NCBI GenBank assembly: GCA_028286885.1
Contig: JAQBQS010000016.1
Location: 70,464-134,463 of the forward strand
Source of the DNA: Patescibacteria group bacterium
GTDB taxonomy: Bacteria; Patescibacteriota; Minisyncoccia; Phycocordibacterales; UBA1006
Reading direction: 5' to 3'
Length of the DNA: 64,000 nt
A program made the translations under genes and the position numbers. The notes under the pieces are model-generated. The model was given only the letters and a program-made list of their open reading frames with translations, searched no databases and was not told the DNA's origin. Positions within the stretch are counted from its first letter, which is position 1, and each line of letters starts with the position of its first letter. Positions 1-64,000 of this stretch are shown piece after piece.

Positions 1-1090
1 GTCCATGAAACTTTTTTGTTCGGATTCGGATTGTTCGAACCGCTTGTCGTACGTCCTCCTTCCTTGTATCCGACATGGGAATAAATTCCGTATTCGGCCT
101 CCTTGTGCATTTCCTCGGTTCTGATCTGGACTTCCATCACGCTTCCTTGCCCGTCGAAGATCGCCGTGTGCAATGACTGGTAGCCGTTCGGTTTCGGAAC
201 GGCGATGTAGTCCTTGAATTTTCCCGGAACCGGCTTATACAATCCGTGGATGATTCCGAGCGCCTGATAGCAGTCGGCGACCGTCGGGACCAGAACGCGC
301 AAGGCGTAAATGTCGAATATTTTTGTCTGGTCATAATCGAAAAGCTTCAGCTTGTTCCATAAGCTATACGCGTGTTTCGTACGATAGTTGAGGCTGGTGA
401 TATTCGCGTCGAGTATCTGCAGTTCCTCGCGGAGATTTTCCGCGACGCGCATCAGATGCTGTTCGCCGAGCGTTGTAAATTCTTCAAGGACGCGCCGCGT
501 CTTCGCGTACTCTTCCGGATACGCGAATGGAAACGCGAGGTCTTCGAGCTGCGATTTCATTTTTCCCATTCCCAGCCGATCGGCAAGGCGCGCGTAAATG
601 TCGATCGTTTCGATCGCGATGCGCCGCTGCTTTTCCTTGGGAACGTGTTCGAGCGTTGAAACGTTGTGCAAGCGGTCGGCGAGCTTGATCGTGACGACGC
701 GGATGTCGTGGGCGCTCGCGACAAAAAATTTGCGCAGGGATTCCGCGTGGCGGGCGACGCCTTTGTATTTGATGTGGCCCAGTTTCGTAACCCCGGCGAC
801 AAGGGTAATGACCTCGTCCCCGAACTTCGCGCGCATTTCGCCTTCTTCTGCGTTCGTGTCTTCAAGGACGTCATGAAGAAGTCCCGCGGCGATCGTGACC
901 GCGTCCGCGTGCATCTCGGCCAGGATTTTTGCCGTCGCGAAGACATGCGTGAAATAGGGTTCGCCGCTTCCGCGCAATTGTCCCTCGTGTGCGCTTTTCG
1001 AATATTCGTACGCGTCCGTCACAAGCCGCTCTTCTTGCGGGGTGAGATTTTTGCAGACGGCGAGCAGTTCTTGAAGCGGGGGAATCATGG
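1..1090 (-). CDS. rel: RelA/SpoT-family (p)ppGpp synthetase/hydrolase, N-terminal 363 aa; the gene continues past the window start
   Basis: Direct translation of the minus strand from ATG 1090: MIPPLQELL...HEGQLRGSGEPYFTHV (HD hydrolase motif), then ...DCYQALGIIHGLYKPVPGKFKDYIAVPKPNGYQSLHTAIF...EVQIRTEEMH (synthetase domain). No stop before position 1. Missing from the ORF track because it is truncated. Confidence 0.8.
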
Positions 1091-1158
1091 GTCCATCATA
1101 CTGATTTTAAAATAAATTGCGAATGAAAAACCTCCCGAATATTCGGAAGGTATGCGCT

Positions 1159-1506
1159 TTAGGCAGCAAGTTTTTGGATTTCATTTCCAGCTTCTTTGCC
1201 GTATTTTTTCCGGATGAGCTTCTTGAGATCGAGAGTCCTAACGATGCTTTTATCCTGGGGCAGAGATTGGATCCATTCGTAAATCATATCAGCGAGGAGT
1301 TTCTCGTTGAAATTGAGTTTTTTTAGAAGCGCATCCCGAAATGCCGCAGGTCCGCCGCCGGCATATCCCCATGTAAGCGAGTTGATTTGCTCAGGATTAA
1401 GAGGTTCGAGAACCTCGCCGTCGATATAAACGATGTTCTTCTTGTTGTGCGCATGGAAGAATTCGAGTGCGATGATCTGGAAGATTGTTTTTTTATGTCC
1501 TAACAT
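1159..1506 (-). CDS. hypothetical protein (115 aa)
   Basis: ORF only; fills the gap between rel and the AlkD-like gene. Confidence 0.35.
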   Translation of the reverse strand: MLGHKKTIFQIIALEFFHAHNKKNIVYIDGEVLEPLNPEQINSLTWGYAGGGPAAFRDALLKKLNFNEKLLADMIYEWIQSLPQDKSIVRTLDLKKLIRKKYGKEAGNEIQKLAA

Positions 1507-1610
1507 AGTTTTTTAGTTTTGATTCATGGTCGATGATACTCTTCATGCTGCTTTTGTCAACCTCACGTCCTCGTTGAGTCGCTACATTCTTATTTTGCTA
1601 TACTCGTCTC

Positions 1611-2348
1611 GTGAAACAAAAAATACCTCAAGAAAAAACAAATTCTCTCCAAATCGCTCTCCGTTCGCATGCGGATCCTGCGCGGGCGCACAACGTTTCA
1701 TTGTTCTTCAAGACGGCGCCGGGACAGTATGGACACGGCGACCGGTTTTTAGGACTGTCAGTTCCGCAGGTGCGTGCGTGCGTGAAATCATCCGGCGACC
1801 TGTCATGGCCGGATATAAAAATACTGATGAAGAGCCCGTGGCATGAGGAACGGCTTGCAGGCGTGATTGTCATGTCCGAGATGGCAAAAGGTGCGGCGAG
1901 CGTAGCGAGCCGCGCCGAAGTTTGCAAAAAGTATTTGTCGCTGAAATCAGGAATTAACAACTGGTATCTCGTCGACGCATCAGCGTCCAATTGCGTCGGC
2001 ATGCATCTTGAGGATTTGAATTTTTCCAACCAGAAGAAGTTTTTGGAATCCTTGATCGTTTCACAGAAAATATGGGATCGGCGCATCGCGATGATCGCGA
2101 CGTTTCACATGATTAAGTCTGGCGATGGAAAACTTGCATTATGGGTTTCACAAAGGCTTTTGAATGACGAGCATGACCTGATGCACAAGGCCGTCGGCTG
2201 GATGCTCCGCGAGGTTGGCAAGCGCGCAAGCGTTTCAAGTCTGGAACTTTTTTTGAAAAAACATTCCAAAACCATGCCACGGACAATGCTTCGCTACGCG
2301 ATCGAACGCTTTCCGGAACCGATTCGAAAAGCTTATCTGTCTCGTTGA
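1611..2348 (+). CDS. DNA alkylation repair enzyme (AlkD/AlkC-like HEAT-repeat DNA glycosylase family)
   Basis: FFKTAPGQYGHGDRFLGLSVPQVR and WMLREVGKR fit the DNA_alkylation family signature; about 245 aa. Confidence 0.65.
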   Translation: MKQKIPQEKTNSLQIALRSHADPARAHNVSLFFKTAPGQYGHGDRFLGLSVPQVRACVKSSGDLSWPDIKILMKSPWHEERLAGVIVMSEMAKGAASVASRAEVCKKYLSLKSGINNWYLVDASASNCVGMHLEDLNFSNQKKFLESLIVSQKIWDRRIAMIATFHMIKSGDGKLALWVSQRLLNDEHDLMHKAVGWMLREVGKRASVSSLELFLKKHSKTMPRTMLRYAIERFPEPIRKAYLSR

Positions 2349-2408
2349 CTAACATCATAAAAAAGAGTAAAGTCTTAAAAACATTTTCTCACCTTAAAAA
2401 CTTACATA

Positions 2409-2933
2409 ATGATAAAGGGCATAATAAAGACAACGGAGCCTGATCAGACGCTCAAAAGGATGGAAATCGGCGAACTCAGAGCCATATTTATCCAAGACAT
2501 TTTACTGACAAGAACGGATATTTACATTTCAAAGGATGCCGAAACGTTTACTCCGGAAGAAACCGGGCGCGGCGAAGGGGCTGATGAGCTCGGCAAGAGC
2601 CTTCGCGACATTCCATGCGTCTGGGTCAAGCGAGTCGGCGATGGGTTGACGCAATTCGATTTCGATCTCGACTTCACCGAAGTCATGGAACCCATTGAAA
2701 TGATGCCCGAGAGCGATCGCCGCGAGATCAGAGATCAGCCTGAACTCTTCGTGAGATTCACGGACTGCAATATCGTCATCGTTGACGAGAAGGAGGAAGA
2801 GGAAAAAGACGAATTGACGTCTCTCAATGAAGCGCTTGCCGTTGCCGAGAGAGAGGAAAATTTCGAAGAAGCGGCAAGGATACGCGACGCGATCTCGAAA
2901 CTGGGGAATGTTAAAAAGAAAGTCAAAAAATAA
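2409..2933 (+). CDS. hypothetical protein with C-terminal UVR-like motif
   Basis: C-terminus LNEALAVAEREENFEEAARIRDAISKL resembles a UvrB/UvrC UVR motif; acidic linker. Confidence 0.45.
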   Translation: MIKGIIKTTEPDQTLKRMEIGELRAIFIQDILLTRTDIYISKDAETFTPEETGRGEGADELGKSLRDIPCVWVKRVGDGLTQFDFDLDFTEVMEPIEMMPESDRREIRDQPELFVRFTDCNIVIVDEKEEEEKDELTSLNEALAVAEREENFEEAARIRDAISKLGNVKKKVKK

Positions 2934-2937
2934 CTTC

Positions 2938-2967
2938 AAATCCCGCAGCAATGCGGGATTTTTTTAT
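2938..2967 (+). terminator. rho-independent terminator
   Basis: Stem tcccgca/tgcggga with loop gcaa, followed by TTTTTTT. Confidence 0.7.
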
Positions 2968-3001
2968 TTCCGATATATCCTGCGCGTGGTATTATTTCCC
3001 C

Positions 3002-3553
3002 ATGCAAATCATTCTTCCGAATCCGTCGAAAAAGCGGGCTCTCTTCATTGTCGACGTCCAGTCCGGATTTGAAACCAAGCGCGACGCGTGGATTATTCCG
3101 AATGTCGTCGCTCTCATCAAGGAAGGCGATTACGCGCTCTTCGTCGATGCCGTGTTTCACGCCGACAAGAATTCGCTCTGGGACAAGGAAACACGGTGGA
3201 CGATGGACGCGTCGCCGACGGTTCCCGAAATAAAATCGATCCTCGATCCGCATAAAACCGTTTTCGTAACCAAGGAAACCAAATCGATTTGGATTGCCGA
3301 CCCGCATCTCGTCGATTATTTAAAATCAGAAAAAGTCGAAGAGATCCATGTTGTCGGATACGACATCAACGACTGCGTGATGTGCACGGCCAATGATGCG
3401 TTTGATTTCGGATTCTCGACCTATGTGATCGAGGAAGCAGCGGACTCATCCGAATCAGACGATCTTCGAAATGACGCCCTTGCCATCTTGCGCGAGAACG
3501 AGATGACAAACCATTCCGAATTGATCAACGAGAAAAAAATCCTCGCGGACTAA
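3002..3553 (+). CDS. isochorismatase-family cysteine hydrolase
   Basis: ALFIVDVQSGF and VVGYDINDCVMCTANDA (catalytic Cys). Start moved to ATG 3002 because the track ATG at 2951 lies inside the upstream terminator. Confidence 0.7.
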   Translation: MQIILPNPSKKRALFIVDVQSGFETKRDAWIIPNVVALIKEGDYALFVDAVFHADKNSLWDKETRWTMDASPTVPEIKSILDPHKTVFVTKETKSIWIADPHLVDYLKSEKVEEIHVVGYDINDCVMCTANDAFDFGFSTYVIEEAADSSESDDLRNDALAILRENEMTNHSELINEKKILAD

Positions 3554-3570
3554 TCCGCGAGGATTTTTTG
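3531..3570. terminator. bidirectional terminator shared by convergent genes
   Basis: Hairpin cctcgcgga-ctaa-tccgcgagg with an A-run upstream and a T-run downstream. Confidence 0.65.
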
Positions 3571-4479
3571 CACCCGCGAGAACGCGTCGCGCACCTCTTC
3601 ATCGTAATTGCGTTCGTCATAGAGTTTTATCAAATACAGTCCGAGATCGAGCTTCAGTATCCGGAGCGTGGCTTTGAAGCTGCCGTCGAACAGTTCTTTG
3701 TTCAGGTAGCCTTCCATCAGCCATTTCGTTGGAAACTGTTCGCTGCACCAGTAATCCCAAATCGCGAAATCATGAACGGGACTGTGGCCCTTAACAGCGC
3801 CAAAATCGATGATTCCGGTAATTCGATCGTCGAGAAAAAAGAAATGCTTCGGCACGTAATCGCAATGGTTCAAAACGGGAACCGCTTCAATAGGCTGTTT
3901 CAGGAATTCTCCGATTGCCGAGAATGCATTCTCGATGACTTCCTTGTCAAAGCCGAATTTTCCCGCGACGGCCAAGACGGCTTCCCGGTTTTGAATTCTC
4001 GAATTTAAAAATTCCTTGAATGTTGCAAACGTCCCCGCTCCGTTCGCGTCGAGCCTTCCGAATCCTTTGACCGGAACAGAATGGATTTTCGAAAGAATTG
4101 CGCCCGCTTGGACAATCAGTCTTTTTAAGACAGTTTTGTCGAGCTTTCGCCAGTCGGTATTTCCGCGCTCGATGGAATCGCCGGGAATCTTGGATTGCGC
4201 CGAGATGGAAATGATTTTCCCTTCATGCTCGGCGTCTTGGATGAACAGAATGTCCGCGACGGGAACGCCAATGGTCCGGCACATGTTCATCGCCCATTCC
4301 TCCTTGCGGAATTCCTCGGGGCCTTTCCGTGAAATGCGAATGACGACCGGGTGTCCGCTTGAAAGCCGCGCATCGTAAACCTCGTTGTCCTCGCCCGCGA
4401 AGATTCTCGTTTTCTCGAAAATCTCGGCGTGCAGATTTTTTTCAACGGCTCTTGAAATGATTTCGTCGGGCGTTTTCAT
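3550..4479 (-). CDS. phosphotransferase-family kinase (APH/choline-kinase-like)
   Basis: HCDYVPKHFFF (catalytic loop) and IIDFG (DFG motif). Start chosen at MKTPDEII. Confidence 0.65.
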   Translation of the reverse strand: MKTPDEIISRAVEKNLHAEIFEKTRIFAGEDNEVYDARLSSGHPVVIRISRKGPEEFRKEEWAMNMCRTIGVPVADILFIQDAEHEGKIISISAQSKIPGDSIERGNTDWRKLDKTVLKRLIVQAGAILSKIHSVPVKGFGRLDANGAGTFATFKEFLNSRIQNREAVLAVAGKFGFDKEVIENAFSAIGEFLKQPIEAVPVLNHCDYVPKHFFFLDDRITGIIDFGAVKGHSPVHDFAIWDYWCSEQFPTKWLMEGYLNKELFDGSFKATLRILKLDLGLYLIKLYDERNYDEEVRDAFSRVQKILAD

Positions 4480-4590
4480 GCTCGGATTATACGCGCAATC
4501 GCGCAAAAGCGGAAAGCGTCCGCACAACTTTGCATTCTTGGCAAAAAGGCTATACTGGACGTGTTATTATTTCCTAATCCACATTATTTT

Positions 4591-4770
4591 ATGGCATCAA
4601 ATCTTACATGCGCTCTCTGCGGAGCGGAAGTTATCCAAGAGGGGGCGTACCTGAAATGCCAGAATCCGGGATGCCGGTCCGAAACGCCGATCGATACCGC
4701 GGCCATCAACACGGCCATTTCGATGGACAAGTTCGAGGCGCTCGACGAGGCGAGCAACGCAACGGAATAA
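4591..4770 (+). CDS. small zinc-ribbon protein
   Basis: CALCG...CQNPGC forms a CxxC...CxxxxC pattern; 59 aa. Confidence 0.4.
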   Translation: MASNLTCALCGAEVIQEGAYLKCQNPGCRSETPIDTAAINTAISMDKFEALDEASNATE

Positions 4771-4778
4771 AAACAGCT

Positions 4779-5993
4779 ATGAAGACGATCCGATCATTTT
4801 GGAACAACCAAGACGGCATTCCGCGAGGCGTGCGCGTTTTGACATGGGCGACTTCGGTCCGGTGGATCGGCTGGGGCTTTGCGGAATCCTTGATTCCCGT
4901 GTTTCTGTTCGCATTCGCCAAAACATACGCGTCAGCGGGACTCTTGCGCGGAGTTTACGACATCGCGTTCATTCTCGTCATGCCGATCCTGGGCGTCCTT
5001 GCGGATCGTATGCGCGCGACAACGCTCATCATTATCGGACTAAGCCTTTACCTGGTAGTGGGATCGGGATACCTTCTTGCGGGAGTGACGGGGCTCGCAA
5101 TCTGGATCGTCATTGCAAGGCTTGCCAACGGCATCGGCTACGCGTTCGACGGAATCGGCCGCGAGACGTATTTCCAGCGCCATGCCGCAAAGGAAAAACT
5201 CGCTACCGTTTTCGGCTACTTCGATACGATTGCGAACTTTTGGTGGTGTGCCGCCGGAATCGCCGGAATATTCTTGGTCAAGTTCGTCCCGATCCATTGG
5301 CTCTTGTTTCTGATCGCGCCGACCGTCGTCATCGCGATGTTCATCGTATGGAAATGGGCGCGTCCGACCGATAGTGCGCCAAGCGTCCGCGCGTCCGAGC
5401 GCGCACGCTATCGCGACATCGCCCGCGAATTCGTCACCTGGGACTGGAAATTGAGATCGCTCGTCGGATTCAGCTTCTTTTTGTCGTTTGCAAATGCGAT
5501 CATCGCGTTTTTCCTGCCGATTCAGATGTTCACCGAAGGCGCGGGGTACGTTCCGATCGTCATCATGGGAATCATCCTGACGATTCCGACCATGTTCGGA
5601 TGGTTCCTCGGAAAAATATTCGACAAGCGGGGACCGCGGCTGTTCGCGTACGGGCTCCTCGCGTTTGCGGCCCTTACCGCGGCGCTCGGATTCGCGCATG
5701 CGTATTGGATCCAGATCGCGATCGCGTTCGTCATCGGCGTGATCCAGGAATTGGTCTCGATCGGAAAAGTCGAGCTCATGACGCGCTTCGCGAATCCCGA
5801 GCATATCGGCCGCGTTGACGGAATATCGCACAGCATTTCGGACATGGGCGCGCTCATAGGGCCTCTTGCCGCAGGCGTCATGATTGACGCATGGGGAAAT
5901 CAAATTATGTACGTAGCGCTTGCGTTGCTCCTTCTCGCTCTCTCAGGAGTGCTTGCGTTTGTTGTCCATATTGCGACAGAGGAGACGGCATAA
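4779..5993 (+). CDS. MFS transporter
   Basis: About 12 predicted TM helices; GVLADRMRA-type MFS loop motif. Start at MKTIRSF. Confidence 0.7.
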   Translation: MKTIRSFWNNQDGIPRGVRVLTWATSVRWIGWGFAESLIPVFLFAFAKTYASAGLLRGVYDIAFILVMPILGVLADRMRATTLIIIGLSLYLVVGSGYLLAGVTGLAIWIVIARLANGIGYAFDGIGRETYFQRHAAKEKLATVFGYFDTIANFWWCAAGIAGIFLVKFVPIHWLLFLIAPTVVIAMFIVWKWARPTDSAPSVRASERARYRDIAREFVTWDWKLRSLVGFSFFLSFANAIIAFFLPIQMFTEGAGYVPIVIMGIILTIPTMFGWFLGKIFDKRGPRLFAYGLLAFAALTAALGFAHAYWIQIAIAFVIGVIQELVSIGKVELMTRFANPEHIGRVDGISHSISDMGALIGPLAAGVMIDAWGNQIMYVALALLLLALSGVLAFVVHIATEETA

Positions 5994-5999
5994 CTCATT

Positions 6000-6911
6000 A
6001 TGAATATCATCATCGTACTTGTTGTATTTCTGGAGGCATCGCTGTTTTCGCTGTTTCATTTTAATATCCGCAAGCTCGAGGAGAAGGGCGTTACGTCGCG
6101 CGGAATCGCGGGACTGCACCGCTACGCGATCATTCCTTCGGCCATTCTGCTTGTCGCGACGTTTAAGGTTGAATACTGGCATTACATGTTGGCGCATCCC
6201 GTTATATTCTTATGGATTGTCGGCATCGGCATCGCTTGGGCGGCCGCGCAATATGTCGGATACGCGGTGCTGAACTCGGCGAGTTCGCTTTCGTTTACGT
6301 ATACACTAAACGCGCTTCTTGACGTGCCGGTTGCGCTCGCTGCGGGGATCATCCTCAACCATGACCATCCGCATCTGTGGGCCCTTGTCGGACTCGCGTT
6401 TCTCGCCTTGGCAATTCTCGTAAAGCCCGCGCAGAGCGTCCATAACAAGAGGTCTCTTTTGAAATACGGAGTTCTTGTCGTCATCGGCATGAGCCTTGTC
6501 GGCATTGTCGGCCACGCCATTGACGGGGGATTGTATCGCAATATTCTCTTGTCGTTTCCGCATGCGACATTATTCGGCGCTTCCGTTTACATGACCGTAA
6601 CGTCGTTCATGCTCAACATCGTCTATTATCTGCCTGGCGTAAAAGGCGATACTGACGAGGAGCGTAAGACGATCAAAAAGTATTGGTGGACGGCCGCACT
6701 TATTCCCGTCATATGGTTCATCGCGTCCGTTCCCGAGGGATTCGCGTTCGCGCATGTGCCGCTCTTCACACTCTCCGCGCTCGGTGCATTTACGTTTTTG
6801 CTTAATCTTGCGTCCGACATAAAAAACGCACGCGTATCCTGGAACATGCGCACGTTCGTATTCGTCCTCCTAGTCATTGCGAGCATCGTCTTCTCGGCGC
6901 TGTCGCTCTGA
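6000..6911 (+). CDS. integral membrane protein (possibly DMT/EamA-like)
   Basis: About 10 hydrophobic segments across 303 aa. Confidence 0.5.
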   Translation: MNIIIVLVVFLEASLFSLFHFNIRKLEEKGVTSRGIAGLHRYAIIPSAILLVATFKVEYWHYMLAHPVIFLWIVGIGIAWAAAQYVGYAVLNSASSLSFTYTLNALLDVPVALAAGIILNHDHPHLWALVGLAFLALAILVKPAQSVHNKRSLLKYGVLVVIGMSLVGIVGHAIDGGLYRNILLSFPHATLFGASVYMTVTSFMLNIVYYLPGVKGDTDEERKTIKKYWWTAALIPVIWFIASVPEGFAFAHVPLFTLSALGAFTFLLNLASDIKNARVSWNMRTFVFVLLVIASIVFSALSL

Positions 6912-6922
6912 TTTTATTCTTA

Positions 6923-8125
6923 TCAAACTGCCGTCACGGCGGTTTTTTCGATCTCGTCCGCGCCGACGCGCTGCGAGCGGATCATCAGTTTTCCAAGGAT
7001 CATGAACGCTCCTGAAATGAGAAACGCGTACCAGCCGATGAAATAGACGCCGATCGTAATCACAATCATTGCGACGACATGCGCCGAGTGCCAGATGGTT
7101 TCATGCGCCGCGACGAACGATATCGTATTGGCTCCTCGAAGCTTTCGGTAAAACGCGGTCGAGAATGCCGTCGAGAAGAGAGGGCGGATGACGCTGTTCA
7201 TCGTTTCGCTCATGATCGCGATGTAGGGATGAAACGATGCGAAGACGAGAATTCGCGAAAAGATGCTTCCGGAGATTCCCAGGCTGAAACCGCTTTTCTT
7301 CTGATCCACGCGGCGGCCGCCGACGTAGTGCGCGCACATCTGCACGAACGAAACGACGGACGTCATGGCGCCGAGCGCGCGAAGCCCGCCGAATAACTTG
7401 TATAAATAGAGCGAGTCCCAGATCGGATCGCTCGATCCGTCGAATCCGTTTCCCAGCGTGCTGATCACGACGTCGCGGTTTGATTTCCAAAACGCGCGGT
7501 AATGCGAGAATCCGCGCAAATGAACTTGGCCCTCGGTCGGAATTTCCGGAGAAAATAAAAGGGGAATGACGGCAAGAAACAAAAACCCGGATCCGACCAT
7601 GAACATGTACTTGAATCCGAAGATCGAAATTAAAACGGCCCCGACGAGCGGCGTTGCAATTCCGACAACCATCGAAATGATGGCCATGAGCGCGACTTCG
7701 CGACCGGCCGAGCGCTCGTCCATTTTGAGCGACAGGAACGAATGGTACGAGCATGAATAAAGCGCGTTTGCGACCGCGGTGATCGCGGCCCACAGCGCAA
7801 TCCACTCGGGCGCGGTACCTTGCCTGATGACGGCGAACGATGCGATATAGAGGATCGTCGTTATGACGAAGGTATGCTTGATCCCGATTTTCAAAAGCGC
7901 GATCCGTCCGATCAGGTGCGCCGTAATTCCGTGTATAAGGCTTCGTCCCGTGAAGGCGACCATGATCCAAAAGAGAGGAACGTGATGGATCAAGAGATAG
8001 ATCGGTACGAAAATACTCACAAGTCCGAACGCGAGTTCTTTGAAAACTTGGTACGCGAACATTTCGGTGATTTCCTTGTTAGCGAACGCGAGGCTGTGGC
8101 GGTGATGGTTGAGGGAGGTGAGCAT
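6923..8125 (-). CDS. MFS transporter
   Basis: Polytopic, 400 aa, with MFS-like topology. Confidence 0.65.
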   Translation of the reverse strand: MLTSLNHHRHSLAFANKEITEMFAYQVFKELAFGLVSIFVPIYLLIHHVPLFWIMVAFTGRSLIHGITAHLIGRIALLKIGIKHTFVITTILYIASFAVIRQGTAPEWIALWAAITAVANALYSCSYHSFLSLKMDERSAGREVALMAIISMVVGIATPLVGAVLISIFGFKYMFMVGSGFLFLAVIPLLFSPEIPTEGQVHLRGFSHYRAFWKSNRDVVISTLGNGFDGSSDPIWDSLYLYKLFGGLRALGAMTSVVSFVQMCAHYVGGRRVDQKKSGFSLGISGSIFSRILVFASFHPYIAIMSETMNSVIRPLFSTAFSTAFYRKLRGANTISFVAAHETIWHSAHVVAMIVITIGVYFIGWYAFLISGAFMILGKLMIRSQRVGADEIEKTAVTAV

Positions 8126-8191
8126 GAAAATAATTTAGATGTGTAAAACAAGGGAAGTATAGCAAAGATAGGGTTATGATAGAATGCAGGA

Positions 8192-8695
8192 ATGGATAAT
8201 TCAGGCATAAGCGGCATTTCATTCCAAGAAAATCCCGACTCTTCGGATTTTTGGAATTATTTTTTTCTCGTCATCAGGGAATTCAGGCTTTCATGGGCAT
8301 TTTATATTTTCATCATAAGGCTCTTCTGGTCGGATGTTACGACGTTCGTCGTGATCAAGCGTGGCGGAGACGTGATCGGCGGATTCGGACTTACGCAATT
8401 TCCGATCGCAAAATACAAGCCCCACAACTGGTTTAATGCGAATGCTCGTGCAAAAATAGACGAACTGCGTTCCGCCGGCTATCTCGGAGGATGCTGCTTC
8501 TTTATCGCGGAGAAGTTCAGAAGCCGCGGAATCGGTACGCAAGTCCTGTTCAGTTATTTCAAAGACAAGCCCCTGAAGATCTATTTCACTTCTTCGCGCG
8601 GCGCGCGATCCCTCTATCTTCGCAACGGAGCGAAAGTCTTCTATCCTTCGACGTATGATATTTTCACGTTCGAGAATCCATCCTATGAATCCTAA
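8192..8695 (+). CDS. GNAT-family N-acetyltransferase
   Basis: FFIAEKFRSRGIGTQVL matches the acetyl-CoA-binding motif A. Confidence 0.55.
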   Translation: MDNSGISGISFQENPDSSDFWNYFFLVIREFRLSWAFYIFIIRLFWSDVTTFVVIKRGGDVIGGFGLTQFPIAKYKPHNWFNANARAKIDELRSAGYLGGCCFFIAEKFRSRGIGTQVLFSYFKDKPLKIYFTSSRGARSLYLRNGAKVFYPSTYDIFTFENPSYES

Positions 8696-9284
8696 ACCGT
8701 CAGATAATGAATCCTGGCAAGAAGTCAGATTCGATGAAGTCGTCGCATCATGGCTTCGCGATGAATGGCATTATGCATGCTACGACAAAATGCGGACGGA
8801 TGAAAACAACGCAATCGTGAATGAACCGGATCTTTCAGATTTGGCGCACAATGAAATCCGACATGAACTGCTGGCGTTCAATAGGCATCCGATTCTGGAT
8901 CATCTTCCGACTGGAATGAAATGGCATTCAGGAACGTTTACCGAGAAGAGCGCGCGAGAATGCAATCTGATATCGACGACGTGGTGCAAAGTTCTAAGTG
9001 GCGGGTCGCTTAAGCTTGTCGATGCAGTAGAACATTTTCATCATACTTCGCAAAAAATAAACCCAGGAGACAAGGAGAAAATTATTTCTATCAAGTCGGC
9101 GATGGCCGGCAAGGATCCTGAAGATACGGTTCTAGTATTCGTCGGCGAATCTTTCGAAGGTCCGTTTACGGCAATCGAAGGGAATCACAGGCTTGTCGCT
9201 ACGGCGCTTGCATGCAAGGAGAGCAAATCCAATCTGCATTTCAAGAAATCATATTTCGGAATTTTTCCCAACGTTTCAATATAA
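8685..9284 (+). CDS. hypothetical protein, possible ParB/Srx-like fold
   Basis: The EGNHRLVA motif is weak evidence only. Confidence 0.35.
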   Translation: MNPKPSDNESWQEVRFDEVVASWLRDEWHYACYDKMRTDENNAIVNEPDLSDLAHNEIRHELLAFNRHPILDHLPTGMKWHSGTFTEKSARECNLISTTWCKVLSGGSLKLVDAVEHFHHTSQKINPGDKEKIISIKSAMAGKDPEDTVLVFVGESFEGPFTAIEGNHRLVATALACKESKSNLHFKKSYFGIFPNVSI

Positions 9285-9614
9285 TAAAATCCTTGTCAAA
9301 AAATTTCTTGTGACATAGACAATGACAATCAAAGCCAATACGCCAAGAAGGCTTCTTGTCGAATAGTTGTCCTTGTGATTTTTTCCGCCGATCAGAAGAT
9401 AGGGAACCTCGTCGAGAAATAAACCGAGTCCAATGCCTAAGATTATCGGGCTTGAAACAAGAATTCCGATCGGTGCGATCACCAATCCGTACATATAATG
9501 ATGCAATCTGAATCCTTTGATTGTCGGACTCGGTATCGGCTTGAAATAAAGCGCAACGCGCGTTAGAAGGACGGTTGCGATGAACGCGAGAAAAAATAAG
9601 TTTGGACTCGTCAT
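9276..9614 (-). CDS. small membrane protein
   Basis: 112 aa with 3 hydrophobic helices. Confidence 0.4.
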   Translation of the reverse strand: MTSPNLFFLAFIATVLLTRVALYFKPIPSPTIKGFRLHHYMYGLVIAPIGILVSSPIILGIGLGLFLDEVPYLLIGGKNHKDNYSTRSLLGVLALIVIVYVTRNFLTRILLY

Positions 9615-9691
9615 ATGCCAGATTATACCAAAATATAGACAAGATACTTTGCATGGAATTTATACTTGGATGCTCTGATATACTGTAACGA

Positions 9692-10279
9692 ATGGAGAAT
9701 GCTCGCCAAAAAACAATTATCATATTCATCAGCCTCAAAGGACTCGGCAAGAGCCTCTTGTCCGACCTTCTTGCCGAATCGTTGCGGCCGACTCGCACGG
9801 TTCGCGTTTTTCACGAGGACGAAACGTTCATGCCGGTAAAGGACGAGGACGACCGGGGAAAGGTATTCGAGTATTTTTCAAAACTGACCGATACGATCGA
9901 AGACTGTCCGGAAGAGGTTGTCATTCTCGACCGTTTTCAGGAAAGAATGGATGATATCGAGCTTTTTCACCCGCTTGAAAAGCGATTGCTCAGCCACCGC
10001 ACCTTTCTGATTTTACTCACGATTCCCGAGAATGAGATCGAAACGCGCCTCCGCGAAACAAAAGAGTTCCGCGGAGACGGATGGAAGCTCAATTACGATG
10101 GCGCAGACTTTCCAGAAGAAGCCCGCAAGGACGCGGTCATTCAAAAAAAGTATTTCGATCTTTTCCTGCCGAACACTCTGATCAAAAATATACTGGTCAT
10201 CGATACTCTTGAAAGAAAATGGAACGAGTATGTTGCGGAAATAAAGAACTCGGTATTTTCTCCGCAGGGGGAAAAATAA
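9692..10279 (+). CDS. P-loop NTPase / kinase-like hypothetical protein
   Basis: N-terminal IIIFISLKGLGKS is a Walker-A-like motif. Confidence 0.45.
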   Translation: MENARQKTIIIFISLKGLGKSLLSDLLAESLRPTRTVRVFHEDETFMPVKDEDDRGKVFEYFSKLTDTIEDCPEEVVILDRFQERMDDIELFHPLEKRLLSHRTFLILLTIPENEIETRLRETKEFRGDGWKLNYDGADFPEEARKDAVIQKKYFDLFLPNTLIKNILVIDTLERKWNEYVAEIKNSVFSPQGEK

Positions 10280-10299
10280 AAAATCCCATCAGGAATTTT

Positions 10300-10773
10300 T
10301 TATTTTAACTTCAATTCAAAAACTTGCGTCGTACGGCTGACGTTCCCGGGCATTTCCCCCAGAAAGTTCCACCCCTTCGCTTCGTAAAATTGTTTCTTGT
10401 AATCGCTGATCAAGTAGACTTTTTCATATCCAAGCCTTTTTGCCTCTTCGATCCGAGAGTCGCGCAGCATTCTTGATATGCCGAGTCCGCGGAATTTTTT
10501 TGGAACGAACAGCGAGCCGAGCCACGGGCCGAGGTCGGGCCGCGAATTCAAATCATGGTTCAAGAGCGCTGCGGTTCCTATGGGAACTCCGTTTCGGATT
10601 GCGACGAACGTTTGCGGAATCGCGTCAGTCATGGAGTGTTCAATTTTATAAATGACGTATGACAGGCTCTTTCCCTGCCAAAGGTACCATTCTTTCCAAA
10701 GCCATTTGGCGACTATACGCACAAGTTCAGGATGGTCTTTGAGGTTCGCTACATAAATCGCATCGTTTTGCAT
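10300..10773 (-). CDS. GNAT-family N-acetyltransferase
   Basis: VPKKFRGLGISRML motif. Start moved to the internal MQNDAIYV. Confidence 0.6.
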   Translation of the reverse strand: MQNDAIYVANLKDHPELVRIVAKWLWKEWYLWQGKSLSYVIYKIEHSMTDAIPQTFVAIRNGVPIGTAALLNHDLNSRPDLGPWLGSLFVPKKFRGLGISRMLRDSRIEEAKRLGYEKVYLISDYKKQFYEAKGWNFLGEMPGNVSRTTQVFELKLK

Positions 10774-10872
10774 TTGTCGATTATAGCAAATTCCTCGCAG
10801 TCTTGAAAAAGAAACCAATGAAGTATAAAGTGGGAAAGAATTGAACTTATCAGATTTATTTACTTTACATTC

Positions 10873-11097
10873 ATGGAAGAATTCCCAAAACCTAAAACGC
10901 CCGACATGAAATACGACTTTCAAAACGGCATCATAAAAGCTAATGAAGATATGGCTTTTCTCGGCATCAGCAAGGGCGACACGCTCCAACCGAAGTTCGA
11001 CGGAACGTACTGGGCCGTCGGTCCCTTGACGTGGAGCGCAGAACAGCTTGCCGAAGAAATTGACGGCGGTACCTGGACATTCGAAAAGACTTCCTAA
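10873..11097 (+). CDS. small hypothetical protein (74 aa)
   Basis: ORF only. Confidence 0.3.
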   Translation: MEEFPKPKTPDMKYDFQNGIIKANEDMAFLGISKGDTLQPKFDGTYWAVGPLTWSAEQLAEEIDGGTWTFEKTS

Positions 11098-11118
11098 GGG
11101 AAGTTTTTTCTTGGCTTA

Positions 11119-11589
11119 TTAATTTTCTTCGATAACCTTGTAAAAATAATAGCGGGGATATCCAAGTCCGCCCAGTTCGCCCAAAATTTTCATGCCGATT
11201 CTTTCATAGAAACCTTTCGATTCGCCGGTCGCGAGCATGGCAATATTTTTGCCCCAGCGATTTTTGATTTCCTGAAAGAGTTTTTCCATAAATGTTTTTC
11301 CATGCCCCTGCCCTCGCAATTCGGACTTTACGGCTACGTATTCGATCGTTACGGCAGGAAAGGTGGCTTCTTCCTGCTTAATGCGAGCCGATGCGATGAG
11401 CGTTTCACCTTGATACAGTCCGTAAACGATTCCGAGATCAAGCATCGGATATTCGGAAAGTCCGTTGGCAAGAAAACCGAGCATGATTTTTTTATAATAA
11501 ATTTCATCTGTCGGACCTGAAAGAACTGACAGGGTCAGGACTTCGTCGACGGATGTTTCTGGCTTGATAATAGATAATTCGGTAGTCAT
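11119..11589 (-). CDS. GNAT-family N-acetyltransferase
   Basis: VKSELRGQGHGKTFMEKL motif A. Confidence 0.7.
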   Translation of the reverse strand: MTTELSIIKPETSVDEVLTLSVLSGPTDEIYYKKIMLGFLANGLSEYPMLDLGIVYGLYQGETLIASARIKQEEATFPAVTIEYVAVKSELRGQGHGKTFMEKLFQEIKNRWGKNIAMLATGESKGFYERIGMKILGELGGLGYPRYYFYKVIEEN

Positions 11590-11598
11590 GGCTTAATC

Positions 11599-12156
11599 CT
11601 AACACAACTCCGCAAACGAAGTTATTCGCCGAACGTTCTGCAGGTGGCGGTTCCAGGGTTGGTTGAACACGAGAACTTCGATTCCGTTTTGTTCGCACGA
11701 AGCGATCTGTTCCGGGTTGTCGTCGACGAGGAGCGAGATGCCTTGCTCCTTGCAGATTACGCCTTTTAATTTTTTACCTTCCCGATGGTCAGTAAAGATG
11801 ACTTCTTCAAACAATGTCGGCACGTAACGCTCGACGAATGTCAGGATCTGCGCATGCCATAAGCGGTAGCGAGCGGTCAAAATCACGAGCCGCGCATGCG
11901 GTTTCAGATTTTCTAAAGTTGAAATCTTTTCGACGTCCGGTTTTGGATAGCAGAACTCGTCGTTTTTGAAAAACAGATCCCATCGCTTCGATTCCTCGTC
12001 TTCGGAAATGCCAAGATCTTCATGAAGCGGTTTTTCCGACAGGTCGTCGTAGGCGATCGTGGGACCGAACGTCGCCTCGCGAAATTCCAAGAACGCCCGC
12101 ACGGTGTCGCAAAGGACATCATCGAAATCGAATGCGATGGTCGGTTTGGTGTTCAT
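11599..12156 (-). CDS. HAD-superfamily hydrolase, 5'(3')-deoxyribonucleotidase-like
   Basis: IAFDFDDVLCDT (DxDxV/T motif I) and VDDN (motif IV-like). Confidence 0.6.
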   Translation of the reverse strand: MNTKPTIAFDFDDVLCDTVRAFLEFREATFGPTIAYDDLSEKPLHEDLGISEDEESKRWDLFFKNDEFCYPKPDVEKISTLENLKPHARLVILTARYRLWHAQILTFVERYVPTLFEEVIFTDHREGKKLKGVICKEQGISLLVDDNPEQIASCEQNGIEVLVFNQPWNRHLQNVRRITSFAELC

Positions 12157-12168
12157 ATGTTTTGATTG

Positions 12169-13416
12169 TTAGTGCTTGTGCTTCTCGTGACGCAGATGAA
12201 ACGCCGGAAGCTTTTCGAGGGAATGCGGCAACGGGTGCTTGACCATGAACAGGTAGACGCCGAGGTTCAGGAGGATGATGATTCCGCCGGTTGCGATCGT
12301 CCATGACGGACCGACGGCGACATACAAAATGCCGGCAAGAATCGGCCCGACCGACCAGCCGAGATCGCTCCAAAGCTCGATCATTCCCGTAATGAGACCG
12401 TAGTGCTCGTGCTTCTTGTCGAGTGCATAGAGCCATGCCCACAGCGACACGCCCGAGAGCTCGTCTCCCGCCGTTGCGACAAATCCGAGAAGGATGAACG
12501 CATATCCGAAATTATGGCCGAGAAGAATTCCCGCAACGGCGAATATGACGATGCCGAGGAGGATGAGAAGCTTGCGGTCATATTTGTCCGCGAGCGTTCC
12601 GATGAAGAATCCGAGAATCACGACCGAGAAATCAAACACGCCGAGTCCGAGCGAAAGGGTGTGCGCATGGACTTGCGTTGCGATCAGGAGCGGCACGACG
12701 AACCAAATGATCGCGTAAAATGTCGATGCCGTGAAGCTCGTGATCATGAGCAGATAACTTACGGGCTTGAGATCATGCGCCGCCTTCCAGGCAACCTTCC
12801 AAAATTTCGGGTGCAGTTTCTTGCGGTGGTGTTCGGGCTTCGGAGCGAGGTCAGCAGGTGCAAGAAGCATCGCTGCGCACGCGATGATGAAGATGAGAAT
12901 CAGAATTTTTCCGAGGAGGGGAACGTTCCACGATACTGCAAATCCGACGAGCGCGCTCGCAAGCACGATGCCGCTCGATGCGAAGACGTCTTTGGCGGAA
13001 ATAATCTTGCCGACGGTTTCATCGTCGGAATGTCCGATCGCGTATGCGTTGATGCCGGGGCTGAAGAACTGCCATCCGATCACGCTGACCGCGAGCGACC
13101 ACAGGAATGTCGCCTTGGTCAGTCCGAAAAGGAAGACGGCAGATGCCGCCACGAAGAAAATCGTCGTGACAACGAGCATCTTCTTATAACCGAATCGGTC
13201 GGTCATATAACCGCTTGGCACGTCGAGGAGCATTTGGATGAATGCGGAAACGCCGATCAAAATTCCGACGATCCAAACAGGGAAAACTTGGGAGCCGAGC
13301 GGGGCAAGCATCGTGTAATGCAATCCGCCGCCGAACTTGAAGAAAATAAGAAAGATCCAAAACGGAGCCAAGCGGAGCATCTTCTGCCGGAAGGAGGGTT
13401 TGTTTGATTGTTGCAT
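12169..13416 (-). CDS. MFS transporter
   Basis: 415 aa with 12 TM-like segments. Confidence 0.7.
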   Translation of the reverse strand: MQQSNKPSFRQKMLRLAPFWIFLIFFKFGGGLHYTMLAPLGSQVFPVWIVGILIGVSAFIQMLLDVPSGYMTDRFGYKKMLVVTTIFFVAASAVFLFGLTKATFLWSLAVSVIGWQFFSPGINAYAIGHSDDETVGKIISAKDVFASSGIVLASALVGFAVSWNVPLLGKILILIFIIACAAMLLAPADLAPKPEHHRKKLHPKFWKVAWKAAHDLKPVSYLLMITSFTASTFYAIIWFVVPLLIATQVHAHTLSLGLGVFDFSVVILGFFIGTLADKYDRKLLILLGIVIFAVAGILLGHNFGYAFILLGFVATAGDELSGVSLWAWLYALDKKHEHYGLITGMIELWSDLGWSVGPILAGILYVAVGPSWTIATGGIIILLNLGVYLFMVKHPLPHSLEKLPAFHLRHEKHKH

Positions 13417-13429
13417 GTGACTATCTTAC

Positions 13430-13462
13430 CTCGTCCATGAAAAATAAAAAACGAGCATCTCC
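13430..13462 (-). terminator. rho-independent terminator for the HExxH gene
   Basis: Minus-strand hairpin cgagcatct/agatgctcg followed by TTTTTTATTTTT. Confidence 0.6.
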
Positions 13463-14032
13463 TTAAAGATGCTCGTACTCTTCTTTTGTCATATCCATCT
13501 CTTTTGCGACCTCGCGGATGCTTTCCCAATCCGGCTTATAATGCCTGATAATGTAATTTTTGTATCTGCCGCCGATCGATTCCATGGCGAGAAATTTTTT
13601 CCAAACACCGAACAGTTCCCGAGCGAAGCCGTTATTGACCGCATACGCGTTGACGCGGCGTTCGACGATGAACCTGAATTTCAAATTAAATACGTATCGC
13701 AGGATGAAAGCGACAAGCTGCATATTCGCCATTGATTCATATTCAACAATATGCGCCAGTTCGTGCCCGAACCATCCGACGAGGTCTTCATGGGAAAGCC
13801 GCGAAAGAAATGGCTGCTTTTTGGCATTAACGATGATCGCATAAGCCCTTTTGTTTTTAAAAAACAGACTCGACGTTACGGTCGCCCGCATCGTGAAAAA
13901 CAGTCCGTTTGAAAACGCCAGTTCAATATCTGTGTTCTGCAATTTTTCATAGCGCCTTTTTGCCGCTTCAAACGCACGTTGAAAGGGTTCGGTATTGTTC
14001 ATAATCTGCTCCGACAAGTATACTTGATTCAT
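13463..14032 (-). CDS. putative zinc metallopeptidase (HExxH)
   Basis: WFGHELAHIVEYE. The start ATG (14030-14032) overlaps the divergent monooxygenase ATG by 2 nt; an alternative ATG lies at 14002. Confidence 0.45.
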   Translation of the reverse strand: MNQVYLSEQIMNNTEPFQRAFEAAKRRYEKLQNTDIELAFSNGLFFTMRATVTSSLFFKNKRAYAIIVNAKKQPFLSRLSHEDLVGWFGHELAHIVEYESMANMQLVAFILRYVFNLKFRFIVERRVNAYAVNNGFARELFGVWKKFLAMESIGGRYKNYIIRHYKPDWESIREVAKEMDMTKEEYEHL

Positions 14033-15143
14033 GGACTCAAAGAGAAAGATCCTCATCGTAGGCGGCGGAATCGCGGGCGTGGCGCTTGCGGATTTTTTAG
14101 ACAGCTCGAAATTCGAGGTCACAATTGCCGAACGCGCGCCCGAGTGGCGGACGATCGGGTACGCGATCGGCGTTTGGGTGAACGGTTTGCGGATCTTGAA
14201 AAAATTTGATTTGCCGGAATCGTTTTGGGACAAATTCGAGCCCGTCGACTCCGGTGCCGTAATCGATTTGTCGGGCAGTCCAATCTCGATCATTACAAAG
14301 GAAATGATCGGAAAAGACACACTTGCGGGGAAAATAGAACGCGATCTGCTTCACAAAGCGCTCATTGGAAAGCTTCCCAAAGAAGTTGCCGTCCGTTTCG
14401 GCGTCACATGTATCGATTTCAAGCAGAAGCCGGGCGGCGTCGCAGTAACATTTTCGGACGAAACCGAGGAAACGTTCGATCTGGTCGTGGGCGCAGACGG
14501 TATGCGTTCGCAAGTACGCGAGAGTATTTTCGGCAACTATCTGAAGTCGTACGGATGGCATGTCATCCTGAGCTGGGCACCGAGGAGTTTCAAGCTGGAC
14601 TCGGACTATTACATCTTAAATGCTCCGGGACAGGTCGTGCTCGCCATTCCGTACGGCGATCGCGTCTCGATCGGATTTTCGATTCCCAAGCGCGGCGAGG
14701 CATCCGCCGAAGATATTTTCAAATCGTTCGAAAAGATCGGTTCGCGGGTCACGGATGTGCTTTCGGCGTTTGATCGGAATCATCTGTTCCATGACGAACT
14801 TGTCCATGTGAAGATGAAGAGGTGGCATCTCGGTCGCGTTGTCTTGATCGGGGACGCGCGTCACGGCATGTCGCCGATTTCCGGATTCGGAACGTCGCTC
14901 GCGCTCGGGGATGCATATGAACTTGCAGCATGCCTTGGCGAATTTCATTCTCCTGATGATGCGCTTGCCGTATTTGCCAAACGCAGGCAAAAGTCCACGA
15001 AATATATTTTCCTTTTTTCGCGCCTCATGGAATCGTTTTTTACGCTGGAATCGAAATGGCTGGTTGCATTGCGGGATCTCTTGTTCCGAACGGGCGCCAC
15101 GAAATTGGCGGCGCGCGTTTTGAGAAAAGCTCTTGATTCATAA
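14031..15143 (+). CDS. FAD-dependent monooxygenase
   Basis: KILIVGGGIAGVALA (Rossmann), GADGMRSQVR and GDARHGMSP flavoprotein-hydroxylase motifs. Confidence 0.75.
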   Translation: MDSKRKILIVGGGIAGVALADFLDSSKFEVTIAERAPEWRTIGYAIGVWVNGLRILKKFDLPESFWDKFEPVDSGAVIDLSGSPISIITKEMIGKDTLAGKIERDLLHKALIGKLPKEVAVRFGVTCIDFKQKPGGVAVTFSDETEETFDLVVGADGMRSQVRESIFGNYLKSYGWHVILSWAPRSFKLDSDYYILNAPGQVVLAIPYGDRVSIGFSIPKRGEASAEDIFKSFEKIGSRVTDVLSAFDRNHLFHDELVHVKMKRWHLGRVVLIGDARHGMSPISGFGTSLALGDAYELAACLGEFHSPDDALAVFAKRRQKSTKYIFLFSRLMESFFTLESKWLVALRDLLFRTGATKLAARVLRKALDS

Positions 15144-15162
15144 TTCTGTTATACTTGCCCCC

Positions 15163-15594
15163 ATGAAAAAGATTGGATTCTTGTATTCCCTTGCTGCGGC
15201 GGCCACATGGGGACTCGTGTACGCATTCGACGACCGCATTTTGGTATCGGTATCTCCTGTGACGCTTTTGTTTCTCGAATCGTTTCTCACCTTCGTCGTG
15301 CTGATTCCCGTTTTCTTCTTCCATCAGGGAGGAGCTGCGGAAATCTCCACCATTTCGACGCGCAATTGGATATTCATCTTGGCGTCCCTGATCCTCGGGG
15401 CGGTTGCGAACTTCTTTATCTTTTCGGGAATCAAGTATCTCGGCGCAGGTCCGGCGTCGATGATCGAGCTTGCGTATCCGCTGTTTGTTGCCCTGTTCTG
15501 CTTCTTTCTCTTCAGGCAGTCGCTTTCAATCTGGGTTGCCGTCGGAGGCGTTTTCATGGTTGCCGGAGCGATGATTATTATAAAACTAGGATAG
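15163..15594 (+). CDS. DMT/EamA-like small transporter
   Basis: 4-5 TM segments; SGIKYLG-type motif. Confidence 0.5.
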   Translation: MKKIGFLYSLAAAATWGLVYAFDDRILVSVSPVTLLFLESFLTFVVLIPVFFFHQGGAAEISTISTRNWIFILASLILGAVANFFIFSGIKYLGAGPASMIELAYPLFVALFCFFLFRQSLSIWVAVGGVFMVAGAMIIIKLG

Positions 15595-15603
15595 AGAATT
15601 GCC

Positions 15604-16188
15604 ATGATCATGAAAAAATCCAATTCAACATACCGAATCCTCGTCGCGGCCTACAGCCTCTCGACATTCTCCGAGGGAATTCTGATGCCGATCTATGCCG
15701 TCTTCGTCCAGAAAGTCGGCGGAGGAATCCTTGATGCAGCAGGCGCTGTTGCGACATTCTATATCGTATGCGGCGTGGCCGAACTCCTGATTTTCAGGCT
15801 CAAGTTCAGCCGCACGCACAGGTTACACCTGATGGTCGGCGGATGGATCATCTGGCTTCTTGGGATTGTCACGTATTTGTTCATCAAGAGCATTCCGATT
15901 TTGTTTTTGGCGCAGATTCTGACGGCGCTCGGAAACGCGGTGGCGGATCCGGCATTCGACGCGGAACTTGCCGAACGGACGGATTCGGGAATGCGCGACA
16001 GCGAGTACGGAACGTTCGAGGCATCCAAGGATATTTTCCAAGGAGTCGCGGCGCTCGTCGGCGGGCTCGTGGTGTTCGCGTTCGGCTTCCGCATCCTCGT
16101 CATCTTGATGGTACTGACAGCGACCGTTTCGTTCATGCTCATCTTGTCGAATTACTGGCACAGGATGAAAAAGGAGAAAATGGGATAA
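15604..16188 (+). CDS. membrane protein (MFS-like 6-TM half)
   Basis: Hydrophobic profile only. Confidence 0.45.
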   Translation: MIMKKSNSTYRILVAAYSLSTFSEGILMPIYAVFVQKVGGGILDAAGAVATFYIVCGVAELLIFRLKFSRTHRLHLMVGGWIIWLLGIVTYLFIKSIPILFLAQILTALGNAVADPAFDAELAERTDSGMRDSEYGTFEASKDIFQGVAALVGGLVVFAFGFRILVILMVLTATVSFMLILSNYWHRMKKEKMG

Positions 16189-16222
16189 GATAAAACCCGA
16201 AACAATTGTTTCGGGTTGTGTT
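16189..16222. terminator. bidirectional terminator
   Basis: Perfect 12+12 palindrome aacccgaaacaa/ttgtttcgggtt flanked by A and T runs. Confidence 0.65.
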
Positions 16223-16223
16223 G

Positions 16224-17990
16224 TCATGAGTCGAGAAGCACTTCTTCCTCGGCGGCAACTTCCGGCGAGGTGAGCATCTTGTAGTAGATGCCGTCCCTGT
16301 CGAGTATCAGCGCGTCGTGGTTTCCGTCCTGGATGATTTTTCCCTTGTCCAAGACGATGATCCTGTCGCATTTCTGAATCGTTGAAAGCCTGTGGGCGAT
16401 GACGACGATCGTTTTGCTGTCGAAGCCGCTTTCGATGACGCGCTGTATTTCGCGCTCTTTCATGTTGTCGAGAGCCGATGTCGCCTCGTCGAGAATCATG
16501 ATGAGCGGATTGCACAAGAATACGCGGGCGATTGCGATGCGCTGCTTTTCGCCTCCCGAGAGAAGCGTTCCGCGCTCGCCGACTTTGCTGTCATAGCCGT
16601 AGGGCAGCGTCAGGATGAAGTCATGGATTCCCGCGCGTTTGCAGGCGTCGTGGATTTCCTCGTCGCTTGCGTCCGGTTTTCCGTACGCAATGTTTTCGCG
16701 CAGAGGCCGGTGGAACAGTTCGACGTTTTGCGAAACGCCGAGTGCGATTTTTTTGATTCCGTCCATGGTGATGTCGGTCCTGATGCAATAGTCGCCGATC
16801 CAGATGTCGCCCTCGGTCGGGTCCATTTCGCGCAGAAGAAGCTTGGAAAGAGTCGTCTTTCCTGAGCCCGTCTTGCCGATGATCGCGACTTTCTCGCCGG
16901 GCTTTATATCGAGATTGAAGTCCTCGAATATAGGTTTGCCGGGAAGATACGAAAACGACATGTTTCTGAAGCGGATCGAAGCCTTGCTTTGGTCGATAGC
17001 CGGATTCGAAATTGCGCCGGGCGCGTTTACGAGTTCCGACCGCATGTCGATGATATCGATCATTTCTCCGGCGTCTCCGATAGCTCGGGTGAGCTTGCGA
17101 AGGCCTGAGCCGAACGTCCACAAGGACTCGGAAAGATTCGAGGAGAATGCCATGACGAGGACCGTTTGTCCCGGAGTGAATGCTCCTTTTCTCCAGAGCC
17201 ACATGCTTACGAAAAGCGACGTGGCGTGGATGCCGCTGGTGCAGAATCTCTGCAATGCGTTTTGCGTATTTGCAAAATTCCACGATCTGAGGAACGCCTC
17301 GTAGTGCCTTGTAAGGATAGACTGGTAGTTTGACTTCTCCCGCGCATGCGCGCCGAAGAGTTTCACCGTCGACATGTTTGCGATGGTATCGGCAAATCTG
17401 GCCGTTACCTTGGACTCGAGTTCCGCTTCGGCGTATCCGAGCGCCAGTCGGCGCTTGAAGGTCGTTGTCGTAATGATTACGAATACGACGATCCAGAACA
17501 GATATCCGAAAAACATGTACTTGGAAATGGTCAACGCCACAACGCTCAGAATTCCGATCATTTGAATGGTCACGAACAGCGCACTGCTTGAAACTTGCTC
17601 ATAAATTTCCTCTCCCGAGGAAATCAGGCGCTTATTCTTGGCAATGAACGATCCGGCCTTGTTGACGTTGAAGAACTTCATCGATTGCCGAAGAAGGCTT
17701 TCGAAGCTGATCATGCGGAGCTTTCGGGCCTGTTCGGACTGAAAGCGCCCTGATTTGAAGTCGCCGACGCTCAAGAGAGCTTCTTTTGCGGCGTACGAAC
17801 AGACGAATGCGATCGCCAGCGCTTCCACGTAAGTCTTATGGCCTATCATGGCGTCGATAAGATTCTGTTGGAGAAGAGGGCGGAGCAGTCCGTTTGCAAG
17901 ATACGAAACAAAAAAGGCGAGTACGGCATACCATCCGTATTTTCTAATGCCGTCGGCAAAAAGCCAATACCGGCTAAGGATTTTTCTCAT
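16224..17990 (-). CDS. ABC transporter, fused permease/ATPase (MsbA-like exporter)
   Basis: GKTGSGKTT Walker A, LSGGEKQRIAIARV signature, ILDEATSALD Walker B, and an N-terminal 6-TM domain. Confidence 0.85.
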   Translation of the reverse strand: MRKILSRYWLFADGIRKYGWYAVLAFFVSYLANGLLRPLLQQNLIDAMIGHKTYVEALAIAFVCSYAAKEALLSVGDFKSGRFQSEQARKLRMISFESLLRQSMKFFNVNKAGSFIAKNKRLISSGEEIYEQVSSSALFVTIQMIGILSVVALTISKYMFFGYLFWIVVFVIITTTTFKRRLALGYAEAELESKVTARFADTIANMSTVKLFGAHAREKSNYQSILTRHYEAFLRSWNFANTQNALQRFCTSGIHATSLFVSMWLWRKGAFTPGQTVLVMAFSSNLSESLWTFGSGLRKLTRAIGDAGEMIDIIDMRSELVNAPGAISNPAIDQSKASIRFRNMSFSYLPGKPIFEDFNLDIKPGEKVAIIGKTGSGKTTLSKLLLREMDPTEGDIWIGDYCIRTDITMDGIKKIALGVSQNVELFHRPLRENIAYGKPDASDEEIHDACKRAGIHDFILTLPYGYDSKVGERGTLLSGGEKQRIAIARVFLCNPLIMILDEATSALDNMKEREIQRVIESGFDSKTIVVIAHRLSTIQKCDRIIVLDKGKIIQDGNHDALILDRDGIYYKMLTSPEVAAEEEVLLDS

Positions 17991-18215
17991 GTTTGGAATT
18001 ATTTAGGTTTTGAAATAGCGATTATTTGATTAAATCATAGCATTTTTTGCATAAAAAGTCAAATGGCGGGTCGGTTTTAACAGCAACCATCGAAAACTTG
18101 TCAAGGGTAAAAATATGTGGTTTTGAGCACTTTTTGATCTTCTTGGCTAAAATTAGAAAAGCTTTATAAAATAAGGCTTATTTTCCAATTTTAAGCGTAA
18201 TACCACATAAAAAGC

Positions 18216-18244
18216 TTGACAGCAAGACTTGGATATGCTATCAT
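18216..18244 (+). promoter_or_regulatory. sigma70-like promoter
   Basis: TTGACA-17 nt-TATCAT. Confidence 0.5.
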
Positions 18245-18375
18245 GCTTACATGTCTGAATTGCAGGCATTTTTCTTTCCCTGAGATATTTCCGCAGGTGC
18301 CATCTCGGCAGCCACGCGAATACCGCAGGAAAAGACTCTACCACCAATGTGTTTGACGGAGCGAAACCGTCATCT

Positions 18376-18996
18376 ATGTCCAATAAATTCACATTCTATC
18401 GTCAGATGGCGCTTGGGTACACCCTCATCGTCGGTCTGTGCATCGGATTAATAACCCCGATCGCGCAAGCAGAGGCTCCAACTGACACGTTATATGCAGC
18501 GTCCCCTACGTCAACCGTTGTCGATGGGCTTACCCAGGAACAGCGAGCGGCTAAAATCGACGCATTCTTCACATTACGCGACAATTCACCGCTTGCAGGC
18601 GAAGGCCTGACATTCGTGAAGGCCGCGGACACATACGGTATCGACTGGAAGCTTCTTCCTGCGATTGCGACCATCGAGTCCAACGGAGGAAAAATGCTCT
18701 GTTCGAACCCGAAAGGTGCGAACAACCCCTTCGGTTTCGGCTCATGTAAGGTCCCTTTCAAGGACTTTGACGAGGCGATCGATACGGTTGCCAAGAACCT
18801 TGGCGGATATAATCCGGCAACGGAAGTCCATTACAAGGACAAGTCCGTAAGCGAGATTCTCGAAGCTTACAACCCTTCGTCAATCCGCCCCGACTACCAG
18901 AAATTGGTCGGATGGGCGATGAAGAAGATCGCTTCGACCGATGCCTCAGTGCTTGTGGCTACCGTCTCAACTTCTTCGCAGCTTGCGATCAAGTAA
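18376..18996 (+). CDS. secreted peptidoglycan-hydrolase-like protein (glucosaminidase / lytic transglycosylase-like)
   Basis: Signal/TM, then GIDWKLLPAIATIESNGG motif. Confidence 0.45.
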   Translation: MSNKFTFYRQMALGYTLIVGLCIGLITPIAQAEAPTDTLYAASPTSTVVDGLTQEQRAAKIDAFFTLRDNSPLAGEGLTFVKAADTYGIDWKLLPAIATIESNGGKMLCSNPKGANNPFGFGSCKVPFKDFDEAIDTVAKNLGGYNPATEVHYKDKSVSEILEAYNPSSIRPDYQKLVGWAMKKIASTDASVLVATVSTSSQLAIK

Positions 18997-19010
18997 AAAA
19001 GAACAGCCAA

Positions 19011-19050
19011 TAAAAAACTCCTTCGCAGCAATGCGAGGGAGTTTTGGTTT
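19011..19050. terminator. bidirectional terminator
   Basis: ctccttcgc-agcaat-gcgagggag with A and T runs on both sides. Confidence 0.55.
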
Positions 19051-19279
19051 ACAAAGACAATGTCATTTGATGTACGCCGTTCCAATTTTCGTTGACTTTC
19101 CATGTGTAGTTGTCCGACTGGCCGACTTGTTCCCATGTAATGGAATGCTTCGTGCCATGTGCCAAGTTATAGAGTCCGACTCTTTTATTGACCATGCATT
19201 TTTTTCTTGTACTGCATTGCTTCTTGTCGAGTTTCAGAAATTCCAAGAATTCCGCAAGCGTAAGTTCGGCTGCTGCCAT
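19049..19279 (-). CDS. small hypothetical protein (76 aa)
   Basis: ORF only. Confidence 0.3.
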   Translation of the reverse strand: MAAAELTLAEFLEFLKLDKKQCSTRKKCMVNKRVGLYNLAHGTKHSITWEQVGQSDNYTWKVNENWNGVHQMTLSL

Positions 19280-19443
19280 ATCCGATGAATTTGATGAAGA
19301 AATTATTTAATAAAACTTTATCTTTTCTTTAGATACTTGTCAAGTTTTAAATAATAGTGTATCGGGACAATACTGTGGATTTCTCGGAAGTGATATACTG
19401 AATGGACAAGAAGCGCGCTAATATCGTTTTCTTGTACACTTCT

Positions 19444-19806
19444 ATGAACATTGCATTCAAGGGACTGCGCATGCCACTTACGGATGAAATGAAAAAGCAT
19501 GTTCGCACCGCTCTCGCACCTCTCGAAAAAATCCTCCCTGACCATGTTCACGTTTATGCCGAGGTCGGGAAAACTTCCAACCATCACCGCTCAGGAGACG
19601 ACATCTACCAGGCATCCATTACGCTCGATACCAAAGGCCACATGCATTTCGCAAGCGTTACCGACGGCGATGCGTACAAGGCTATCGATCGTGCCGGACT
19701 TGATATTGTAGAATCTGTTAAACAAAACCGTGGACGCAAGCAAACGCTCGCGCGACGCGGACGAATGATTATTAAACGACTAACCAAATCTGCTTTCTAT
19801 GAGTAA
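19444..19806 (+). CDS. hpf: ribosome hibernation promoting factor (short HPF / RaiA family)
   Basis: MNIAFKGLRMPLTDEMKKHVRTALAPLEK...ITLDTKGHMHFASVTDGDAYKAIDRAGLDIVESVKQNRGRK. Confidence 0.75.
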   Translation: MNIAFKGLRMPLTDEMKKHVRTALAPLEKILPDHVHVYAEVGKTSNHHRSGDDIYQASITLDTKGHMHFASVTDGDAYKAIDRAGLDIVESVKQNRGRKQTLARRGRMIIKRLTKSAFYE

Positions 19807-20476
19807 TGCCTGGAAAATTATTATTGGAATTATCGTGGTTGCAATTGTTGTGCTCGCTGTTTATTTCGGAGTGCGATCGAACGCAAACCCCACCCCGGCC
19901 CTCCCCTTAGCAGGGGAGGGAGCCGCAACAACAGGCACCGTGCCAGCTGACACCTCGACAAATGCAAAACCTTCAGCTAATGTAAAACCCATGAATTATA
20001 CCCAAGCCACATTCCATACATCCCTCGGAGATTTCACGATCGCGCTCGATACTGCAAATACGCCAAATACGGTTGAAAACTTTACCAAGCTCGTGTCAAG
20101 CGGATTCTATAACATGACCAAGTTCCATCGCGTCATTGCCGGATTCATGATCCAGGCCGGAGACCCTCAGTCAAAAGACGATTCGCTGGCTGACCGATGG
20201 GGAACAGGCGGCCCGGGATACACGTTCGCCGACGAAATCAAGTCGACCAATGCCGATGTAAAGGGAACGATCGCGATGGCGAACGCGGGACCCAATACCA
20301 ACGGATCGCAGTTCTTCATCAACGTTGCTGACAACACATACCTCAACACTAAACACACCGTGTTCGGCCATGTAACATCCGGATACGACGTTGTTGAAAA
20401 AATAAGCTCGGTTCAGACAGGGCAGAATGATCGCCCTGTGACGCCGGTCGTGATCGAATCAATTGCATTGAAATAG
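19799..20476 (+). CDS. ppiB: cyclophilin-type peptidyl-prolyl cis-trans isomerase with N-terminal membrane anchor
   Basis: FHRVIAGFMIQAGDP...GYTFADE...GTIAMANAGPNTNGSQFFI...HTVFGHV. Overlaps hpf by 8 nt. Confidence 0.85.
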   Translation: MSNAWKIIIGIIVVAIVVLAVYFGVRSNANPTPALPLAGEGAATTGTVPADTSTNAKPSANVKPMNYTQATFHTSLGDFTIALDTANTPNTVENFTKLVSSGFYNMTKFHRVIAGFMIQAGDPQSKDDSLADRWGTGGPGYTFADEIKSTNADVKGTIAMANAGPNTNGSQFFINVADNTYLNTKHTVFGHVTSGYDVVEKISSVQTGQNDRPVTPVVIESIALK

Positions 20477-20480
20477 TTTT

Positions 20481-20517
20481 CATAAAAAATATCCACACTA
20501 GATGGATATTTTTTATG
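20481..20517 (+). terminator. AT-rich 15 bp perfect hairpin after ppiB; its 3' arm contains ATG 20515
   Basis: cataaaaaatatcca-cactaga-tggatattttttATG. Confidence 0.45.
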
Positions 20518-20571
20518 AAACGAATTAGGTTAATCCAGGGATTCATATATAATTATAGATACTCTTTTTCT

Positions 20572-23500
20572 ATGAATGCTCTTTCTCGATTAACAAAAAC
20601 GAAATATTTCTTTGCAGGAATGATCGTTGCTGCGATCGCAGGGTATTCGCTGTTAGTCTATGCTGCCGCGCCATCCGGAGGATATGCGCCGGGAGCGACG
20701 CTGAACCCAGACTGCGGACCGAATGATACGGACTGCGCAGTTAATTTGCCCACGGGGGGGGGGGTGGCAGCTTTCAGGCAATAGCGGGACAAGTTCAGCG
20801 AGTGATTTTTTAGGAACAACGGATAATCAGCCTCTTGTATTTAAAGCCAATAGCTCCGAAGCGATGCGCATTCTTGCCAACGGAAATATCGGAATAGGAA
20901 CACCGACGCCGACGGCTTCATTGTTTATTCAAAAAAAGCCGGGAACGGTTCCGTTTGTCGTACATGATTCTGATTCCAATCCGAGCCACATCCTCTTTGG
21001 AGTTTCGGAAAACGGAGACCTTTCAAGCAAGGGAGATGCGCAGATCGGCGGCAACGCATTTGCAAATGGCGTAGGCATCGGCATTTTTTCCTCGCTTCAA
21101 GCGCGGCTGCACATCGTTGCCGAGCAAACGACGTCAGGCGGAAGCCCTTCGTCCATCAGCTCTACGACCTACCATGGCGGAGGCGGCGAACTTGCCGATG
21201 CGACTGTCGGCGGAAACTATACAGGAACCACGGACTGTACGCTTGCTGTGGGCATTGCCGACACGGCTCCTGGAAATGGGCATACAAACGACACCTTCGA
21301 ATTCGGACCCGTCTCGGGAAGTTGCACGGGTATCAGCGGCGGATCGCCGGTGGAAATTACGCCCGGAGTTCCGCAGGCAATCGGGAGCAGCGGAGTTACC
21401 GTCACTTTTGCGTCGGGAACGGGACACACGCCGCTCGACATGTCGTCCGGTATCGACCATTACTATTCTGCCGACATTACGGCCGGCACGGCAGGAACTG
21501 TTATCCCCGGCGCTGATCCTTTTCTCATCAGCAATAGCGCGAGCGATACGCTTTTCAAGGTTGCAAACGACGGCACGATTACGATCGCGGGACTCGACTA
21601 TGTTTTTCCGACAAGTCCTTCAACTTCATACGGCGATGTCCTGACCAATGACGGATCGGGAAATTTGTCATGGGCTCCTGCGAGCGGAGGAGGCGGAATC
21701 GGAAGCCAAACCTGTTCCACGGGCCAGTTTGTTACGGGATGGAACGGTTCGAATTTTACGTGCGACACTCCGTCGGGCGGAGGCGGTGGTTCTTCGCTTG
21801 TGGGGCTGACTGACTCTAACAGTACATGGCTTGGCGTCGGAGCGGGAGACAATGCTGCGACAGACTTGACTACGTTCATTGGTCTAAATGCTGGTAGTGG
21901 TGCAACAGATGCCGTAGGTTCGACCTTCATCGGAAGGGTTGCAGGATCTAATTCCGCAAATGCGGCGCATGCTATCTTTATTGGTGATGCAGCCGGTTAC
22001 AACGACAGTGTTAGTAATGGATTATCGGACAGTTCGATTCTGATCGGTAATTCGACTTCGACAGGAGGCTTCTCAAATTCGATTGCTATCGGCAAGGAAG
22101 CCGCGAACACAGCTGCGAACCAGTTCCTCATTTCAGATAGCATTTCAAAATTTGCATTTCCAGGTTCCAAGGCGTTCGGGATAGGTACCAATTCCCCCAC
22201 GGCGGCGCTCGATGTCGTCTTGCCGAATCCTTATTACACGTATCATCAGCGATTTACCGGCGCAGGAGGCACCGGAAATCCTAATAATGACGCAACGTTT
22301 TCAGGAACATATACAGGATCTCATCCCGATGACGTTTTCACAGTAACAATCGATTCAACAGGTTCTCCAGATACGTTTTCGTGGTCTGATAGCCGAGGTG
22401 ATGGATCAGGATCCAATGTCTCTATCACAGGCGGATCTCAAACGCTCATTGATGGGATCAGTGTTCAATGGGGCAGTACGACCGGTCACACGATGGGAGG
22501 AGGCTCTTCGGGAACCACGGAACTTACCGTCGGAAATTCGCCAGCCTTTCAGATTCGCGGCGCTTCCGGTTCGCCATACTTTGCCGTGAACTCGGTTGTT
22601 AAGGGCAGTACGTTTATCGGCGAAGAGGCGGGAATCGGTGCGACAAGCGCAACAGATTCCTTCTTCACCGGATACCAGGCAGGAAACGGCGCGACCAATG
22701 CCTCTCTTTCAATCTTTACCGGTAACTCATCAGGACTTGGCGCTACCGATGCCTTCAATTCGATCTTCGTAGGTGTTGAAGCGGGTTATCAGGCAACGAA
22801 CGCGAGCGGTGCAAACTTCATCGGCGATGGTGCAGGATTCACTGCCGCGCATGCTGCCAATTCGAATTTCATCGGCAAGAATGCCGGATTCGATTCTGCA
22901 TATGCTACAAATTCGACCTTTATCGGACGTCAAGCAGGATATCAGGTTGCGACGAGCAGCAGTTACGATTGTGTCGCGGATGTCATGAATCCTTGTTTCA
23001 GCAGTCTCATGATAGGAGATGGTGCAGGATATAACGCTACCGATGCGCACAACTCGCTCTTTATCGGAAACGGAGCCGGTTATTTAGCAAACGCGGCAAA
23101 TAATTCACTGTTCTTGGGAAATGCGGCAGGCAGCAGCGCGACAAGCGCCAAGTATTCTACATTCGTAGGAGAAGGCGCAGGATCAAATGGAACCTATGCA
23201 ACAGCTTCGGTATTTATTGGAAGTGGGGCCGGGTATCTCACAGCGCAGGATAGCGCTTACGGTACCGATTACTTTTACGGCACTTATATCGGTTACAATG
23301 CGGGATACGGGGCGACGGATTCGCACGAGTCGAACTTCATAGGAAAGCTCGCCGGGTATAATGCTGCCAATGCGATCAATTCGAACTTTATCGGTTCGGA
23401 GACGGGTAAGGAATCAAATGCGGATAATGCGAACTTCATCGGTACGGCCGCAGGCTGGCTTGCAACGAATGCAAATAACTCAACCTTCCTCGGAGCAAGT

Positions 23501-24586
23501 ACGGGGTTCCGGGCCAGTAATTCAAGCGATTCATTCTTTGTTGGTACGAATGCCGGAGCTTATGATAACAATCTCACAGGTACGCAAAATGCCGCCCATT
23601 CAATCTTCATCGGTACAAATGCCGGATATACGACCGCAGACCACGCTTTGGATAACACCCAAGACCCAGATGACTATTCGATCCTGCTTGGAAACAATAC
23701 CTCGACAGGAGGATTCAAGAACTCGATTGCGCTTGGCGGGAACGCCACAAACACCGCATCAAACCAGTTCATGATCGGTTCGACGGCTCGTCCGATCAAC
23801 TCGATTGTGATGAACAGTACATCTCAGACCGGATGTACGATCGTTGCAAGCGGAATCTCGTGTTCGTCTGACCAGAGACTCAAGACAAACATTGCAGACT
23901 TGCCAACAAACGCACTTGATACGCTGACGAAGGTTCGAACGGTTACATACAATTGGATCAACCCGGCGGCAGGCCAGGATCAGAATCTTGGATTTATCGC
24001 TCAAGACTTGCAGCAGTACTATCCTCAGCTTGTTTCAGTAGGCGCAGGCGGATACCTCCAGGTAAACTACGCCGGAATTACTCCTGTCTTGGTGCAATCG
24101 ATCCGAGAACTCAACTTGAAACTTGTCGACATCCAAAAAGTCGCCGATGCGACGGATAAGACATTCTTGAACAATCTGATCGCATGGTTTGCATCATCGG
24201 CAAACGGAATAGGAGATTTGTTTGCAGGCTCGATTCATGCCAAGGATACCGTTTGCATCCAGGATGTCTGCGTGACGAAGCAAGATCTTCAGAATTTGAT
24301 AAACGCGCGAGGGCAGTCTGTCATCCAGCCCGTGCCTCCGGTGACGGTAACGACCTCATCCGGCAATGAATCTGCAACCGATTCATCGGCGCCTGTACAA
24401 GAAGACCCATCGGAAACCGTTTCCGACACGGTAAATTCAGATTCAACAAGTTCAGAACCCGTTATCGATCCGATAGTCTCATCGGACGCTTCGGGAACTG
24501 TTACAACCGACACGACTGGTACGGGTCCGTCAAGCGATACGTCAACACTGCCAGCATCATCGGATGCATCTCCGGCCATTGAATAA
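20572..24586 (+). CDS. giant secreted beta-solenoid fibre protein 1 with C-terminal tail-fibre-type intramolecular chaperone/autoprotease domain; reading frame interrupted at a poly-G tract
   Basis: Signal peptide, then VYAAAPSGGYAPGATLNPDC (frame 1). After the G11 tract the protein continues in the +1 frame for 1287 codons. It has 17-aa SxFIGxxAGxxA repeats and ends CSSDQRLKTNIADLPTNALDTLTKVRTVTYNWIN...LGFIAQDLQQYYPQLV...ITPVLVQSIRELNLKL (S74-like). Confidence 0.7.
20754..20764 (+). repeat. G11 homopolymer causing a frameshift (possible slipped-strand phase switch or assembly error)
   Basis: cac-ggggggggggg-tgg. G10 or G13 would fuse the signal-peptide ORF to the 1287-aa ORF. Confidence 0.8.
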
Positions 24587-24587
24587 T

Positions 24588-24613
24588 AAAAAAGCCAACG
24601 GGGCTTTTTTATT
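24588..24613 (+). terminator. weak terminator after fibre gene 1
   Basis: aaagcc-aacgg-ggcttttttatttg. Confidence 0.4.
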
Positions 24614-24640
24614 TGAAAAAACAAGGTTTCAAGGTATACT
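24613..24640 (+). promoter_or_regulatory. sigma70-like promoter of fibre gene 2
   Basis: TTGAAA-16 nt-TATACT. Confidence 0.5.
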
Positions 24641-24663
24641 GTGCTGAGCAATTTCCTCAACGC

Positions 24664-27600
24664 ATGAATTTTTTCTCATTCAAAAATAAATATGCACTCA
24701 CGACGCTCGCGATTCTCGCGCTTGTTTCATATTCGTTCATCGTTTACGCCGCCGCGCCATCGGGCGGATACGCTCCGGGCGCAACGCTCAACCCTGACTG
24801 TGCGCCGGGGAGCAGTGTTGATTGTGTTGTAACTCTTCCCACAGGTTCCGGACTTATCGGTTCGACGAGCGGCGTGACAAGTTCGCCGACTCCTTCGGGA
24901 ACCCGTTTTGAAACATGGCTTGGACAGAGGGCTGGTTTGAATGCGACCACTGATCACAATGACCACACGGTCCTCATTGGGGTAGATGCAGGAAATGGTA
25001 CGAACTACGATTTCTATTCCAATTTTATCGGAGCAGAGGCAGGAATGAATACGAGTAGTGACAATCATTCGAACTATATCGGCTATCAGGCTGGTAAGAA
25101 TACTTCAAATTCTTATTATGCGAACTTCATAGGGTATGGCGCGGGTGATGGATCAAACGATGCCATAGGATCGGTTTTTATTGGTGCTGTTGCAGGTAAA
25201 AACGCCAGCGGTTCGGCTTCTTCTACGTTCGTCGGAAATGGCGCGGGCATCAATGCTCAAAATTCGATAAGCTCGGTATTTCTCGGGGATGCTGCGGGGT
25301 ATGGCGCTTCCGATGCGTCCCTTTCGGTATTTATTGGAAGCCAGGCAGGCATAACCTTTTCAGGCGGCAAGAAGGCCCATGCAATTTTCATCGGCGCTAC
25401 TTCTGGATTCAATGATCAAGTTGATAACGTCACGACTCCGGGCACTTCGATTTTGATCGGAGAGGGCACTTTAACGGGCGGCCATTCCAATTCCATAGGT
25501 CTTGGTACCAATGCAGTAAACACCATGTCCAATCAGTTTCTGGTTGCATCATCATATGTCAATTGGCAGATTGCCGGTGTTGATTATGTTTGGCCGACAT
25601 CACAGGCAGCAGGAGCGGGATATGTGCTTACCAACGATAGTGCTGGTAATTTGTCATGGGCGCCGGCGGGATCAGGTAGTGGAACGGTATATGACGACAA
25701 GCAGATTGTGTTCGGCGACGGTTCTACTGCAGGCGGCGTGACAAGTCCGAACTTTCTTTGGAACAATTCGAGTTCGCGCTTCGTAACGGCGGGAGCTTCA
25801 GGCGCCGAGCCTGTCATTGACGCTGACTACCACAGCGGATTACCGATTGTCACGATAGGAGCGAACGGATATGGAAATGAAACTAATCTCTTTCTTTCGG
25901 ATAACCACGGGACGGCCCGCCTCGGTTCCTCGCTCCTTCAATCTCAATTATCCATAACAGGAGACATGGGGCTTGCCCAGCTCGGTGATGGATTTGGAAT
26001 GGGAAACAATACTCTGCTCACCGTCAATGACGGTTCGCAATTCATCACTCTTGCCGCATCAACAGGGACCCTGATCCAGGATAATGTCGGAAACACTTGG
26101 TTGAACGTGAATCCGTCCGGATCAACAGTATCACTTGGAAATCTCGGCGCTCCTTCGGGAACGACATTTACAATAGACGATGTTGGCGAGAGTTATACAT
26201 TTTCAAAACCAAACTTCGCCATCAATGGAGTTAATTACATTTGGACTGGGAGCCAGGCAACAAGCTACGGCGATGTTTTGACGAACGACGGATCAGGAAA
26301 TCTGTTTTGGGCGCAGCCTCCGGGTGGTGGTGGAATAGCATCTCAAACATGTTCAGTTGGCGACTTTGTAACTGGTTTCGACGGAACCAACTTCAATTGT
26401 GGTGCGGGAGGTTGGTCATTAACCGGCAATGCCGGAACGGATGGAGGAACGACAAATTTCATCGGTACGACCGATGCGCAGGATTTCGTCATCAAGACGG
26501 ACAGTTTAGAAGTCGCTCATTTCTACAATGACACGTCGGCTAATTCTTACAGCATTTCACTTGGACAGGAAAGTATAGCCACGGACGCTGGAATGTTCGT
26601 AGCGGGAGGGGGTGCAGGAACCAACTCAAGCACTTCGGCCAATTCGATATGGATGGGAAACAGCACAGGTTACAATACCGACGGGGCTACCAGTTCAATC
26701 TTTATCGGTGATACCGCAGGTCAATATGCTGACAGTGCGAACGATTCGGTATTTATGGGAACCGCGGCCGGAAACAACGCGTCCAGTTCGTTTACTTCCA
26801 ACTTCATCGGCTACAATGCCGGGAACGGAGCCGCATCATCTGAAGATTCGAACTTCATCGGTACTCATGCCGGAGATGCTGCGTCAGGTTCGCATCGTTC
26901 CAACTTTATTGGAGCCTATGCAGGTCAGAACTCGACGGGTTCAGGCGAGTCAAACTTCATCGGATACTATGCCGGTTATGGTGTCACAGGCGCGTTTGAT
27001 TCCAACTTTATCGGAGGGAGTGCAGGATACGGAGCCGATCAGGCCAACCAATCCAACTTCATCGGTCCGAACGCAGGATATAACGCGACAAATGCTAACC
27101 AGTCCAACTTCATAGGAGGACAGGCGGGGCAGGATGCGCAGTATGCGTCTTTCTCATCTTTCATGGGATACCAGGCCGGTTATGGTGCAACTTATGCAGC
27201 AGATTCAGTCTTCCTCGGAAGAAATGCCGGGCAGGATGCGGCGGCTGCATCTAATTCAATCTTCGTCGGAAAGCATGCGGGACAGAGCGCGTCGAATGCC
27301 TCCAATTCAATTTTCATCGGATATAATTCGGGAAGCGGAGATTCCGTTGACAACACCTTCGGAGACTCGTCGATTTTAATCGGTAACGGTTCCTTAACCG
27401 GAGGGTTTTCAAACTCGATCGCACTCGGAACGAATGCGACCAATACTGCGGTCAACCAGTTCCTTATCGCGCCGTCATATGTAAATTGGCAGATTGCCGG
27501 AGTGGATTATGTTTGGCCAAACGCTCAGGCGGGAGGTCCTGGATATGTTTTGACGAATGATGGTTCTGGAACATTGACATGGTCCACAGGTGGGGGGCTC

Positions 27601-28905
27601 ATTGGTTCTACGAGTGGAATTACCAATTCTCCAGTTGCGGGTGTTACAGAAGAGACATGGCTTGGTGCTGGCGCAGGATCAAGTGGAGCAGAGATGGAAA
27701 ATACGGTGTTTATTGGAGTAAATGCAGGATCAGGTGCGGCGGGAAGAAGAGGTATCATCATAGGTAGAGATGCAGGAGTTAACAGTGTCGGCGGCAGCAA
27801 TGTATTTATTGGAAACACGGCAGGCAATAACGCCGTCGCAGGAGGGGCTACGTTTATTGGTGATGGTGCAGGATTGAATTCAACCCTCTCAAGCGGATCA
27901 ATCTTCATGGGTCGACTAGCAGGTAGCGCAACAACAAATGCTACAGGATCAATTTTCATCGGACAGCAGGCAGGAGAAGGAGATACGGTAGACAACCTTA
28001 CCGTTCCGGGAACTTCGATTTTGATCGGAAACGATACCAGAACGGGCGGTTATTCGAACTCGATTGCCCTTGGAAAAAGCGCAATCAACAGCGCGACTAA
28101 TCAGTTTATGGTCGGCTCCTCGTCAAGCCCGATCGATCAATTCGTCATGGTAGGAAGCGGCGGGGCAACCTGTTCGCTCGACGCCAATGGAACGTCATGT
28201 TCATCGGATGAACGGTTGAAGACAAACATTAGCGACCTTACAACAAACGCGCTTGATACGTTAACAAAAGTTCGAACGGTTACGTTCAATTGGATAAATG
28301 GTGCTGACTCAAATCAGCATCTCGGATTCATTGCTCAGGATATACAGCAGTTCTACCCGCAACTTGTTTCAACAGCTTCAAACGGATACCTGACAGTAAA
28401 CTATGCGGGCATTACGCCAGTATTAGTAGAATCGATCCGCGAGCTTAACTTGAAACTGATCGATATTCAAAACTTTGCGGCAGCGACTGACAAGACGTTC
28501 TTGAATACGCTGATCGCATGGCTTGGAAATGGGGCGAATGGAATTACGGATCTGTTCGCGAAGAACATTCACTCGGATTCAGTGACGACCGCGCAGCTAT
28601 GCGTAGGATCGACATGCATCAGCGAGACAGACCTTCAAAAGTTTAAGACATGGGAAGCGTCCCAGCCACAGACACCTCAGGTTTCTCCATCAGGAGGAGG
28701 ATCTTCAGATCCAGCTCCAAGCGGTGACAGTCCTGCGCCGTCTGACAATGCTGATACGTTGACACCTGATGCAAGTCAGGACGGCGCTCCGGTTGTAGAT
28801 GCTCCGGCAGACTCGTCGTCTTCGGATCCTGTTGCGCCAAGCGCTCCGCAAGACAGCGGTGCGCCAGCGCCTGCACCGAGCGACGCTCCGGCAGTCGCGC
28901 AGTAA
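24664..28905 (+). CDS. giant secreted beta-solenoid fibre protein 2 (about 1413 aa) with C-terminal tail-fibre-type intramolecular chaperone/autoprotease domain
   Basis: Paralog of fibre 1 with the same N-terminal FIVYAAAPSGGYAPGATLNPDC. More than 10 tandem 17-aa SNFIGxxAGxxA repeats. C-terminus CSSDERLKTNISDLTTNALDTLTKVRTVTFNWIN...LGFIAQDIQQFYPQLV plus a Pro/Ser/Asp-rich tail. Confidence 0.75.
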   Translation: MNFFSFKNKYALTTLAILALVSYSFIVYAAAPSGGYAPGATLNPDCAPGSSVDCVVTLPTGSGLIGSTSGVTSSPTPSGTRFETWLGQRAGLNATTDHNDHTVLIGVDAGNGTNYDFYSNFIGAEAGMNTSSDNHSNYIGYQAGKNTSNSYYANFIGYGAGDGSNDAIGSVFIGAVAGKNASGSASSTFVGNGAGINAQNSISSVFLGDAAGYGASDASLSVFIGSQAGITFSGGKKAHAIFIGATSGFNDQVDNVTTPGTSILIGEGTLTGGHSNSIGLGTNAVNTMSNQFLVASSYVNWQIAGVDYVWPTSQAAGAGYVLTNDSAGNLSWAPAGSGSGTVYDDKQIVFGDGSTAGGVTSPNFLWNNSSSRFVTAGASGAEPVIDADYHSGLPIVTIGANGYGNETNLFLSDNHGTARLGSSLLQSQLSITGDMGLAQLGDGFGMGNNTLLTVNDGSQFITLAASTGTLIQDNVGNTWLNVNPSGSTVSLGNLGAPSGTTFTIDDVGESYTFSKPNFAINGVNYIWTGSQATSYGDVLTNDGSGNLFWAQPPGGGGIASQTCSVGDFVTGFDGTNFNCGAGGWSLTGNAGTDGGTTNFIGTTDAQDFVIKTDSLEVAHFYNDTSANSYSISLGQESIATDAGMFVAGGGAGTNSSTSANSIWMGNSTGYNTDGATSSIFIGDTAGQYADSANDSVFMGTAAGNNASSSFTSNFIGYNAGNGAASSEDSNFIGTHAGDAASGSHRSNFIGAYAGQNSTGSGESNFIGYYAGYGVTGAFDSNFIGGSAGYGADQANQSNFIGPNAGYNATNANQSNFIGGQAGQDAQYASFSSFMGYQAGYGATYAADSVFLGRNAGQDAAAASNSIFVGKHAGQSASNASNSIFIGYNSGSGDSVDNTFGDSSILIGNGSLTGGFSNSIALGTNATNTAVNQFLIAPSYVNWQIAGVDYVWPNAQAGGPGYVLTNDGSGTLTWSTGGGLIGSTSGITNSPVAGVTEETWLGAGAGSSGAEMENTVFIGVNAGSGAAGRRGIIIGRDAGVNSVGGSNVFIGNTAGNNAVAGGATFIGDGAGLNSTLSSGSIFMGRLAGSATTNATGSIFIGQQAGEGDTVDNLTVPGTSILIGNDTRTGGYSNSIALGKSAINSATNQFMVGSSSSPIDQFVMVGSGGATCSLDANGTSCSSDERLKTNISDLTTNALDTLTKVRTVTFNWINGADSNQHLGFIAQDIQQFYPQLVSTASNGYLTVNYAGITPVLVESIRELNLKLIDIQNFAAATDKTFLNTLIAWLGNGANGITDLFAKNIHSDSVTTAQLCVGSTCISETDLQKFKTWEASQPQTPQVSPSGGGSSDPAPSGDSPAPSDNADTLTPDASQDGAPVVDAPADSSSSDPVAPSAPQDSGAPAPAPSDAPAVAQ

Positions 28906-28928
28906 AAATTCCCGAAAGGGAGTTTTTA
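28906..28928. terminator. short GNRA-loop hairpin terminator between convergent genes
   Basis: ttccc-gaaa-gggag-ttttt, with the complementary T-run on the other strand. Confidence 0.4.
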
Positions 28929-29372
28929 TATTGCAAATAAAAAATCCCCTCGGTCGAGAAGGGATCTTGAAATAGTTGTCTGTCTCACGACGCGGACGAT
29001 GCACTTGGCTCCGTTGAGGATCATGACGGCATATCCTACTTGGTATTTTTCGTTCTGACTCGGCAGATAGCGCGCATTGATGAGGGGTTCCTCCATGATC
29101 GCTTTTATTAAATGCGAATCAGGGCTTGAAATTTCAAAAAAAGCGTGCATTGTTTCGGTCTTGGTGCTTTCTCTGTATCGCCCGACCATAATCGGCTTGA
29201 TGACATAGAGCGGCCGGAACGATCCGACTTGCAGCGAATCAAAGCGGCCCTTAGCGGTTATGTGCATGATATCGTCATCGATCCGGATGGAGTCCATCAG
29301 TTTCGGGTAATCTTGCGCATGCATGCAATTCGAAGTTCCAAAGAATAAAAGGGCAAGGAGCAGTTTTCTCAT
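28926..29372 (-). CDS. secreted hypothetical protein (148 aa)
   Basis: N-terminal signal peptide MRKLLLALLFFGTSNCMHA. Confidence 0.45.
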   Translation of the reverse strand: MRKLLLALLFFGTSNCMHAQDYPKLMDSIRIDDDIMHITAKGRFDSLQVGSFRPLYVIKPIMVGRYRESTKTETMHAFFEISSPDSHLIKAIMEEPLINARYLPSQNEKYQVGYAVMILNGAKCIVRVVRQTTISRSLLDRGDFLFAI

Positions 29373-29449
29373 CGGGAATGGTTTTTGTTTGGAACAAAGA
29401 TACCATCTTTTTTATGGATTATCAAGACGATCGGAATATTTTCATTTAG

Positions 29450-30286
29450 TTACCCGAACCATTGCGATTCTTTCTCGCCTTCGCGCACAACGCGCTCGAT
29501 AATAAACTTCGCGTTTTCAAATCGCGCCTTCGTTATTTTTACGCGCTTTCCGTTTTGGAAAAAGTGGATTCCCGGCCACGGCTGATACGCCCGGTATTTT
29601 CTCCAAAGGATTTCCGGATCGTCATTCATTGGATCAATAAGGCCATCTTCTTTTTTCGTCTTGCCGCAGTGCGTCATGTTCGTCTCATCCTGCTCGACGA
29701 GAATTTGCTCGCCGCGTTCAAATGCGGGAATGGCATACTCGGCAAGAAGCCGTCCGCCGATTGCAATGAGTTTTGCGCGCAGGCTTGGCGTCGTGTCGTC
29801 GGCTTCGATGGGAATGCGTTCCTCCGCGACGATCGGTCCCGCGTCCAATTTGAAAACCATTTTTTGGATGGAAACGCCGGTTTCTAAATCTCCCGCCAAA
29901 ATCGCTGCCTCAACCGGTGTTGCGCCTCGCCATCTGGGCAAGAGGGAATAGTGGATGTTCAACGTGCCGAGATTCGGCAGGTCGATCAGTTTCTGCGGCA
30001 GGATTTTTCCGTAGGCAACGACGATGAACAAGCCTGCATTTTCAGCCGCAAGCTTTTCCATAACCTCATCCGTGATTTTTTCCGGCTGCAAAACAGGAAT
30101 ATTGTTTTCGTCCGCCCAAACTTTCGCCCTACTTGGCGTCATCGTGAAATGGCGTCCGACGGGCCGGTCAGGGCTTGTTATAATCAAACTTGGCATGTAT
30201 CCGTGCTCCTTCAAAATTTCCAAGGTTTCGGATGAGACGTCAGGCGTTCCGAAGAAGACGAAATTGAGTTTTTTGGATTCTTGCAT
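29450..30286 (-). CDS. fmt: methionyl-tRNA formyltransferase
   Basis: FFGTPD...NIHYSLLPRWRGATPVEAAI...; formyl-transferase fold with C-terminal domain. Confidence 0.85.
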   Translation of the reverse strand: MQESKKLNFVFFGTPDVSSETLEILKEHGYMPSLIITSPDRPVGRHFTMTPSRAKVWADENNIPVLQPEKITDEVMEKLAAENAGLFIVVAYGKILPQKLIDLPNLGTLNIHYSLLPRWRGATPVEAAILAGDLETGVSIQKMVFKLDAGPIVAEERIPIEADDTTPSLRAKLIAIGGRLLAEYAIPAFERGEQILVEQDETNMTHCGKTKKEDGLIDPMNDDPEILWRKYRAYQPWPGIHFFQNGKRVKITKARFENAKFIIERVVREGEKESQWFG

Positions 30287-30383
30287 AGAGCGTATTGTAC
30301 AAGAAAACGAGGAGGGGATTACTTGACAATGTCTTATAAAATAGATAATCTGGCTTTAAATTACGTTACTAAAACAAAATAGC

Positions 30384-30773
30384 ATGATGTTAGGATTACA
30401 TACCTATATTGCCACACGACAGGTTCAGATAACTGATCCATTTGGAGAAAGTGTGTTTCCTTCTCTTGTCGAGCTTTTAAAAAGTTCGGAAAATCAAAAA
30501 GTACTTCGCCATGTTGGATTTCGAAAAGGCAAAAAATACCGGGATATTGTCGATGCACTCTTGTGTGAGGCATTCCCCGATTTTCTTGATCCCTGCCTGC
30601 TTTTCTATAATGGAGGGGGTCCGAAACTTTCCGAGATGAAAACGACCCAAGAACTCATCGAACTCGAACAGATGCTTTTGAAAGTTATTAAAATTGCCGA
30701 ACAATTTCAATCAGAGCAAAAGATAACTTGGATTTCATTCCGATTGAAGGCATCTCAAAAACCGAACTTATAG
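30384..30773 (+). CDS. hypothetical protein (129 aa)
   Basis: ORF convergent on def. Its stop lies inside a strong terminator hairpin. Confidence 0.4.
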   Translation: MMLGLHTYIATRQVQITDPFGESVFPSLVELLKSSENQKVLRHVGFRKGKKYRDIVDALLCEAFPDFLDPCLLFYNGGGPKLSEMKTTQELIELEQMLLKVIKIAEQFQSEQKITWISFRLKASQKPNL

Positions 30774-30785
30774 TTCGGTTTTTTA
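30756..30785. terminator. bidirectional terminator
   Basis: aaccgaact-tat-agttcggtt flanked by A and T runs. Confidence 0.65.
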
Positions 30786-30798
30786 TTTCTCATTTATT

Positions 30799-31359
30799 TT
30801 ATTTATTCCTCTTCATCATCTCCATCTCATCTTGGTATTCTTGCACCTCCTCATCCGTCATGTGGCGGATGTCTTTCGCGTGGTCGACGAACAGGATTCC
30901 GTCCAAGTGGTCGATTTCGTGCTGGAAGATTTGCGACAAGAGTCCGGTGCCGGACATCGTAAACGTCTTGCCATCCTCGCCGACCGCACGGACAGTCACG
31001 GACTTGTTCCGTTTCGTTGTTCCATAGATCCAGCGGACGGACAAACAGCCTTCGCCTTTCGCCCAGAATGTTTCCTTGGACCGTTTCGTAATTTCAGGAT
31101 TGATGAAAATCTTGTCGGGCGTCGGCGTACCCGTGATATTTTTTTTCTTCAAGTCAAAGACGAATCCCGCCACGATGAACATGCGCACGGGTTCGGCGAT
31201 TTGGGGCGCGGCGATCGCAACGCCGTCGGGTTCGCGGTGCAAAGCCGTTTTCATGTCCGAAATCACCTTGCGGATGGCGCTCTTGGTAATCTCGGCAACG
31301 GGAATTTCATGCGCCTTGCCGCGAAGTATGAGGTTTGGTTCCTGGACGATCGTGCACAT
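30799..31359 (-). CDS. def: peptide deformylase
   Basis: GVAIAAPQI, EGCLSV and QHEIDHLDG motifs. Confidence 0.85.
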   Translation of the reverse strand: MCTIVQEPNLILRGKAHEIPVAEITKSAIRKVISDMKTALHREPDGVAIAAPQIAEPVRMFIVAGFVFDLKKKNITGTPTPDKIFINPEITKRSKETFWAKGEGCLSVRWIYGTTKRNKSVTVRAVGEDGKTFTMSGTGLLSQIFQHEIDHLDGILFVDHAKDIRHMTDEEVQEYQDEMEMMKRNK

Positions 31360-31408
31360 ATGCGAAAATACTGTAGCAAAAAATTGCCGAACTTGCTACG
31401 ATGGTTGC

Positions 31409-32017
31409 ATGCAAGAAACCTCACCTAAAAATTCATCGACCGCGTCGCGCGTTTGGTCGGAAATCTGGGACATTATCAAATTTTTGGCGCCGATCATTAT
31501 CGTCGTCTTCTTGATCCGTACCTACGTTGCGCAGCCGTTCATCGTCGACGGGGAATCGATGGCGCCGAACTTCCATACGGGGCATTACCTGATCATCGAC
31601 GAGATTTCGTACCATTTCCATCAGCCTGCACGCGGAGATGTTGTCGTCATGCGCTATCCGCTCGATACGTCGCGATTCTTCATCAAGCGAATCATCGGAC
31701 TGCCTGGCGATACGGTCTTGATCAAGGACGGCCATGTCGTCATTACGAATCCTGCGAATCCGAAGGGATATGTTCTGACCGAACCGTATGAAACGCAGGC
31801 GACGTTTCCAGCCGGCAACTACAATAACGTAACGCTGAAAGACGGCGAGTATTTCGCCCTCGGCGATAACCGCGGCGGATCATCGGATTCGAGAACGTGG
31901 GGCATCCTTCCGAAGAAGGACATCATCGGACATGTCATCTTGCGATTGTTCCCGATCAGCTCTGCGGGAATCGAACCGGCGAGCTTGAAGTCGTTTGAAA
32001 AGCCTGCGACTAACTAA
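31409..32017 (+). CDS. lepB: signal peptidase I
   Basis: GESMAPNF (catalytic Ser box), GDNRGGSSDSRTWG, and an N-terminal TM segment. The track start at 31076 overlaps def, so the in-frame ATG 31409 was used. Confidence 0.8.
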   Translation: MQETSPKNSSTASRVWSEIWDIIKFLAPIIIVVFLIRTYVAQPFIVDGESMAPNFHTGHYLIIDEISYHFHQPARGDVVVMRYPLDTSRFFIKRIIGLPGDTVLIKDGHVVITNPANPKGYVLTEPYETQATFPAGNYNNVTLKDGEYFALGDNRGGSSDSRTWGILPKKDIIGHVILRLFPISSAGIEPASLKSFEKPATN

Positions 32018-32032
32018 ACTAAATAGAAAAAT

Positions 32033-32062
32033 AAAAAAGCCGAGAATCATCTCGGCTTTTTG
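32033..32062. terminator. terminator hairpin, copy 1 of aaagccgaga-N4/5-tctcggcttt
   Basis: Serves lepB on the + strand and the small gene 32074-32286 on the - strand. Confidence 0.6.
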
Positions 32063-32073
32063 AATTTTTGAAA

Positions 32074-32286
32074 TTATCTTTTGAATACTAATAATGCAGA
32101 AATTATTAACAGTCCTATCGAGCCGCATACGCCCATGATGACTGCGGTATGTTCTACGTGGTCATGGAATTCCTCGAGCGTTTTTGAAAAGTGATAATCC
32201 TGGATCCATAATCCCGCGGTTATTAGTAGTACTAAGAAAAGGTATCCTCCTAAGACTACGAAGTAATCTTTTGCTGAAAGTTTCAT
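32074..32286 (-). CDS. small 2-TM membrane protein (70 aa)
   Basis: Hydrophobic helices; flanked by the repeated promoter and terminator modules. Confidence 0.45.
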   Translation of the reverse strand: MKLSAKDYFVVLGGYLFLVLLITAGLWIQDYHFSKTLEEFHDHVEHTAVIMGVCGSIGLLIISALLVFKR

Positions 32287-32292
32287 ATTGAA

Positions 32293-32323
32293 TGTTTTGG
32301 TTTAAATCACCTTACAATTTTAA
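32293..32323 (-). repeat. 31 bp repeat, copy 1 (5' flank of the small gene)
   Basis: tgttttggtttaaatcaccttacaattttaa; 30/31 identical to 32648-32678. Confidence 0.8.
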
Positions 32324-32352
32324 TTCTAAGAAGTCAAGTAGTCGTAGAAAAT

Positions 32353-32381
32353 AAAAAAGCCGAGATGCGTTCTCGGTTTTT
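32353..32381. terminator. terminator hairpin, copy 2 of the aaagccgaga...tctcgg module
   Basis: aaaaagccgagatgcgttctcggttttt, located downstream of gene 32389-32640. Confidence 0.55.
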
Positions 32382-32388
32382 ATAAAAG

Positions 32389-32640
32389 TTATTTGCATTT
32401 CAATACCGTTTCGCCTTCAGGAAAGAAAGAGAAACCCGGGTTATCTTTGCTACTCATAGATATTGTTACGGCATCAGAATCAGGATGTTCTTGTACGACA
32501 AGAATAAAGTTTTCATCAATGAAATCCTCGACTTGGTAGTGGACTTTCTTGCCGCACAGGGCCGCACCGGTTTTTTGTTTCTTGTGCGAACATGCTCCCA
32601 ATAAAATCGACAAGGCAAGGACAATGAGTAAATTTTTCAT
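32389..32640 (-). CDS. small lipoprotein (83 aa)
   Basis: Signal peptide with lipobox LLGAC. Confidence 0.5.
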   Translation of the reverse strand: MKNLLIVLALSILLGACSHKKQKTGAALCGKKVHYQVEDFIDENFILVVQEHPDSDAVTISMSSKDNPGFSFFPEGETVLKCK

Positions 32641-32647
32641 ATATTAG

Positions 32648-32678
32648 TTTTTGGTTTAAATCACCTTACAATTTTAAA
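32648..32678 (-). repeat. 31 bp repeat, copy 2 (5' flank of the lipoprotein gene)
   Basis: gtttttggtttaaatcaccttacaattttaa. Confidence 0.8.
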
Positions 32679-32728
32679 CGTTCCAAGTCAATAGACAATG
32701 AAATCCCACACTATATAATGAACGCATT

Positions 32729-34042
32729 ATGGCAAGCGAGAAAAAAGCGGACAAAAAAATCGGCGCGAATTTGCAAGCGGTAAAAGGCATGCGCGACATC
32801 ACGGGCGACGAGTATTACAAGTTCCAGGGATTCTTCGAGAAGGCGCAGGAAGTTTCCGAGTACTACGGATTCAAGCCGATCGAAACTCCAATGGTTGAAT
32901 ATTCTGACGTGTTCACAACCGCAATCGGCGAAGGCACCGATGTCGTCGACAAGGAAATGTATTCCTTCAAGACGAAAGGCGGCGACATGATCGCCATGCG
33001 CCCGGAGCACACCGCCGGCACGATGCGATCATACATTGAAAACGGAATGGCGAACCAGCCTCAGCCGGTCTTGCTCTACACCTATGGCCCGTCGTTTAGG
33101 CACGACACGCCGCAGAAAGGGCGCTATCGCCAGTTCTACCAGTTCGACCTCGACGCGCTCGGCTCTGAAAAGTCGATCGTCGACGCATTGGTCATCAAGA
33201 CGATGTATACGATTCTCGAAGAAGCGGGAGCAAAAGATTTGTCGGTGGACATCAATTCAATCGGCGACAAGGAATGCCGCGGACGCTACATCCGGGAGCT
33301 TACGAATTACTACAAGAAGCACTTGAAGGATTTGCCGGCAGTAGACAAGGAGCGCCTCGCCGGAAATCCTCTTCGCATTCTCGATTCAAAAGAAGCCAAG
33401 ACGATCGAGATCAACGAGGATGCGCCCGATGCCGTTTCATATTTGTGTCCCGCGTGCAAGAAGCACTTCAAAGAAGTTCTCGAATACTTGGAAGAAATGG
33501 AAATTCCATATTCGATTAACAAGAACCTCGTTCGCGGATTGTCGTACTACACGCGCACCGTGTTTGAGATTATCCAGGACATTGCCGAGGAGGGAGGCGA
33601 GTCGAAGAAACTTACGATCTGCGGAGGCGGGCGCTACGACTACTTGGGCAAGATGCTCGGATCGAAAAAAGACGTTCCTGCGATGGGCGCAGCTATCGGC
33701 GTCGATCGTGTCGTTGCGAGTTCGTGGTATGCGAACTTGAAACCCCGCATCATGAAAGATCCGGAGGCGTATTTTATCCAATTCGGACTCGAGGCGAAAT
33801 TGAAATCGCTCAACATCATGGAAATTCTCCGCAAGGCGAAGTTCCCGGTGATCCAGTCGATTTCAAAAGACAAGCTCGGTTCGCAGCTCGGCCACGCAGA
33901 AAAGCTCGGCGTGAAATATGTGATGATCTTCGGTCAGCGCGAGGCGCTCGACAATACGGTAATCGTGCGCAACATGGAAACGCGTTCGCAGGATAACGTG
34001 AAGATCGACGACTTGAAGGATTACTTGAAGAAATTGAAGTAG
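32729..34042 (+). CDS. hisS: histidyl-tRNA synthetase
   Basis: Class II motifs: MRDITGDEYY...MIAMRPEHTA...YGPSFRHDTPQKGRYRQFYQFDLDALG...GGGRYD. Confidence 0.9.
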   Translation: MASEKKADKKIGANLQAVKGMRDITGDEYYKFQGFFEKAQEVSEYYGFKPIETPMVEYSDVFTTAIGEGTDVVDKEMYSFKTKGGDMIAMRPEHTAGTMRSYIENGMANQPQPVLLYTYGPSFRHDTPQKGRYRQFYQFDLDALGSEKSIVDALVIKTMYTILEEAGAKDLSVDINSIGDKECRGRYIRELTNYYKKHLKDLPAVDKERLAGNPLRILDSKEAKTIEINEDAPDAVSYLCPACKKHFKEVLEYLEEMEIPYSINKNLVRGLSYYTRTVFEIIQDIAEEGGESKKLTICGGGRYDYLGKMLGSKKDVPAMGAAIGVDRVVASSWYANLKPRIMKDPEAYFIQFGLEAKLKSLNIMEILRKAKFPVIQSISKDKLGSQLGHAEKLGVKYVMIFGQREALDNTVIVRNMETRSQDNVKIDDLKDYLKKLK

Positions 34043-34046
34043 TGAT

Positions 34047-34072
34047 AAAAAATCCCGATCGGGATTTTTTAT
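34047..34072 (+). terminator. rho-independent terminator
   Basis: Palindrome aatcccgatcgggatt followed by TTTTTT. Confidence 0.7.
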
Positions 34073-34091
34073 TTGTGATACCATATTTGTT

Positions 34092-34631
34092 ATGAAGCAC
34101 GGAATCAAAAAAGCATTTCTCGCGGGCATTCTTGTCGTCTGCATTCTTGTCGCAAGCTACGCCGTATTCCATAAGACGAATAAATCAACAAACGAATATC
34201 TGCCGATCGACGAGAGCCTGTCGACGCCGGGCGGAACAATCCATGTCCGCGTTGCCGATACGGATGCAGAGAGGGAGCTTGGCTTGTCGTATTTTAAAAA
34301 ACTGCCGACAGACCAGGGAATGCTGTTTGTATTTGATAAGCCGGGCATTTATCCGTTTTGGATGAAAGGAATGAAGTTTCCCCTTGATATGGTCTGGCTC
34401 AAGAAGGCGCCCGACAGCACCTTTGCGCCAGGGCATTTTTATGAGGTTGTTTCCATTACCAGGAATGCAACGCCCGGCAGTTATCCGGAAGGAACATTCC
34501 AATCCGATGCGCCGGCAGATGCGGTCTTGGAAATAAATGCCAATACGGCCTACCGGTTCGGCCTCGTTGCCGGAGAAAGGATCCAGATCATACCTTTCAT
34601 AACCGGACGCGGGCCTGTTTTAAACCCCTAG
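34092..34631 (+). CDS. DUF192-family secreted/membrane-anchored protein
   Basis: MLFVFDKP...FWMKGMKFPLDMVWL pattern typical of DUF192 (COG1430). Confidence 0.5.
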   Translation: MKHGIKKAFLAGILVVCILVASYAVFHKTNKSTNEYLPIDESLSTPGGTIHVRVADTDAERELGLSYFKKLPTDQGMLFVFDKPGIYPFWMKGMKFPLDMVWLKKAPDSTFAPGHFYEVVSITRNATPGSYPEGTFQSDAPADAVLEINANTAYRFGLVAGERIQIIPFITGRGPVLNP

Positions 34632-34660
34632 AAATAAGGGTTTTTCGACGCCTTTTGTAC

Positions 34661-34689
34661 TTGACAAATTGATTGTATTATGCTAATAT
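34661..34689 (+). promoter_or_regulatory. consensus sigma70 promoter
   Basis: TTGACA-17 nt-TAATAT; AGAGG lies 5 nt before ATG 34699. Confidence 0.6.
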
Positions 34690-34698
34690 AGAGGTATT

Positions 34699-35811
34699 AT
34701 GAAACAGATCACATTTGCCACGGCCACATTCGCGCTTGCCCTCGCCGTTTTTATGGCTCCGGCATTTGCGCACGCAGACGGCCCGACTATTATGATCGTC
34801 GGCGCCTCAAACATTTATTATAATGACGCCCGCGTGCAGGTCTTGTTTAACGCCAGCACGGTTGATTATTCAAACCTGCCGAGCCTTACTGTCCAGTATG
34901 CTGACACGAAAACCGGCGAGATTTTCTCGACAGGTGCGGCACACGAATATACGACATCGCATACGGAAGTCTTCGACTTGCAGAATCTGCATGCGTCGAC
35001 AACCTATTCATATCGCGCCATCCTGACCTACGGAGGCGGAACGATTACCACGGAACCTCAGACGTTCACGACGCCGGGACAAAACGGTTCATATGTGTCC
35101 ACATCTGCAACAACTCAAGCAACGACACAGAACCAGTCTACGACGTCCCAGACGGCAACTAATTCTACGACGACTTCATCAAGTTCAAGCTCGGCATCAA
35201 CTAGCAAACTATCGCTCCAGGCCGTAGCCAAAAAAGTAACTCCTGCAAATCTCGAAAAGAATATTTCCAACAATGTCGCTACGGGTGGCGTAACCCATGC
35301 AAACGGAATCGTACTGTACATTTCCGACGAGCATGCGCGCGTCTACCAGGATGACAGCGTTACGTTCACGATCAAGACGCAAAATACGCACTCGTACAGC
35401 ATCAACGATGCGCGAGTGACGGTAGAGCTTCCTGATCAGTATGAATTCTCAAGTTCAGGCAGCGACGCGGATTACGATTCGCATGCGAACACCGTAACGT
35501 ACGAGTTCGGACGAATCGCCGCCCAGGCTACCGAATCGTTTACCTTCAAGGCCGACGCAGTCGGAGAAGGGAACGGGACCGTGTACACCAAAGCAACGAT
35601 GGAATATGACGGCGGTCAGCTGTCAGCATCGGACCATGACGCGTACGAAAGCGGATCAAAATCCGTCCTCGGCGCATCGGTATTCGGAGCGGGATTCTTC
35701 CCGCAGACGTTTGCCGGATGGTTCCTCATCCTGCTCCTGATTGTTATCATCATTGTCGCAGCGCGGCGTTATGTGAAGGCTCAGCCTGCACAGCCGGCTC
35801 CGGCGAAGTAA
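34699..35811 (+). CDS. cell-surface protein with signal peptide, Thr/Ser-rich linker, DUF11/CARDB-like beta-sandwich and C-terminal TM anchor
   Basis: MKQITFATATFALALAVFMAPAFA signal; DDSVTFTIKTQNTHSYSINDARVTVELP; C-terminal WFLILLLIVIIIVAARR. Confidence 0.55.
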   Translation: MKQITFATATFALALAVFMAPAFAHADGPTIMIVGASNIYYNDARVQVLFNASTVDYSNLPSLTVQYADTKTGEIFSTGAAHEYTTSHTEVFDLQNLHASTTYSYRAILTYGGGTITTEPQTFTTPGQNGSYVSTSATTQATTQNQSTTSQTATNSTTTSSSSSSASTSKLSLQAVAKKVTPANLEKNISNNVATGGVTHANGIVLYISDEHARVYQDDSVTFTIKTQNTHSYSINDARVTVELPDQYEFSSSGSDADYDSHANTVTYEFGRIAAQATESFTFKADAVGEGNGTVYTKATMEYDGGQLSASDHDAYESGSKSVLGASVFGAGFFPQTFAGWFLILLLIVIIIVAARRYVKAQPAQPAPAK

Positions 35812-35823
35812 CAATTCAACAAG

Positions 35824-35854
35824 AAAACAGGCGGGCATTGCCCGCCTGTTTTCT
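35824..35854 (+). terminator. rho-independent terminator
   Basis: acaggcgggc-att-gcccgcctgt followed by TTTT. Confidence 0.7.
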
Positions 35855-35883
35855 TGACAAATTAAATTAATTATGATAAATTA
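35855..35883 (+). promoter_or_regulatory. sigma70-like promoter
   Basis: TTGACAaatt...TAAATT. Confidence 0.45.
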
Positions 35884-35916
35884 ATCTCAAATATTCAAAA
35901 ACTAAATCACATCAAT

Positions 35917-36363
35917 ATGAAAAAAGTAATCGTCGTGATCGGCCATCCGAGCAATCCCTTCGTCAAAAAGTGTATCGACCTTTTCGTCTCAACGCTTGAA
36001 AGCCTTCAGAAGACTATAGTCTATCTAGTCGAAGACCATGTAAATCCTCTCAAGAAGGTTAATGAGATTATTGACGGCAAGCCCGACCGGTATCTCGTCC
36101 TTTATCATGGGGACAAAACATCGGGTTTTAGCGAGAAGGAAAATATTCTGGCAAAGACGATATCCGCCGGCCGTCTCTTTTCGTCGCTCAACGAGCTCAT
36201 TCTGGATTTCAAAGAAGAAGCAACCAATGAAGAGCAGGTACAGAGGGCTTTCGTAGGTACTCTGTTTGGAATTCTTGGCATCCTTGAAATACCTTCCGGT
36301 TCGAAAGGCGCGATTGGAGGCGATGTTACGAAAAAAATATCTTCCCTAAGTGCTGGAAATTAG
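35917..36363 (+). CDS. hypothetical protein (148 aa)
   Basis: ORF with its own promoter and terminator. Confidence 0.45.
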   Translation: MKKVIVVIGHPSNPFVKKCIDLFVSTLESLQKTIVYLVEDHVNPLKKVNEIIDGKPDRYLVLYHGDKTSGFSEKENILAKTISAGRLFSSLNELILDFKEEATNEEQVQRAFVGTLFGILGILEIPSGSKGAIGGDVTKKISSLSAGN

Positions 36364-36372
36364 TAAAAATCA

Positions 36373-36403
36373 AAAACGCCCCGCATTGTGAGGCGTTTTT
36401 TTA
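36373..36403 (+). terminator. terminator, copy 1 of aaacgccccgcatt...gaggcgtttttt
   Basis: Hairpin followed by a T-run. Confidence 0.6.
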
Positions 36404-36404
36404 C

Positions 36405-36433
36405 TTGACAAATTCACATAATTGTGATAAAAT
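36405..36433 (+). promoter_or_regulatory. sigma70-like promoter
   Basis: TTGACA-17 nt-TAAAAT; followed by a 170 nt leader. Confidence 0.5.
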
Positions 36434-36603
36434 TACTTACAGATCTTGGATCTTATATCGTGACAGGGAACAACACGATGAATGGCGCGAAGCAACCAAA
36501 ACTCGTCTGTCCATTGGATGATCTCATGGAACGTCCGTTTGCGGATTGAAATCGCAAAATAGTCCTTAGATTAAAGTGCTCGGACGATAAACTGCACACA
36601 GTT

Positions 36604-37233
36604 ATGAAGTTTTCACAAGTTCTTTCAAAAGTAAAAGCTGCCATCGCAGCATGGATCTGGAGTCTTATTTCTAACAGTGAGGCTTTTGAAAAAGTAGTCA
36701 ATGAAATGATTAACAAAAAGCTGAAGCTAGTGGAAAAAAGCTGGGACGAAGGTTTTGAATCTCTTTCCAATCAGGTTTCAGAAATGGAGGAAAAATTGAC
36801 TCCTGAAAAAATCAGAAGAATTCAGGATCCTAATCGCTTTGAAAAGAATGGTATAGCAATCCGTTTCGTCCCGGACAAAAAGGATTATGCGACTTTCCAT
36901 TTTTCAAAACCCTTATTTTCAGAAGGTGTCTATGCTTACGCATTTGATTATCCAATGAAGAAAGTGTGTGTTACCTCGATTGGTAAAGATTCTGAAGTGA
37001 CGGAACGTATTGCGCAGGTCAGGGATTCCATATTCGATCTTGCAGTATGTGAGTCATTGGGAATTCGGGCGTTGTCTATTTCAGTCAGAAAAACAGGTGC
37101 TTTGTCTTGGGATGAAATAATTCCACAAATCAACGAAATCTTTTTCAATCTCCTTGCCGAGAAATCTGACGATGAAGTTGAAGCTAAAGAGCTAATTGTG
37201 CTAGCTGAAAAAAACGGAACTGAAGAAGAGTAA
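36604..37233 (+). CDS. hypothetical protein (209 aa)
   Basis: ORF with a long 5' leader; no recognised domain. Confidence 0.45.
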   Translation: MKFSQVLSKVKAAIAAWIWSLISNSEAFEKVVNEMINKKLKLVEKSWDEGFESLSNQVSEMEEKLTPEKIRRIQDPNRFEKNGIAIRFVPDKKDYATFHFSKPLFSEGVYAYAFDYPMKKVCVTSIGKDSEVTERIAQVRDSIFDLAVCESLGIRALSISVRKTGALSWDEIIPQINEIFFNLLAEKSDDEVEAKELIVLAEKNGTEEE

Positions 37234-37245
37234 TTTTTTCAAACA

Positions 37246-37279
37246 CAAACGCCCCGCATTTCTGCGAGGCGTTTTTTCT
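37246..37279. terminator. terminator, copy 2 of the aaacgccccgcatt...gaggcgtttttt module
   Basis: aaacgccccgcatttctgcgaggcgtttttt. Confidence 0.6.
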
Positions 37280-37287
37280 TATCCAAT

Positions 37288-38586
37288 TTATTCCGCAGCT
37301 GGAGCTTCAGGCGCTTCAGTTTCCGCGGGAGCTGCCGCTTCTTCCGTTGAATCCTTGGTCAGTTCAGCTTCGTTCTGTACGAAATCTGAAATTGACTTGA
37401 ATCCTTCGTCGTCAAGCGGTGCGCCTTCCTCGTTCACTTCCTCGCCCTTGATTCCCTTGATGTCGATTTTCCATCCCGTAAGCTTCGCGGCAAGGCGAAC
37501 ATTCTGTCCGCCCTTTCCGATGGCCAATGAAAGCTGGTCGTCGGCGACGGTTACGTTTGCCTGATGCGTTTCCTCGTTGATTGAAATGTCGAGAACGCGA
37601 GCCGGTGCGAGTGCGTTTGAAACGTACTCTGATGAATCGGCAGAGAAAGGAATGATGTCGATCTGCTCGCCGTGGAGTTCCTCGGTGATAGATCGTACGC
37701 GAACTCCTCGCTGGCCGATGCATGCGCCCTGCGCGTCGACGTTGTCATCGTTTGACCAGACCGCAATCTTTGATCGCGCCCCGGCCTCGCGTGCAATTGA
37801 TTTGATTTCAACCGTTCCCGCTGCGACTTCAGGCGACTCGACTGCGAACAGTCCTTCGATGAACCGAGGATGCGTTCGCGACAATCGCAAATTAATTCCT
37901 TTCGGTCCTTCTTCTACTTGATACAGATACGCCTTGATGCGATCGCCGGTCTTGTAGAATTCTCCCGGAATCTGTTCGCTTCTTGGCAAAACACCTGTTG
38001 CTCGATTGAAATCGATGAAGACCATTCCGCGATCAACTTTTTGAACTGATCCGATGATGATCTCGCCCTGCTTGCCTTCATACTCGTTCATGACCGATCC
38101 GCGTTCCGCTTCTCGGATTTTCTGCATGATGACCTGCTTGGCGGTCTGGGCCGCAACGCGTCCGAAATCCGTTTCCGGCGTTTCAAGAGGGAAGATGATC
38201 TCGTCGCCGATTGCGGCGTTCGCCTTGAACAATTTCGCAGCGTCGAGGAACATGTGCTTTTCCTCGTCGTAGCGCGGCTTCACTTCCTCGTCGGCCTTCT
38301 CCATGTCCCGGAGCTCGGGATTCGCGCGGAGCTTTTCCATGTCCTCTTCCGAAAGTGCCGGACGGACGGAATCCTCGTCAACGACTGTTTTTACCTGCGT
38401 GAATGTTACTGATCCGGTGTCCTGGTCGAACTGGCACCTAATGACCTGTCCTCGCTTTCCATGGTCCTTCTTGTAGGCTGCGGCGAGCGACTGCTCGATC
38501 GCATCCCACAAAACGGCTGCCGGAATTTTTTTCTCTTCTTCGATCTGGTCGATCGTTGTCTTTAAAAGTTTTACATCAAAGAGCAT
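37288..38586 (-). CDS. nusA: transcription termination/antitermination factor NusA
   Basis: NusA N-terminal domain, S1 domain and KH domains (GACIGQRGVRVRSITEEL...); acidic C-terminal tail. Confidence 0.85.
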   Translation of the reverse strand: MLFDVKLLKTTIDQIEEEKKIPAAVLWDAIEQSLAAAYKKDHGKRGQVIRCQFDQDTGSVTFTQVKTVVDEDSVRPALSEEDMEKLRANPELRDMEKADEEVKPRYDEEKHMFLDAAKLFKANAAIGDEIIFPLETPETDFGRVAAQTAKQVIMQKIREAERGSVMNEYEGKQGEIIIGSVQKVDRGMVFIDFNRATGVLPRSEQIPGEFYKTGDRIKAYLYQVEEGPKGINLRLSRTHPRFIEGLFAVESPEVAAGTVEIKSIAREAGARSKIAVWSNDDNVDAQGACIGQRGVRVRSITEELHGEQIDIIPFSADSSEYVSNALAPARVLDISINEETHQANVTVADDQLSLAIGKGGQNVRLAAKLTGWKIDIKGIKGEEVNEEGAPLDDEGFKSISDFVQNEAELTKDSTEEAAAPAETEAPEAPAAE

Positions 38587-38695
38587 ATATCTAATTGTGT
38601 CTTTTATTTTTTTAATGGAGCGCCTTTTGACATAGGCACTAACGAAAAAACTGTAGCATATTTTTTCAAGTTATGCACACACGCACGCGGTTTCC

Positions 38696-38724
38696 TTGTT
38701 GATGCAATACTCCAATGATACAAT
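38696..38724 (+). promoter_or_regulatory. sigma70-like promoter, possibly giving a leaderless mRNA
   Basis: TTGTTG-17 nt-TACAAT, ending 8 nt before ATG 38733. Confidence 0.4.
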
Positions 38725-38732
38725 GTGCTCAT

Positions 38733-39161
38733 ATGGATCAAACCCTTTCGCAAACGAATCGCATTACTCCCGCACCGAGGACGGTAGATCCGTCGGGACA
38801 CGACCACATCCACCGACGTCACATGATCGTCTGGACGCTCCTCATCATTCTTGCATTGATCGTTATCGGCATCGTTACCTTGAAGCTGTATCACAAGCAA
38901 AGAGAAGCAGAATTCCAGAACTCTTATTCCCAAGCTCAGATAGAAAACCAGAAGAAATTTATCCAGCAGGTTGCCAATACTCCGGATTCCAAGCCGATGA
39001 CGGCTGCGGAACAAAAAGCGTATTTTGATTCGGTGAAGGCCGCCGATGCGTCTCAGAGTTCACAGGCACAAGCTGACCAATCAGCATATCTCGAGCAAGT
39101 AGCTGCTCGCGACCGAGCCGTCGAAGCCGGAGCGCGCGCCGATTATGACAAAACTCATTAA
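38733..39161 (+). CDS. membrane-anchored coiled-coil protein (143 aa)
   Basis: TM helix MIVWTLLIILALIVIGIVTL, then a Gln/Ala-rich region. Preferred over the antisense ORF 38604-39014. Confidence 0.45.
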   Translation: MDQTLSQTNRITPAPRTVDPSGHDHIHRRHMIVWTLLIILALIVIGIVTLKLYHKQREAEFQNSYSQAQIENQKKFIQQVANTPDSKPMTAAEQKAYFDSVKAADASQSSQAQADQSAYLEQVAARDRAVEAGARADYDKTH

Positions 39162-39165
39162 TCCT

Positions 39166-40695
39166 ATGAAAAAACACTTTTCGACTTTCAAATACGTAGG
39201 AGTTCTTGCCATCGTTGCGCTTGCGCTCGGACTTGGCATCCATAAGATCAACGCTTCGACTGCAACAGTTACGGTAACTGGCATCAGCGGATTCGGATGG
39301 TCGGATATGCCCGATACGTCGAACGAGTGTTTGCATGGAATTCCTCCTAATAACACATCGTGCGGCTCATACGTTTCTGATCATACAAGCGGCCAGGTAG
39401 GCCGCGGCGCAGGATGGATCAGCATGAACGGCTCGGCAGGAACATCTTCCGGCATGGGCGGAAACGTCTCGATCAATTCAACGACGGGCGAACTCCACGG
39501 ATACGCATGGACGCCGAACATGGGTTGGATCAGATTTGATCCGACAGGCCCGTATCCGGTACAGCCGACAGTAGGAATCGGCAACGCTCCGAACGGAAGC
39601 GTGCCAGGGGGCCCGGTAGGACCCCAGACAGGCGGCAACGGATCTCAGACAGTTCCGGCGAATACAGGAATTCCAGGCAGCGGCCTCCTTGAAAATATTA
39701 TCGAAAAGATTTTGGGCAATCAGAAAGCCTATGCAACGGCCATTTCGAGCAAAATTAACCTGACCAGCGGAACATGGGAAGGCTGGGCTCGGGCTTGTGC
39801 CGTCTTCCAGTCAGGTTGCGACGGAGCACTTGCTACGAGCGACGTAACGGGCGGATGGGACGGATGGATTTCGCTTTCTGGAGACACTTCAAGCATTTGG
39901 CAGATCAACCATCATTACGGCGTCGTCAGCAACATGACAACCGGCGCAACAACAGGTTGGGCATGGGGAGGCGATATCATGGGATGGATTAACTTTGACA
40001 ATGTAAGGCTTCTGATCGCTCCTCTTACATGCGTCGGAACTGACGGCAATACATATACCTATGCTCAAGGAACGACGCCTCCGCCTATCTGCAGCGCATT
40101 GTTATGTTCAGATCCGTTAGCGAACAACGTCGGAAGCGCGCTTCCTTGTACCTACGACGGCCAACTGTGTACCGATCCGTTAGCGAACAACGTCGGAAGC
40201 GCGACTCCTTGTACCTATGGCATCTGTGCCAACCCTCTTGCTACGAACTACGGACAGTCAGGCGCATGTATCCTGCCTATTGTTACAGGCCTTAACGGTG
40301 CGTCAGCGACGATCAGTCAGACAAACGACTGTTCAACAGGCACCGCAGTCATCACATGGTCTACAATCGGGGTTTCTCCCATGTGTCAGGCATCGACAAG
40401 CGGAACGTCAGGTATTACGGGATTCTCGGGGCCGGTCCAGCCAAGCGGTTCGGCGACGGTCCACGGCATCCAGCAGAACGGACAGGCGAACAACTTTACC
40501 ATCACGTGCCCGAATCTGCTGCCCGGATACATCCATCGCGGACCGGTGACAGGAACAACCCAGGTAACATGTCAGATTCCAAACGTGTGTACCGATCCGG
40601 CGGCGAACAACGTTGGAAGTCCGCTTCCATGTACTTATGGTCCAGGAGGGCCTGGAAGCACGGGAACGCCACATCCTATTTACAAAGAAAATTAA
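39166..40695 (+). CDS. secreted repeat protein with GWxW...MGWIxFD motifs and four CxDPxANNxGSxxPCTY repeats
   Basis: Signal peptide; GYAWTPNMGWIRFD and GWAWGGDIMGWINFD motifs; Cys-pair repeats. Confidence 0.55.
   Translation: MKKHFSTFKYVGVLAIVALALGLGIHKINASTATVTVTGISGFGWSDMPDTSNECLHGIPPNNTSCGSYVSDHTSGQVGRGAGWISMNGSAGTSSGMGGNVSINSTTGELHGYAWTPNMGWIRFDPTGPYPVQPTVGIGNAPNGSVPGGPVGPQTGGNGSQTVPANTGIPGSGLLENIIEKILGNQKAYATAISSKINLTSGTWEGWARACAVFQSGCDGALATSDVTGGWDGWISLSGDTSSIWQINHHYGVVSNMTTGATTGWAWGGDIMGWINFDNVRLLIAPLTCVGTDGNTYTYAQGTTPPPICSALLCSDPLANNVGSALPCTYDGQLCTDPLANNVGSATPCTYGICANPLATNYGQSGACILPIVTGLNGASATISQTNDCSTGTAVITWSTIGVSPMCQASTSGTSGITGFSGPVQPSGSATVHGIQQNGQANNFTITCPNLLPGYIHRGPVTGTTQVTCQIPNVCTDPAANNVGSPLPCTYGPGGPGSTGTPHPIYKEN
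40104..40223 (+). repeat. near-perfect tandem duplication (about 60 bp x 2) inside the secreted protein gene
   Basis: gatccgttagcgaacaacgtcggaagcgcgc/actccttgtacctA... occurs twice in a row. Confidence 0.75.
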
Positions 40696-40707
40696 TTATC
40701 AACTTTC

Positions 40708-41943
40708 ATGAAATCTTTCAAAACAATTTCAGTGGCCGTACTTGCAGCCCTCGCGCTTCTTGTCTCGGTTCACTTCGCCCATGCCGCATGGACGGTTCCG
40801 ACCGGAGTTCCCCCGACAGGCAATGTTACGGCGCCTGTTAACGTAGGCGCGACAGGCCAGGTCAAGACAGGGCCGTTCACAGTCCTTAATCTCTTCATGG
40901 CCAAGCAGGGAATCTTCGGCCCGCAGATTGCGAGCGTTTCGAGCACGACGAATATTTTCAGCGCCATGTCGGCAGTTCTCGGAGGACACGGCATCTGGAT
41001 CGACCAGGCCGGAAATCCTACCGTGCAGGGTACCCAGCTTAATATCAACTTGACCCAAAATAGCGCTGGCGCAGGACGAAATGCCATTGATATCGAAGTA
41101 AGCCCGGACAACACGGCAGTTGATAAGCACGCTGCATTTACGACGAACGCCCCGGGATTCCACTTCTGGAGCAATGCGACGGCATCGAGCGGAGGCATTC
41201 TTGCCGGATACATTACTCTTAACAGAGGATGTCAGGCCAACGGAGGTGTCGACTGTACGGGCAAGATCTTGACATCGGACGCAAATGGAAACGCATCATG
41301 GGAGGATGCTTCGGCGATCGCTCCACTCCCAACGCTTACTGGAGGTACGATGGATATCAAAATTGTTCGTGCAATAAATAATGCTTCAGGTTATCGAGCA
41401 TTCGCATCATGCGCGGCTGGAACCCAATCAAGCGATACAAGTGGTGAGAATATTCCATCATCAGGAGGTTATACCCTCGTTGGTGGTGGCGGCGATTGTG
41501 CTGATAGTACAATGCTCATCTCTCAGCCGAATGCAGGAAATATTCATAATGAATGGCAGGTAAGCTGCGTAGGACATCTTGGAGTTGATGTACATTCAAC
41601 AGCGGTCTGTATGAAATATGTAGCTCCGACTCTCGCAGCTCCGACAGCGCCTGTTGTTACGACGCAGTGGTCAGCTCCATCGGGATACTCTCCTAATACC
41701 GGCAACGGAAGCTACGGTTACGGATGTTCGTTCTTCGGAACACATTCATATGGAGTTCGCCAGCATAATTCCTCGGGTGATCAGTTCATCCAGAACTCAT
41801 GTCTCTACCGAATCCGCCCGGGAACCCAAGGAACCCAGCAGTGTCAGTACGGATCGGTTACGAATACGAATGCTAACCTCCAGCCGGTTTCAAGCTGTAC
41901 TGAATCGTCATCATCGACAACCTACACGCTTTACCGCAATTAA
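40708..41943 (+). CDS. secreted Cys-rich hypothetical protein (411 aa)
   Basis: Signal peptide MKSFKTISVAVLAALALLVSVHFAHA; multiple Cys in the C-terminal half. Confidence 0.5.
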   Translation: MKSFKTISVAVLAALALLVSVHFAHAAWTVPTGVPPTGNVTAPVNVGATGQVKTGPFTVLNLFMAKQGIFGPQIASVSSTTNIFSAMSAVLGGHGIWIDQAGNPTVQGTQLNINLTQNSAGAGRNAIDIEVSPDNTAVDKHAAFTTNAPGFHFWSNATASSGGILAGYITLNRGCQANGGVDCTGKILTSDANGNASWEDASAIAPLPTLTGGTMDIKIVRAINNASGYRAFASCAAGTQSSDTSGENIPSSGGYTLVGGGGDCADSTMLISQPNAGNIHNEWQVSCVGHLGVDVHSTAVCMKYVAPTLAAPTAPVVTTQWSAPSGYSPNTGNGSYGYGCSFFGTHSYGVRQHNSSGDQFIQNSCLYRIRPGTQGTQQCQYGSVTNTNANLQPVSSCTESSSSTTYTLYRN

Positions 41944-41946
41944 CTC

Positions 41947-41975
41947 AAAAAGCGCCTTCCTAAAGGCGCTTTTTG
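41947..41975 (+). terminator. rho-independent terminator
   Basis: agcgcctt-ccta-aaggcgct followed by TTTT. Confidence 0.7.
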
Positions 41976-42090
41976 CTATAGAGAGTTTTCCACAGGTCCG
42001 GGAAGGAGACCTTGACAATCTTTTTAAGAAAGGTTACTATAAAAGTAGTAGAATTCTGTTTTTTTACAATAACATAAAATCCCATAAATC

Positions 42091-42699
42091 ATGAGAAAAT
42101 TTTTCACGTTTATTTTTGCAGCCGTCCTCGCATTGGGAGCTGCCGCGCAAACCGCGCCGTCTTTTGATCAAGGCAATGGCTTCAGCTATGATCCTTACCC
42201 GGATCACGTCGTAATCCATTACAACTACGATTCGGCGACGGTACTGCCGGTCTACATGACCTTTTCTCTTACTACACCTGTAGGAGATACGGCCGTTGTC
42301 GATTCGTATTTCGTAGATAATACGAGGCATGCCGACCATGTCGTCTACATCACGCCTGCGCCTGCGCCCTATACGATCTACAAGGTTTACTTCTTTATGA
42401 CCAATGACTCCGGCTCTAGTACCGGATTCAGCAATGTGAGAACCGCCGGTCCAAACGGCATAACGCCAATTGATACAAAAGCCGTGCGCATCGTAACAGA
42501 ACAAAAAGCATGTACGATTACTGCAGACGAGTCTTACCAAGGATCGCAAGTTTCGCTTTATTCGATCATCGGCCAGAAGGTTGCATCAGAAAAAATAGAG
42601 ATGGGACAATGTATCGTTCATGCGCAGACAGCAGGAATCTACATTCTTGCGATTGACCGTAACGGTACTATTGAAACAAAAAAAATACTGATCGAGTAG
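42091..42699 (+). CDS. secreted protein with a Por/T9SS-like C-terminal beta-sandwich tail
   Basis: Signal peptide; C-terminal VSLYSIIGQKVASEKIEMGQCIVHAQTAGIYILAIDRNGTIETKKILIE resembles a type-A sorting domain. Confidence 0.5.
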   Translation: MRKFFTFIFAAVLALGAAAQTAPSFDQGNGFSYDPYPDHVVIHYNYDSATVLPVYMTFSLTTPVGDTAVVDSYFVDNTRHADHVVYITPAPAPYTIYKVYFFMTNDSGSSTGFSNVRTAGPNGITPIDTKAVRIVTEQKACTITADESYQGSQVSLYSIIGQKVASEKIEMGQCIVHAQTAGIYILAIDRNGTIETKKILIE

Positions 42700-42760
42700 A
42701 TCAAAACGCGCTGTTGACTTTGTAGTCATGTATTTAAGATACGTGACCTCGAATCAAATG

Positions 42761-42789
42761 CCGGCATCCAAATGGGTGCCGGTTTTTTA
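42761..42789 (+). terminator. rho-independent terminator
   Basis: ccggcatcc-aaat-gggtgccgg followed by TTTTTT. Confidence 0.7.
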
Positions 42790-42790
42790 T

Positions 42791-42819
42791 TTGACTTATT
42801 TCTTCGGCAGGAATACTCT
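42791..42819 (+). promoter_or_regulatory. sigma70-like promoter
   Basis: TTGACT-17 nt-TACTCT. Confidence 0.45.
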
Positions 42820-42856
42820 AAGAGAAATTTCGTTCACAAACCGTAAATAAAAGACC

Positions 42857-43285
42857 ATGAAAAAGACATCGACGCTTTCGTTTCTGATTCTTTTCTTCTT
42901 TACATTCGCCTTTGCCGAGCGTCCGGACACCGCGTCCGATTCACATACGCCGTGCATCGCGCAGTCTCCCGGCTTCGGATCGGTCATCAACCGCATCGGA
43001 TACGCCGGCGAGATGATTTCGGAGGTTTATTTCGAGGTGGCGCCGACACCGGCCGACGTCCGCAAAGACGGCATCGGATACTGGGTCCGGCATCCTAATT
43101 ACAAGCCGGACGGCGCGCCTACCGTTTTGGATTTTGTCTCCAACGACAACAGGGCCGTAAGAAAGGCGATCAAGGAAAAGAAACCGCTTGTCATCATGGC
43201 GACGCTTTCCAAAAATGAACATGACGAATGGGCGGTGACGACGCGGGAGGAGGCGCTCATCCACATTCCTCCGCTGAAAAAATAG
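42857..43285 (+). CDS. secreted hypothetical protein (142 aa)
   Basis: Signal peptide MKKTSTLSFLILFFFTFAFA. Confidence 0.45.
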   Translation: MKKTSTLSFLILFFFTFAFAERPDTASDSHTPCIAQSPGFGSVINRIGYAGEMISEVYFEVAPTPADVRKDGIGYWVRHPNYKPDGAPTVLDFVSNDNRAVRKAIKEKKPLVIMATLSKNEHDEWAVTTREEALIHIPPLKK

Positions 43286-43330
43286 GTTTCGGGTTTCCGG
43301 GGAGGAGTCTGCTCCCCAAGGTTGTCAGGT

Positions 43331-43364
43331 AGCCGCACGCCACTCGGTCGTGCGGTTTTTTTTG
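43331..43364 (+). terminator. rho-independent terminator
   Basis: ccgcacg-N9-cgtgcgg followed by TTTTTTTT. Confidence 0.7.
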
Positions 43365-43394
43365 TTTTCCAAGAATACAAGGTATACTTGCACC

Positions 43395-44156
43395 ATGAAA
43401 AAACTCATTGTGGGCAATTGGAAAATGAATCCGACGCGCGGGACTGATGCGCGCAAGCTGTTCAAATCCGTAAATGCGACCGCTTCAAAACTGAAAAATA
43501 CCGAAACGGTCGTTTGTCCGCCGCTTGTTTATTTGGAGTCGCTCGGCGAACTGGTGACGACGCGGTCGTGCGTGCTCGGCTCGCAAGACGCATTTTGGGA
43601 ACATGCGGGAGCCTACACGGGACAGGTTTCCGCCGATATGATTTTCGGCACGAAGGCGCGTTATGTCATCGTGGGACATTCGGAACGCCGTGCAATGGGC
43701 GAGACGGATGAGATGGTCAGCAAGAAAATAAAAAGCATTTTGCAATTTCCGCTGATTCCGATCGTATGCGTGGGCGAGACGAAGCGCGATGATGATCATG
43801 CGTATGTGAAGCTGGTAAAAAATCAGATCAAAAGCGCGCTTGCCGATTTAACCCAAGAGGAAATCGCGCGGATCGTGATCGCCTATGAACCCGTATGGGC
43901 TATCGGCAAGAATGCCAAGAAGGCATGCGAGCCGTCGGACTGCCGTGAAATGGCGCATGTCATTAAAACAGTATTGGCTGACATTTCAAATGCCGAAATC
44001 GCAAAGGCGATTCCGATACTTTATGGAGGATCGGCGAATGCCGAGAATGCGGAACCTTATTTGAAAGACGGGCTTGTTGACGGATTGTTGGTTGGCCGAG
44101 CAAGTCTGGATGCGAAGGAGTTTATCAAGATTTTAAAAATCGCCGAGAAAAATTGA
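43395..44156 (+). CDS. tpiA: triosephosphate isomerase
   Basis: GNWKMN, VGHSERR and AYEPVWAIG motifs. Confidence 0.9.
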   Translation: MKKLIVGNWKMNPTRGTDARKLFKSVNATASKLKNTETVVCPPLVYLESLGELVTTRSCVLGSQDAFWEHAGAYTGQVSADMIFGTKARYVIVGHSERRAMGETDEMVSKKIKSILQFPLIPIVCVGETKRDDDHAYVKLVKNQIKSALADLTQEEIARIVIAYEPVWAIGKNAKKACEPSDCREMAHVIKTVLADISNAEIAKAIPILYGGSANAENAEPYLKDGLVDGLLVGRASLDAKEFIKILKIAEKN

Positions 44157-44270
44157 TCGTCCTCCCGGGCAAGCGACGGCCTCGAGCGCGACCCGGGATC
44201 CAGGTTCTGCGGGGCCTGGATCCCGGATATGCGCCCGTAGCAAACGGCGCATTCCGGGAAGACGACTACT
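44157..44270 (+). other. GC-rich multi-hairpin intergenic element between tpiA and pgk (possible structured RNA, cis-regulatory or processing site)
   Basis: 12 bp perfect stem cccgggatccagg/cctggatcccgg; hairpin tgcgcc-N10-ggcgca; outer pairing cgtcctcccgg/ccgggaagacg. The core GACCCGGGATCCAGG also occurs at 58946-58960. Confidence 0.4.
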
Positions 44271-44277
44271 TAAACAT

Positions 44278-45405
44278 ATGAACTATCTCTCACAGCAAAA
44301 TCCGGCAGACTTTCACGGCAAGCGTGTTATCTTGCGTTTGGACTTGAACGTACCATTAAATGATGCAGGTCATGTTGATTCAACTGATGCTGATCGCATT
44401 ATGAAATCCTTGCCGACGCTCAAATGGCTCGCTGATGCAGGAGCAAAGACAATCGTCATCTCGCATATCGGACGGGATCCGAAAGAAACGCTCCGTCCTG
44501 TTGCGCGATATATGGAGTCAGTGACGACGATCGGATTTGATCCTGAATTATCCGGCGAGCGGTTGAATGAGATGATTGCGAATATGGGAAACGGGCACGC
44601 GTTGCTTCTTGAAAATCTGCGCAGCAATTCTGGAGAGGAATCAAACGACGAGGCATTTGCCAAATCGATTGCGGACCTCGGCGATATCTACGTGAATGAT
44701 GCGTTCGCCGTTTCTCATCGCGCGCATGCCTCGGTTGTCGGCATTCCGAAACTGCTTCCTCATTTTGCAGGTTTGCAAATGGAGCAGGAAATAGAGCATC
44801 TCTCGAAATCATTTTCTCCGAGTTCTCCGAGCATTCTTGTCTTGGGCGGCGCGAAATTCGAGACGAAACTTCCTGTCATTCAAAAATTCCTCGGCATTGT
44901 AGACCATATTGTAATCGGCGGAGCGCTTGCGAATAATTTTTACAAGGCGATGGGCTACGATGTCGGTTCGTCATTGATTGACGAGACGGCAAACGTCAGT
45001 GGTCTTCTTGGCAATCCCAAGATTATTATTCCTGAAACTGTCATCGTCGAAAACGAGAAAGGCAAAGAAGAGAAGAAGGTGAGCGACGTTGCGCGCGGCG
45101 ACAAGATCGTCGACATTGCGCCAAGCGGACTCGATCTACATGCAGATCTTTTCAAGAATGCAGCGTTCGTTTTGTGGAATGGCCCGATGGGCAACTACGA
45201 AAACGGATTCGTCGACGGGAGCAAGAAAATCGTCGAGCTGATCGCGGATTCGCAGGCGGAATCGATTGTCGGCGGAGGCGATTCGGTGGCGCTTGTCGAG
45301 GAACTCGACATGTCCGAGAAGTTCGGATTCCTGTCTACGGGCGGGGGTGCGATGCTCGAATACTTGGCGCAGGGAACGCTGCCGGGAATAGAGGCACTCA
45401 GGTAG
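44278..45405 (+). CDS. pgk: phosphoglycerate kinase
   Basis: RLDLNVP..., GAKTIVISHIGRD; N- and C-terminal PGK domains. Confidence 0.9.
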   Translation: MNYLSQQNPADFHGKRVILRLDLNVPLNDAGHVDSTDADRIMKSLPTLKWLADAGAKTIVISHIGRDPKETLRPVARYMESVTTIGFDPELSGERLNEMIANMGNGHALLLENLRSNSGEESNDEAFAKSIADLGDIYVNDAFAVSHRAHASVVGIPKLLPHFAGLQMEQEIEHLSKSFSPSSPSILVLGGAKFETKLPVIQKFLGIVDHIVIGGALANNFYKAMGYDVGSSLIDETANVSGLLGNPKIIIPETVIVENEKGKEEKKVSDVARGDKIVDIAPSGLDLHADLFKNAAFVLWNGPMGNYENGFVDGSKKIVELIADSQAESIVGGGDSVALVEELDMSEKFGFLSTGGGAMLEYLAQGTLPGIEALR

Positions 45406-45768
45406 TTGTCATTCCGGACTTCGAGCCGGAATCCATTTTGATTTCTATGAAGGATTATTATGTTTATATTCTAGCGAGTCAAAAGAACGGGACTCTTTAT
45501 ATCGGAGTAACAGGAAATCTTCAACGAAGAATCCATGAACACAAGCATAAAGTTCACGAAGGCTTTACTGCTAAATATAATGTCTCAAACCTTGTTTATT
45601 TTGAAAGAACCCAAGACGTGCACAGTGCACTTGCTAGGGAAACTCGGCTTAAAAACTGGAAAAGGGAATGGAAAATAGATCTTATTGAAAAAGAAAATCC
45701 TGATGGGCACGAGCTTTCAGCTGATCTTTTCTAAAATCATGGATTCCGGGTCAAGCCCGGAATGACAA
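45406..45768 (+). mobile_element. 363 bp mini-cassette: GIY-YIG nuclease ORF bounded by 29/28 bp imperfect terminal inverted repeats
   Basis: Left end ttgtcattccggacttcgagccggaatcc. The reverse complement of the right end is ttgtcattccgggcttgacccggaatcc; the outer 12 and 9 nt are identical. Confidence 0.4.
45447..45734 (+). CDS. GIY-YIG nuclease-family protein (YhbQ/COG2827-like, 95 aa)
   Basis: YVYILASQKNGTLYIGVTGNLQRRIHEH...RETRLKNWKREWKIDLI. Confidence 0.75.
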   Translation: MKDYYVYILASQKNGTLYIGVTGNLQRRIHEHKHKVHEGFTAKYNVSNLVYFERTQDVHSALARETRLKNWKREWKIDLIEKENPDGHELSADLF

Positions 45769-45771
45769 TAT

Positions 45772-45796
45772 AAAAAACACCTTCCGGTGTTTTTTA
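45772..45796. terminator. bidirectional terminator
   Basis: aaaacacc-ttcc-ggtgtttttt with A and T runs on both sides. Confidence 0.6.
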
Positions 45797-45798
45797 TA

Positions 45799-46473
45799 TT
45801 AGAGAGAAATCGCTGCTGTCTGCATCTGCGCCTTGGTCGCGGAATTCATTGAGAGGGAATTAGCGCCGTCGGCATCCATGGTTGTGTAGCCGACTCGATC
45901 AACGCGGAGCTTGTACGATCCGTTCGTTGTCGGATGAACGGCAAGCGAGATTTGGAACGTTGCCGCCGTGTAAGCCGGGATCACGAATCGGTTCGATGCG
46001 TTGAATCCTGCGCCTGAAACGGCTGTGAGGAGGCAGCTTTGCTTGCCGAATCCGTCAGTGGTTGACGCTCCGTCCTTGAGAAGCGAGAACGATACTCCGT
46101 TCTCCGTCAGGTCGCTGTGGCATGACTGCGAGATGTACAAGTCATGATCCGCCGCGTTAACTTTGAACTGAAGCGTAAAGATTCCGTGTTTCGTTGATGA
46201 TGAAGCATCTGCCGACATATTGGCTGTCTGCGAAACAAAGTGAATTTGTGGTTCAACCGATGTTGAGACAGTTCCGGCATTAGACGCTGATGCGGTTGCA
46301 GAAGTCTGGTCGGCTGAATCTGCGGCTGTCTGTGTTGATGTGTCAGACGGAAGGACCAAGGAATCATCCGTGTCAGGTCGTTTTACTGCGACAACGATAA
46401 TAATAATGATGGCGATTACTACGATCGCACCTGCCAGGTACGCGCCGTATTTCTTCATTGATTCGTTATTCAT
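45799..46473 (-). CDS. membrane-anchored Ser/Thr-rich hypothetical protein (224 aa)
   Basis: N-terminal TM AYLAGAIVVIAIIIIIVVAV. Confidence 0.45.
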   Translation of the reverse strand: MNNESMKKYGAYLAGAIVVIAIIIIIVVAVKRPDTDDSLVLPSDTSTQTAADSADQTSATASASNAGTVSTSVEPQIHFVSQTANMSADASSSTKHGIFTLQFKVNAADHDLYISQSCHSDLTENGVSFSLLKDGASTTDGFGKQSCLLTAVSGAGFNASNRFVIPAYTAATFQISLAVHPTTNGSYKLRVDRVGYTTMDADGANSLSMNSATKAQMQTAAISL

Positions 46474-46500
46474 AGAATTTTACTATACCACTTGTAATTA

Positions 46501-46896
46501 TTAATTCATCTTTACTTTTTCTAAAATATCTGTCAATTCTTGATCGGTCGGCCTTTCAGATTCAGGCTTTGGAACGAAGTCCTGAAAGCCGGTATAAATA
46601 GGAATGAGGTGGATATGCGTGTGCGCAACCCCGAAACCTTCCACATGCACCCCAATCTTTGGGGATGCAAAGACTCTTTTGAGGTGAGAAGATATTTTCT
46701 TAACTGTATTCCAAACTGCCTCGTAGTCTTGCGGAGGCATATCTTGAAACTCATCAGTATGATTTTTAGGTATTACCATGAGATGACCTTTTTGGACGGG
46801 ATTGCGGTCTAGAAATGCAATTGTTAAATCGTCTTCGTAAACGATATGTGCGGGGATTTCCTTGGAAATAATTTTGCAAAAAATACAGTCGTTCAT
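46501..46896 (-). CDS. HIT-family (histidine triad) protein
   Basis: CIFCKII...; AHTHIHLIP matches the HxHxHxx motif. Start at the internal MNDCIFCK. Confidence 0.75.
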   Translation of the reverse strand: MNDCIFCKIISKEIPAHIVYEDDLTIAFLDRNPVQKGHLMVIPKNHTDEFQDMPPQDYEAVWNTVKKISSHLKRVFASPKIGVHVEGFGVAHTHIHLIPIYTGFQDFVPKPESERPTDQELTDILEKVKMN

Positions 46897-46995
46897 ATGC
46901 GCCAAGTATACAGATCGAAATGGTTGTTGCAAGAAAAAAAGCCCTTGCTTGCGCAAGGACCTTACTTATAACCGAACCTAATTTTTTTTTAGAGA

Positions 46996-47469
46996 TCACG
47001 CATGGACAAGCGGCTTCAGTTCTTTGCGCATCTTCATGATATAGTCGATCAAGGTATTTTTGTCATTGGACGGGTGAGTCGACAGCTGCTTGAGGTAAGA
47101 TACGTCCTTCTTCTCGAGAAACTTTTTGCTCGAGTACATGGTTCTCGCGATCGCCCGGATGGCGCCGTAGTGATTTTCGGTTCCCGCCCTTGTGCCGTTG
47201 AAATACTCGACGAGCCCTGCCACCTTTTCGTGCATGGAATTAAAATGGAGTATTTTCTGGAGGACGGGATCCTGGGCCGTGTTCGAAGGCCGCTTGAAGG
47301 CGCTCTCGATCGTTTCGGATGGCAGATGGAGATCGTGCTCCATATCCTTGCCAAGTTCCATAGCCTTCCATTGTTTGGCGAGGCTTGCGCTCTGGGAGGG
47401 TTTTGCCTGATCGGATTGGATGGCAGATGCAATGAGGATCATGAGGTGCGGTCTGAAGTTCTTCTTCAT
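46996..47469 (-). CDS. secreted hypothetical protein (157 aa)
   Basis: Signal peptide MKKNFRPHLMILIASAIQS. Confidence 0.4.
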   Translation of the reverse strand: MKKNFRPHLMILIASAIQSDQAKPSQSASLAKQWKAMELGKDMEHDLHLPSETIESAFKRPSNTAQDPVLQKILHFNSMHEKVAGLVEYFNGTRAGTENHYGAIRAIARTMYSSKKFLEKKDVSYLKQLSTHPSNDKNTLIDYIMKMRKELKPLVHA

Positions 47470-47554
47470 TCTATGTTGTTTTGGTGAAAAATTTAGACAA
47501 CTATACTCTTTTTAGTATAAAAGTCAAACGATTCCGCGTGGTAGACTAGTCGCC

Positions 47555-49294
47555 ATGAAACCTGATGCGCTACTTGAAAAGCTTCTTGATTTGCGGGGAT
47601 ACAAAACGGCCGAGGATCGCGAGAATTTTTTGCATCCGAAATACGCCGACATGTTCGATCCGTTCTTGATGCATGACATGTCCAAGTCCGTTGCAAGGAT
47701 TTTTTTGGCGATGGAACATAACGAGAAGATCTGCGTCTATTCGGATTACGACGCCGACGGAATTCCCGGCGCGGTCATCCTGCATGATTTTTTCAAGAAA
47801 GCCGGTTACGAAAATTTCTGCAATTACATTCCGCATCGCCACGACGAGGGGTACGGCGTGCACAAGAATGCCCTTGAAATCTTGGCGAATGACAATGTGA
47901 AATTGGTCATTACCGTGGATGTGGGAATTACGGCGGTTGATGAGGTCGCGTTCGGAAATTCGCTCGGGCTTGAAATCATCATCACTGACCACCACGAACC
48001 GCTCGATGTTTTGCCAAACGCCTTCGCAATCGTGAATCCGAAGCTTGGGGATTATCCTGACAGAATGCTCTGCGGTTCGGGCGTGGCGTTTAAATTAGTC
48101 CAGGCGATGATTGAAGACGCTGCGAAATCCTCGCAAGCATCCTTGCCTGCAGAACTCGTTTCACTCAAACAGGCTTCGGCTGCGGATGGCTTGCGAGGAT
48201 TTTGCAGCGTCCTGGCCGCGGCTTCTGATGGCTGGGAAAAGTGGCTTCTCGATATGGCGGGACTTGCGACATTGTCCGACATGGTGCCTCTTGTGAATGA
48301 AAATCGAATCATCGCGTATTACGGAATGAAGGTTCTTGAGAAAACGAAGAGGCCGGGACTTGCGGCATTGTTTTCAAAGTCGGGAATTAACATGAACTAT
48401 CTGACGGAAACGGATATCGTGTTTTCCATTACGCCCAAATTAAACGCCGCAAGCCGCATGGCGCATCCGGTCGATGCGTTCAACGCGCTTGCTACGACCG
48501 ACTTGTCCAAGGCTACGCTTGCCGCCGAGCATCTTGCGAATTTGAACGATGAACGAAAAAAGATCGTGGCGAAAATCATGAAGGACGTTCACAAGAAAGT
48601 CTCTGCGAGAAAACTCGCGGGGGACTTGAAGCAGGTTTTGGTTGTCGGGGATCCGTCATGGCCTGCGGGAATTTTGGGCATCATCGCGTCGAAGGTCGTT
48701 GATGAGTATTCACTGACGACCTTCGTGTGGGGATCGGAAGGCGAAACGATCAAGGGATCTGTTCGAGGTGTCGGCGATATTTCAGTGGTAGCTCTCATGC
48801 AGTCGTGCGCGCATCTCTTTGTGCAGTTTGGCGGGCACGAGGACGCCGGCGGATTCGCGGCGACGCGCGAGACGATCCATTTCCTCGAAGAGGAATTCTG
48901 CAAGAAATACGACGAGTTCAAGCATGTTGTTTCAAAGCAAGTGACGACGATTGCACATGATATGGAACTGTCCGTTTCGGACGTGACGTTCCAGAATTAC
49001 CGATCGCTCCGGCAGATGGCGCCGTTTGGGATGGGCAATCCGACGCCGGTGTTCGCGTTTAAAAATATCATCATTGATTTAGTGAGGCAGTTTGGCAAAA
49101 CGACGGAGCATTTGGAGGTGATAATCCGAGATGGAAACGATTCGGTAAAAGCCATTTGCTGGTACGCGACGGCTGACTCCTTTTCGGAAAAGATCGAGCA
49201 AGGAAAAACGATGACGCTTCTTGGTGAATTTGATTTCTCGGTGTTTCGAGGAAAGACAGAGTTACGGCTCAAGATCGTTGACTTTATAAAGTAG
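47555..49294 (+). CDS. recJ: single-stranded-DNA-specific exonuclease RecJ
   Basis: DHH motifs (SDYDADGIPG, ITDHHEP), DHHA1 (GGHEDAGG), and a C-terminal OB-like domain. Confidence 0.85.
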   Translation: MKPDALLEKLLDLRGYKTAEDRENFLHPKYADMFDPFLMHDMSKSVARIFLAMEHNEKICVYSDYDADGIPGAVILHDFFKKAGYENFCNYIPHRHDEGYGVHKNALEILANDNVKLVITVDVGITAVDEVAFGNSLGLEIIITDHHEPLDVLPNAFAIVNPKLGDYPDRMLCGSGVAFKLVQAMIEDAAKSSQASLPAELVSLKQASAADGLRGFCSVLAAASDGWEKWLLDMAGLATLSDMVPLVNENRIIAYYGMKVLEKTKRPGLAALFSKSGINMNYLTETDIVFSITPKLNAASRMAHPVDAFNALATTDLSKATLAAEHLANLNDERKKIVAKIMKDVHKKVSARKLAGDLKQVLVVGDPSWPAGILGIIASKVVDEYSLTTFVWGSEGETIKGSVRGVGDISVVALMQSCAHLFVQFGGHEDAGGFAATRETIHFLEEEFCKKYDEFKHVVSKQVTTIAHDMELSVSDVTFQNYRSLRQMAPFGMGNPTPVFAFKNIIIDLVRQFGKTTEHLEVIIRDGNDSVKAICWYATADSFSEKIEQGKTMTLLGEFDFSVFRGKTELRLKIVDFIK

Positions 49295-49327
49295 TCCGTC
49301 GCAAGACGGCTTTTTTTGTGATAGATT

Positions 49328-50086
49328 ATGCGCATGCAAAAATTCTCTGCGGAACAATTTTCAAAATCACTCGTCATTTTTACTGACGGATCATCACTCG
49401 GTAATCCCGGCCCTGGCGGATACGGATGCGTCGTCGTTAGTCAAAAGCTCGACGAAGTCATCGAGCTTGGCGGGAACAAGATCAAGACGACGAACAATGA
49501 AATGGAACTCTCGGCGGTCATCTCAGCGTTGTCGCACAGCGTGTTCAATACGATGGACGTCGACATCTTCACCGACTCGTCGTACGTCATCAACGGCATT
49601 ACCAAGTGGGTGCATGGCTGGCAAAAAAATGGGTGGAAAACGCAGGCGAAAGAAGACGTTGCCAACAAAGCACTGTGGCAATCGCTCATAACACTCGTGA
49701 AAGAACGAGAACTCCATTCTAAAGTCAGGTGGAACTATGCGCCGGGACATGTCGGTGTCGTGGGTAACGAACGATGCGACGAGATTGCAACAAGTTTTGC
49801 CGCAGGCAAGGACGCACACCTGTTTCGGGGAAAACTTTCGCAGTACAAGCTGGACGTTCTGAATTTTTCGATCGACGAGTCTCTGAAAAAAGACAAGTCG
49901 GAAAAACGAGCGCGATCAAATGCGCCGGCGCATTCGTACCTGTCGCTTGTCGACGGAGTCGCGATGAGGCACAAGACCTGGGCGGAAACGGAAGTCAGGG
50001 TGAAAGGGAAGAAGGCGAAATTCAAGAAATCATTATCAGCTGCGAACGAAGGCGAGATTTTGAAGGAGTGGGGAGCGAGCCTATAA
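49328..50086 (+). CDS. rnhA: ribonuclease HI with about 100 aa C-terminal basic extension
   Basis: IFTDGSSLGNPGPGGYG...TNNEMELSAV...TDSSYV...WNYAPGHVGVVGNERCDEIA. Confidence 0.8.
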   Translation: MRMQKFSAEQFSKSLVIFTDGSSLGNPGPGGYGCVVVSQKLDEVIELGGNKIKTTNNEMELSAVISALSHSVFNTMDVDIFTDSSYVINGITKWVHGWQKNGWKTQAKEDVANKALWQSLITLVKERELHSKVRWNYAPGHVGVVGNERCDEIATSFAAGKDAHLFRGKLSQYKLDVLNFSIDESLKKDKSEKRARSNAPAHSYLSLVDGVAMRHKTWAETEVRVKGKKAKFKKSLSAANEGEILKEWGASL

Positions 50087-50095
50087 GGCCCGCTT

Positions 50096-50731
50096 TTGAC
50101 TCAATTGGATAAGTATGTTATTTTTAAGACAAACATCTATCACATTAAAACAAGATTAATGAGCAGAAACACAAAACTGTACGTACCCAAGGATTACGCG
50201 CGCATAAAGCCCGAGCTTCCGGTCATTTTCATCGGCGCCCCGGTCGTCAATGCCAACGATCGGCAGTCTGATGCGATCAAGATTTTTCTGGAGCGCAATG
50301 CATCCGCCGCCATTGTATCGCCAAGGGAAAAAGTGATTCCATTGTTTGAAATCCAATCCGAAAAAACTGCCGGCGCAAAATATCGTTTCGAGAAGAAATC
50401 AGAATGGGAACGCTTCTATGTGAACCTCGCCCTCAACCAATCAAAGGGCTGCGTCATGTTCTGGCTCGAAGGTCCCAAAATTTGCAATATCGACCTGCCC
50501 ATGAGCGACCTGCCCGGCCCTGAGGATCCGAACAAACCATACGCGTTCATGACCCAGTTTCACCTAGGACATGTCTTGGCCAAGAAAGCCTCGCGCGTCG
50601 TGATCGGGAGCGACGGGACGTATCCTGAATGGGCGTCGCTCAAATCCAGAATCCTCGACCTGCATCCGACCATGAAGATTTATCCTACGCTTGAAGAGGC
50701 GTGCGACGCGGCACTTGAGAAAATAAAGTAA
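50096..50731 (+). CDS. hypothetical protein (211 aa)
   Basis: ORF only; no recognised motif. Confidence 0.4.
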   Translation: MTQLDKYVIFKTNIYHIKTRLMSRNTKLYVPKDYARIKPELPVIFIGAPVVNANDRQSDAIKIFLERNASAAIVSPREKVIPLFEIQSEKTAGAKYRFEKKSEWERFYVNLALNQSKGCVMFWLEGPKICNIDLPMSDLPGPEDPNKPYAFMTQFHLGHVLAKKASRVVIGSDGTYPEWASLKSRILDLHPTMKIYPTLEEACDAALEKIK

Positions 50732-50737
50732 ATTCAC

Positions 50738-50764
50738 AAATCTCCCCCGCGGGAGATTTTTTTC
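50738..50764 (+). terminator. rho-independent terminator
   Basis: aatctccc-ccgc-gggagatt followed by TTTTT. Confidence 0.7.
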
Positions 50765-50782
50765 GGCAGGGAGCTGGTTATC

Positions 50783-50810
50783 TTGACATTTTTGATAAAA
50801 TAACTACTAT
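50783..50810 (+). promoter_or_regulatory. sigma70-like promoter
   Basis: TTGACA-16 nt-TACTAT; AAGGA lies 6 nt before the TTG start at 50825. Confidence 0.45.
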
Positions 50811-50824
50811 GAAAAGGAATCATT

Positions 50825-51427
50825 TTGCAACTTAAAAACCAAACAATGAATAAAAAATTTCAGAAGCTATGGATGTATATCACATACCTGATTAACGATT
50901 TTCCAGTCGACGATTTGGGCGTTCGGCTCGGCATGGCATGCAACGAAATCTATTTTTCGTACGGCAGGCTTGATTCCTATAACAAAAAAACGTTTATCGA
51001 GGAGTTGTCTTATCAGATGTGTGTATGGATGCATACCTCTGCGGAATCAAAATCCTTAATGAGATGTCTCAGTTCCGGATTTCAGGATAAATATTCGCAG
51101 CAACCAGGAGAAGGTTACCTGATACCATGCCTGATCGAAGCACTCTACGCGCAGCCCGAAGATCTGCAGGATGGTTTTTTCAAAAATTACCTTTCGTTCC
51201 ATGCCGATCATGTGAAAGATCCGAAGAAGTTGGCGGCAGACATCATCAGCGTGATGGATAGTGCGAGATCTCGCGAAGTCGAGGCGTTCTACAGGAAACT
51301 TCTGGGCAGGACTGCGATCGGCATGAAAGATTCCGAGAGAAAATCTCAATTCTTGGCGGGGATGCGCGAAAAAAATCCTCGTTTGATTCATGAGATTCTC
51401 GAATCGAACGCTGAACCTGTTTCCTGA
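50825..51427 (+). CDS. hypothetical protein (200 aa, TTG start)
   Basis: ORF with RBS; no recognised domain. Confidence 0.4.
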   Translation: MQLKNQTMNKKFQKLWMYITYLINDFPVDDLGVRLGMACNEIYFSYGRLDSYNKKTFIEELSYQMCVWMHTSAESKSLMRCLSSGFQDKYSQQPGEGYLIPCLIEALYAQPEDLQDGFFKNYLSFHADHVKDPKKLAADIISVMDSARSREVEAFYRKLLGRTAIGMKDSERKSQFLAGMREKNPRLIHEILESNAEPVS

Positions 51428-51433
51428 TATTTT

Positions 51434-51462
51434 AATCCTCTCTGGCTTGAGAGGATTTTTCT
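51434..51462 (+). terminator. rho-independent terminator
   Basis: aatcctctc-tggctt-gagaggatt followed by TTTT. Confidence 0.7.
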
Positions 51463-51499
51463 TTATCTAATTTTTATATCTGTTTTTTAAAATAATGAG

Positions 51500-52957
51500 A
51501 TGGAAGTTCTCGAAATTGCACTCGTCTCATTTCTCTTCGGTGTTGCAGGCTGGTTTCTCGGTATATGGTTTTTAATTGCGTGCGCGATTGGTTTGCTTGT
51601 CATCTTGGCATTTTTCAAACCTGCAAGAAAGCAAATTATTCTTTTCTTGCTCATAGCGACAGCATCCGCATCCGGAGGATTCTTCTGGTCGGGGCATTTT
51701 GTTTTCTCTCATGCTTCGCATATTCCTGAATCTGACTTCAACAAGAAGGAAACATTCCAAGCCGTCATATCCGACGATCCTGATCGCGGCATCGAGGGAA
51801 CGGCAATTGTTGCCGAATTAAAATCAGGAGATCATGTCCGCATCGGCCTGCCCGCCGGAACGGATGCTCTGTACGGCGACCGCATTGAATTCTCTGGAAC
51901 GCTGAAGCATCCGGAATCCTTCACAACCGACACCGGCCGCGAGTTCGATTATCCGACATACTTGCTTGTTCATGGAATTACGGCAACAACGAATATAAAA
52001 TCAATTACGATCGTCAGCCATCACAACAAGCCACTCTTCGTCGAATCGCTGTTTTCGATCAAAAAATATTTCGTGGATGCAATCAAGAAGCTCTTTCCAA
52101 GTCCGGAGTCAGGATTGTTCGCGGGAATCGTGATTGGCGAAAAGTCACTCCTTCCAAAATACAATCTGCAAGAATTTCAAATCGCGGGGCTGACTCACAT
52201 GATCGTGCTGTCGGGCTACAACATTACGATCGTCGCGCTGTTTGTTATGACGGCGCTTGCATGGCTCGGGGTCGGATACCGCGCGCGTCGCGTCGGCGCC
52301 ATCTTGGCCATTCCTGTTTTCATCGTGATGACGGGCATGGGCGCGAGCTCGGTGCGCGCGGGAATTATGGCTATTATTGTATTCGCCTTGCAGCTTGATA
52401 CGAGGCCTGCAAATTCGCTCCGCGTAATCTTGCTGACGCTCGCTACAATGGTATTTGTAAATCCTTATGCGCTCTTATATGACCCGTCGCTTCATTTGTC
52501 GTTTCTTGCGTTTATAGGTTTGGTGTATGTAACGCCGATTACGCAGCACTATTTCGAGAAATGGAATGTTCAAGAATACGGCGGCATGCGTGATTTGTTG
52601 ATAGAAACAATGTCAGTGCAATTTTTTGTGTTGCCTTATATTATCTGGATGAGCGGACGCGTTTCGGTGCTGACACTTGTTTCAAATTTGATTACTGTGC
52701 CGCTGACGCCGCTCGTCATGGGAACGGGATTTGCCGTCACGATCATCGGCATGATCGCAGGACCTCTCGGCGCCATTTTTGCAAAGCCTGTTTCGTGGGT
52801 GATGACATACATGCTGTCGGTCGCGCACATCGTCGCAAGCATGCATTTCGCAACGTTCGTCATTCCGCCGTTTGGAGGGTGGGTGATGGCCGGAATCTAT
52901 TTGACCATCTGCATAATCGTCTACATCTATTCAAGAATTCCAACCTCTCACGGTTGA
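51500..52957 (+). CDS. comEC: ComEC/Rec2-family DNA internalisation channel (core only, no metallo-beta-lactamase domain)
   Basis: N-terminal DUF4131-like segment; competence domain GLTHMIVLSGYNI...GMGASSVRAGIMAII; polytopic. Confidence 0.7.
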   Translation: MEVLEIALVSFLFGVAGWFLGIWFLIACAIGLLVILAFFKPARKQIILFLLIATASASGGFFWSGHFVFSHASHIPESDFNKKETFQAVISDDPDRGIEGTAIVAELKSGDHVRIGLPAGTDALYGDRIEFSGTLKHPESFTTDTGREFDYPTYLLVHGITATTNIKSITIVSHHNKPLFVESLFSIKKYFVDAIKKLFPSPESGLFAGIVIGEKSLLPKYNLQEFQIAGLTHMIVLSGYNITIVALFVMTALAWLGVGYRARRVGAILAIPVFIVMTGMGASSVRAGIMAIIVFALQLDTRPANSLRVILLTLATMVFVNPYALLYDPSLHLSFLAFIGLVYVTPITQHYFEKWNVQEYGGMRDLLIETMSVQFFVLPYIIWMSGRVSVLTLVSNLITVPLTPLVMGTGFAVTIIGMIAGPLGAIFAKPVSWVMTYMLSVAHIVASMHFATFVIPPFGGWVMAGIYLTICIIVYIYSRIPTSHG

Positions 52958-52979
52958 CATTCGGCAATTTTTTCGTATA

Positions 52980-53441
52980 GTGTCAAAAAACAAAACGATG
53001 AAAAAACCCGACAAGATAACCGTCTATGTGCTATCGGACGACTTCGACAAACTCAAGGTACCTGGATACACCAGGGCCGTTATCGGCATAAAGGAAAAGG
53101 CAAGAACCGTTTTTCTTCCCAATAAATATTTCAAGGCAAGCGACCAGATATTCGAAGCGATTTTCAAAGAGACAGGTTATGCGAAGAAGGCAGTCCGTAA
53201 TGTTGGAAGGACTGAAGGCCTCAAAGATATGCGGGAAGCTTTTGTTTACTTGTTCTTTAAAAAGTTTCCTAACGTAACGTTTGAAATCGTGGCTTACTTT
53301 ATCAATCGAAGCCACTACAGCGTGCTCAATGCGCAGGCCAACTACAACAGGCACATGAAGCCTGAATTTAAAAAACATGAAGACACGATATTATTTTGGG
53401 ATTTTATAAACAGGGTTCAGTCCTGTCTTCCCAAAAAATAG
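52980..53441 (+). CDS. hypothetical protein (153 aa), weak DnaA-domain-IV-like HTH
   Basis: RSHYSVLNAQANY vaguely resembles the DnaA C-terminal helix. Confidence 0.35.
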   Translation: MSKNKTMKKPDKITVYVLSDDFDKLKVPGYTRAVIGIKEKARTVFLPNKYFKASDQIFEAIFKETGYAKKAVRNVGRTEGLKDMREAFVYLFFKKFPNVTFEIVAYFINRSHYSVLNAQANYNRHMKPEFKKHEDTILFWDFINRVQSCLPKK

Positions 53442-53459
53442 ATAGATACTTATCTAAGC

Positions 53460-53483
53460 AAGCCGGCACCCGCCGGCTTTTTT
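53460..53483 (+). terminator. rho-independent terminator
   Basis: aagccggc-accc-gccggctt followed by TTTTT. Confidence 0.7.
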
Positions 53484-53584
53484 GACGGATCGATATTCCT
53501 GTAGGGAAATAGGGCGTTTTGTAACACATGGTATACTGGTTCCGTCATCTGTAATGTTACAAGCGTAATCTTATTTATCTATAT

Positions 53585-54409
53585 ATGAATCGAATCTACC
53601 AGAAAATTCAGACACGAGAAGGCCTTATGGCCCTTGGGTCAATTGCTCTCGTTTTTGCCATGTTTGCTTTGCTCGGACTTGGAGCATTCGCATTTGCGCG
53701 ATCTGCGCACAACGACTCGTCAGACGTAGGAACCATTACGGTTTCAGGATCAGGCGAGGTATCCGCTGCGCCGGACGTTGCAAACTTCACCGGAACTATT
53801 TCCGTCGATGCAAAGACCATGGCCGAAGCCGAGAAATCTGCAACAGCTCAGGAGTCAGCGCTTATTGCCAAGCTCTCTGATGCGGGAATCGCCAAAGATG
53901 ACATCAAGACGACATCGTACAATGCGTATCCAAAATATGAGAATCGCGCGATTGCGAAGCCTACGATCGAATGTTTCGCGGCACCGTGCCCGACGTATCC
54001 TGTTTCAAATTCGGTGATCGTTGGATACACGGTGTCTGAATCAATCTCAATCAAGGTCCGCGATCTGGACAAGGCCGGAGACATCGCGAAAGTTTTGACC
54101 GATGCGAATGTTTCATCGGTATCGGGTCCCGACTTTGCGATCGACAAGCCTGAACAAGTGCAGAACGAGGCGCGCGACAAGGCGATCCAGGATGCCAAGG
54201 AGCAGGCTGAACTTCTTGCCAAGCAGCTTGGCGTTCACCTGAAGGGAATCGTGGACTTTCAAGTTTCAAACGGCGGTCCTATCTACCCGATGGCCTACGC
54301 GACTAAGGCGATGGATTCTGCTGTCGGTGCGAGCGCTCCGGCGCCGAGCCTTCCTGCCGGACAGACAGACGTAAAAACGAATGTGACGATTACGTATAGG
54401 ATTAAGTAA
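53585..54409 (+). CDS. SIMPL-domain (DUF541, YggE-like) protein
   Basis: N-terminal TM, then ITVSGSGEVSAAPDVANFTGTISVDAKT...AKQLGVHLKGIVDF, characteristic of the SIMPL family. Confidence 0.55.
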   Translation: MNRIYQKIQTREGLMALGSIALVFAMFALLGLGAFAFARSAHNDSSDVGTITVSGSGEVSAAPDVANFTGTISVDAKTMAEAEKSATAQESALIAKLSDAGIAKDDIKTTSYNAYPKYENRAIAKPTIECFAAPCPTYPVSNSVIVGYTVSESISIKVRDLDKAGDIAKVLTDANVSSVSGPDFAIDKPEQVQNEARDKAIQDAKEQAELLAKQLGVHLKGIVDFQVSNGGPIYPMAYATKAMDSAVGASAPAPSLPAGQTDVKTNVTITYRIK

Positions 54410-54423
54410 ATTTATTGAGATAA

Positions 54424-54460
54424 GAAAGCGCGCGGGCCGAAGGCCCGCGCGCTTTTGCTT
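54424..54460 (+). terminator. strong terminator (12 bp GC stem)
   Basis: agcgcgcgggcc-gaa-ggcccgcgcgct followed by TTTT. Confidence 0.75.
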
Positions 54461-54461
54461 T

Positions 54462-54499
54462 AAAAATAAAAAAGCACTCTATAGTAGAGTGCTCATATT
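54462..54499 (-). terminator. terminator for minus-strand gene 54502-54789
   Basis: agcactcta-tag-tagagtgct with a minus-strand T-run. Confidence 0.55.
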
Positions 54500-54501
54500 T
54501 T

Positions 54502-54789
54502 TTAATCGACCAGGATATGCATCTGATGCCCAGGCTCGAAGATGATACTTTGCTCGACCAACGGTTTCCCGTCGAGTATCGGCAGTGTGATCCAGTAAAC
54601 AGGAAATGCGTCGGCATTTTTTTCTTTTGCCTCCTTGATTGCATTCCAGATCCCTTCGCAGAAGAGATCAGCAATTTTCGTTTCTTCTTTGATGGTTGCC
54701 TTCTCGGTAAGTCCGGTGATTGTTAGGATGTCATGCTCCAACGTTCCGGCAGCGCGGTCATTGTAAACTCGCGTCTTGAATTGGAACAC
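54502..54789 (-). CDS. hypothetical protein (GTG start; 171 nt of upstream in-frame open sequence lacks an ATG)
   Basis: Track ORF begins at GTG. The in-frame open region extends to 54963 with AGGAG at 54955-54959. Confidence 0.35.
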   Translation of the reverse strand: MFQFKTRVYNDRAAGTLEHDILTITGLTEKATIKEETKIADLFCEGIWNAIKEAKEKNADAFPVYWITLPILDGKPLVEQSIIFEPGHQMHILVD

Positions 54790-55047
54790 GTGCTCGCTTG
54801 TGCCGTCAGTGATCCATCCGAGCCCTTCCCACCAATTTTGAGAACGGGTACGGTCGCCGCTCTCCGAATTTCCGTCTTCCCAGGTACGGTTTCTCGGCGA
54901 AGCCTGGACTCTTAATTTGAAGTGATCGCCTGTTATTTCGTGCTCTTTAAAGTCTCCTATGATTTATATGTTTTTGTTAAAAGTAAAAGAGAAGTCTCGT
55001 TTCTTATGGTACTCGGCACAATTTGATTGTCAATGTATGCTATTTTG

Positions 55048-55076
55048 TTGACGAAATCGCAGTTGCCTGATATACA
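55048..55076 (+). promoter_or_regulatory. promoter of paralog 1
   Basis: TTGACG-17 nt-TATACA. Confidence 0.5.
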
Positions 55077-55116
55077 GTCTGGGAAAATACCATTCTAAAA
55101 TATAAATAGAAATAGC

Positions 55117-55614
55117 ATGTTAGACATAAAAAACGAATTCACTGAATTAATTTCAGGAAGCGAGGAAATAATCATCGACGAGTGTAGGGGTTCTGATATA
55201 CTCGAGAATACGGAAGGCCTTTTTCACATCAACGAAGAAAGCTTCCGCAAGTTCAAACTGAAGCTTGCAGACGAAATCAGTCCGAACATTCCTACGGATA
55301 AAATATCTGCCGAAGTTTATCAAAGAAAAAAAGACGCAACGCTTCTGCAAATGTTCGGCTCGTTCGGTACGGATATCAGCACTCTTTGCATGAGCTGGAA
55401 ACAGATAAAAATATTCTGCAAGAAGCATCCAATGTGGCTCTGCGGCGGGGGATTCGGAACTCTTTTTATAACCAAAATCAATGGCGAGTATGCGGTTGCA
55501 TCGCTCAACCTCGTGCCTTCCATAGGGCTGCGCATGTCCGCTTTCCCGCTAGAAGAAAAGTATGTTTTTTCCTGGGGATTCCAGCATTTGGTTGTTCCTA
55601 GGTTGTCTTCTTGA
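55117..55614 (+). CDS. paralog 1 of a novel ~160 aa family (165 aa)
   Basis: Shares EEIIIDEC.GS at the N-terminus, LC..Q.QI..FCEK.P in the middle, LFLFK, and a C-terminal PRLSS/PKLSS with the next three genes. Confidence 0.7.
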   Translation: MLDIKNEFTELISGSEEIIIDECRGSDILENTEGLFHINEESFRKFKLKLADEISPNIPTDKISAEVYQRKKDATLLQMFGSFGTDISTLCMSWKQIKIFCKKHPMWLCGGGFGTLFITKINGEYAVASLNLVPSIGLRMSAFPLEEKYVFSWGFQHLVVPRLSS

Positions 55615-55648
55615 AAAACTAAATCTCGTCCGTAAGGCGAGATTATTC

Positions 55649-55677
55649 TTGACTAAAATTCTTTTAAGATGTATATA
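55649..55677 (+). promoter_or_regulatory. promoter of paralog 2
   Basis: TTGACT-17 nt-TATATA. Confidence 0.55.
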
Positions 55678-55716
55678 GATTTGGAAATTAACATTGCAAA
55701 AATTAAATAAACCAAG

Positions 55717-56199
55717 ATGACAGCTGCTGAAAATTTATTTGAACTCATTTCTCTGGATAAGGAGATCGTCATCGATGCATGCGACGGTTCGCAAACCTTG
55801 GCAGACGCCACAACCTTATTCGTCGCAACCGATTCGGTCGTCAAAAAATGCAGGTTCAACAAGATCAGGCCAACCGGACCGACTTCCGTTGACATTTACA
55901 AAATACCTGAGAAGGGTTCGCTTGCGGGCGCTTCGATCATAGATTATTTTGAAAATGATCTGGACAAATTGTGTCTGACCCAAAACCAGATAAGGAGCTT
56001 CTGTGAGAAGAGCGCCGCGAAGTGGATAAAGGGAGATAAATTCGAGTTTTTCTTCCTGTTTAAGATAGGCGGGCGAATACACGCCGCCCATGTTGCCACG
56101 TATACTTCTGGCCTAAGGGTCTTTGCCTACAGCATGGATTTCGTAATTGCCTGGTTCGACCGTGGCAACCGGGGTTTGGTAGTTCCCAAACTACTTTAA
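55717..56199 (+). CDS. paralog 2 (160 aa)
   Basis: EIVIDACDGSQ...LCLTQNQIRSFCEK...FFFLFK...VVPKLL. Confidence 0.7.
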   Translation: MTAAENLFELISLDKEIVIDACDGSQTLADATTLFVATDSVVKKCRFNKIRPTGPTSVDIYKIPEKGSLAGASIIDYFENDLDKLCLTQNQIRSFCEKSAAKWIKGDKFEFFFLFKIGGRIHAAHVATYTSGLRVFAYSMDFVIAWFDRGNRGLVVPKLL

Positions 56200-56208
56200 A
56201 ATCTATTC

Positions 56209-56238
56209 AAAGCCCTGATCCACAATCAGGGCTTTTTC
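56209..56238 (+). terminator. terminator of paralog 2
   Basis: agccctga-tccacaa-tcagggct followed by TTTTT. Confidence 0.7.
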
Positions 56239-56239
56239 A

Positions 56240-56268
56240 TTGACAAGAATGCTTTTGCGTGATATACA
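56240..56268 (+). promoter_or_regulatory. promoter of paralog 3
   Basis: TTGACA-17 nt-TATACA (TGaTATACA extended -10). Confidence 0.55.
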
Positions 56269-56309
56269 GTTATTGAAATAACAATTGTAAAATTTAAAAT
56301 ATAACCAAG

Positions 56310-56807
56310 ATGACAGACATAATAATCCGAGAGTCCATGGTACGTCTTTCAGAAGACAAGAAACTTATCATCGACGCATGTAGCGGAGAAAGGACTTTTG
56401 CAAGTTCGCCTACTCTTTTCGGGTCACATGGAGCGGGATGGCCATTTAATGAAATGGATTATCCAAGCGCTCCTACTCCTGAAATCGAAATCGAGCGATA
56501 TCAGATGATAAAGCCAGATTGTGTAACGGATATATTCAAATCTTTTAGTTCCGATCTGGAAAAGTTATGCCTCAATCAGGATCAAATAATCACATTCTGC
56601 GAAAAGCATCCCGAAGAAATTTCCAGAGAGTCTTCAATGACGACATTTTTCCTCTTTAAAAGAAAAGAGAACGTCATGGTCGGGGTAATGTTTGGGGATG
56701 GAGCCATGGATAACCGCCATTATGTTGTTGAGGGCCAGGATCTGCCTACTGGGGTACATAGTATTAAATATTTCCGCTCAATACTTATCCCTAAACTGTC
56801 TTCTTGA
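56310..56807 (+). CDS. paralog 3 (165 aa)
   Basis: KLIIDACSGER...LCLNQDQIITFCEKHP...FFLFK...IPKLSS. Confidence 0.7.
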   Translation: MTDIIIRESMVRLSEDKKLIIDACSGERTFASSPTLFGSHGAGWPFNEMDYPSAPTPEIEIERYQMIKPDCVTDIFKSFSSDLEKLCLNQDQIITFCEKHPEEISRESSMTTFFLFKRKENVMVGVMFGDGAMDNRHYVVEGQDLPTGVHSIKYFRSILIPKLSS

Positions 56808-56817
56808 AAAACATTCA

Positions 56818-56848
56818 AAGGCCCGATCTTATAGATCGGGCCTTTTTC
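56818..56848 (+). terminator. terminator of paralog 3
   Basis: gcccgatc-ttata-gatcgggc followed by TTTTT. Confidence 0.7.
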
Positions 56849-56877
56849 TTGACTAAAATATTTTTCTATTATATACA
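56849..56877 (+). promoter_or_regulatory. promoter of paralog 4
   Basis: TTGACT-17 nt-TATACA. Confidence 0.55.
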
Positions 56878-56917
56878 GATGGAGAAATAACTATTAAAAT
56901 ATAAATATATAACCAAG

Positions 56918-57415
56918 ATGGCAGCTGCAACAAACGAATTCCTGAAACTCATTTCAGGTGAACAAGAAATTATCATCGACGCATGTGATGGCACGAGAAG
57001 CATTGCGGACTCGGAAGAAATATTTACCAGGTTCCTAGATCCAAGTTTCAAAGATGCTTTTTTTGACAAAACCGGCAAAGAAACAAAAGAAATTTCATTG
57101 GAAATCAGCGAAATAACTAAAATGTCGACCTTACAGAAGATATTCCATTCGTTGGAGATTGATCCAGAAAACTTACGTCTTACTCAGCATCAGATAATCA
57201 ATTTTTGTGAGAAGTATCCTGATAAGTTTTTAATCAATGGAAAACCTACATTATTTCTTTTCAAAATGGGCAGTTCCGTGTGTGTAGCTAGTATCGCCCG
57301 GGATTCTTGTGGATTAAGGATTTATAGAAATGACCTTTATGGCGGCAATGTCGGTCCTGGACGTTATAATGTGATGCCTTCTTGGCGAATCGCAATTCCC
57401 AAACTGTCTTCTTGA
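56918..57415 (+). CDS. paralog 4 (165 aa)
   Basis: EIIIDACDGTR...LRLTQHQIINFCEKYP...LFLFK...IPKLSS. Confidence 0.7.
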   Translation: MAAATNEFLKLISGEQEIIIDACDGTRSIADSEEIFTRFLDPSFKDAFFDKTGKETKEISLEISEITKMSTLQKIFHSLEIDPENLRLTQHQIINFCEKYPDKFLINGKPTLFLFKMGSSVCVASIARDSCGLRIYRNDLYGGNVGPGRYNVMPSWRIAIPKLSS

Positions 57416-57423
57416 AACACATT

Positions 57424-57455
57424 CAAAGCCCTGATCACAGATCAGGGCTTTTTCT
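57424..57455 (+). terminator. terminator of paralog 4 (10 bp stem)
   Basis: agccctgatc-aca-gatcagggct followed by TTTTT; nearly identical to the paralog 2 terminator. Confidence 0.7.
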
Positions 57456-57489
57456 ATATAAATATGGATTTGTACTTGAATGTTCGGAA

Positions 57490-57529
57490 CCCTCTCCTTC
57501 CAGGAGAGGGTGGCTTCCGTCAGGAAGCC
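57490..57529 (+). other. two adjacent GC-rich hairpins without T-runs, upstream of the tuf promoter
   Basis: ccctctcc-ttcca-ggagaggg, then ggcttcc-gtca-ggaagcc. Confidence 0.35.
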
Positions 57530-57547
57530 GGGTGAGGTCTGGAATTC

Positions 57548-57576
57548 TTGACTTTATTTCCAATTTCGCGTAGGAT
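57548..57576 (+). promoter_or_regulatory. tuf promoter
   Basis: TTGACT-17 nt-TAGGAT; 118 nt leader. Confidence 0.5.
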
Positions 57577-57694
57577 ATGCGGGTTATTATTAAGTTAATC
57601 CGGGACACAGGTTATCGCCGGAACGATGCAACACTTGGCTGTTTTTTCAGCACGAGACGTCGTTTCGAGTAGTCTGTTCCCATCAATCAAACGT

Positions 57695-58897
57695 ATGGCA
57701 GCAGCTGAATTTGACCGATCAAAGCCACACGTAAACGTAGGAACCATTGGTCACGTCGACCATGGCAAGACTACGCTTACGGCGGCTATTTTGAGCGTCC
57801 TTAACCGAGAAGGCAACGGATATGGAGCCGTTACCAAGGGAATCAACGACATCGACAAGGCTCCCGAGGAAAAGGCACGAGGAATTACGATTTCATTGTC
57901 TCACTCTGAGTACTGGACACCGACGCGACACTACGCTCACATCGACGCCCCAGGACATGCCGACTACATCAAGAACATGATTACAGGTGCCGCTCAGATG
58001 GACGGTGCCGTACTCGTAGTAGCAGCAACAGACGGAGCGATGCCACAGACACGAGAGCACATTTTGCTCGCGCGACAGGTAAACGTTCCAAAGATGATTG
58101 TCTTCTTGAACAAGTGCGACATGGTTGATGACCCAGAAATGCTCGATCTCGTTGAGATGGAAATGCGAGAAATCTTGACCAAGAATGGTTACGACGGAGA
58201 CGCAACACCAATCATCCGAGGTTCAGGACTTAAGGCTTTGGAATCAGCTGACAACAGCGATCCTTACGCTCAGAAAGTCATGGAACTCGTTCGAGCATTG
58301 GACGAGTACATCCCAGTTCCAGAGCGAGAGCTCGACAAGCCATTCTTGATGCCAGTAGAGGACGTATTCTCGATCGAAGGACGAGGAACCGTCGTAACTG
58401 GAAAAATCGAGCAGGGAATCATCAAGGTAGGAGAGGAAATCGAAATTGTCGGTATCCACGACACCGTGAAGACAACGGTTACAGGAGTTGAAATGTTCAA
58501 CAAGTCGCTCCAGCAGGGACAGGCCGGTGACAACGCCGGAATTCTCCTCCGAGGAATCAAGAAGGAAGACGTTACCCGAGGGCAGGTTCTCTGCAAACCG
58601 GGATCAGTCAAGCCTCACACAGAGTTCGAGTGCGAGACCTACATCCTCAAGAAGGAGGAAGGAGGACGACACACGCCGTTCATCCAGGGTTACAAGCCTC
58701 AGTTCTACGTTCGAACAACGGACGTAACGGGAGAAGTAACGCTTCCAGAAGGAACAGCTATGGTTATGCCAGGCGACACGGTAACATTCAAGGTTAAACT
58801 CATGGCTCCAGTAGCTCTCGAGAACAACCAGCGATTCACCGTCCGAGAGGGAGGAAAGACAGTCGGTGCAGGTGTTGTTACCAAGATCATTGCTTAG
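57695..58897 (+). CDS. tuf: elongation factor Tu
   Basis: [32 protein letters not shown]...[22 protein letters not shown]...NKCD...; 400 aa. Confidence 0.93.
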
Positions 58898-58905
58898 TGA
58901 ATTGT

Positions 58906-58960
58906 CCGTCTTCCCGGGCTTGATTGTCTCAATCACCTACGCGGTGACCCGGGATCCAGG
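58906..58960 (+). other. second copy of the CGTCyTCCCGGGC...GACCCGGGATCCAGG element (tuf-rpsJ intergenic)
   Basis: ccgtcttcccgggc + hairpin tgattg-tctc-caatca + cctacgcggtGACCCGGGATCCAGG. Confidence 0.4.
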
Positions 58961-58981
58961 ACCAAACACTCTCCATTAATT

Positions 58982-59311
58982 ATGGCAACAAAAACACAGG
59001 CTCCAGCTGGCGGAATCCGTTTGCGCGTCCGCGCATACGAGAGCAAAATTCTCGATGCGTCGATCAAGCAGATCATCGACATCGCCAAGAAGAACGAGGC
59101 TGAAGTCCGCGGTCCGGTCCCGTTGCCAAACGAGATCAAGAAGTACACGGTGAACCGTTCGACGTTCGTCCACAAGGACGCGCGCGAGCAGTTCGAAATC
59201 CGCGTGCACAAGCGGCTCATCGACATCGTCAACCCGAATCCGAAATTGATCGAAGCATTGGGAACAATGAACCTTCCGTCAGGAGTCGAGGTCGACATGA
59301 AGATGATGTAA
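58982..59311 (+). CDS. rpsJ: 30S ribosomal protein S10
   Basis: IRLRVRAYESKILDASIKQIIDIAKKNEAEVRGPVPLP...STFVHKDAREQFEIRVHKRLIDI. Confidence 0.92.
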   Translation: MATKTQAPAGGIRLRVRAYESKILDASIKQIIDIAKKNEAEVRGPVPLPNEIKKYTVNRSTFVHKDAREQFEIRVHKRLIDIVNPNPKLIEALGTMNLPSGVEVDMKMM

Positions 59312-59368
59312 TTTATCAAGTAGCTCACGTTGGCGGTAAGAGATTACAACTAGACGGCTCCTTGAATT

Positions 59369-59394
59369 GCGAACGGTTTGTGAAAACCGTTCGC
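59369..59394 (+). other. 11 bp perfect-stem GNRA hairpin in the rpsJ-rplC spacer
   Basis: gcgaacggttt-gtga-aaaccgttcgc, with no T-run. Confidence 0.5.
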
Positions 59395-59430
59395 TCCTCA
59401 AACAGCCGAGCCAACCACTGAACAAGACAT

Positions 59431-60051
59431 ATGAAATTCATTCTCGGTGAGAAAATCACCATGACGCAGTTTTTCGATTCGAAAGGCCGCGCGCAGGCTG
59501 CGACGATCATCAAGGCTACGCCTTCGGTCGTGACGCAGGTCAAATCGACGGACAAAGACGGCTATTCGTCAGTCCAGCTCGGATTCGGAACGCGAAAGGA
59601 AAAAAATATCGCCAAGGCCCAGAAGGGAGCTTGGGGAGAAGGGCGATTTGCGACAACTCGAGAATTTCGAGTGTCAGCAGACGAGCTTGCAAACTACACG
59701 GTAGGTGCATCGCTCGACGCATCAGTGTTTGCCATTGACGACACGATCCGAGTCACGGGCCTTTCAAAAGGCAAGGGATTCCAGGGTGTGGTCAAGCGAC
59801 ACAACTTCGCAGGAGGTCCACGCTCACACGGTCAGAAGCACTCTGAGCGAGAAGCCGGATCAATCGGCGGATCAGGAGGACGAGCCGGAGGACGCGTAGC
59901 GAAAGGTATCCGAATGGCAGGACGAATGGGATCTGACCGAATCACGGTTCGCAATCTAAAAGTTCTCGCGGTCGACACAGCAACCAATACAATGGTGGTC
60001 AAAGGCGCGGTTCCGGGACGAAACGGAACACTCCTCGAAATCATCGGCTAA
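59431..60051 (+). CDS. rplC: 50S ribosomal protein L3
   Basis: ITMTQFFDSKGRAQAATIIKA...GKGFQGVVKRHNFAGGPRSHGQ. Confidence 0.92.
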   Translation: MKFILGEKITMTQFFDSKGRAQAATIIKATPSVVTQVKSTDKDGYSSVQLGFGTRKEKNIAKAQKGAWGEGRFATTREFRVSADELANYTVGASLDASVFAIDDTIRVTGLSKGKGFQGVVKRHNFAGGPRSHGQKHSEREAGSIGGSGGRAGGRVAKGIRMAGRMGSDRITVRNLKVLAVDTATNTMVVKGAVPGRNGTLLEIIG

Positions 60052-60055
60052 TTCT

Positions 60056-60835
60056 ATGGAAAACATTTCAGCAAAAATGCATAACATTTCAGGTAAAGAA
60101 GCAGGATCAGTATCCTTGCCATCTTCTATCTGGAACCTTCCTTGGAACGCCGACCTGGTTCACCAGGTTGTTACAGGAATGCAGTCAAACGCGCGCGCTT
60201 CAACAGCGAATGCTAAAGGACGAGGTGAAGTATCCGGAGGAGGCAAGAAGCCATGGCGCCAGAAGGGAACAGGACGAGCCCGACACGGTTCGAACCGCTC
60301 GCCAATCTGGATCGGTGGAGGTACAACTCACGGACCACTCTCTGAGAAAAATTACGACAAGAAAATCAACAAGAAGATGAAGGCGAAAGCCCTCTACGTT
60401 GCTCTCTCACAGAAATTGCGGGACAATCAGGTTATCTTCGTAGATACACTTTCGTTTGATTCAATCAAGACAAAGACAGCGCAAAACGCACTTGACTCAT
60501 TTGCGAAAATCGCAGGATTTGAAACATTGAACACCAAGAAGCACAACAACATCTTTGTTGTCGTTCCCGGCAAAACAGAGGCTGTCGCAAAATCGTTCCG
60601 AAACATTTCTCACGCAACGCTTGAGGATGTTCGAAACTTGAACCCGATGGATGTTATGAATTATCGATACATCATCGTTGCCAACCCCGAGGAAGCATCT
60701 GCAACCTTGGCTGGACGCATGAACAAAACGGTAACGTCAGCTCCAAAGGCTGCCAAGCCTGCAAAGGAAAAAGCACCTGCAAAGGCAAAAGCTCCGAAGA
60801 AGGTCGCAGCCAAAAAGACAGCTAAGAAAGCTTAA
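60056..60835 (+). CDS. rplD: 50S ribosomal protein L4 with Lys/Ala-rich C-terminal extension
   Basis: KPWRQKGTGRARHGSNRSPIWIGGGTTHGP; tail AAKPAKEKAPAKAKAPKKVAAKKTAKKA. Confidence 0.9.
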   Translation: MENISAKMHNISGKEAGSVSLPSSIWNLPWNADLVHQVVTGMQSNARASTANAKGRGEVSGGGKKPWRQKGTGRARHGSNRSPIWIGGGTTHGPLSEKNYDKKINKKMKAKALYVALSQKLRDNQVIFVDTLSFDSIKTKTAQNALDSFAKIAGFETLNTKKHNNIFVVVPGKTEAVAKSFRNISHATLEDVRNLNPMDVMNYRYIIVANPEEASATLAGRMNKTVTSAPKAAKPAKEKAPAKAKAPKKVAAKKTAKKA

Positions 60836-60840
60836 ATTAT

Positions 60841-61164
60841 ATGGCAACAAAAACGATCAAGAAGACAGATGACAAGGCGGCAACGCCTGTCGTAAAGTCA
60901 ACAAAAATCCTCGGTCCGCGCGTAACTGAAAAGGCTGCGTACGCGACAGAGAAAAATGTTTACGTATTCAACGTAACCCTCGACGCTAACAAGATCGAAA
61001 TCAAGAAAGCGATCAAGGATGCGTACAAGGTTATGCCGATTGCAGTCAACATCGTCATCAGCAAGCCACGGGCAAAAATGTTCCGAGGCAAGCCAGGTGT
61101 AAAGAAAGGCTTCAAGAAGGCGTATGTCACCTTGAAAAAGGGAGATACGATCGACCTGAACTAA
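60841..61164 (+). CDS. rplW: 50S ribosomal protein L23
   Basis: KSTKILGPRVTEKAAYATEKNVYVFNVTLDANKIEIKKAIKDAYKV. Confidence 0.9.
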   Translation: MATKTIKKTDDKAATPVVKSTKILGPRVTEKAAYATEKNVYVFNVTLDANKIEIKKAIKDAYKVMPIAVNIVISKPRAKMFRGKPGVKKGFKKAYVTLKKGDTIDLN

Positions 61165-61171
61165 CTGCAAA

Positions 61172-61196
61172 AAACTTCCGTTCGGGAGTTTTTTGT
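61172..61196 (+). terminator. terminator directly after rplW (ends the S10-L3-L4-L23 unit before L2)
   Basis: acttcc-gttc-gggagt followed by TTTTT. Confidence 0.55.
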
Positions 61197-61209
61197 TTGG
61201 GAAAATTGG

Positions 61210-61240
61210 AAAATAAAAAAGGCGAACCGAAGTTCGCCTT
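61210..61240 (-). terminator. terminator for minus-strand gene 61266-61751
   Basis: aggcgaac-cgaa-gttcgcct with a minus-strand T-run. Confidence 0.6.
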
Positions 61241-61265
61241 GAGGAAACACAAGACACATTATTTT

Positions 61266-61751
61266 TTACGGATTGGTAAAGCCCGAGAGCGTTATGTGCT
61301 GCCCGGTTTCTGCCGGCGTACACGTTATGGGGGTGCTAAATCCGGTACCGACGAAGATTTTCACGCTGTAGGTCGTGGAACACGAAGTAAGGCAGAACGT
61401 CGCTTTTCCGTTCGCGTCAGTCCCGGTCGTTTGGATGACGCCGCCGTCGGCTGCCAGCAGTTTGACCGTTTTGTTGGGGATCGGAACAGACTTGCTGTCC
61501 AGCCACCAGAAGGGGTAGTCTAAGCAAGCAGGCGGTGCTACCGGTTCGGCAGTTGCCGGAGCCTCTACTACAGCTACAGGCGTTTCGGGCACATTTGCCG
61601 CGATCGACATGACTGGAGCTATTGCTTCCGTCAGCACAGGATCGCTCGGTGTTTCGGGTTTCGGTCCGGCTGCGCTTGCTGTCATGGTGACCATGGCGAA
61701 GAGGATCAGGAATAGGGCTGTCTTGGACCGTTGAGTTGTTGTTTTTCTCAT
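61266..61751 (-). CDS. secreted protein with CnaB/carboxypeptidase-regulatory-like beta-sandwich
   Basis: Signal peptide; VKLLAADGGVIQTTGTDANGKATF motif. Confidence 0.45.
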   Translation of the reverse strand: MRKTTTQRSKTALFLILFAMVTMTASAAGPKPETPSDPVLTEAIAPVMSIAANVPETPVAVVEAPATAEPVAPPACLDYPFWWLDSKSVPIPNKTVKLLAADGGVIQTTGTDANGKATFCLTSCSTTYSVKIFVGTGFSTPITCTPAETGQHITLSGFTNP

Positions 61752-61872
61752 GTTGGTTTGTTTTGGTTTATGAATTTGTTAAAAGGACAGAAGAAGATCC
61801 TATCAAATTTATCTTTTTGAGTCAAGAATCCGCCGGTTGCCGTTTTCTTGGCGTGTGCGATACTAAGTACCT

Positions 61873-62466
61873 ATGATTGAAAATATAACGCCTAGGAAGG
61901 AATCATCGCCGGATATTATGAGAAAAGCCAAAGATGCTTTTGTTATTGCGGCCCTTGTCGTCTGCACGGCGCTTCTTGCGTCATGTACGGGCAGCAAGGA
62001 ACGCGCATCGGCAGAGGATCTCAAGAATCACATCGAGAATCTCGACGTTGAAAAAGTTCCGATGGAGGATCTCAGAAAAATCGAGGACAGACTCAACTTT
62101 GATCACGGTCAGACAGTTCTTTCGCAAGAAGGAGACGTTATGCTTGCGCACGAAGATCAATTGACCACCATCACAGAAGATTCAAGCAATGTTATTGTTG
62201 ATGTAACGTTGAATTTGAGAGGTCCTGATAACAGCTTTGTTACGCGCGTAACGCATGTCGAGGTAGACAAGGCAACAGGCATCGCAACGCTTTTCAGTGA
62301 CGGCGAGGTCGGCCAGGATGTTCTCAAGAGCCAGAAGTTCCATCAGGTAATGGTTGTGAACAAGGATGGCGAGATCGTCAAAGATGATAATTACACTCCC
62401 GGCGCTGCTGCCGATTATGTAAAAACCGTTGCGAATCAGGCCTCAATTCCAACAGTAAATCTCTAA
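61873..62466 (+). CDS. lipoprotein (probable start at MRKAKD, 61918)
   Basis: AALVVCTALLASC lipobox. Confidence 0.5.
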   Translation: MIENITPRKESSPDIMRKAKDAFVIAALVVCTALLASCTGSKERASAEDLKNHIENLDVEKVPMEDLRKIEDRLNFDHGQTVLSQEGDVMLAHEDQLTTITEDSSNVIVDVTLNLRGPDNSFVTRVTHVEVDKATGIATLFSDGEVGQDVLKSQKFHQVMVVNKDGEIVKDDNYTPGAAADYVKTVANQASIPTVNL

Positions 62467-62493
62467 GACCCCGCAAGGGGTTTTCTTGATAAA

Positions 62494-62522
62494 ATAAAAA
62501 ATCTCACAATGAGATTTTTTGT
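62494..62522. terminator. bidirectional AT-flanked hairpin
   Basis: aaaaaatctca-caa-tgagatttttt. Confidence 0.5.
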
Positions 62523-62530
62523 TGAGCTTC

Positions 62531-62824
62531 TTAGGCAACGCACTCCTGTAACGCGAGAAGATTATCCGTCAGTTTTCCATCAGAATAAGTTCGAACATAA
62601 GGATTTCCAGCGGAGCTTACCCCTGTAGTGAGATATGCCGTATTACCAAATTTGTCCTTTACATATGCCGATCCTCCATTTTTCAAAAAAGTATACATTT
62701 CAAGGCGGGTCGTATAGTAATTTCCGAATTCGTTTCTATATCCGAGATTTGAAATTGCCGTATGCGGTTCATAGTGATCTCCGTTCCCCTTAGTAATGCA
62801 TGTAACGTGGCGCGTGTTTGCCAT
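62531..62824 (-). CDS. DUF3892-family small protein (97 aa)
   Basis: MANTRHVTCITK...DHYEPHTAISNLG...YVRTYSDGKLTDNLLALQEC. Confidence 0.5.
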   Translation of the reverse strand: MANTRHVTCITKGNGDHYEPHTAISNLGYRNEFGNYYTTRLEMYTFLKNGGSAYVKDKFGNTAYLTTGVSSAGNPYVRTYSDGKLTDNLLALQECVA

Positions 62825-63360
62825 AAGTTTAAAAGTCGAACTTTCCCCAAGAACTTAATTTCCGGCTTTGTTTTCCTTAGAGGGTGTAGTATTCTAAGGG
62901 TGTCGCAAACTCCTCCAGAAATGGCGGTTTTTGTTTTGGCTCAACCTGAATTGTTGACAGGTTTTAATTGTCCTAAGAGTCCTGTCCCTCTAAAGACCTT
63001 TTAATTATACCATTTTTTCAAGGTATTTAGAATTTTTTCCTTGACAAATTTGAATTTCATAACAAAAAAATTCCCCTGTAAAACAGGGGAAAATAGGAGC
63101 CTTATTTTTAATGATTTTTCAAGGCATATCCACAGAGATTTTTTTGCAAGAGGGTTTATTAGAGTTTATGCACAGCCTTTTTTTGAAACAATAAAGAAAT
63201 ACCTTTTCTAAAGGCATTCTTGACCAAACGCCCAAAATCTGATAAGGTATCCCAGTCTATCTGGATTGTATTTTCATACGCCCTAAGACGTTTAAACAGC
63301 AAGGCACTGTTTTATTATTTAATTCTCTGCGAGAAAGCCTTATTCGCACTGCAACATTCA

Positions 63361-64000
63361 TGAAAACATACAAGCCAACAAGTAAGTCGCGCCGAATGAT
63401 GTCGGTCGTGACGTACAAGGGCGTTCTTACAACGAACGAACCTTACAAGCCTCTCACCTTCGGACGGTCAAAACAGGCCGGACGAAACAACCGAGGAATC
63501 GTAACCGTCCCTCACCAGGGAGGAGGAAACAAAAACCTCTACCGAATGGTGGACTTCAAATTCGACAAGAAAAACATTCCTGCAAAGGTTGAAACAGTCG
63601 AGTATGATCCAAACCGAACAGCGTTCATCGCACTCGTCGTTTACAATGACGGAGAAAGGCGTTACATTCTCGTTCCTCAGAACGTGAAGGTCGGCGACGT
63701 GATCATCACGGCCGCTGACGCGCCGATGAAGCCCGGAAACCGACTTCCTTTGCGAAGCATTCCGGTTGGAACATTCGTCTACAACATCGAACTCAAGCCT
63801 GACGGAGGAGCAAAGCTCGTTCGTTCGGCAGGAACGTTCGCCCAGGTTGCGGCGCATGACAACGGACGCGTACAGCTCCGCCTTCCTTCGACGGAGGTTC
63901 GAACAGTTATCGACACATGCTACGCATCAGTCGGATCAGTTTCAAACCCTGAATACCAGCTCGCAAACCGCGGCAAGGCCGGAAAGTCACGATGGTTGGG
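63361..64000 (+). CDS. rplB: 50S ribosomal protein L2, N-terminal 213 aa; the gene continues past the window end
   Basis: Direct translation: MKTYKPTSKSRRMM...GRNNRGIVTVPHQGGGNKNLYRMVDFKF...IALVVYNDGERRYILVPQNVKVGDVI. Missing from the ORF track because it is truncated. Confidence 0.9.

What the first reader, a model, noticed from the sequence alone, without database searches (positions are those of the whole stretch)
61165..63360. The conserved S10 ribosomal-protein operon is broken between L23 and L2 by a 2.2 kb insertion carrying three accessory genes
tuf-rpsJ-rplC-rplD-rplW is followed by a terminator. Then come three accessory genes:
- an opposite-strand secreted CnaB-like protein
- a lipoprotein
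- an opposite-strand DUF3892 protein.

A 535 bp AT-rich non-coding stretch follows, before rplB resumes at 63361. The L23-L2 junction is normally contiguous (usually a few bp), and this gene order is close to universal.

The non-coding stretch has a promoter-like TTGACAaatt, a minus-oriented terminator hairpin (ttcccctgt-aaa-acaggggaa) and short direct repeats (ttagagggtg / tctaagggtg at ~62868-62900). Together the insert looks like an integration remnant.

L2 and the genes downstream then need their own promoter; TTGACC-17-TAAGGT at ~63228-63256 is a candidate.
Basis: partly seen in the sequence, partly recalled or inferred. Interest (0 to 1): 0.7.

Follow-up and report, generated by a model that had tools for sequence, protein, structure and literature searches.

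The report
Ribosomal operon split hosting variable cargo
In this small-genome bacterium (Patescibacteria) and its close relatives, the normally unbroken S10 ribosomal-protein operon is cut on both sides of the L2 gene; L2 has its own promoter, terminator and a previously undescribed conserved RNA leader, and the gap in front of it holds accessory or defence genes that differ from genome to genome.

Summary
rplW ends at 61164 and rplB starts at 63360 (not 63361). The 2195 nt between them hold three separately terminated genes and 535 nt of AT-rich DNA.

It is not a one-off insertion. Most relatives whose L2 is at least 80% identical carry the same cut: an intrinsic terminator after rplW and a conserved extended -10 promoter before rplB (window 63220-63248).

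The cargo between terminator and promoter differs in every genome: restriction-modification, HicAB, PemK, the defence candidate PDC-S13, unknown genes, or nothing. Two strains 97.6% identical across rplB differ in junction state.

rplB also has its own terminator and is not followed by rpsS, so it is a stand-alone gene.

Its 5' leader carries a new two-hairpin RNA motif (P1 63294-63312, P2 63328-63348). The loops AGGCA and GAAAGCCUUAU are invariant and complementary. All 12 stem pairs covary across 16 sequences, and Rfam has no match. The motif also occurs in relatives with an uncut L23-L2 spacer.

I infer, without a direct test, that it is an L2-sensing autoregulatory leader. I also infer that the insulated gap is a recombination-fed hotspot.

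The parts
60841..61164 (+). rplW (L23), last gene of the upstream transcription unit
   Evidence: Pfam Ribosomal_L23, 85.6 bits.
61168..61200 (+). Intrinsic terminator after rplW (CAAAAAACTTCCG-TT-CGGGAGTTTTTTG plus T-run)
   Evidence: Inverted repeat I5. A hairpin plus T-run occupies the same position in L001, L002, L003, L081, L082, L083, L170 and L173, with different, compensating stem sequences.
61219..61240 (-). Terminator of the Ig-like gene
   Evidence: Terminator scan: 9-bp stem plus T-run, 26 nt downstream of the gene's stop codon.
61266..61751 (-). Cargo gene 1: secreted protein with a C-terminal beta-sandwich/Ig-like region (161 aa)
   Evidence: Only Pfam hits below the cut-offs: SdrD_B, CarboxypepD_reg, Big_1. 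No PDB sequence match. No homologue in 160 related loci.
61752..61917 (.). Divergent promoter region between cargo genes 1 and 2
   Evidence: Promoter-like sites at 61825-61797 (-) and 61848-61877 (+). These are consensus matches only.
61918..62466 (+). Cargo gene 2: lipoprotein (182 aa from the start used by NCBI and Logan; ORF opens at 61873)
   Evidence: Lipobox LLASC is visible in the sequence. No Pfam, NCBIfam or PADLOC family. Orphan: one homologue at 38% identity.
62468..62523 (.). Two terminator hairpins between the convergent genes 2 and 3 (CCCC-GCAA-GGGG plus T-run; AATAAAAAATCTCA/TGAGATTTTTTGTT)
   Evidence: Sequence; inverted repeat I3.
62531..62824 (-). Cargo gene 3: DUF3892 protein (97 aa), a family linked to defence
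   Evidence: Pfam DUF3892, 32.6 bits, above the cut-off of 22.3. The three homologues looked up, among the four closest (60-65% identity), each sit next to a type II restriction-modification gene pair. The literature links the family to defence.
62825..63219 (.). AT-rich spacer; conserved with one relative (L168); function unexplained. Contains a terminator-like plus-strand element at about 62905-62939, a TTGACA at 63041 and a minus-strand hairpin at 63071-63091
   Evidence: 69.9% identity over 322 nt to L168 (E = 5e-22). Spacer identity is 66.6%, against 46.7% at fourfold-degenerate sites of rplB in the same genome pair. Alignment.
63220..63248 (+). rplB promoter: -35 TTGACC (63220-63225), 17-nt spacer, TG (63240-63241), -10 TAAGGT (63243-63248)
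   Evidence: Both hexamers and the TGn align in window, L001, L168, L170 (type A) and in L002, L003, L004, L081, L082, L083, L173 (TTGACA-16/17-TGC-TATAGT). Missed by the simple scan because the -10 matches only 3 of 6 positions.
63294..63312 (+). Leader hairpin P1: AAACAG / CAAGGCA loop (63300-63306) / CTGTTT
   Evidence: RNAalifold. Covariation counts. Reproduced by single-sequence folding.
63328..63348 (+). Leader hairpin P2: TGCGA / GAAAGCCTTAT loop (63333-63343) / TCGCA; ends 11 nt before the ATG
   Evidence: The 11-mer occurs 11 times in 2.33 Mb searched on both strands, each time 24-79 nt upstream of rplB. Model R1 scores 40-82 bits on true sites and at most 21 bits elsewhere.
63360..64000 (+). 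rplB (L2), cut by the window end; 281 aa in the identical Logan contig, followed by its own terminator and then non-ribosomal genes
   Evidence: Pfam Ribosomal_L2_N and Ribosomal_L2_C. Logan contig L161/L162 is 100% identical over 59167-64000. Terminator AATCCC-GCAA-GGGATTTTTTG after the stop codon.

Best explanation
**Shown here**
- In a sub-lineage of Paceibacteria-like Patescibacteria (genomes whose L2 is at least about 80% identical to the window's), the S10 operon has been re-cut into separate transcription units.
- rplW ends in an intrinsic terminator.
- rplB is a monocistronic unit. It has its own extended -10 sigma-70-type promoter, a leader of about 100 nt and its own terminator. rpsS is not adjacent.
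- The leader carries a conserved two-hairpin RNA motif. Its stems covary, and its loops (AGGCA and GAAAGCCUUAU) are invariant and mutually complementary.
- The same motif also sits in the short, uncut L23-L2 spacer of more distant relatives.
- The stretch between the rplW terminator and the rplB promoter holds different genes in every genome, or none. The window's three genes (a secreted Ig-like protein, an orphan lipoprotein and a DUF3892 protein) are this genome's version. Each has its own terminator.

**Inferred**
1. The motif is an autoregulatory leader that binds free L2. In this genome, which lacks Shine-Dalgarno sequences, a protein-stabilised P2 hairpin or P1-P2 complex 11 nt from the AUG would block 30S loading.
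2. Independent control of L2 removed the need for co-transcription and translational coupling, and so allowed the operon to be cut.
3. The gap is transcriptionally insulated by the terminator and the promoter, so DNA can be gained and lost there without polar effects. The flanking, highly conserved r-protein genes act as homology arms for recombination with DNA taken up from relatives (ComEC is encoded at 51500-52957). This makes the site a hotspot enriched in self-stabilising modules (restriction-modification, toxin-antitoxin, defence candidates).
For: **The break is lineage-specific**
- The L23-L2 gap is 2195 nt in the window, 2730 in L001, 1638 in L003, 1574 in L083, 778 in L002, 534 in L081 and 204 in L082, against a median of 12-14 nt in 145 loci.
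- More members were found through L2 homologues: L170-172 (about 2 kb) and L173-176 (about 175 nt).

**Terminator and promoter**
- The terminator after rplW is conserved in position, with compensating stem changes.
- The promoter hexamers and the TGn are conserved.
- A terminator follows rplB in every member examined, and rpsS is 0.2 to more than 6 kb away or absent.

**Cargo differs in each genome**
- L001 carries a C5 methylase (278 bits), an HNH type II restriction enzyme and a HicB-like gene.
- L002 carries PemK.
- L003 carries PDC-S13 (306 bits) and a membrane protein.
- L004 carries HicA, a HicB-like gene and an unknown protein.
- L083 carries three unknown proteins.
- L170 carries an unknown protein and an AAA_18 protein.
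- L082 and L173 carry nothing.
- An all-against-all comparison found only the HicB-like gene shared, between L001 and L004.

**Junction state is polymorphic**
- L167 and L168 encode the identical L2 protein. They are 97.6% identical in DNA from the 11-mer loop onward.
- L167 has a 74-nt uncut spacer, whereas L168 has the window-type promoter and leader.

**The RNA motif**
- RNAalifold finds both hairpins.
- With 16 distinct sequences, 90.2% of cells pair, against 65.7% when shuffled (0 of 500 shuffles reach it) and 29-42% when the partners are slid. All 12 stem pairs show changes on both sides.
- A covariance model built from 11 sequences found further members that were not used to build it, at 40-59 bits: L167, L168, L170, L173 and L178 among the distinct ones.
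- Viral contigs preselected to contain both loops score at most 21 bits.
- There is no Rfam match.
- G-U pairs fit the plus (mRNA) strand.
- The motif is present in the uncut spacers of L005, L006, L084, L178 and L167.

**Supporting context**
- L2 is the only gene in the transcription unit, the same basis ('Only') that Eckert and Weinberg use to assign a ligand.
- The genome lacks Shine-Dalgarno sequences.
- ComEC is encoded in the window.
Against: - No binding, expression or transcript data exist. The promoter, the terminators and the ligand are all inferred from sequence.
- The distance from P2 to the AUG varies from 24 to 79 nt, and extra hairpins intervene in some relatives. Simple occlusion of the start site cannot be the whole mechanism.
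- The leader folds no more stably than shuffled sequence (z = +0.99). The evidence rests on covariation.
- The loop-loop pairing is invariant and therefore untestable by covariation.
- Comparison with the L2 site of E. coli 23S rRNA gave only short, chance-level matches.
- L177 (L2 78% identical) has a 62-nt spacer without the motif. The motif has therefore been lost, or is not strictly ancestral.
- L167's uncut state inside the split clade means the order of events (leader first, cut later) is not proven.
- Recombination-driven turnover is inferred from one strain pair and from the diversity of cargo; no recombination tract was mapped on the rplW side.
- Part of the 'non-coding' stretch (62853-63149) is conserved with L168 and is not explained by this model.
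Confidence: 0.68

Rival explanations
1. One reading: a single recent integration of a mobile element into an otherwise intact S10 operon. The AT-rich DNA and short repeats would be the scar, and a fortuitous promoter would rescue rplB.
For: - The three genes, and the insert's DNA, are absent from the 160 loci compared; the later-fetched L168 shares the AT-rich spacer.
- A terminator-like sequence at 62923-62939 resembles the 3' half of the rplW terminator (repeat D5, 82% over 17 nt). This could be read as a duplicated target.
- One DUF3892 homologue (L164) lies beside an integrase.
Against: - Terminator, promoter and leader are conserved in about a dozen relatives with different cargo or none. 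The cut therefore predates this cargo.
- There is no integrase, transposase or tRNA, and no convincing flanking repeat.
- The GC content of the three genes (0.56, 0.47, 0.42) lies within the window's 0.49 +/- 0.04 spread.
- Each cargo gene has its own terminator, which does not look like one element.
Confidence: 0.08
2. The two-hairpin motif is a real RNA structure but not an L2 sensor. It could be an RNase processing or stability element, a binding site for another protein (for example L23 or L4 in the uncut operons), a target for a small RNA, or a riboswitch-like or thermosensing element.
For: - The spacing to the AUG is variable and extra hairpins intervene.
- No rRNA mimicry was demonstrated.
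- In uncut operons the motif sits between rplW and rplB, where a processing site would make sense.
- L2 has never been shown experimentally to be a leader ligand; the only proposed L2 leader is rated '?'.
Against: - In the split genomes L2 is the only gene on the transcript.
- In about 2.5 Mb of related loci searched with the model, the motif is found only in front of rplB.
- The invariant 5-nt and 11-nt loops look like a specific macromolecular recognition surface.
Confidence: 0.3
3. An assembly or binning artefact: the insert joins fragments from different organisms.
For: The window comes from a metagenome-assembled genome.
Against: - A Logan assembly of run SRR13312974, made with different software, is 100% identical across both junctions.
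- The flanks carry the clade-typical terminator and leader.
- The spacer is homologous to L168, from a different sample.
Confidence: 0.02
4. The three genes are functionally tied to the ribosome or to L2 and were recruited into the operon for co-expression.
For: Physical position only.
Against: - Two of the three genes are on the opposite strand.
- Each has its own terminator, and they lie behind the rplW terminator.
- The content differs in every relative.
- The predicted products are secreted or lipid-anchored, or linked to defence.
Confidence: 0.02

Closest known systems
Ribosomal-protein autoregulatory leaders; the nearest is the candidate L2 leader of Alphaproteobacteria (Eckert and Weinberg 2020, PMC7247131)
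   Same: - Both are conserved, covarying RNA structures directly upstream of rplB.
- In both, the ligand is assigned from the genes on the transcript.
- In both, L2 is the proposed sensor.
   Different: - No Rfam 15 family matches here at E up to 1. It is therefore not homologous to that family.
- The alphaproteobacterial motif precedes rplB-rpsS-rplV-rpsC and is rated '?'. Here rplB is alone on the transcript.
- The architecture here is two hairpins with complementary invariant loops.
- The lineage is Patescibacteria, which that paper's main text does not mention.
E. coli S10 leader and L4 autoregulation (established knowledge; distribution reviewed in PMC3616713)
   Same: Both are autogenous control of S10-operon genes through a structured mRNA leader.
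   Different: - That leader lies upstream of rpsJ, binds L4 and controls all 11 genes by attenuation and translational coupling.
- Here the element lies inside the operon, immediately before rplB, and the operon is physically cut.
[quoted passage not shown] 2019, PMC6735719)
   Same: In both, small numbers of unrelated genes invade a junction. Once concatenation is lost, further separation follows.
   Different: - Those events lie mainly between operons, in Gammaproteobacteria and Bacilli, and are fixed in lineages.
- Here the cuts are inside the S10 operon (L23|L2 and L2|S19), and the content turns over between close relatives.
Integration hotspots and defence islets flanked by core genes (general concept; recalled from memory, not read here)
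   Same: Both show variable accessory content, rich in restriction-modification, toxin-antitoxin and defence-candidate genes, between two conserved core genes.
   Different: - There is no integrase, tRNA or att site.
- The flanks are two genes of one ancestral operon.
- The site is bounded by a conserved terminator and promoter.

Membership tests
Ribosomal-protein leader (cis-regulatory RNA, as a functional kind) | A conserved RNA secondary structure in the 5' UTR or intergenic region directly upstream of an r-protein gene | tested here: met
   P1 and P2 lie 24-79 nt upstream of the rplB ATG in 16 distinct sequences, and nowhere else in about 2.5 Mb of related loci searched with the model.
Ribosomal-protein leader (cis-regulatory RNA, as a functional kind) | Base pairing supported by compensatory substitutions | tested here: met
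   All 12 stem pairs change on both sides. 90.2% of cells pair, against 65.7% shuffled and 29-42% slid. RNAalifold agrees independently.
Ribosomal-protein leader (cis-regulatory RNA, as a functional kind) | Binds an r-protein encoded on the same transcript and represses its synthesis | not testable with these tools
   This needs binding and reporter assays. The only support is that L2 is the sole gene in the transcription unit.
Ribosomal-protein leader (cis-regulatory RNA, as a functional kind) | Resemblance to the protein's rRNA binding site (common but not universal) | tested here: inconclusive
   Only matches of 5-6 nt to E. coli 23S rRNA were found (UAGGCA at 1671; GAAAG in the apex of helix 66, as I recall its position from memory). 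Their number is what chance predicts. No 23S sequence from this clade was available.
L2-Alphaproteobacteria leader and all other Rfam 15 families | A match to the family's covariance model | tested here: not met
   No hit on the leader at E up to 1. No hit at gathering threshold in the whole window. None in L003 9700-11800.
Integrative mobile element or genomic island | An integrase or transposase, flanking direct repeats (att), often a tRNA target | tested here: not met
   No tRNA in the window. No recombinase domain in the three proteins. Only weak, chance-level repeats.
Core-gene-flanked hotspot of variable accessory genes | The same pair of conserved flanking genes with different gene content across related genomes | tested here: met
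   About twelve clade genomes give nine different contents or none.
Core-gene-flanked hotspot of variable accessory genes | Turnover between closely related strains | tested here: met
   L167 and L168 have identical L2 protein and 97.6% DNA identity downstream of the motif loop, but different junction alleles.
Intrinsic (Rho-independent) terminator after rplW | A GC-containing hairpin followed directly by a U-tract, just after the stop codon | tested here: met
   Window 61168-61200 (pair I5). The same holds in eight relatives with compensating stems. Activity was not tested.
Sigma-70-type extended -10 promoter before rplB | -35 and TGn-10 hexamers at 16-17 nt spacing, conserved in relatives; a transcript start downstream | tested here: inconclusive
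   The sequence features are conserved in 11 genomes. The window's -10 (TAAGGT) matches only 3 of 6 positions and was not picked up by the scan. The transcript start cannot be tested here.
DUF3892 (PF13031) | Score above Pfam's gathering cut-off | tested here: met
   32.6 bits against a cut-off of 22.3.
   SdrD_B scores 24.9 bits against a cut-off of 29.7. Several unrelated beta-sandwich families score similarly. There is no PDB match.

The most novel reading that the evidence does not exclude
A previously undescribed RNA leader that senses L2 (two hairpins with complementary invariant loops) arose inside the S10 operon of a Paceibacteria lineage. It gave rplB autonomous control. That autonomy allowed the most conserved operon of bacteria to be physically cut on both sides of rplB. 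The insulated gaps then became recombination-fed landing pads for defence and accessory genes. The same logic (a second conserved leader before rpsS; L2|S19 and S10|L3 cuts in a large share of Patescibacteria) would make fragmentation of r-protein operons, with leader-based control replacing coupling, a general feature of these reduced genomes.
Probability: 0.35. Interest if true: 0.78.

Novelty: new variant of a known kind. Interest (0 to 1): 0.62.

Why it matters
**Operon order.** The order S10-L3-L4-L23-L2-S19 is treated as nearly invariant and underlies the 'syntenic ribosomal block' used to place uncultured bacteria. This case shows that order being broken repeatedly in one radiation, at particular junctions, and suggests how the cell could tolerate it: each piece carries its own promoter and its own RNA leader.

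**A testable RNA.** The finding offers a well-supported new RNA motif. If it binds L2, it would be the first solid case of L2 as an autoregulator, and a rare regulatory RNA known from Patescibacteria.

**Practical uses.** The junctions are places to look for new defence genes in organisms that cannot be cultured. They also serve as strain-level markers.

Tried and rejected
- **Rfam.** An E-value scan of 57000-64000, a gathering-threshold scan of the whole window and an E-value scan of L003 gave nothing relevant. The sub-threshold SpF22 hit (28.5 bits against 55) on 63064-63216 (-) was dismissed as an effect of terminator plus AT-richness.
- **tRNA or tmRNA as an integration target.** None found.
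- **att-like repeats around the insert.** Only short, weak pairs.
- **GC and GC3 as a sign of foreign origin.** Not discriminating.
- **DNA or translated similarity of the insert to 160 loci or the rest of the window.** None. The later-fetched L168 shares the spacer.
- **A conserved element upstream of DUF3892 homologues.** None.
- **23S rRNA mimicry, using E. coli rrlB.** Chance-level.
- **Thermodynamic stability of the leader.** Not better than shuffled sequence.
- **PDB sequence search for the DUF3892 and Ig-like proteins.** Only a spurious 20-residue match to designed ankyrin-repeat proteins for the first, and nothing for the second.
- **PADLOC and NCBIfam on the three window proteins.** Nothing significant: no PADLOC hit, and only one far-below-cut-off NCBIfam match (17 bits against a cut-off of 100) for the Ig-like protein.
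- **Scan of viral contigs for the two loops.** Only chance matches; used as a negative control.
- **Literature.** I found no paper describing S10-operon fragmentation in CPR/Patescibacteria. Absence from this library is not proof.
- **MAFFT alignment of the 16 leaders.** It misaligned the 3' arm of P1. It was replaced by ungapped segments anchored on the two loops.
- **Not attempted.** Structure prediction of the cargo proteins; a phylogeny to count how many times the cut arose.


Full report
**1. What is in the window**

- tuf, rpsJ (58982-59311), rplC (59431-60051), rplD (60056-60835) and rplW (60841-61164) run on the plus strand.
- A hairpin with a T-run follows at 61168-61200 (pair I5).
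- Three ORFs come next:
  - 61266-61751 (-): 161 aa, signal-peptide-like N-terminus, and only sub-threshold hits to several beta-sandwich families.
  - 61918-62466 (+): lipobox LLASC, no family. It is an orphan with one homologue at 38% identity among 5.8 billion proteins.
  - 62531-62824 (-): DUF3892, above Pfam's cut-off.
- Each ORF has its own terminator hairpin.
- 62825-63359 has no credible ORF and is 35% GC.
- rplB starts at 63360, one base earlier than stated, and runs off the window.
- The window belongs to an NCBI metagenome-assembled genome labelled 'Patescibacteria group bacterium' (locus tags JWM20_993 and 994).
- A Logan assembly of run SRR13312974 is 100% identical over 59167-64000 and extends 5.8 kb further. 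The junctions are therefore not an artefact of one assembler.

**2. Is the break unusual?**

I fetched 160 loci around L2 relatives from one-genome-per-species and metagenome collections. I then measured every junction of the operon by tblastn.

| Junction | Loci judged | Gap over 300 nt |
|---|---|---|
| L23\|L2 | 145 | 6 |
| L3\|L4 | 140 | 2 |
| L4\|L23 | 138 | 2 |
| S19\|L22 | 111 | 0 |
| L22\|S3 | 106 | 0 |
| L2\|S19 | 116 | 71 (52 over 1 kb) |
| S10\|L3 | 112 | 35 |

- The L23-L2 spacer has a median of 12-14 nt. Five of the six loci above 300 nt are the window's nearest relatives (L2 at least 80% identical).
- The non-Patescibacteria loci in the set (Acidobacteriota, SAR86, Clostridiales) have L2-S19 gaps of 150 nt or less.
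- The S10 operon is therefore not inviolate in this radiation. The L23|L2 cut is still rare and marks one clade.

**3. The cut is older than the cargo**

- In window, L001, L002, L003, L081, L082, L083, L170 and L173 a hairpin with a T-run follows the rplW stop codon. Its stem sequence changes in a compensating way.
- About 100-170 nt upstream of rplB, all of these genomes, plus L004 and L168, have aligned promoter elements.
  - Type A: TTGACC-17-TG-n-TAAGGT in window (63220-63248), L001 and L168; L170 has the variant TTGCCA-17-TG-n-TAATGT.
  - Type B: TTGACA-16/17-TGC-TATAGT in the others.
- L082 and L173-176 have terminator and promoter back to back, with nothing between them.
- Every member examined also has a terminator right after rplB. 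In the window's organism it reads AATCCC-GCAA-GGGATTTTTTG.
- rpsS does not follow rplB.
  - In the window's organism the next genes are a 333-aa unknown protein, two small lipoproteins, a glutathionylspermidine-synthase-like protein and a 584-aa secreted protein.
  - In relatives, rpsS lies 0.2 to 6.6 kb away.
- rplB is therefore a stand-alone gene.

**4. The cargo turns over**

Content between the rplW terminator and the rplB promoter:

| Genome | Content |
|---|---|
| window | Ig-like protein, lipoprotein, DUF3892 |
| L001 | HicB-like gene, C5 DNA methylase, HNH type II restriction enzyme |
| L002 | PemK/MazF toxin |
| L003 | membrane protein, PDC-S13 defence candidate |
| L004 | HicB-like gene, HicA, unknown protein (rplW is not on this contig) |
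| L081 | 534 nt without an ORF |
| L083 | three unknown proteins |
| L170-172 | unknown protein, AAA_18-like protein |
| L082, L173-176 | nothing |

- An all-against-all comparison found only the HicB-like gene shared, between L001 and L004.
- The window's DUF3892 fits the pattern. The three homologues I looked up, among the four closest (60-65% identical), each sit beside a type II restriction-modification gene pair, one of them with an integrase. The family has also been linked to defence in the literature.
- There is no integrase, tRNA or convincing att repeat in the window, and composition is unremarkable.
- L167 and L168 encode the identical L2 protein and are 97.6% identical in DNA from the motif's 11-nt loop onward.
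  - Upstream of that point they are unrelated.
  - L167 has a 74-nt uncut L23-L2 spacer. L168 has the window-type promoter and leader.
  - The junction state has therefore been exchanged between near-identical genomes, with a breakpoint in conserved sequence.
- ComEC is encoded in the window (51500-52957).
- From this I infer, but have not shown, turnover by homologous recombination that uses the conserved r-protein genes as arms.

**5. A new RNA motif in front of rplB**

- Aligning the rplB upstream regions exposed two invariant blocks, AGGCA and GAAAGCCTTAT. Each is flanked by short inverted repeats whose sequence changes between genomes.
- In the window the elements are:
  - P1 = 63294-63312 (AAACAG / CAAGGCA / CTGTTT).
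  - P2 = 63328-63348 (TGCGA / GAAAGCCTTAT / TCGCA), ending 11 nt before the ATG.
- RNAalifold predicts both hairpins, with 9 of 11 pairs compensated.
- With 11 sequences, 90.9% of cells pair, against 70% in shuffles and 29-45% with slid partners.
- A covariance model built from those 11 sequences found nothing else in the window or in the other 149 of the first 160 loci. The next best score was 18 bits, against 63-82 bits for true sites.
- L2 homologues then led to new contigs. The model found the motif, at 40-59 bits and always directly before rplB, in L167, L168, L169, L170-172, L173-176 and L178/179. None of these was used to build it, and they carry new stem variants.
- With 16 distinct sequences in an ungapped, loop-anchored alignment, all 12 stem pairs change on both sides. 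90.2% of cells pair, against 65.7% in shuffles (0 of 500 reach it) and 29-42% when slid.
- Viral contigs chosen because they contain both loops at the right spacing score at most 21 bits.
- The two loops can pair with each other (AGGC with GCCU). Because they never vary, this cannot be tested by covariation.
- No Rfam 15 family matches.
- The leader is not unusually stable (z = +0.99).

**6. What the motif most likely does**

- The motif also occurs in L005, L006, L084 and L178/179 (L2 65-74% identical) and in L167. In those genomes it fills a 74-180-nt L23-L2 spacer, and I recognised no terminator or promoter by eye in the ones printed. It can therefore work inside a polycistronic mRNA, and it probably predates the cut.
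- In the split genomes the only gene on the transcript is rplB. This is the same reasoning ('Only') that Eckert and Weinberg use to assign ligands. They list one uncertain L2 leader, in Alphaproteobacteria, and note that L2 was not previously known as a leader ligand.
- The genome has no Shine-Dalgarno sequences, so initiation should depend on an open 5' region. A protein-stabilised hairpin 11 nt from the AUG would interfere with that.
- I therefore favour L2 autoregulation, at about 0.5 probability.
- Arguments against:
  - The P2-AUG distance varies from 24 to 79 nt, with extra hairpins in type B leaders.
  - The check for rRNA mimicry was inconclusive.
  - L177 (78% identical) lacks the motif.

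**7. Unexplained remainder**

- The AT-rich stretch is not simply decayed DNA.
  - 62853-63149 aligns with L168 203-517 at 69.9% identity (E = 5e-22).
  - The whole spacer is 66.6% identical, whereas fourfold-degenerate sites of rplB in the same pair are only 46.7% identical.
  - Frame-breaking indels argue against a coding function.
- It contains:
  - a palindrome, CCTTAGA-N11-TCTAAGG (62876-62900), which keeps its symmetry through a paired change in L168;
  - a plus-strand terminator-like element (about 62905-62939) that resembles the rplW terminator;
  - the TTGACA at 63041, conserved in L168;
  - the minus-strand hairpin at 63071-63091, whose pairing is not conserved in L168.
- In both genomes a different minus-strand gene starts at the spacer's left edge.
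- The possibilities are constraint (an operator, a second promoter or a small RNA) or recent exchange. Two sequences cannot decide between them.

**8. Comparison with what is known, and verdict**

- Functionally, this looks like a ribosomal-protein leader combined with a core-gene-flanked accessory hotspot.
- It is not a member of any Rfam family.
- It differs from the insertions described for Gammaproteobacteria and Bacilli. Those occur mostly between operons; here the cuts are inside the S10 operon and the contents turn over.
- I found no paper on this in CPR/Patescibacteria.
- Verdict:
  - 'Recent integration remnant' is replaced by 'lineage-level cut with strain-specific cargo'.
  - The main new result is the rplB leader motif and the stand-alone status of rplB.

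Noticed in passing
window 55117-57415 (+): Four tandem paralogous ORFs of 160-165 aa with no Pfam family lie between the SIMPL gene (53585-54409) and tuf. In relatives L167, L170 and L173, SIMPL is followed directly by tuf. This looks like a second strain-specific insertion, at an operon boundary.
   Followed up: partly
L003 11585-11779; L004 5318-5512; L002 13823-14017; L167 9067-9261; L173 8853-9047 (upstream of rpsS; outside the window): A second conserved promoter and a leader of about 150 nt precede rpsS in clade relatives. The core reads TCTCACCCnAGACAG ... TTTGGACCGTTACTTCCTAAA ... CGTGCACTG. A flanking stem changes in a compensating way (CCCCG/CGGGG, TCGAG/CTCGA, TCTCG/CGAGA). There is no Rfam hit. 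It is probably another undescribed r-protein leader.
   Followed up: partly
Loci L001-L160 (junction survey): L2|S19 is separated by more than 300 nt in 71 of 116 Patescibacteria-dominated loci (52 by more than 1 kb), and S10|L3 in 35 of 112. L3|L4, L4|L23, S19|L22 and L22|S3 are almost never broken. In L167, L170 and L173 the spc part ends after L5, and S12-S7 follow an rpoA-like or other gene. I found no paper describing this.
   Followed up: partly
window 62531-62824 (-); L164 6001-6285; L165 1553-1852; L166 848-1135: The three DUF3892 homologues looked up, among the four closest (60-65% identity), each sit beside a type II restriction-modification gene pair: HpaII + C5 methylase + integrase; HinfI + N6_N4 methylase; EcoRI + D12 methylase. 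The family is predicted in the literature to take part in defence.
   Followed up: partly
window 62853-63149: The AT-rich 'non-coding' spacer is 69.9% identical to L168 203-517. This is well above the 46.7% identity at fourfold-degenerate sites of rplB in the same genome pair. It includes a palindrome, CCTTAGA-N11-TCTAAGG (62876-62900), that keeps its symmetry through a paired change in L168. Its function is unknown.
   Followed up: partly
window 63071-63091 (-): A strong minus-strand terminator-like hairpin has no gene to terminate. A sub-threshold Rfam hit to SpF22 sRNA covers 63064-63216 (-) at 28.5 bits, against a cut-off of 55. The pairing is not conserved in L168.
   Followed up: partly
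window, upstream of 22 gene starts: No Shine-Dalgarno-like sequence precedes the ribosomal, RNA-polymerase or other genes examined. Several starts are preceded by A-rich sequence ending in ...ccaag ATG.
   Followed up: no
window 19799-30286: rpoB (20723-24586) and rpoC (24613-28905) are not flanked by rplJ-rplL or rpsL-rpsG-fusA. A cyclophilin gene precedes them, and a 148-aa ORF with no family and a formyltransferase gene, both on the opposite strand, follow. HisRS, RecJ, ComEC and SIMPL lie between rpoC and tuf. The whole translation supercluster is dispersed in this genome.
   Followed up: partly
window 60056-60835: L4 carries a C-terminal extension of about 50 residues, rich in Lys, Ala and Pro (...SAPKAAKPAKEKAPAKAKAPKKVAAKKTAKKA), beyond the Pfam L4 domain (residues 19-209).
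   Followed up: no
L162 689-2443; L002 7450-9051 (-); L004 3411-5270 (-); L082 2253-3467 (-): A large secreted protein (533-619 aa where the ORF is complete; 404 aa in L082) with no Pfam family, in the three scanned (L162, L002, L004), lies on the opposite strand downstream of rplB in several clade members. It may be a conserved neighbour on that side. Homology among these proteins was judged by eye only.
   Followed up: no
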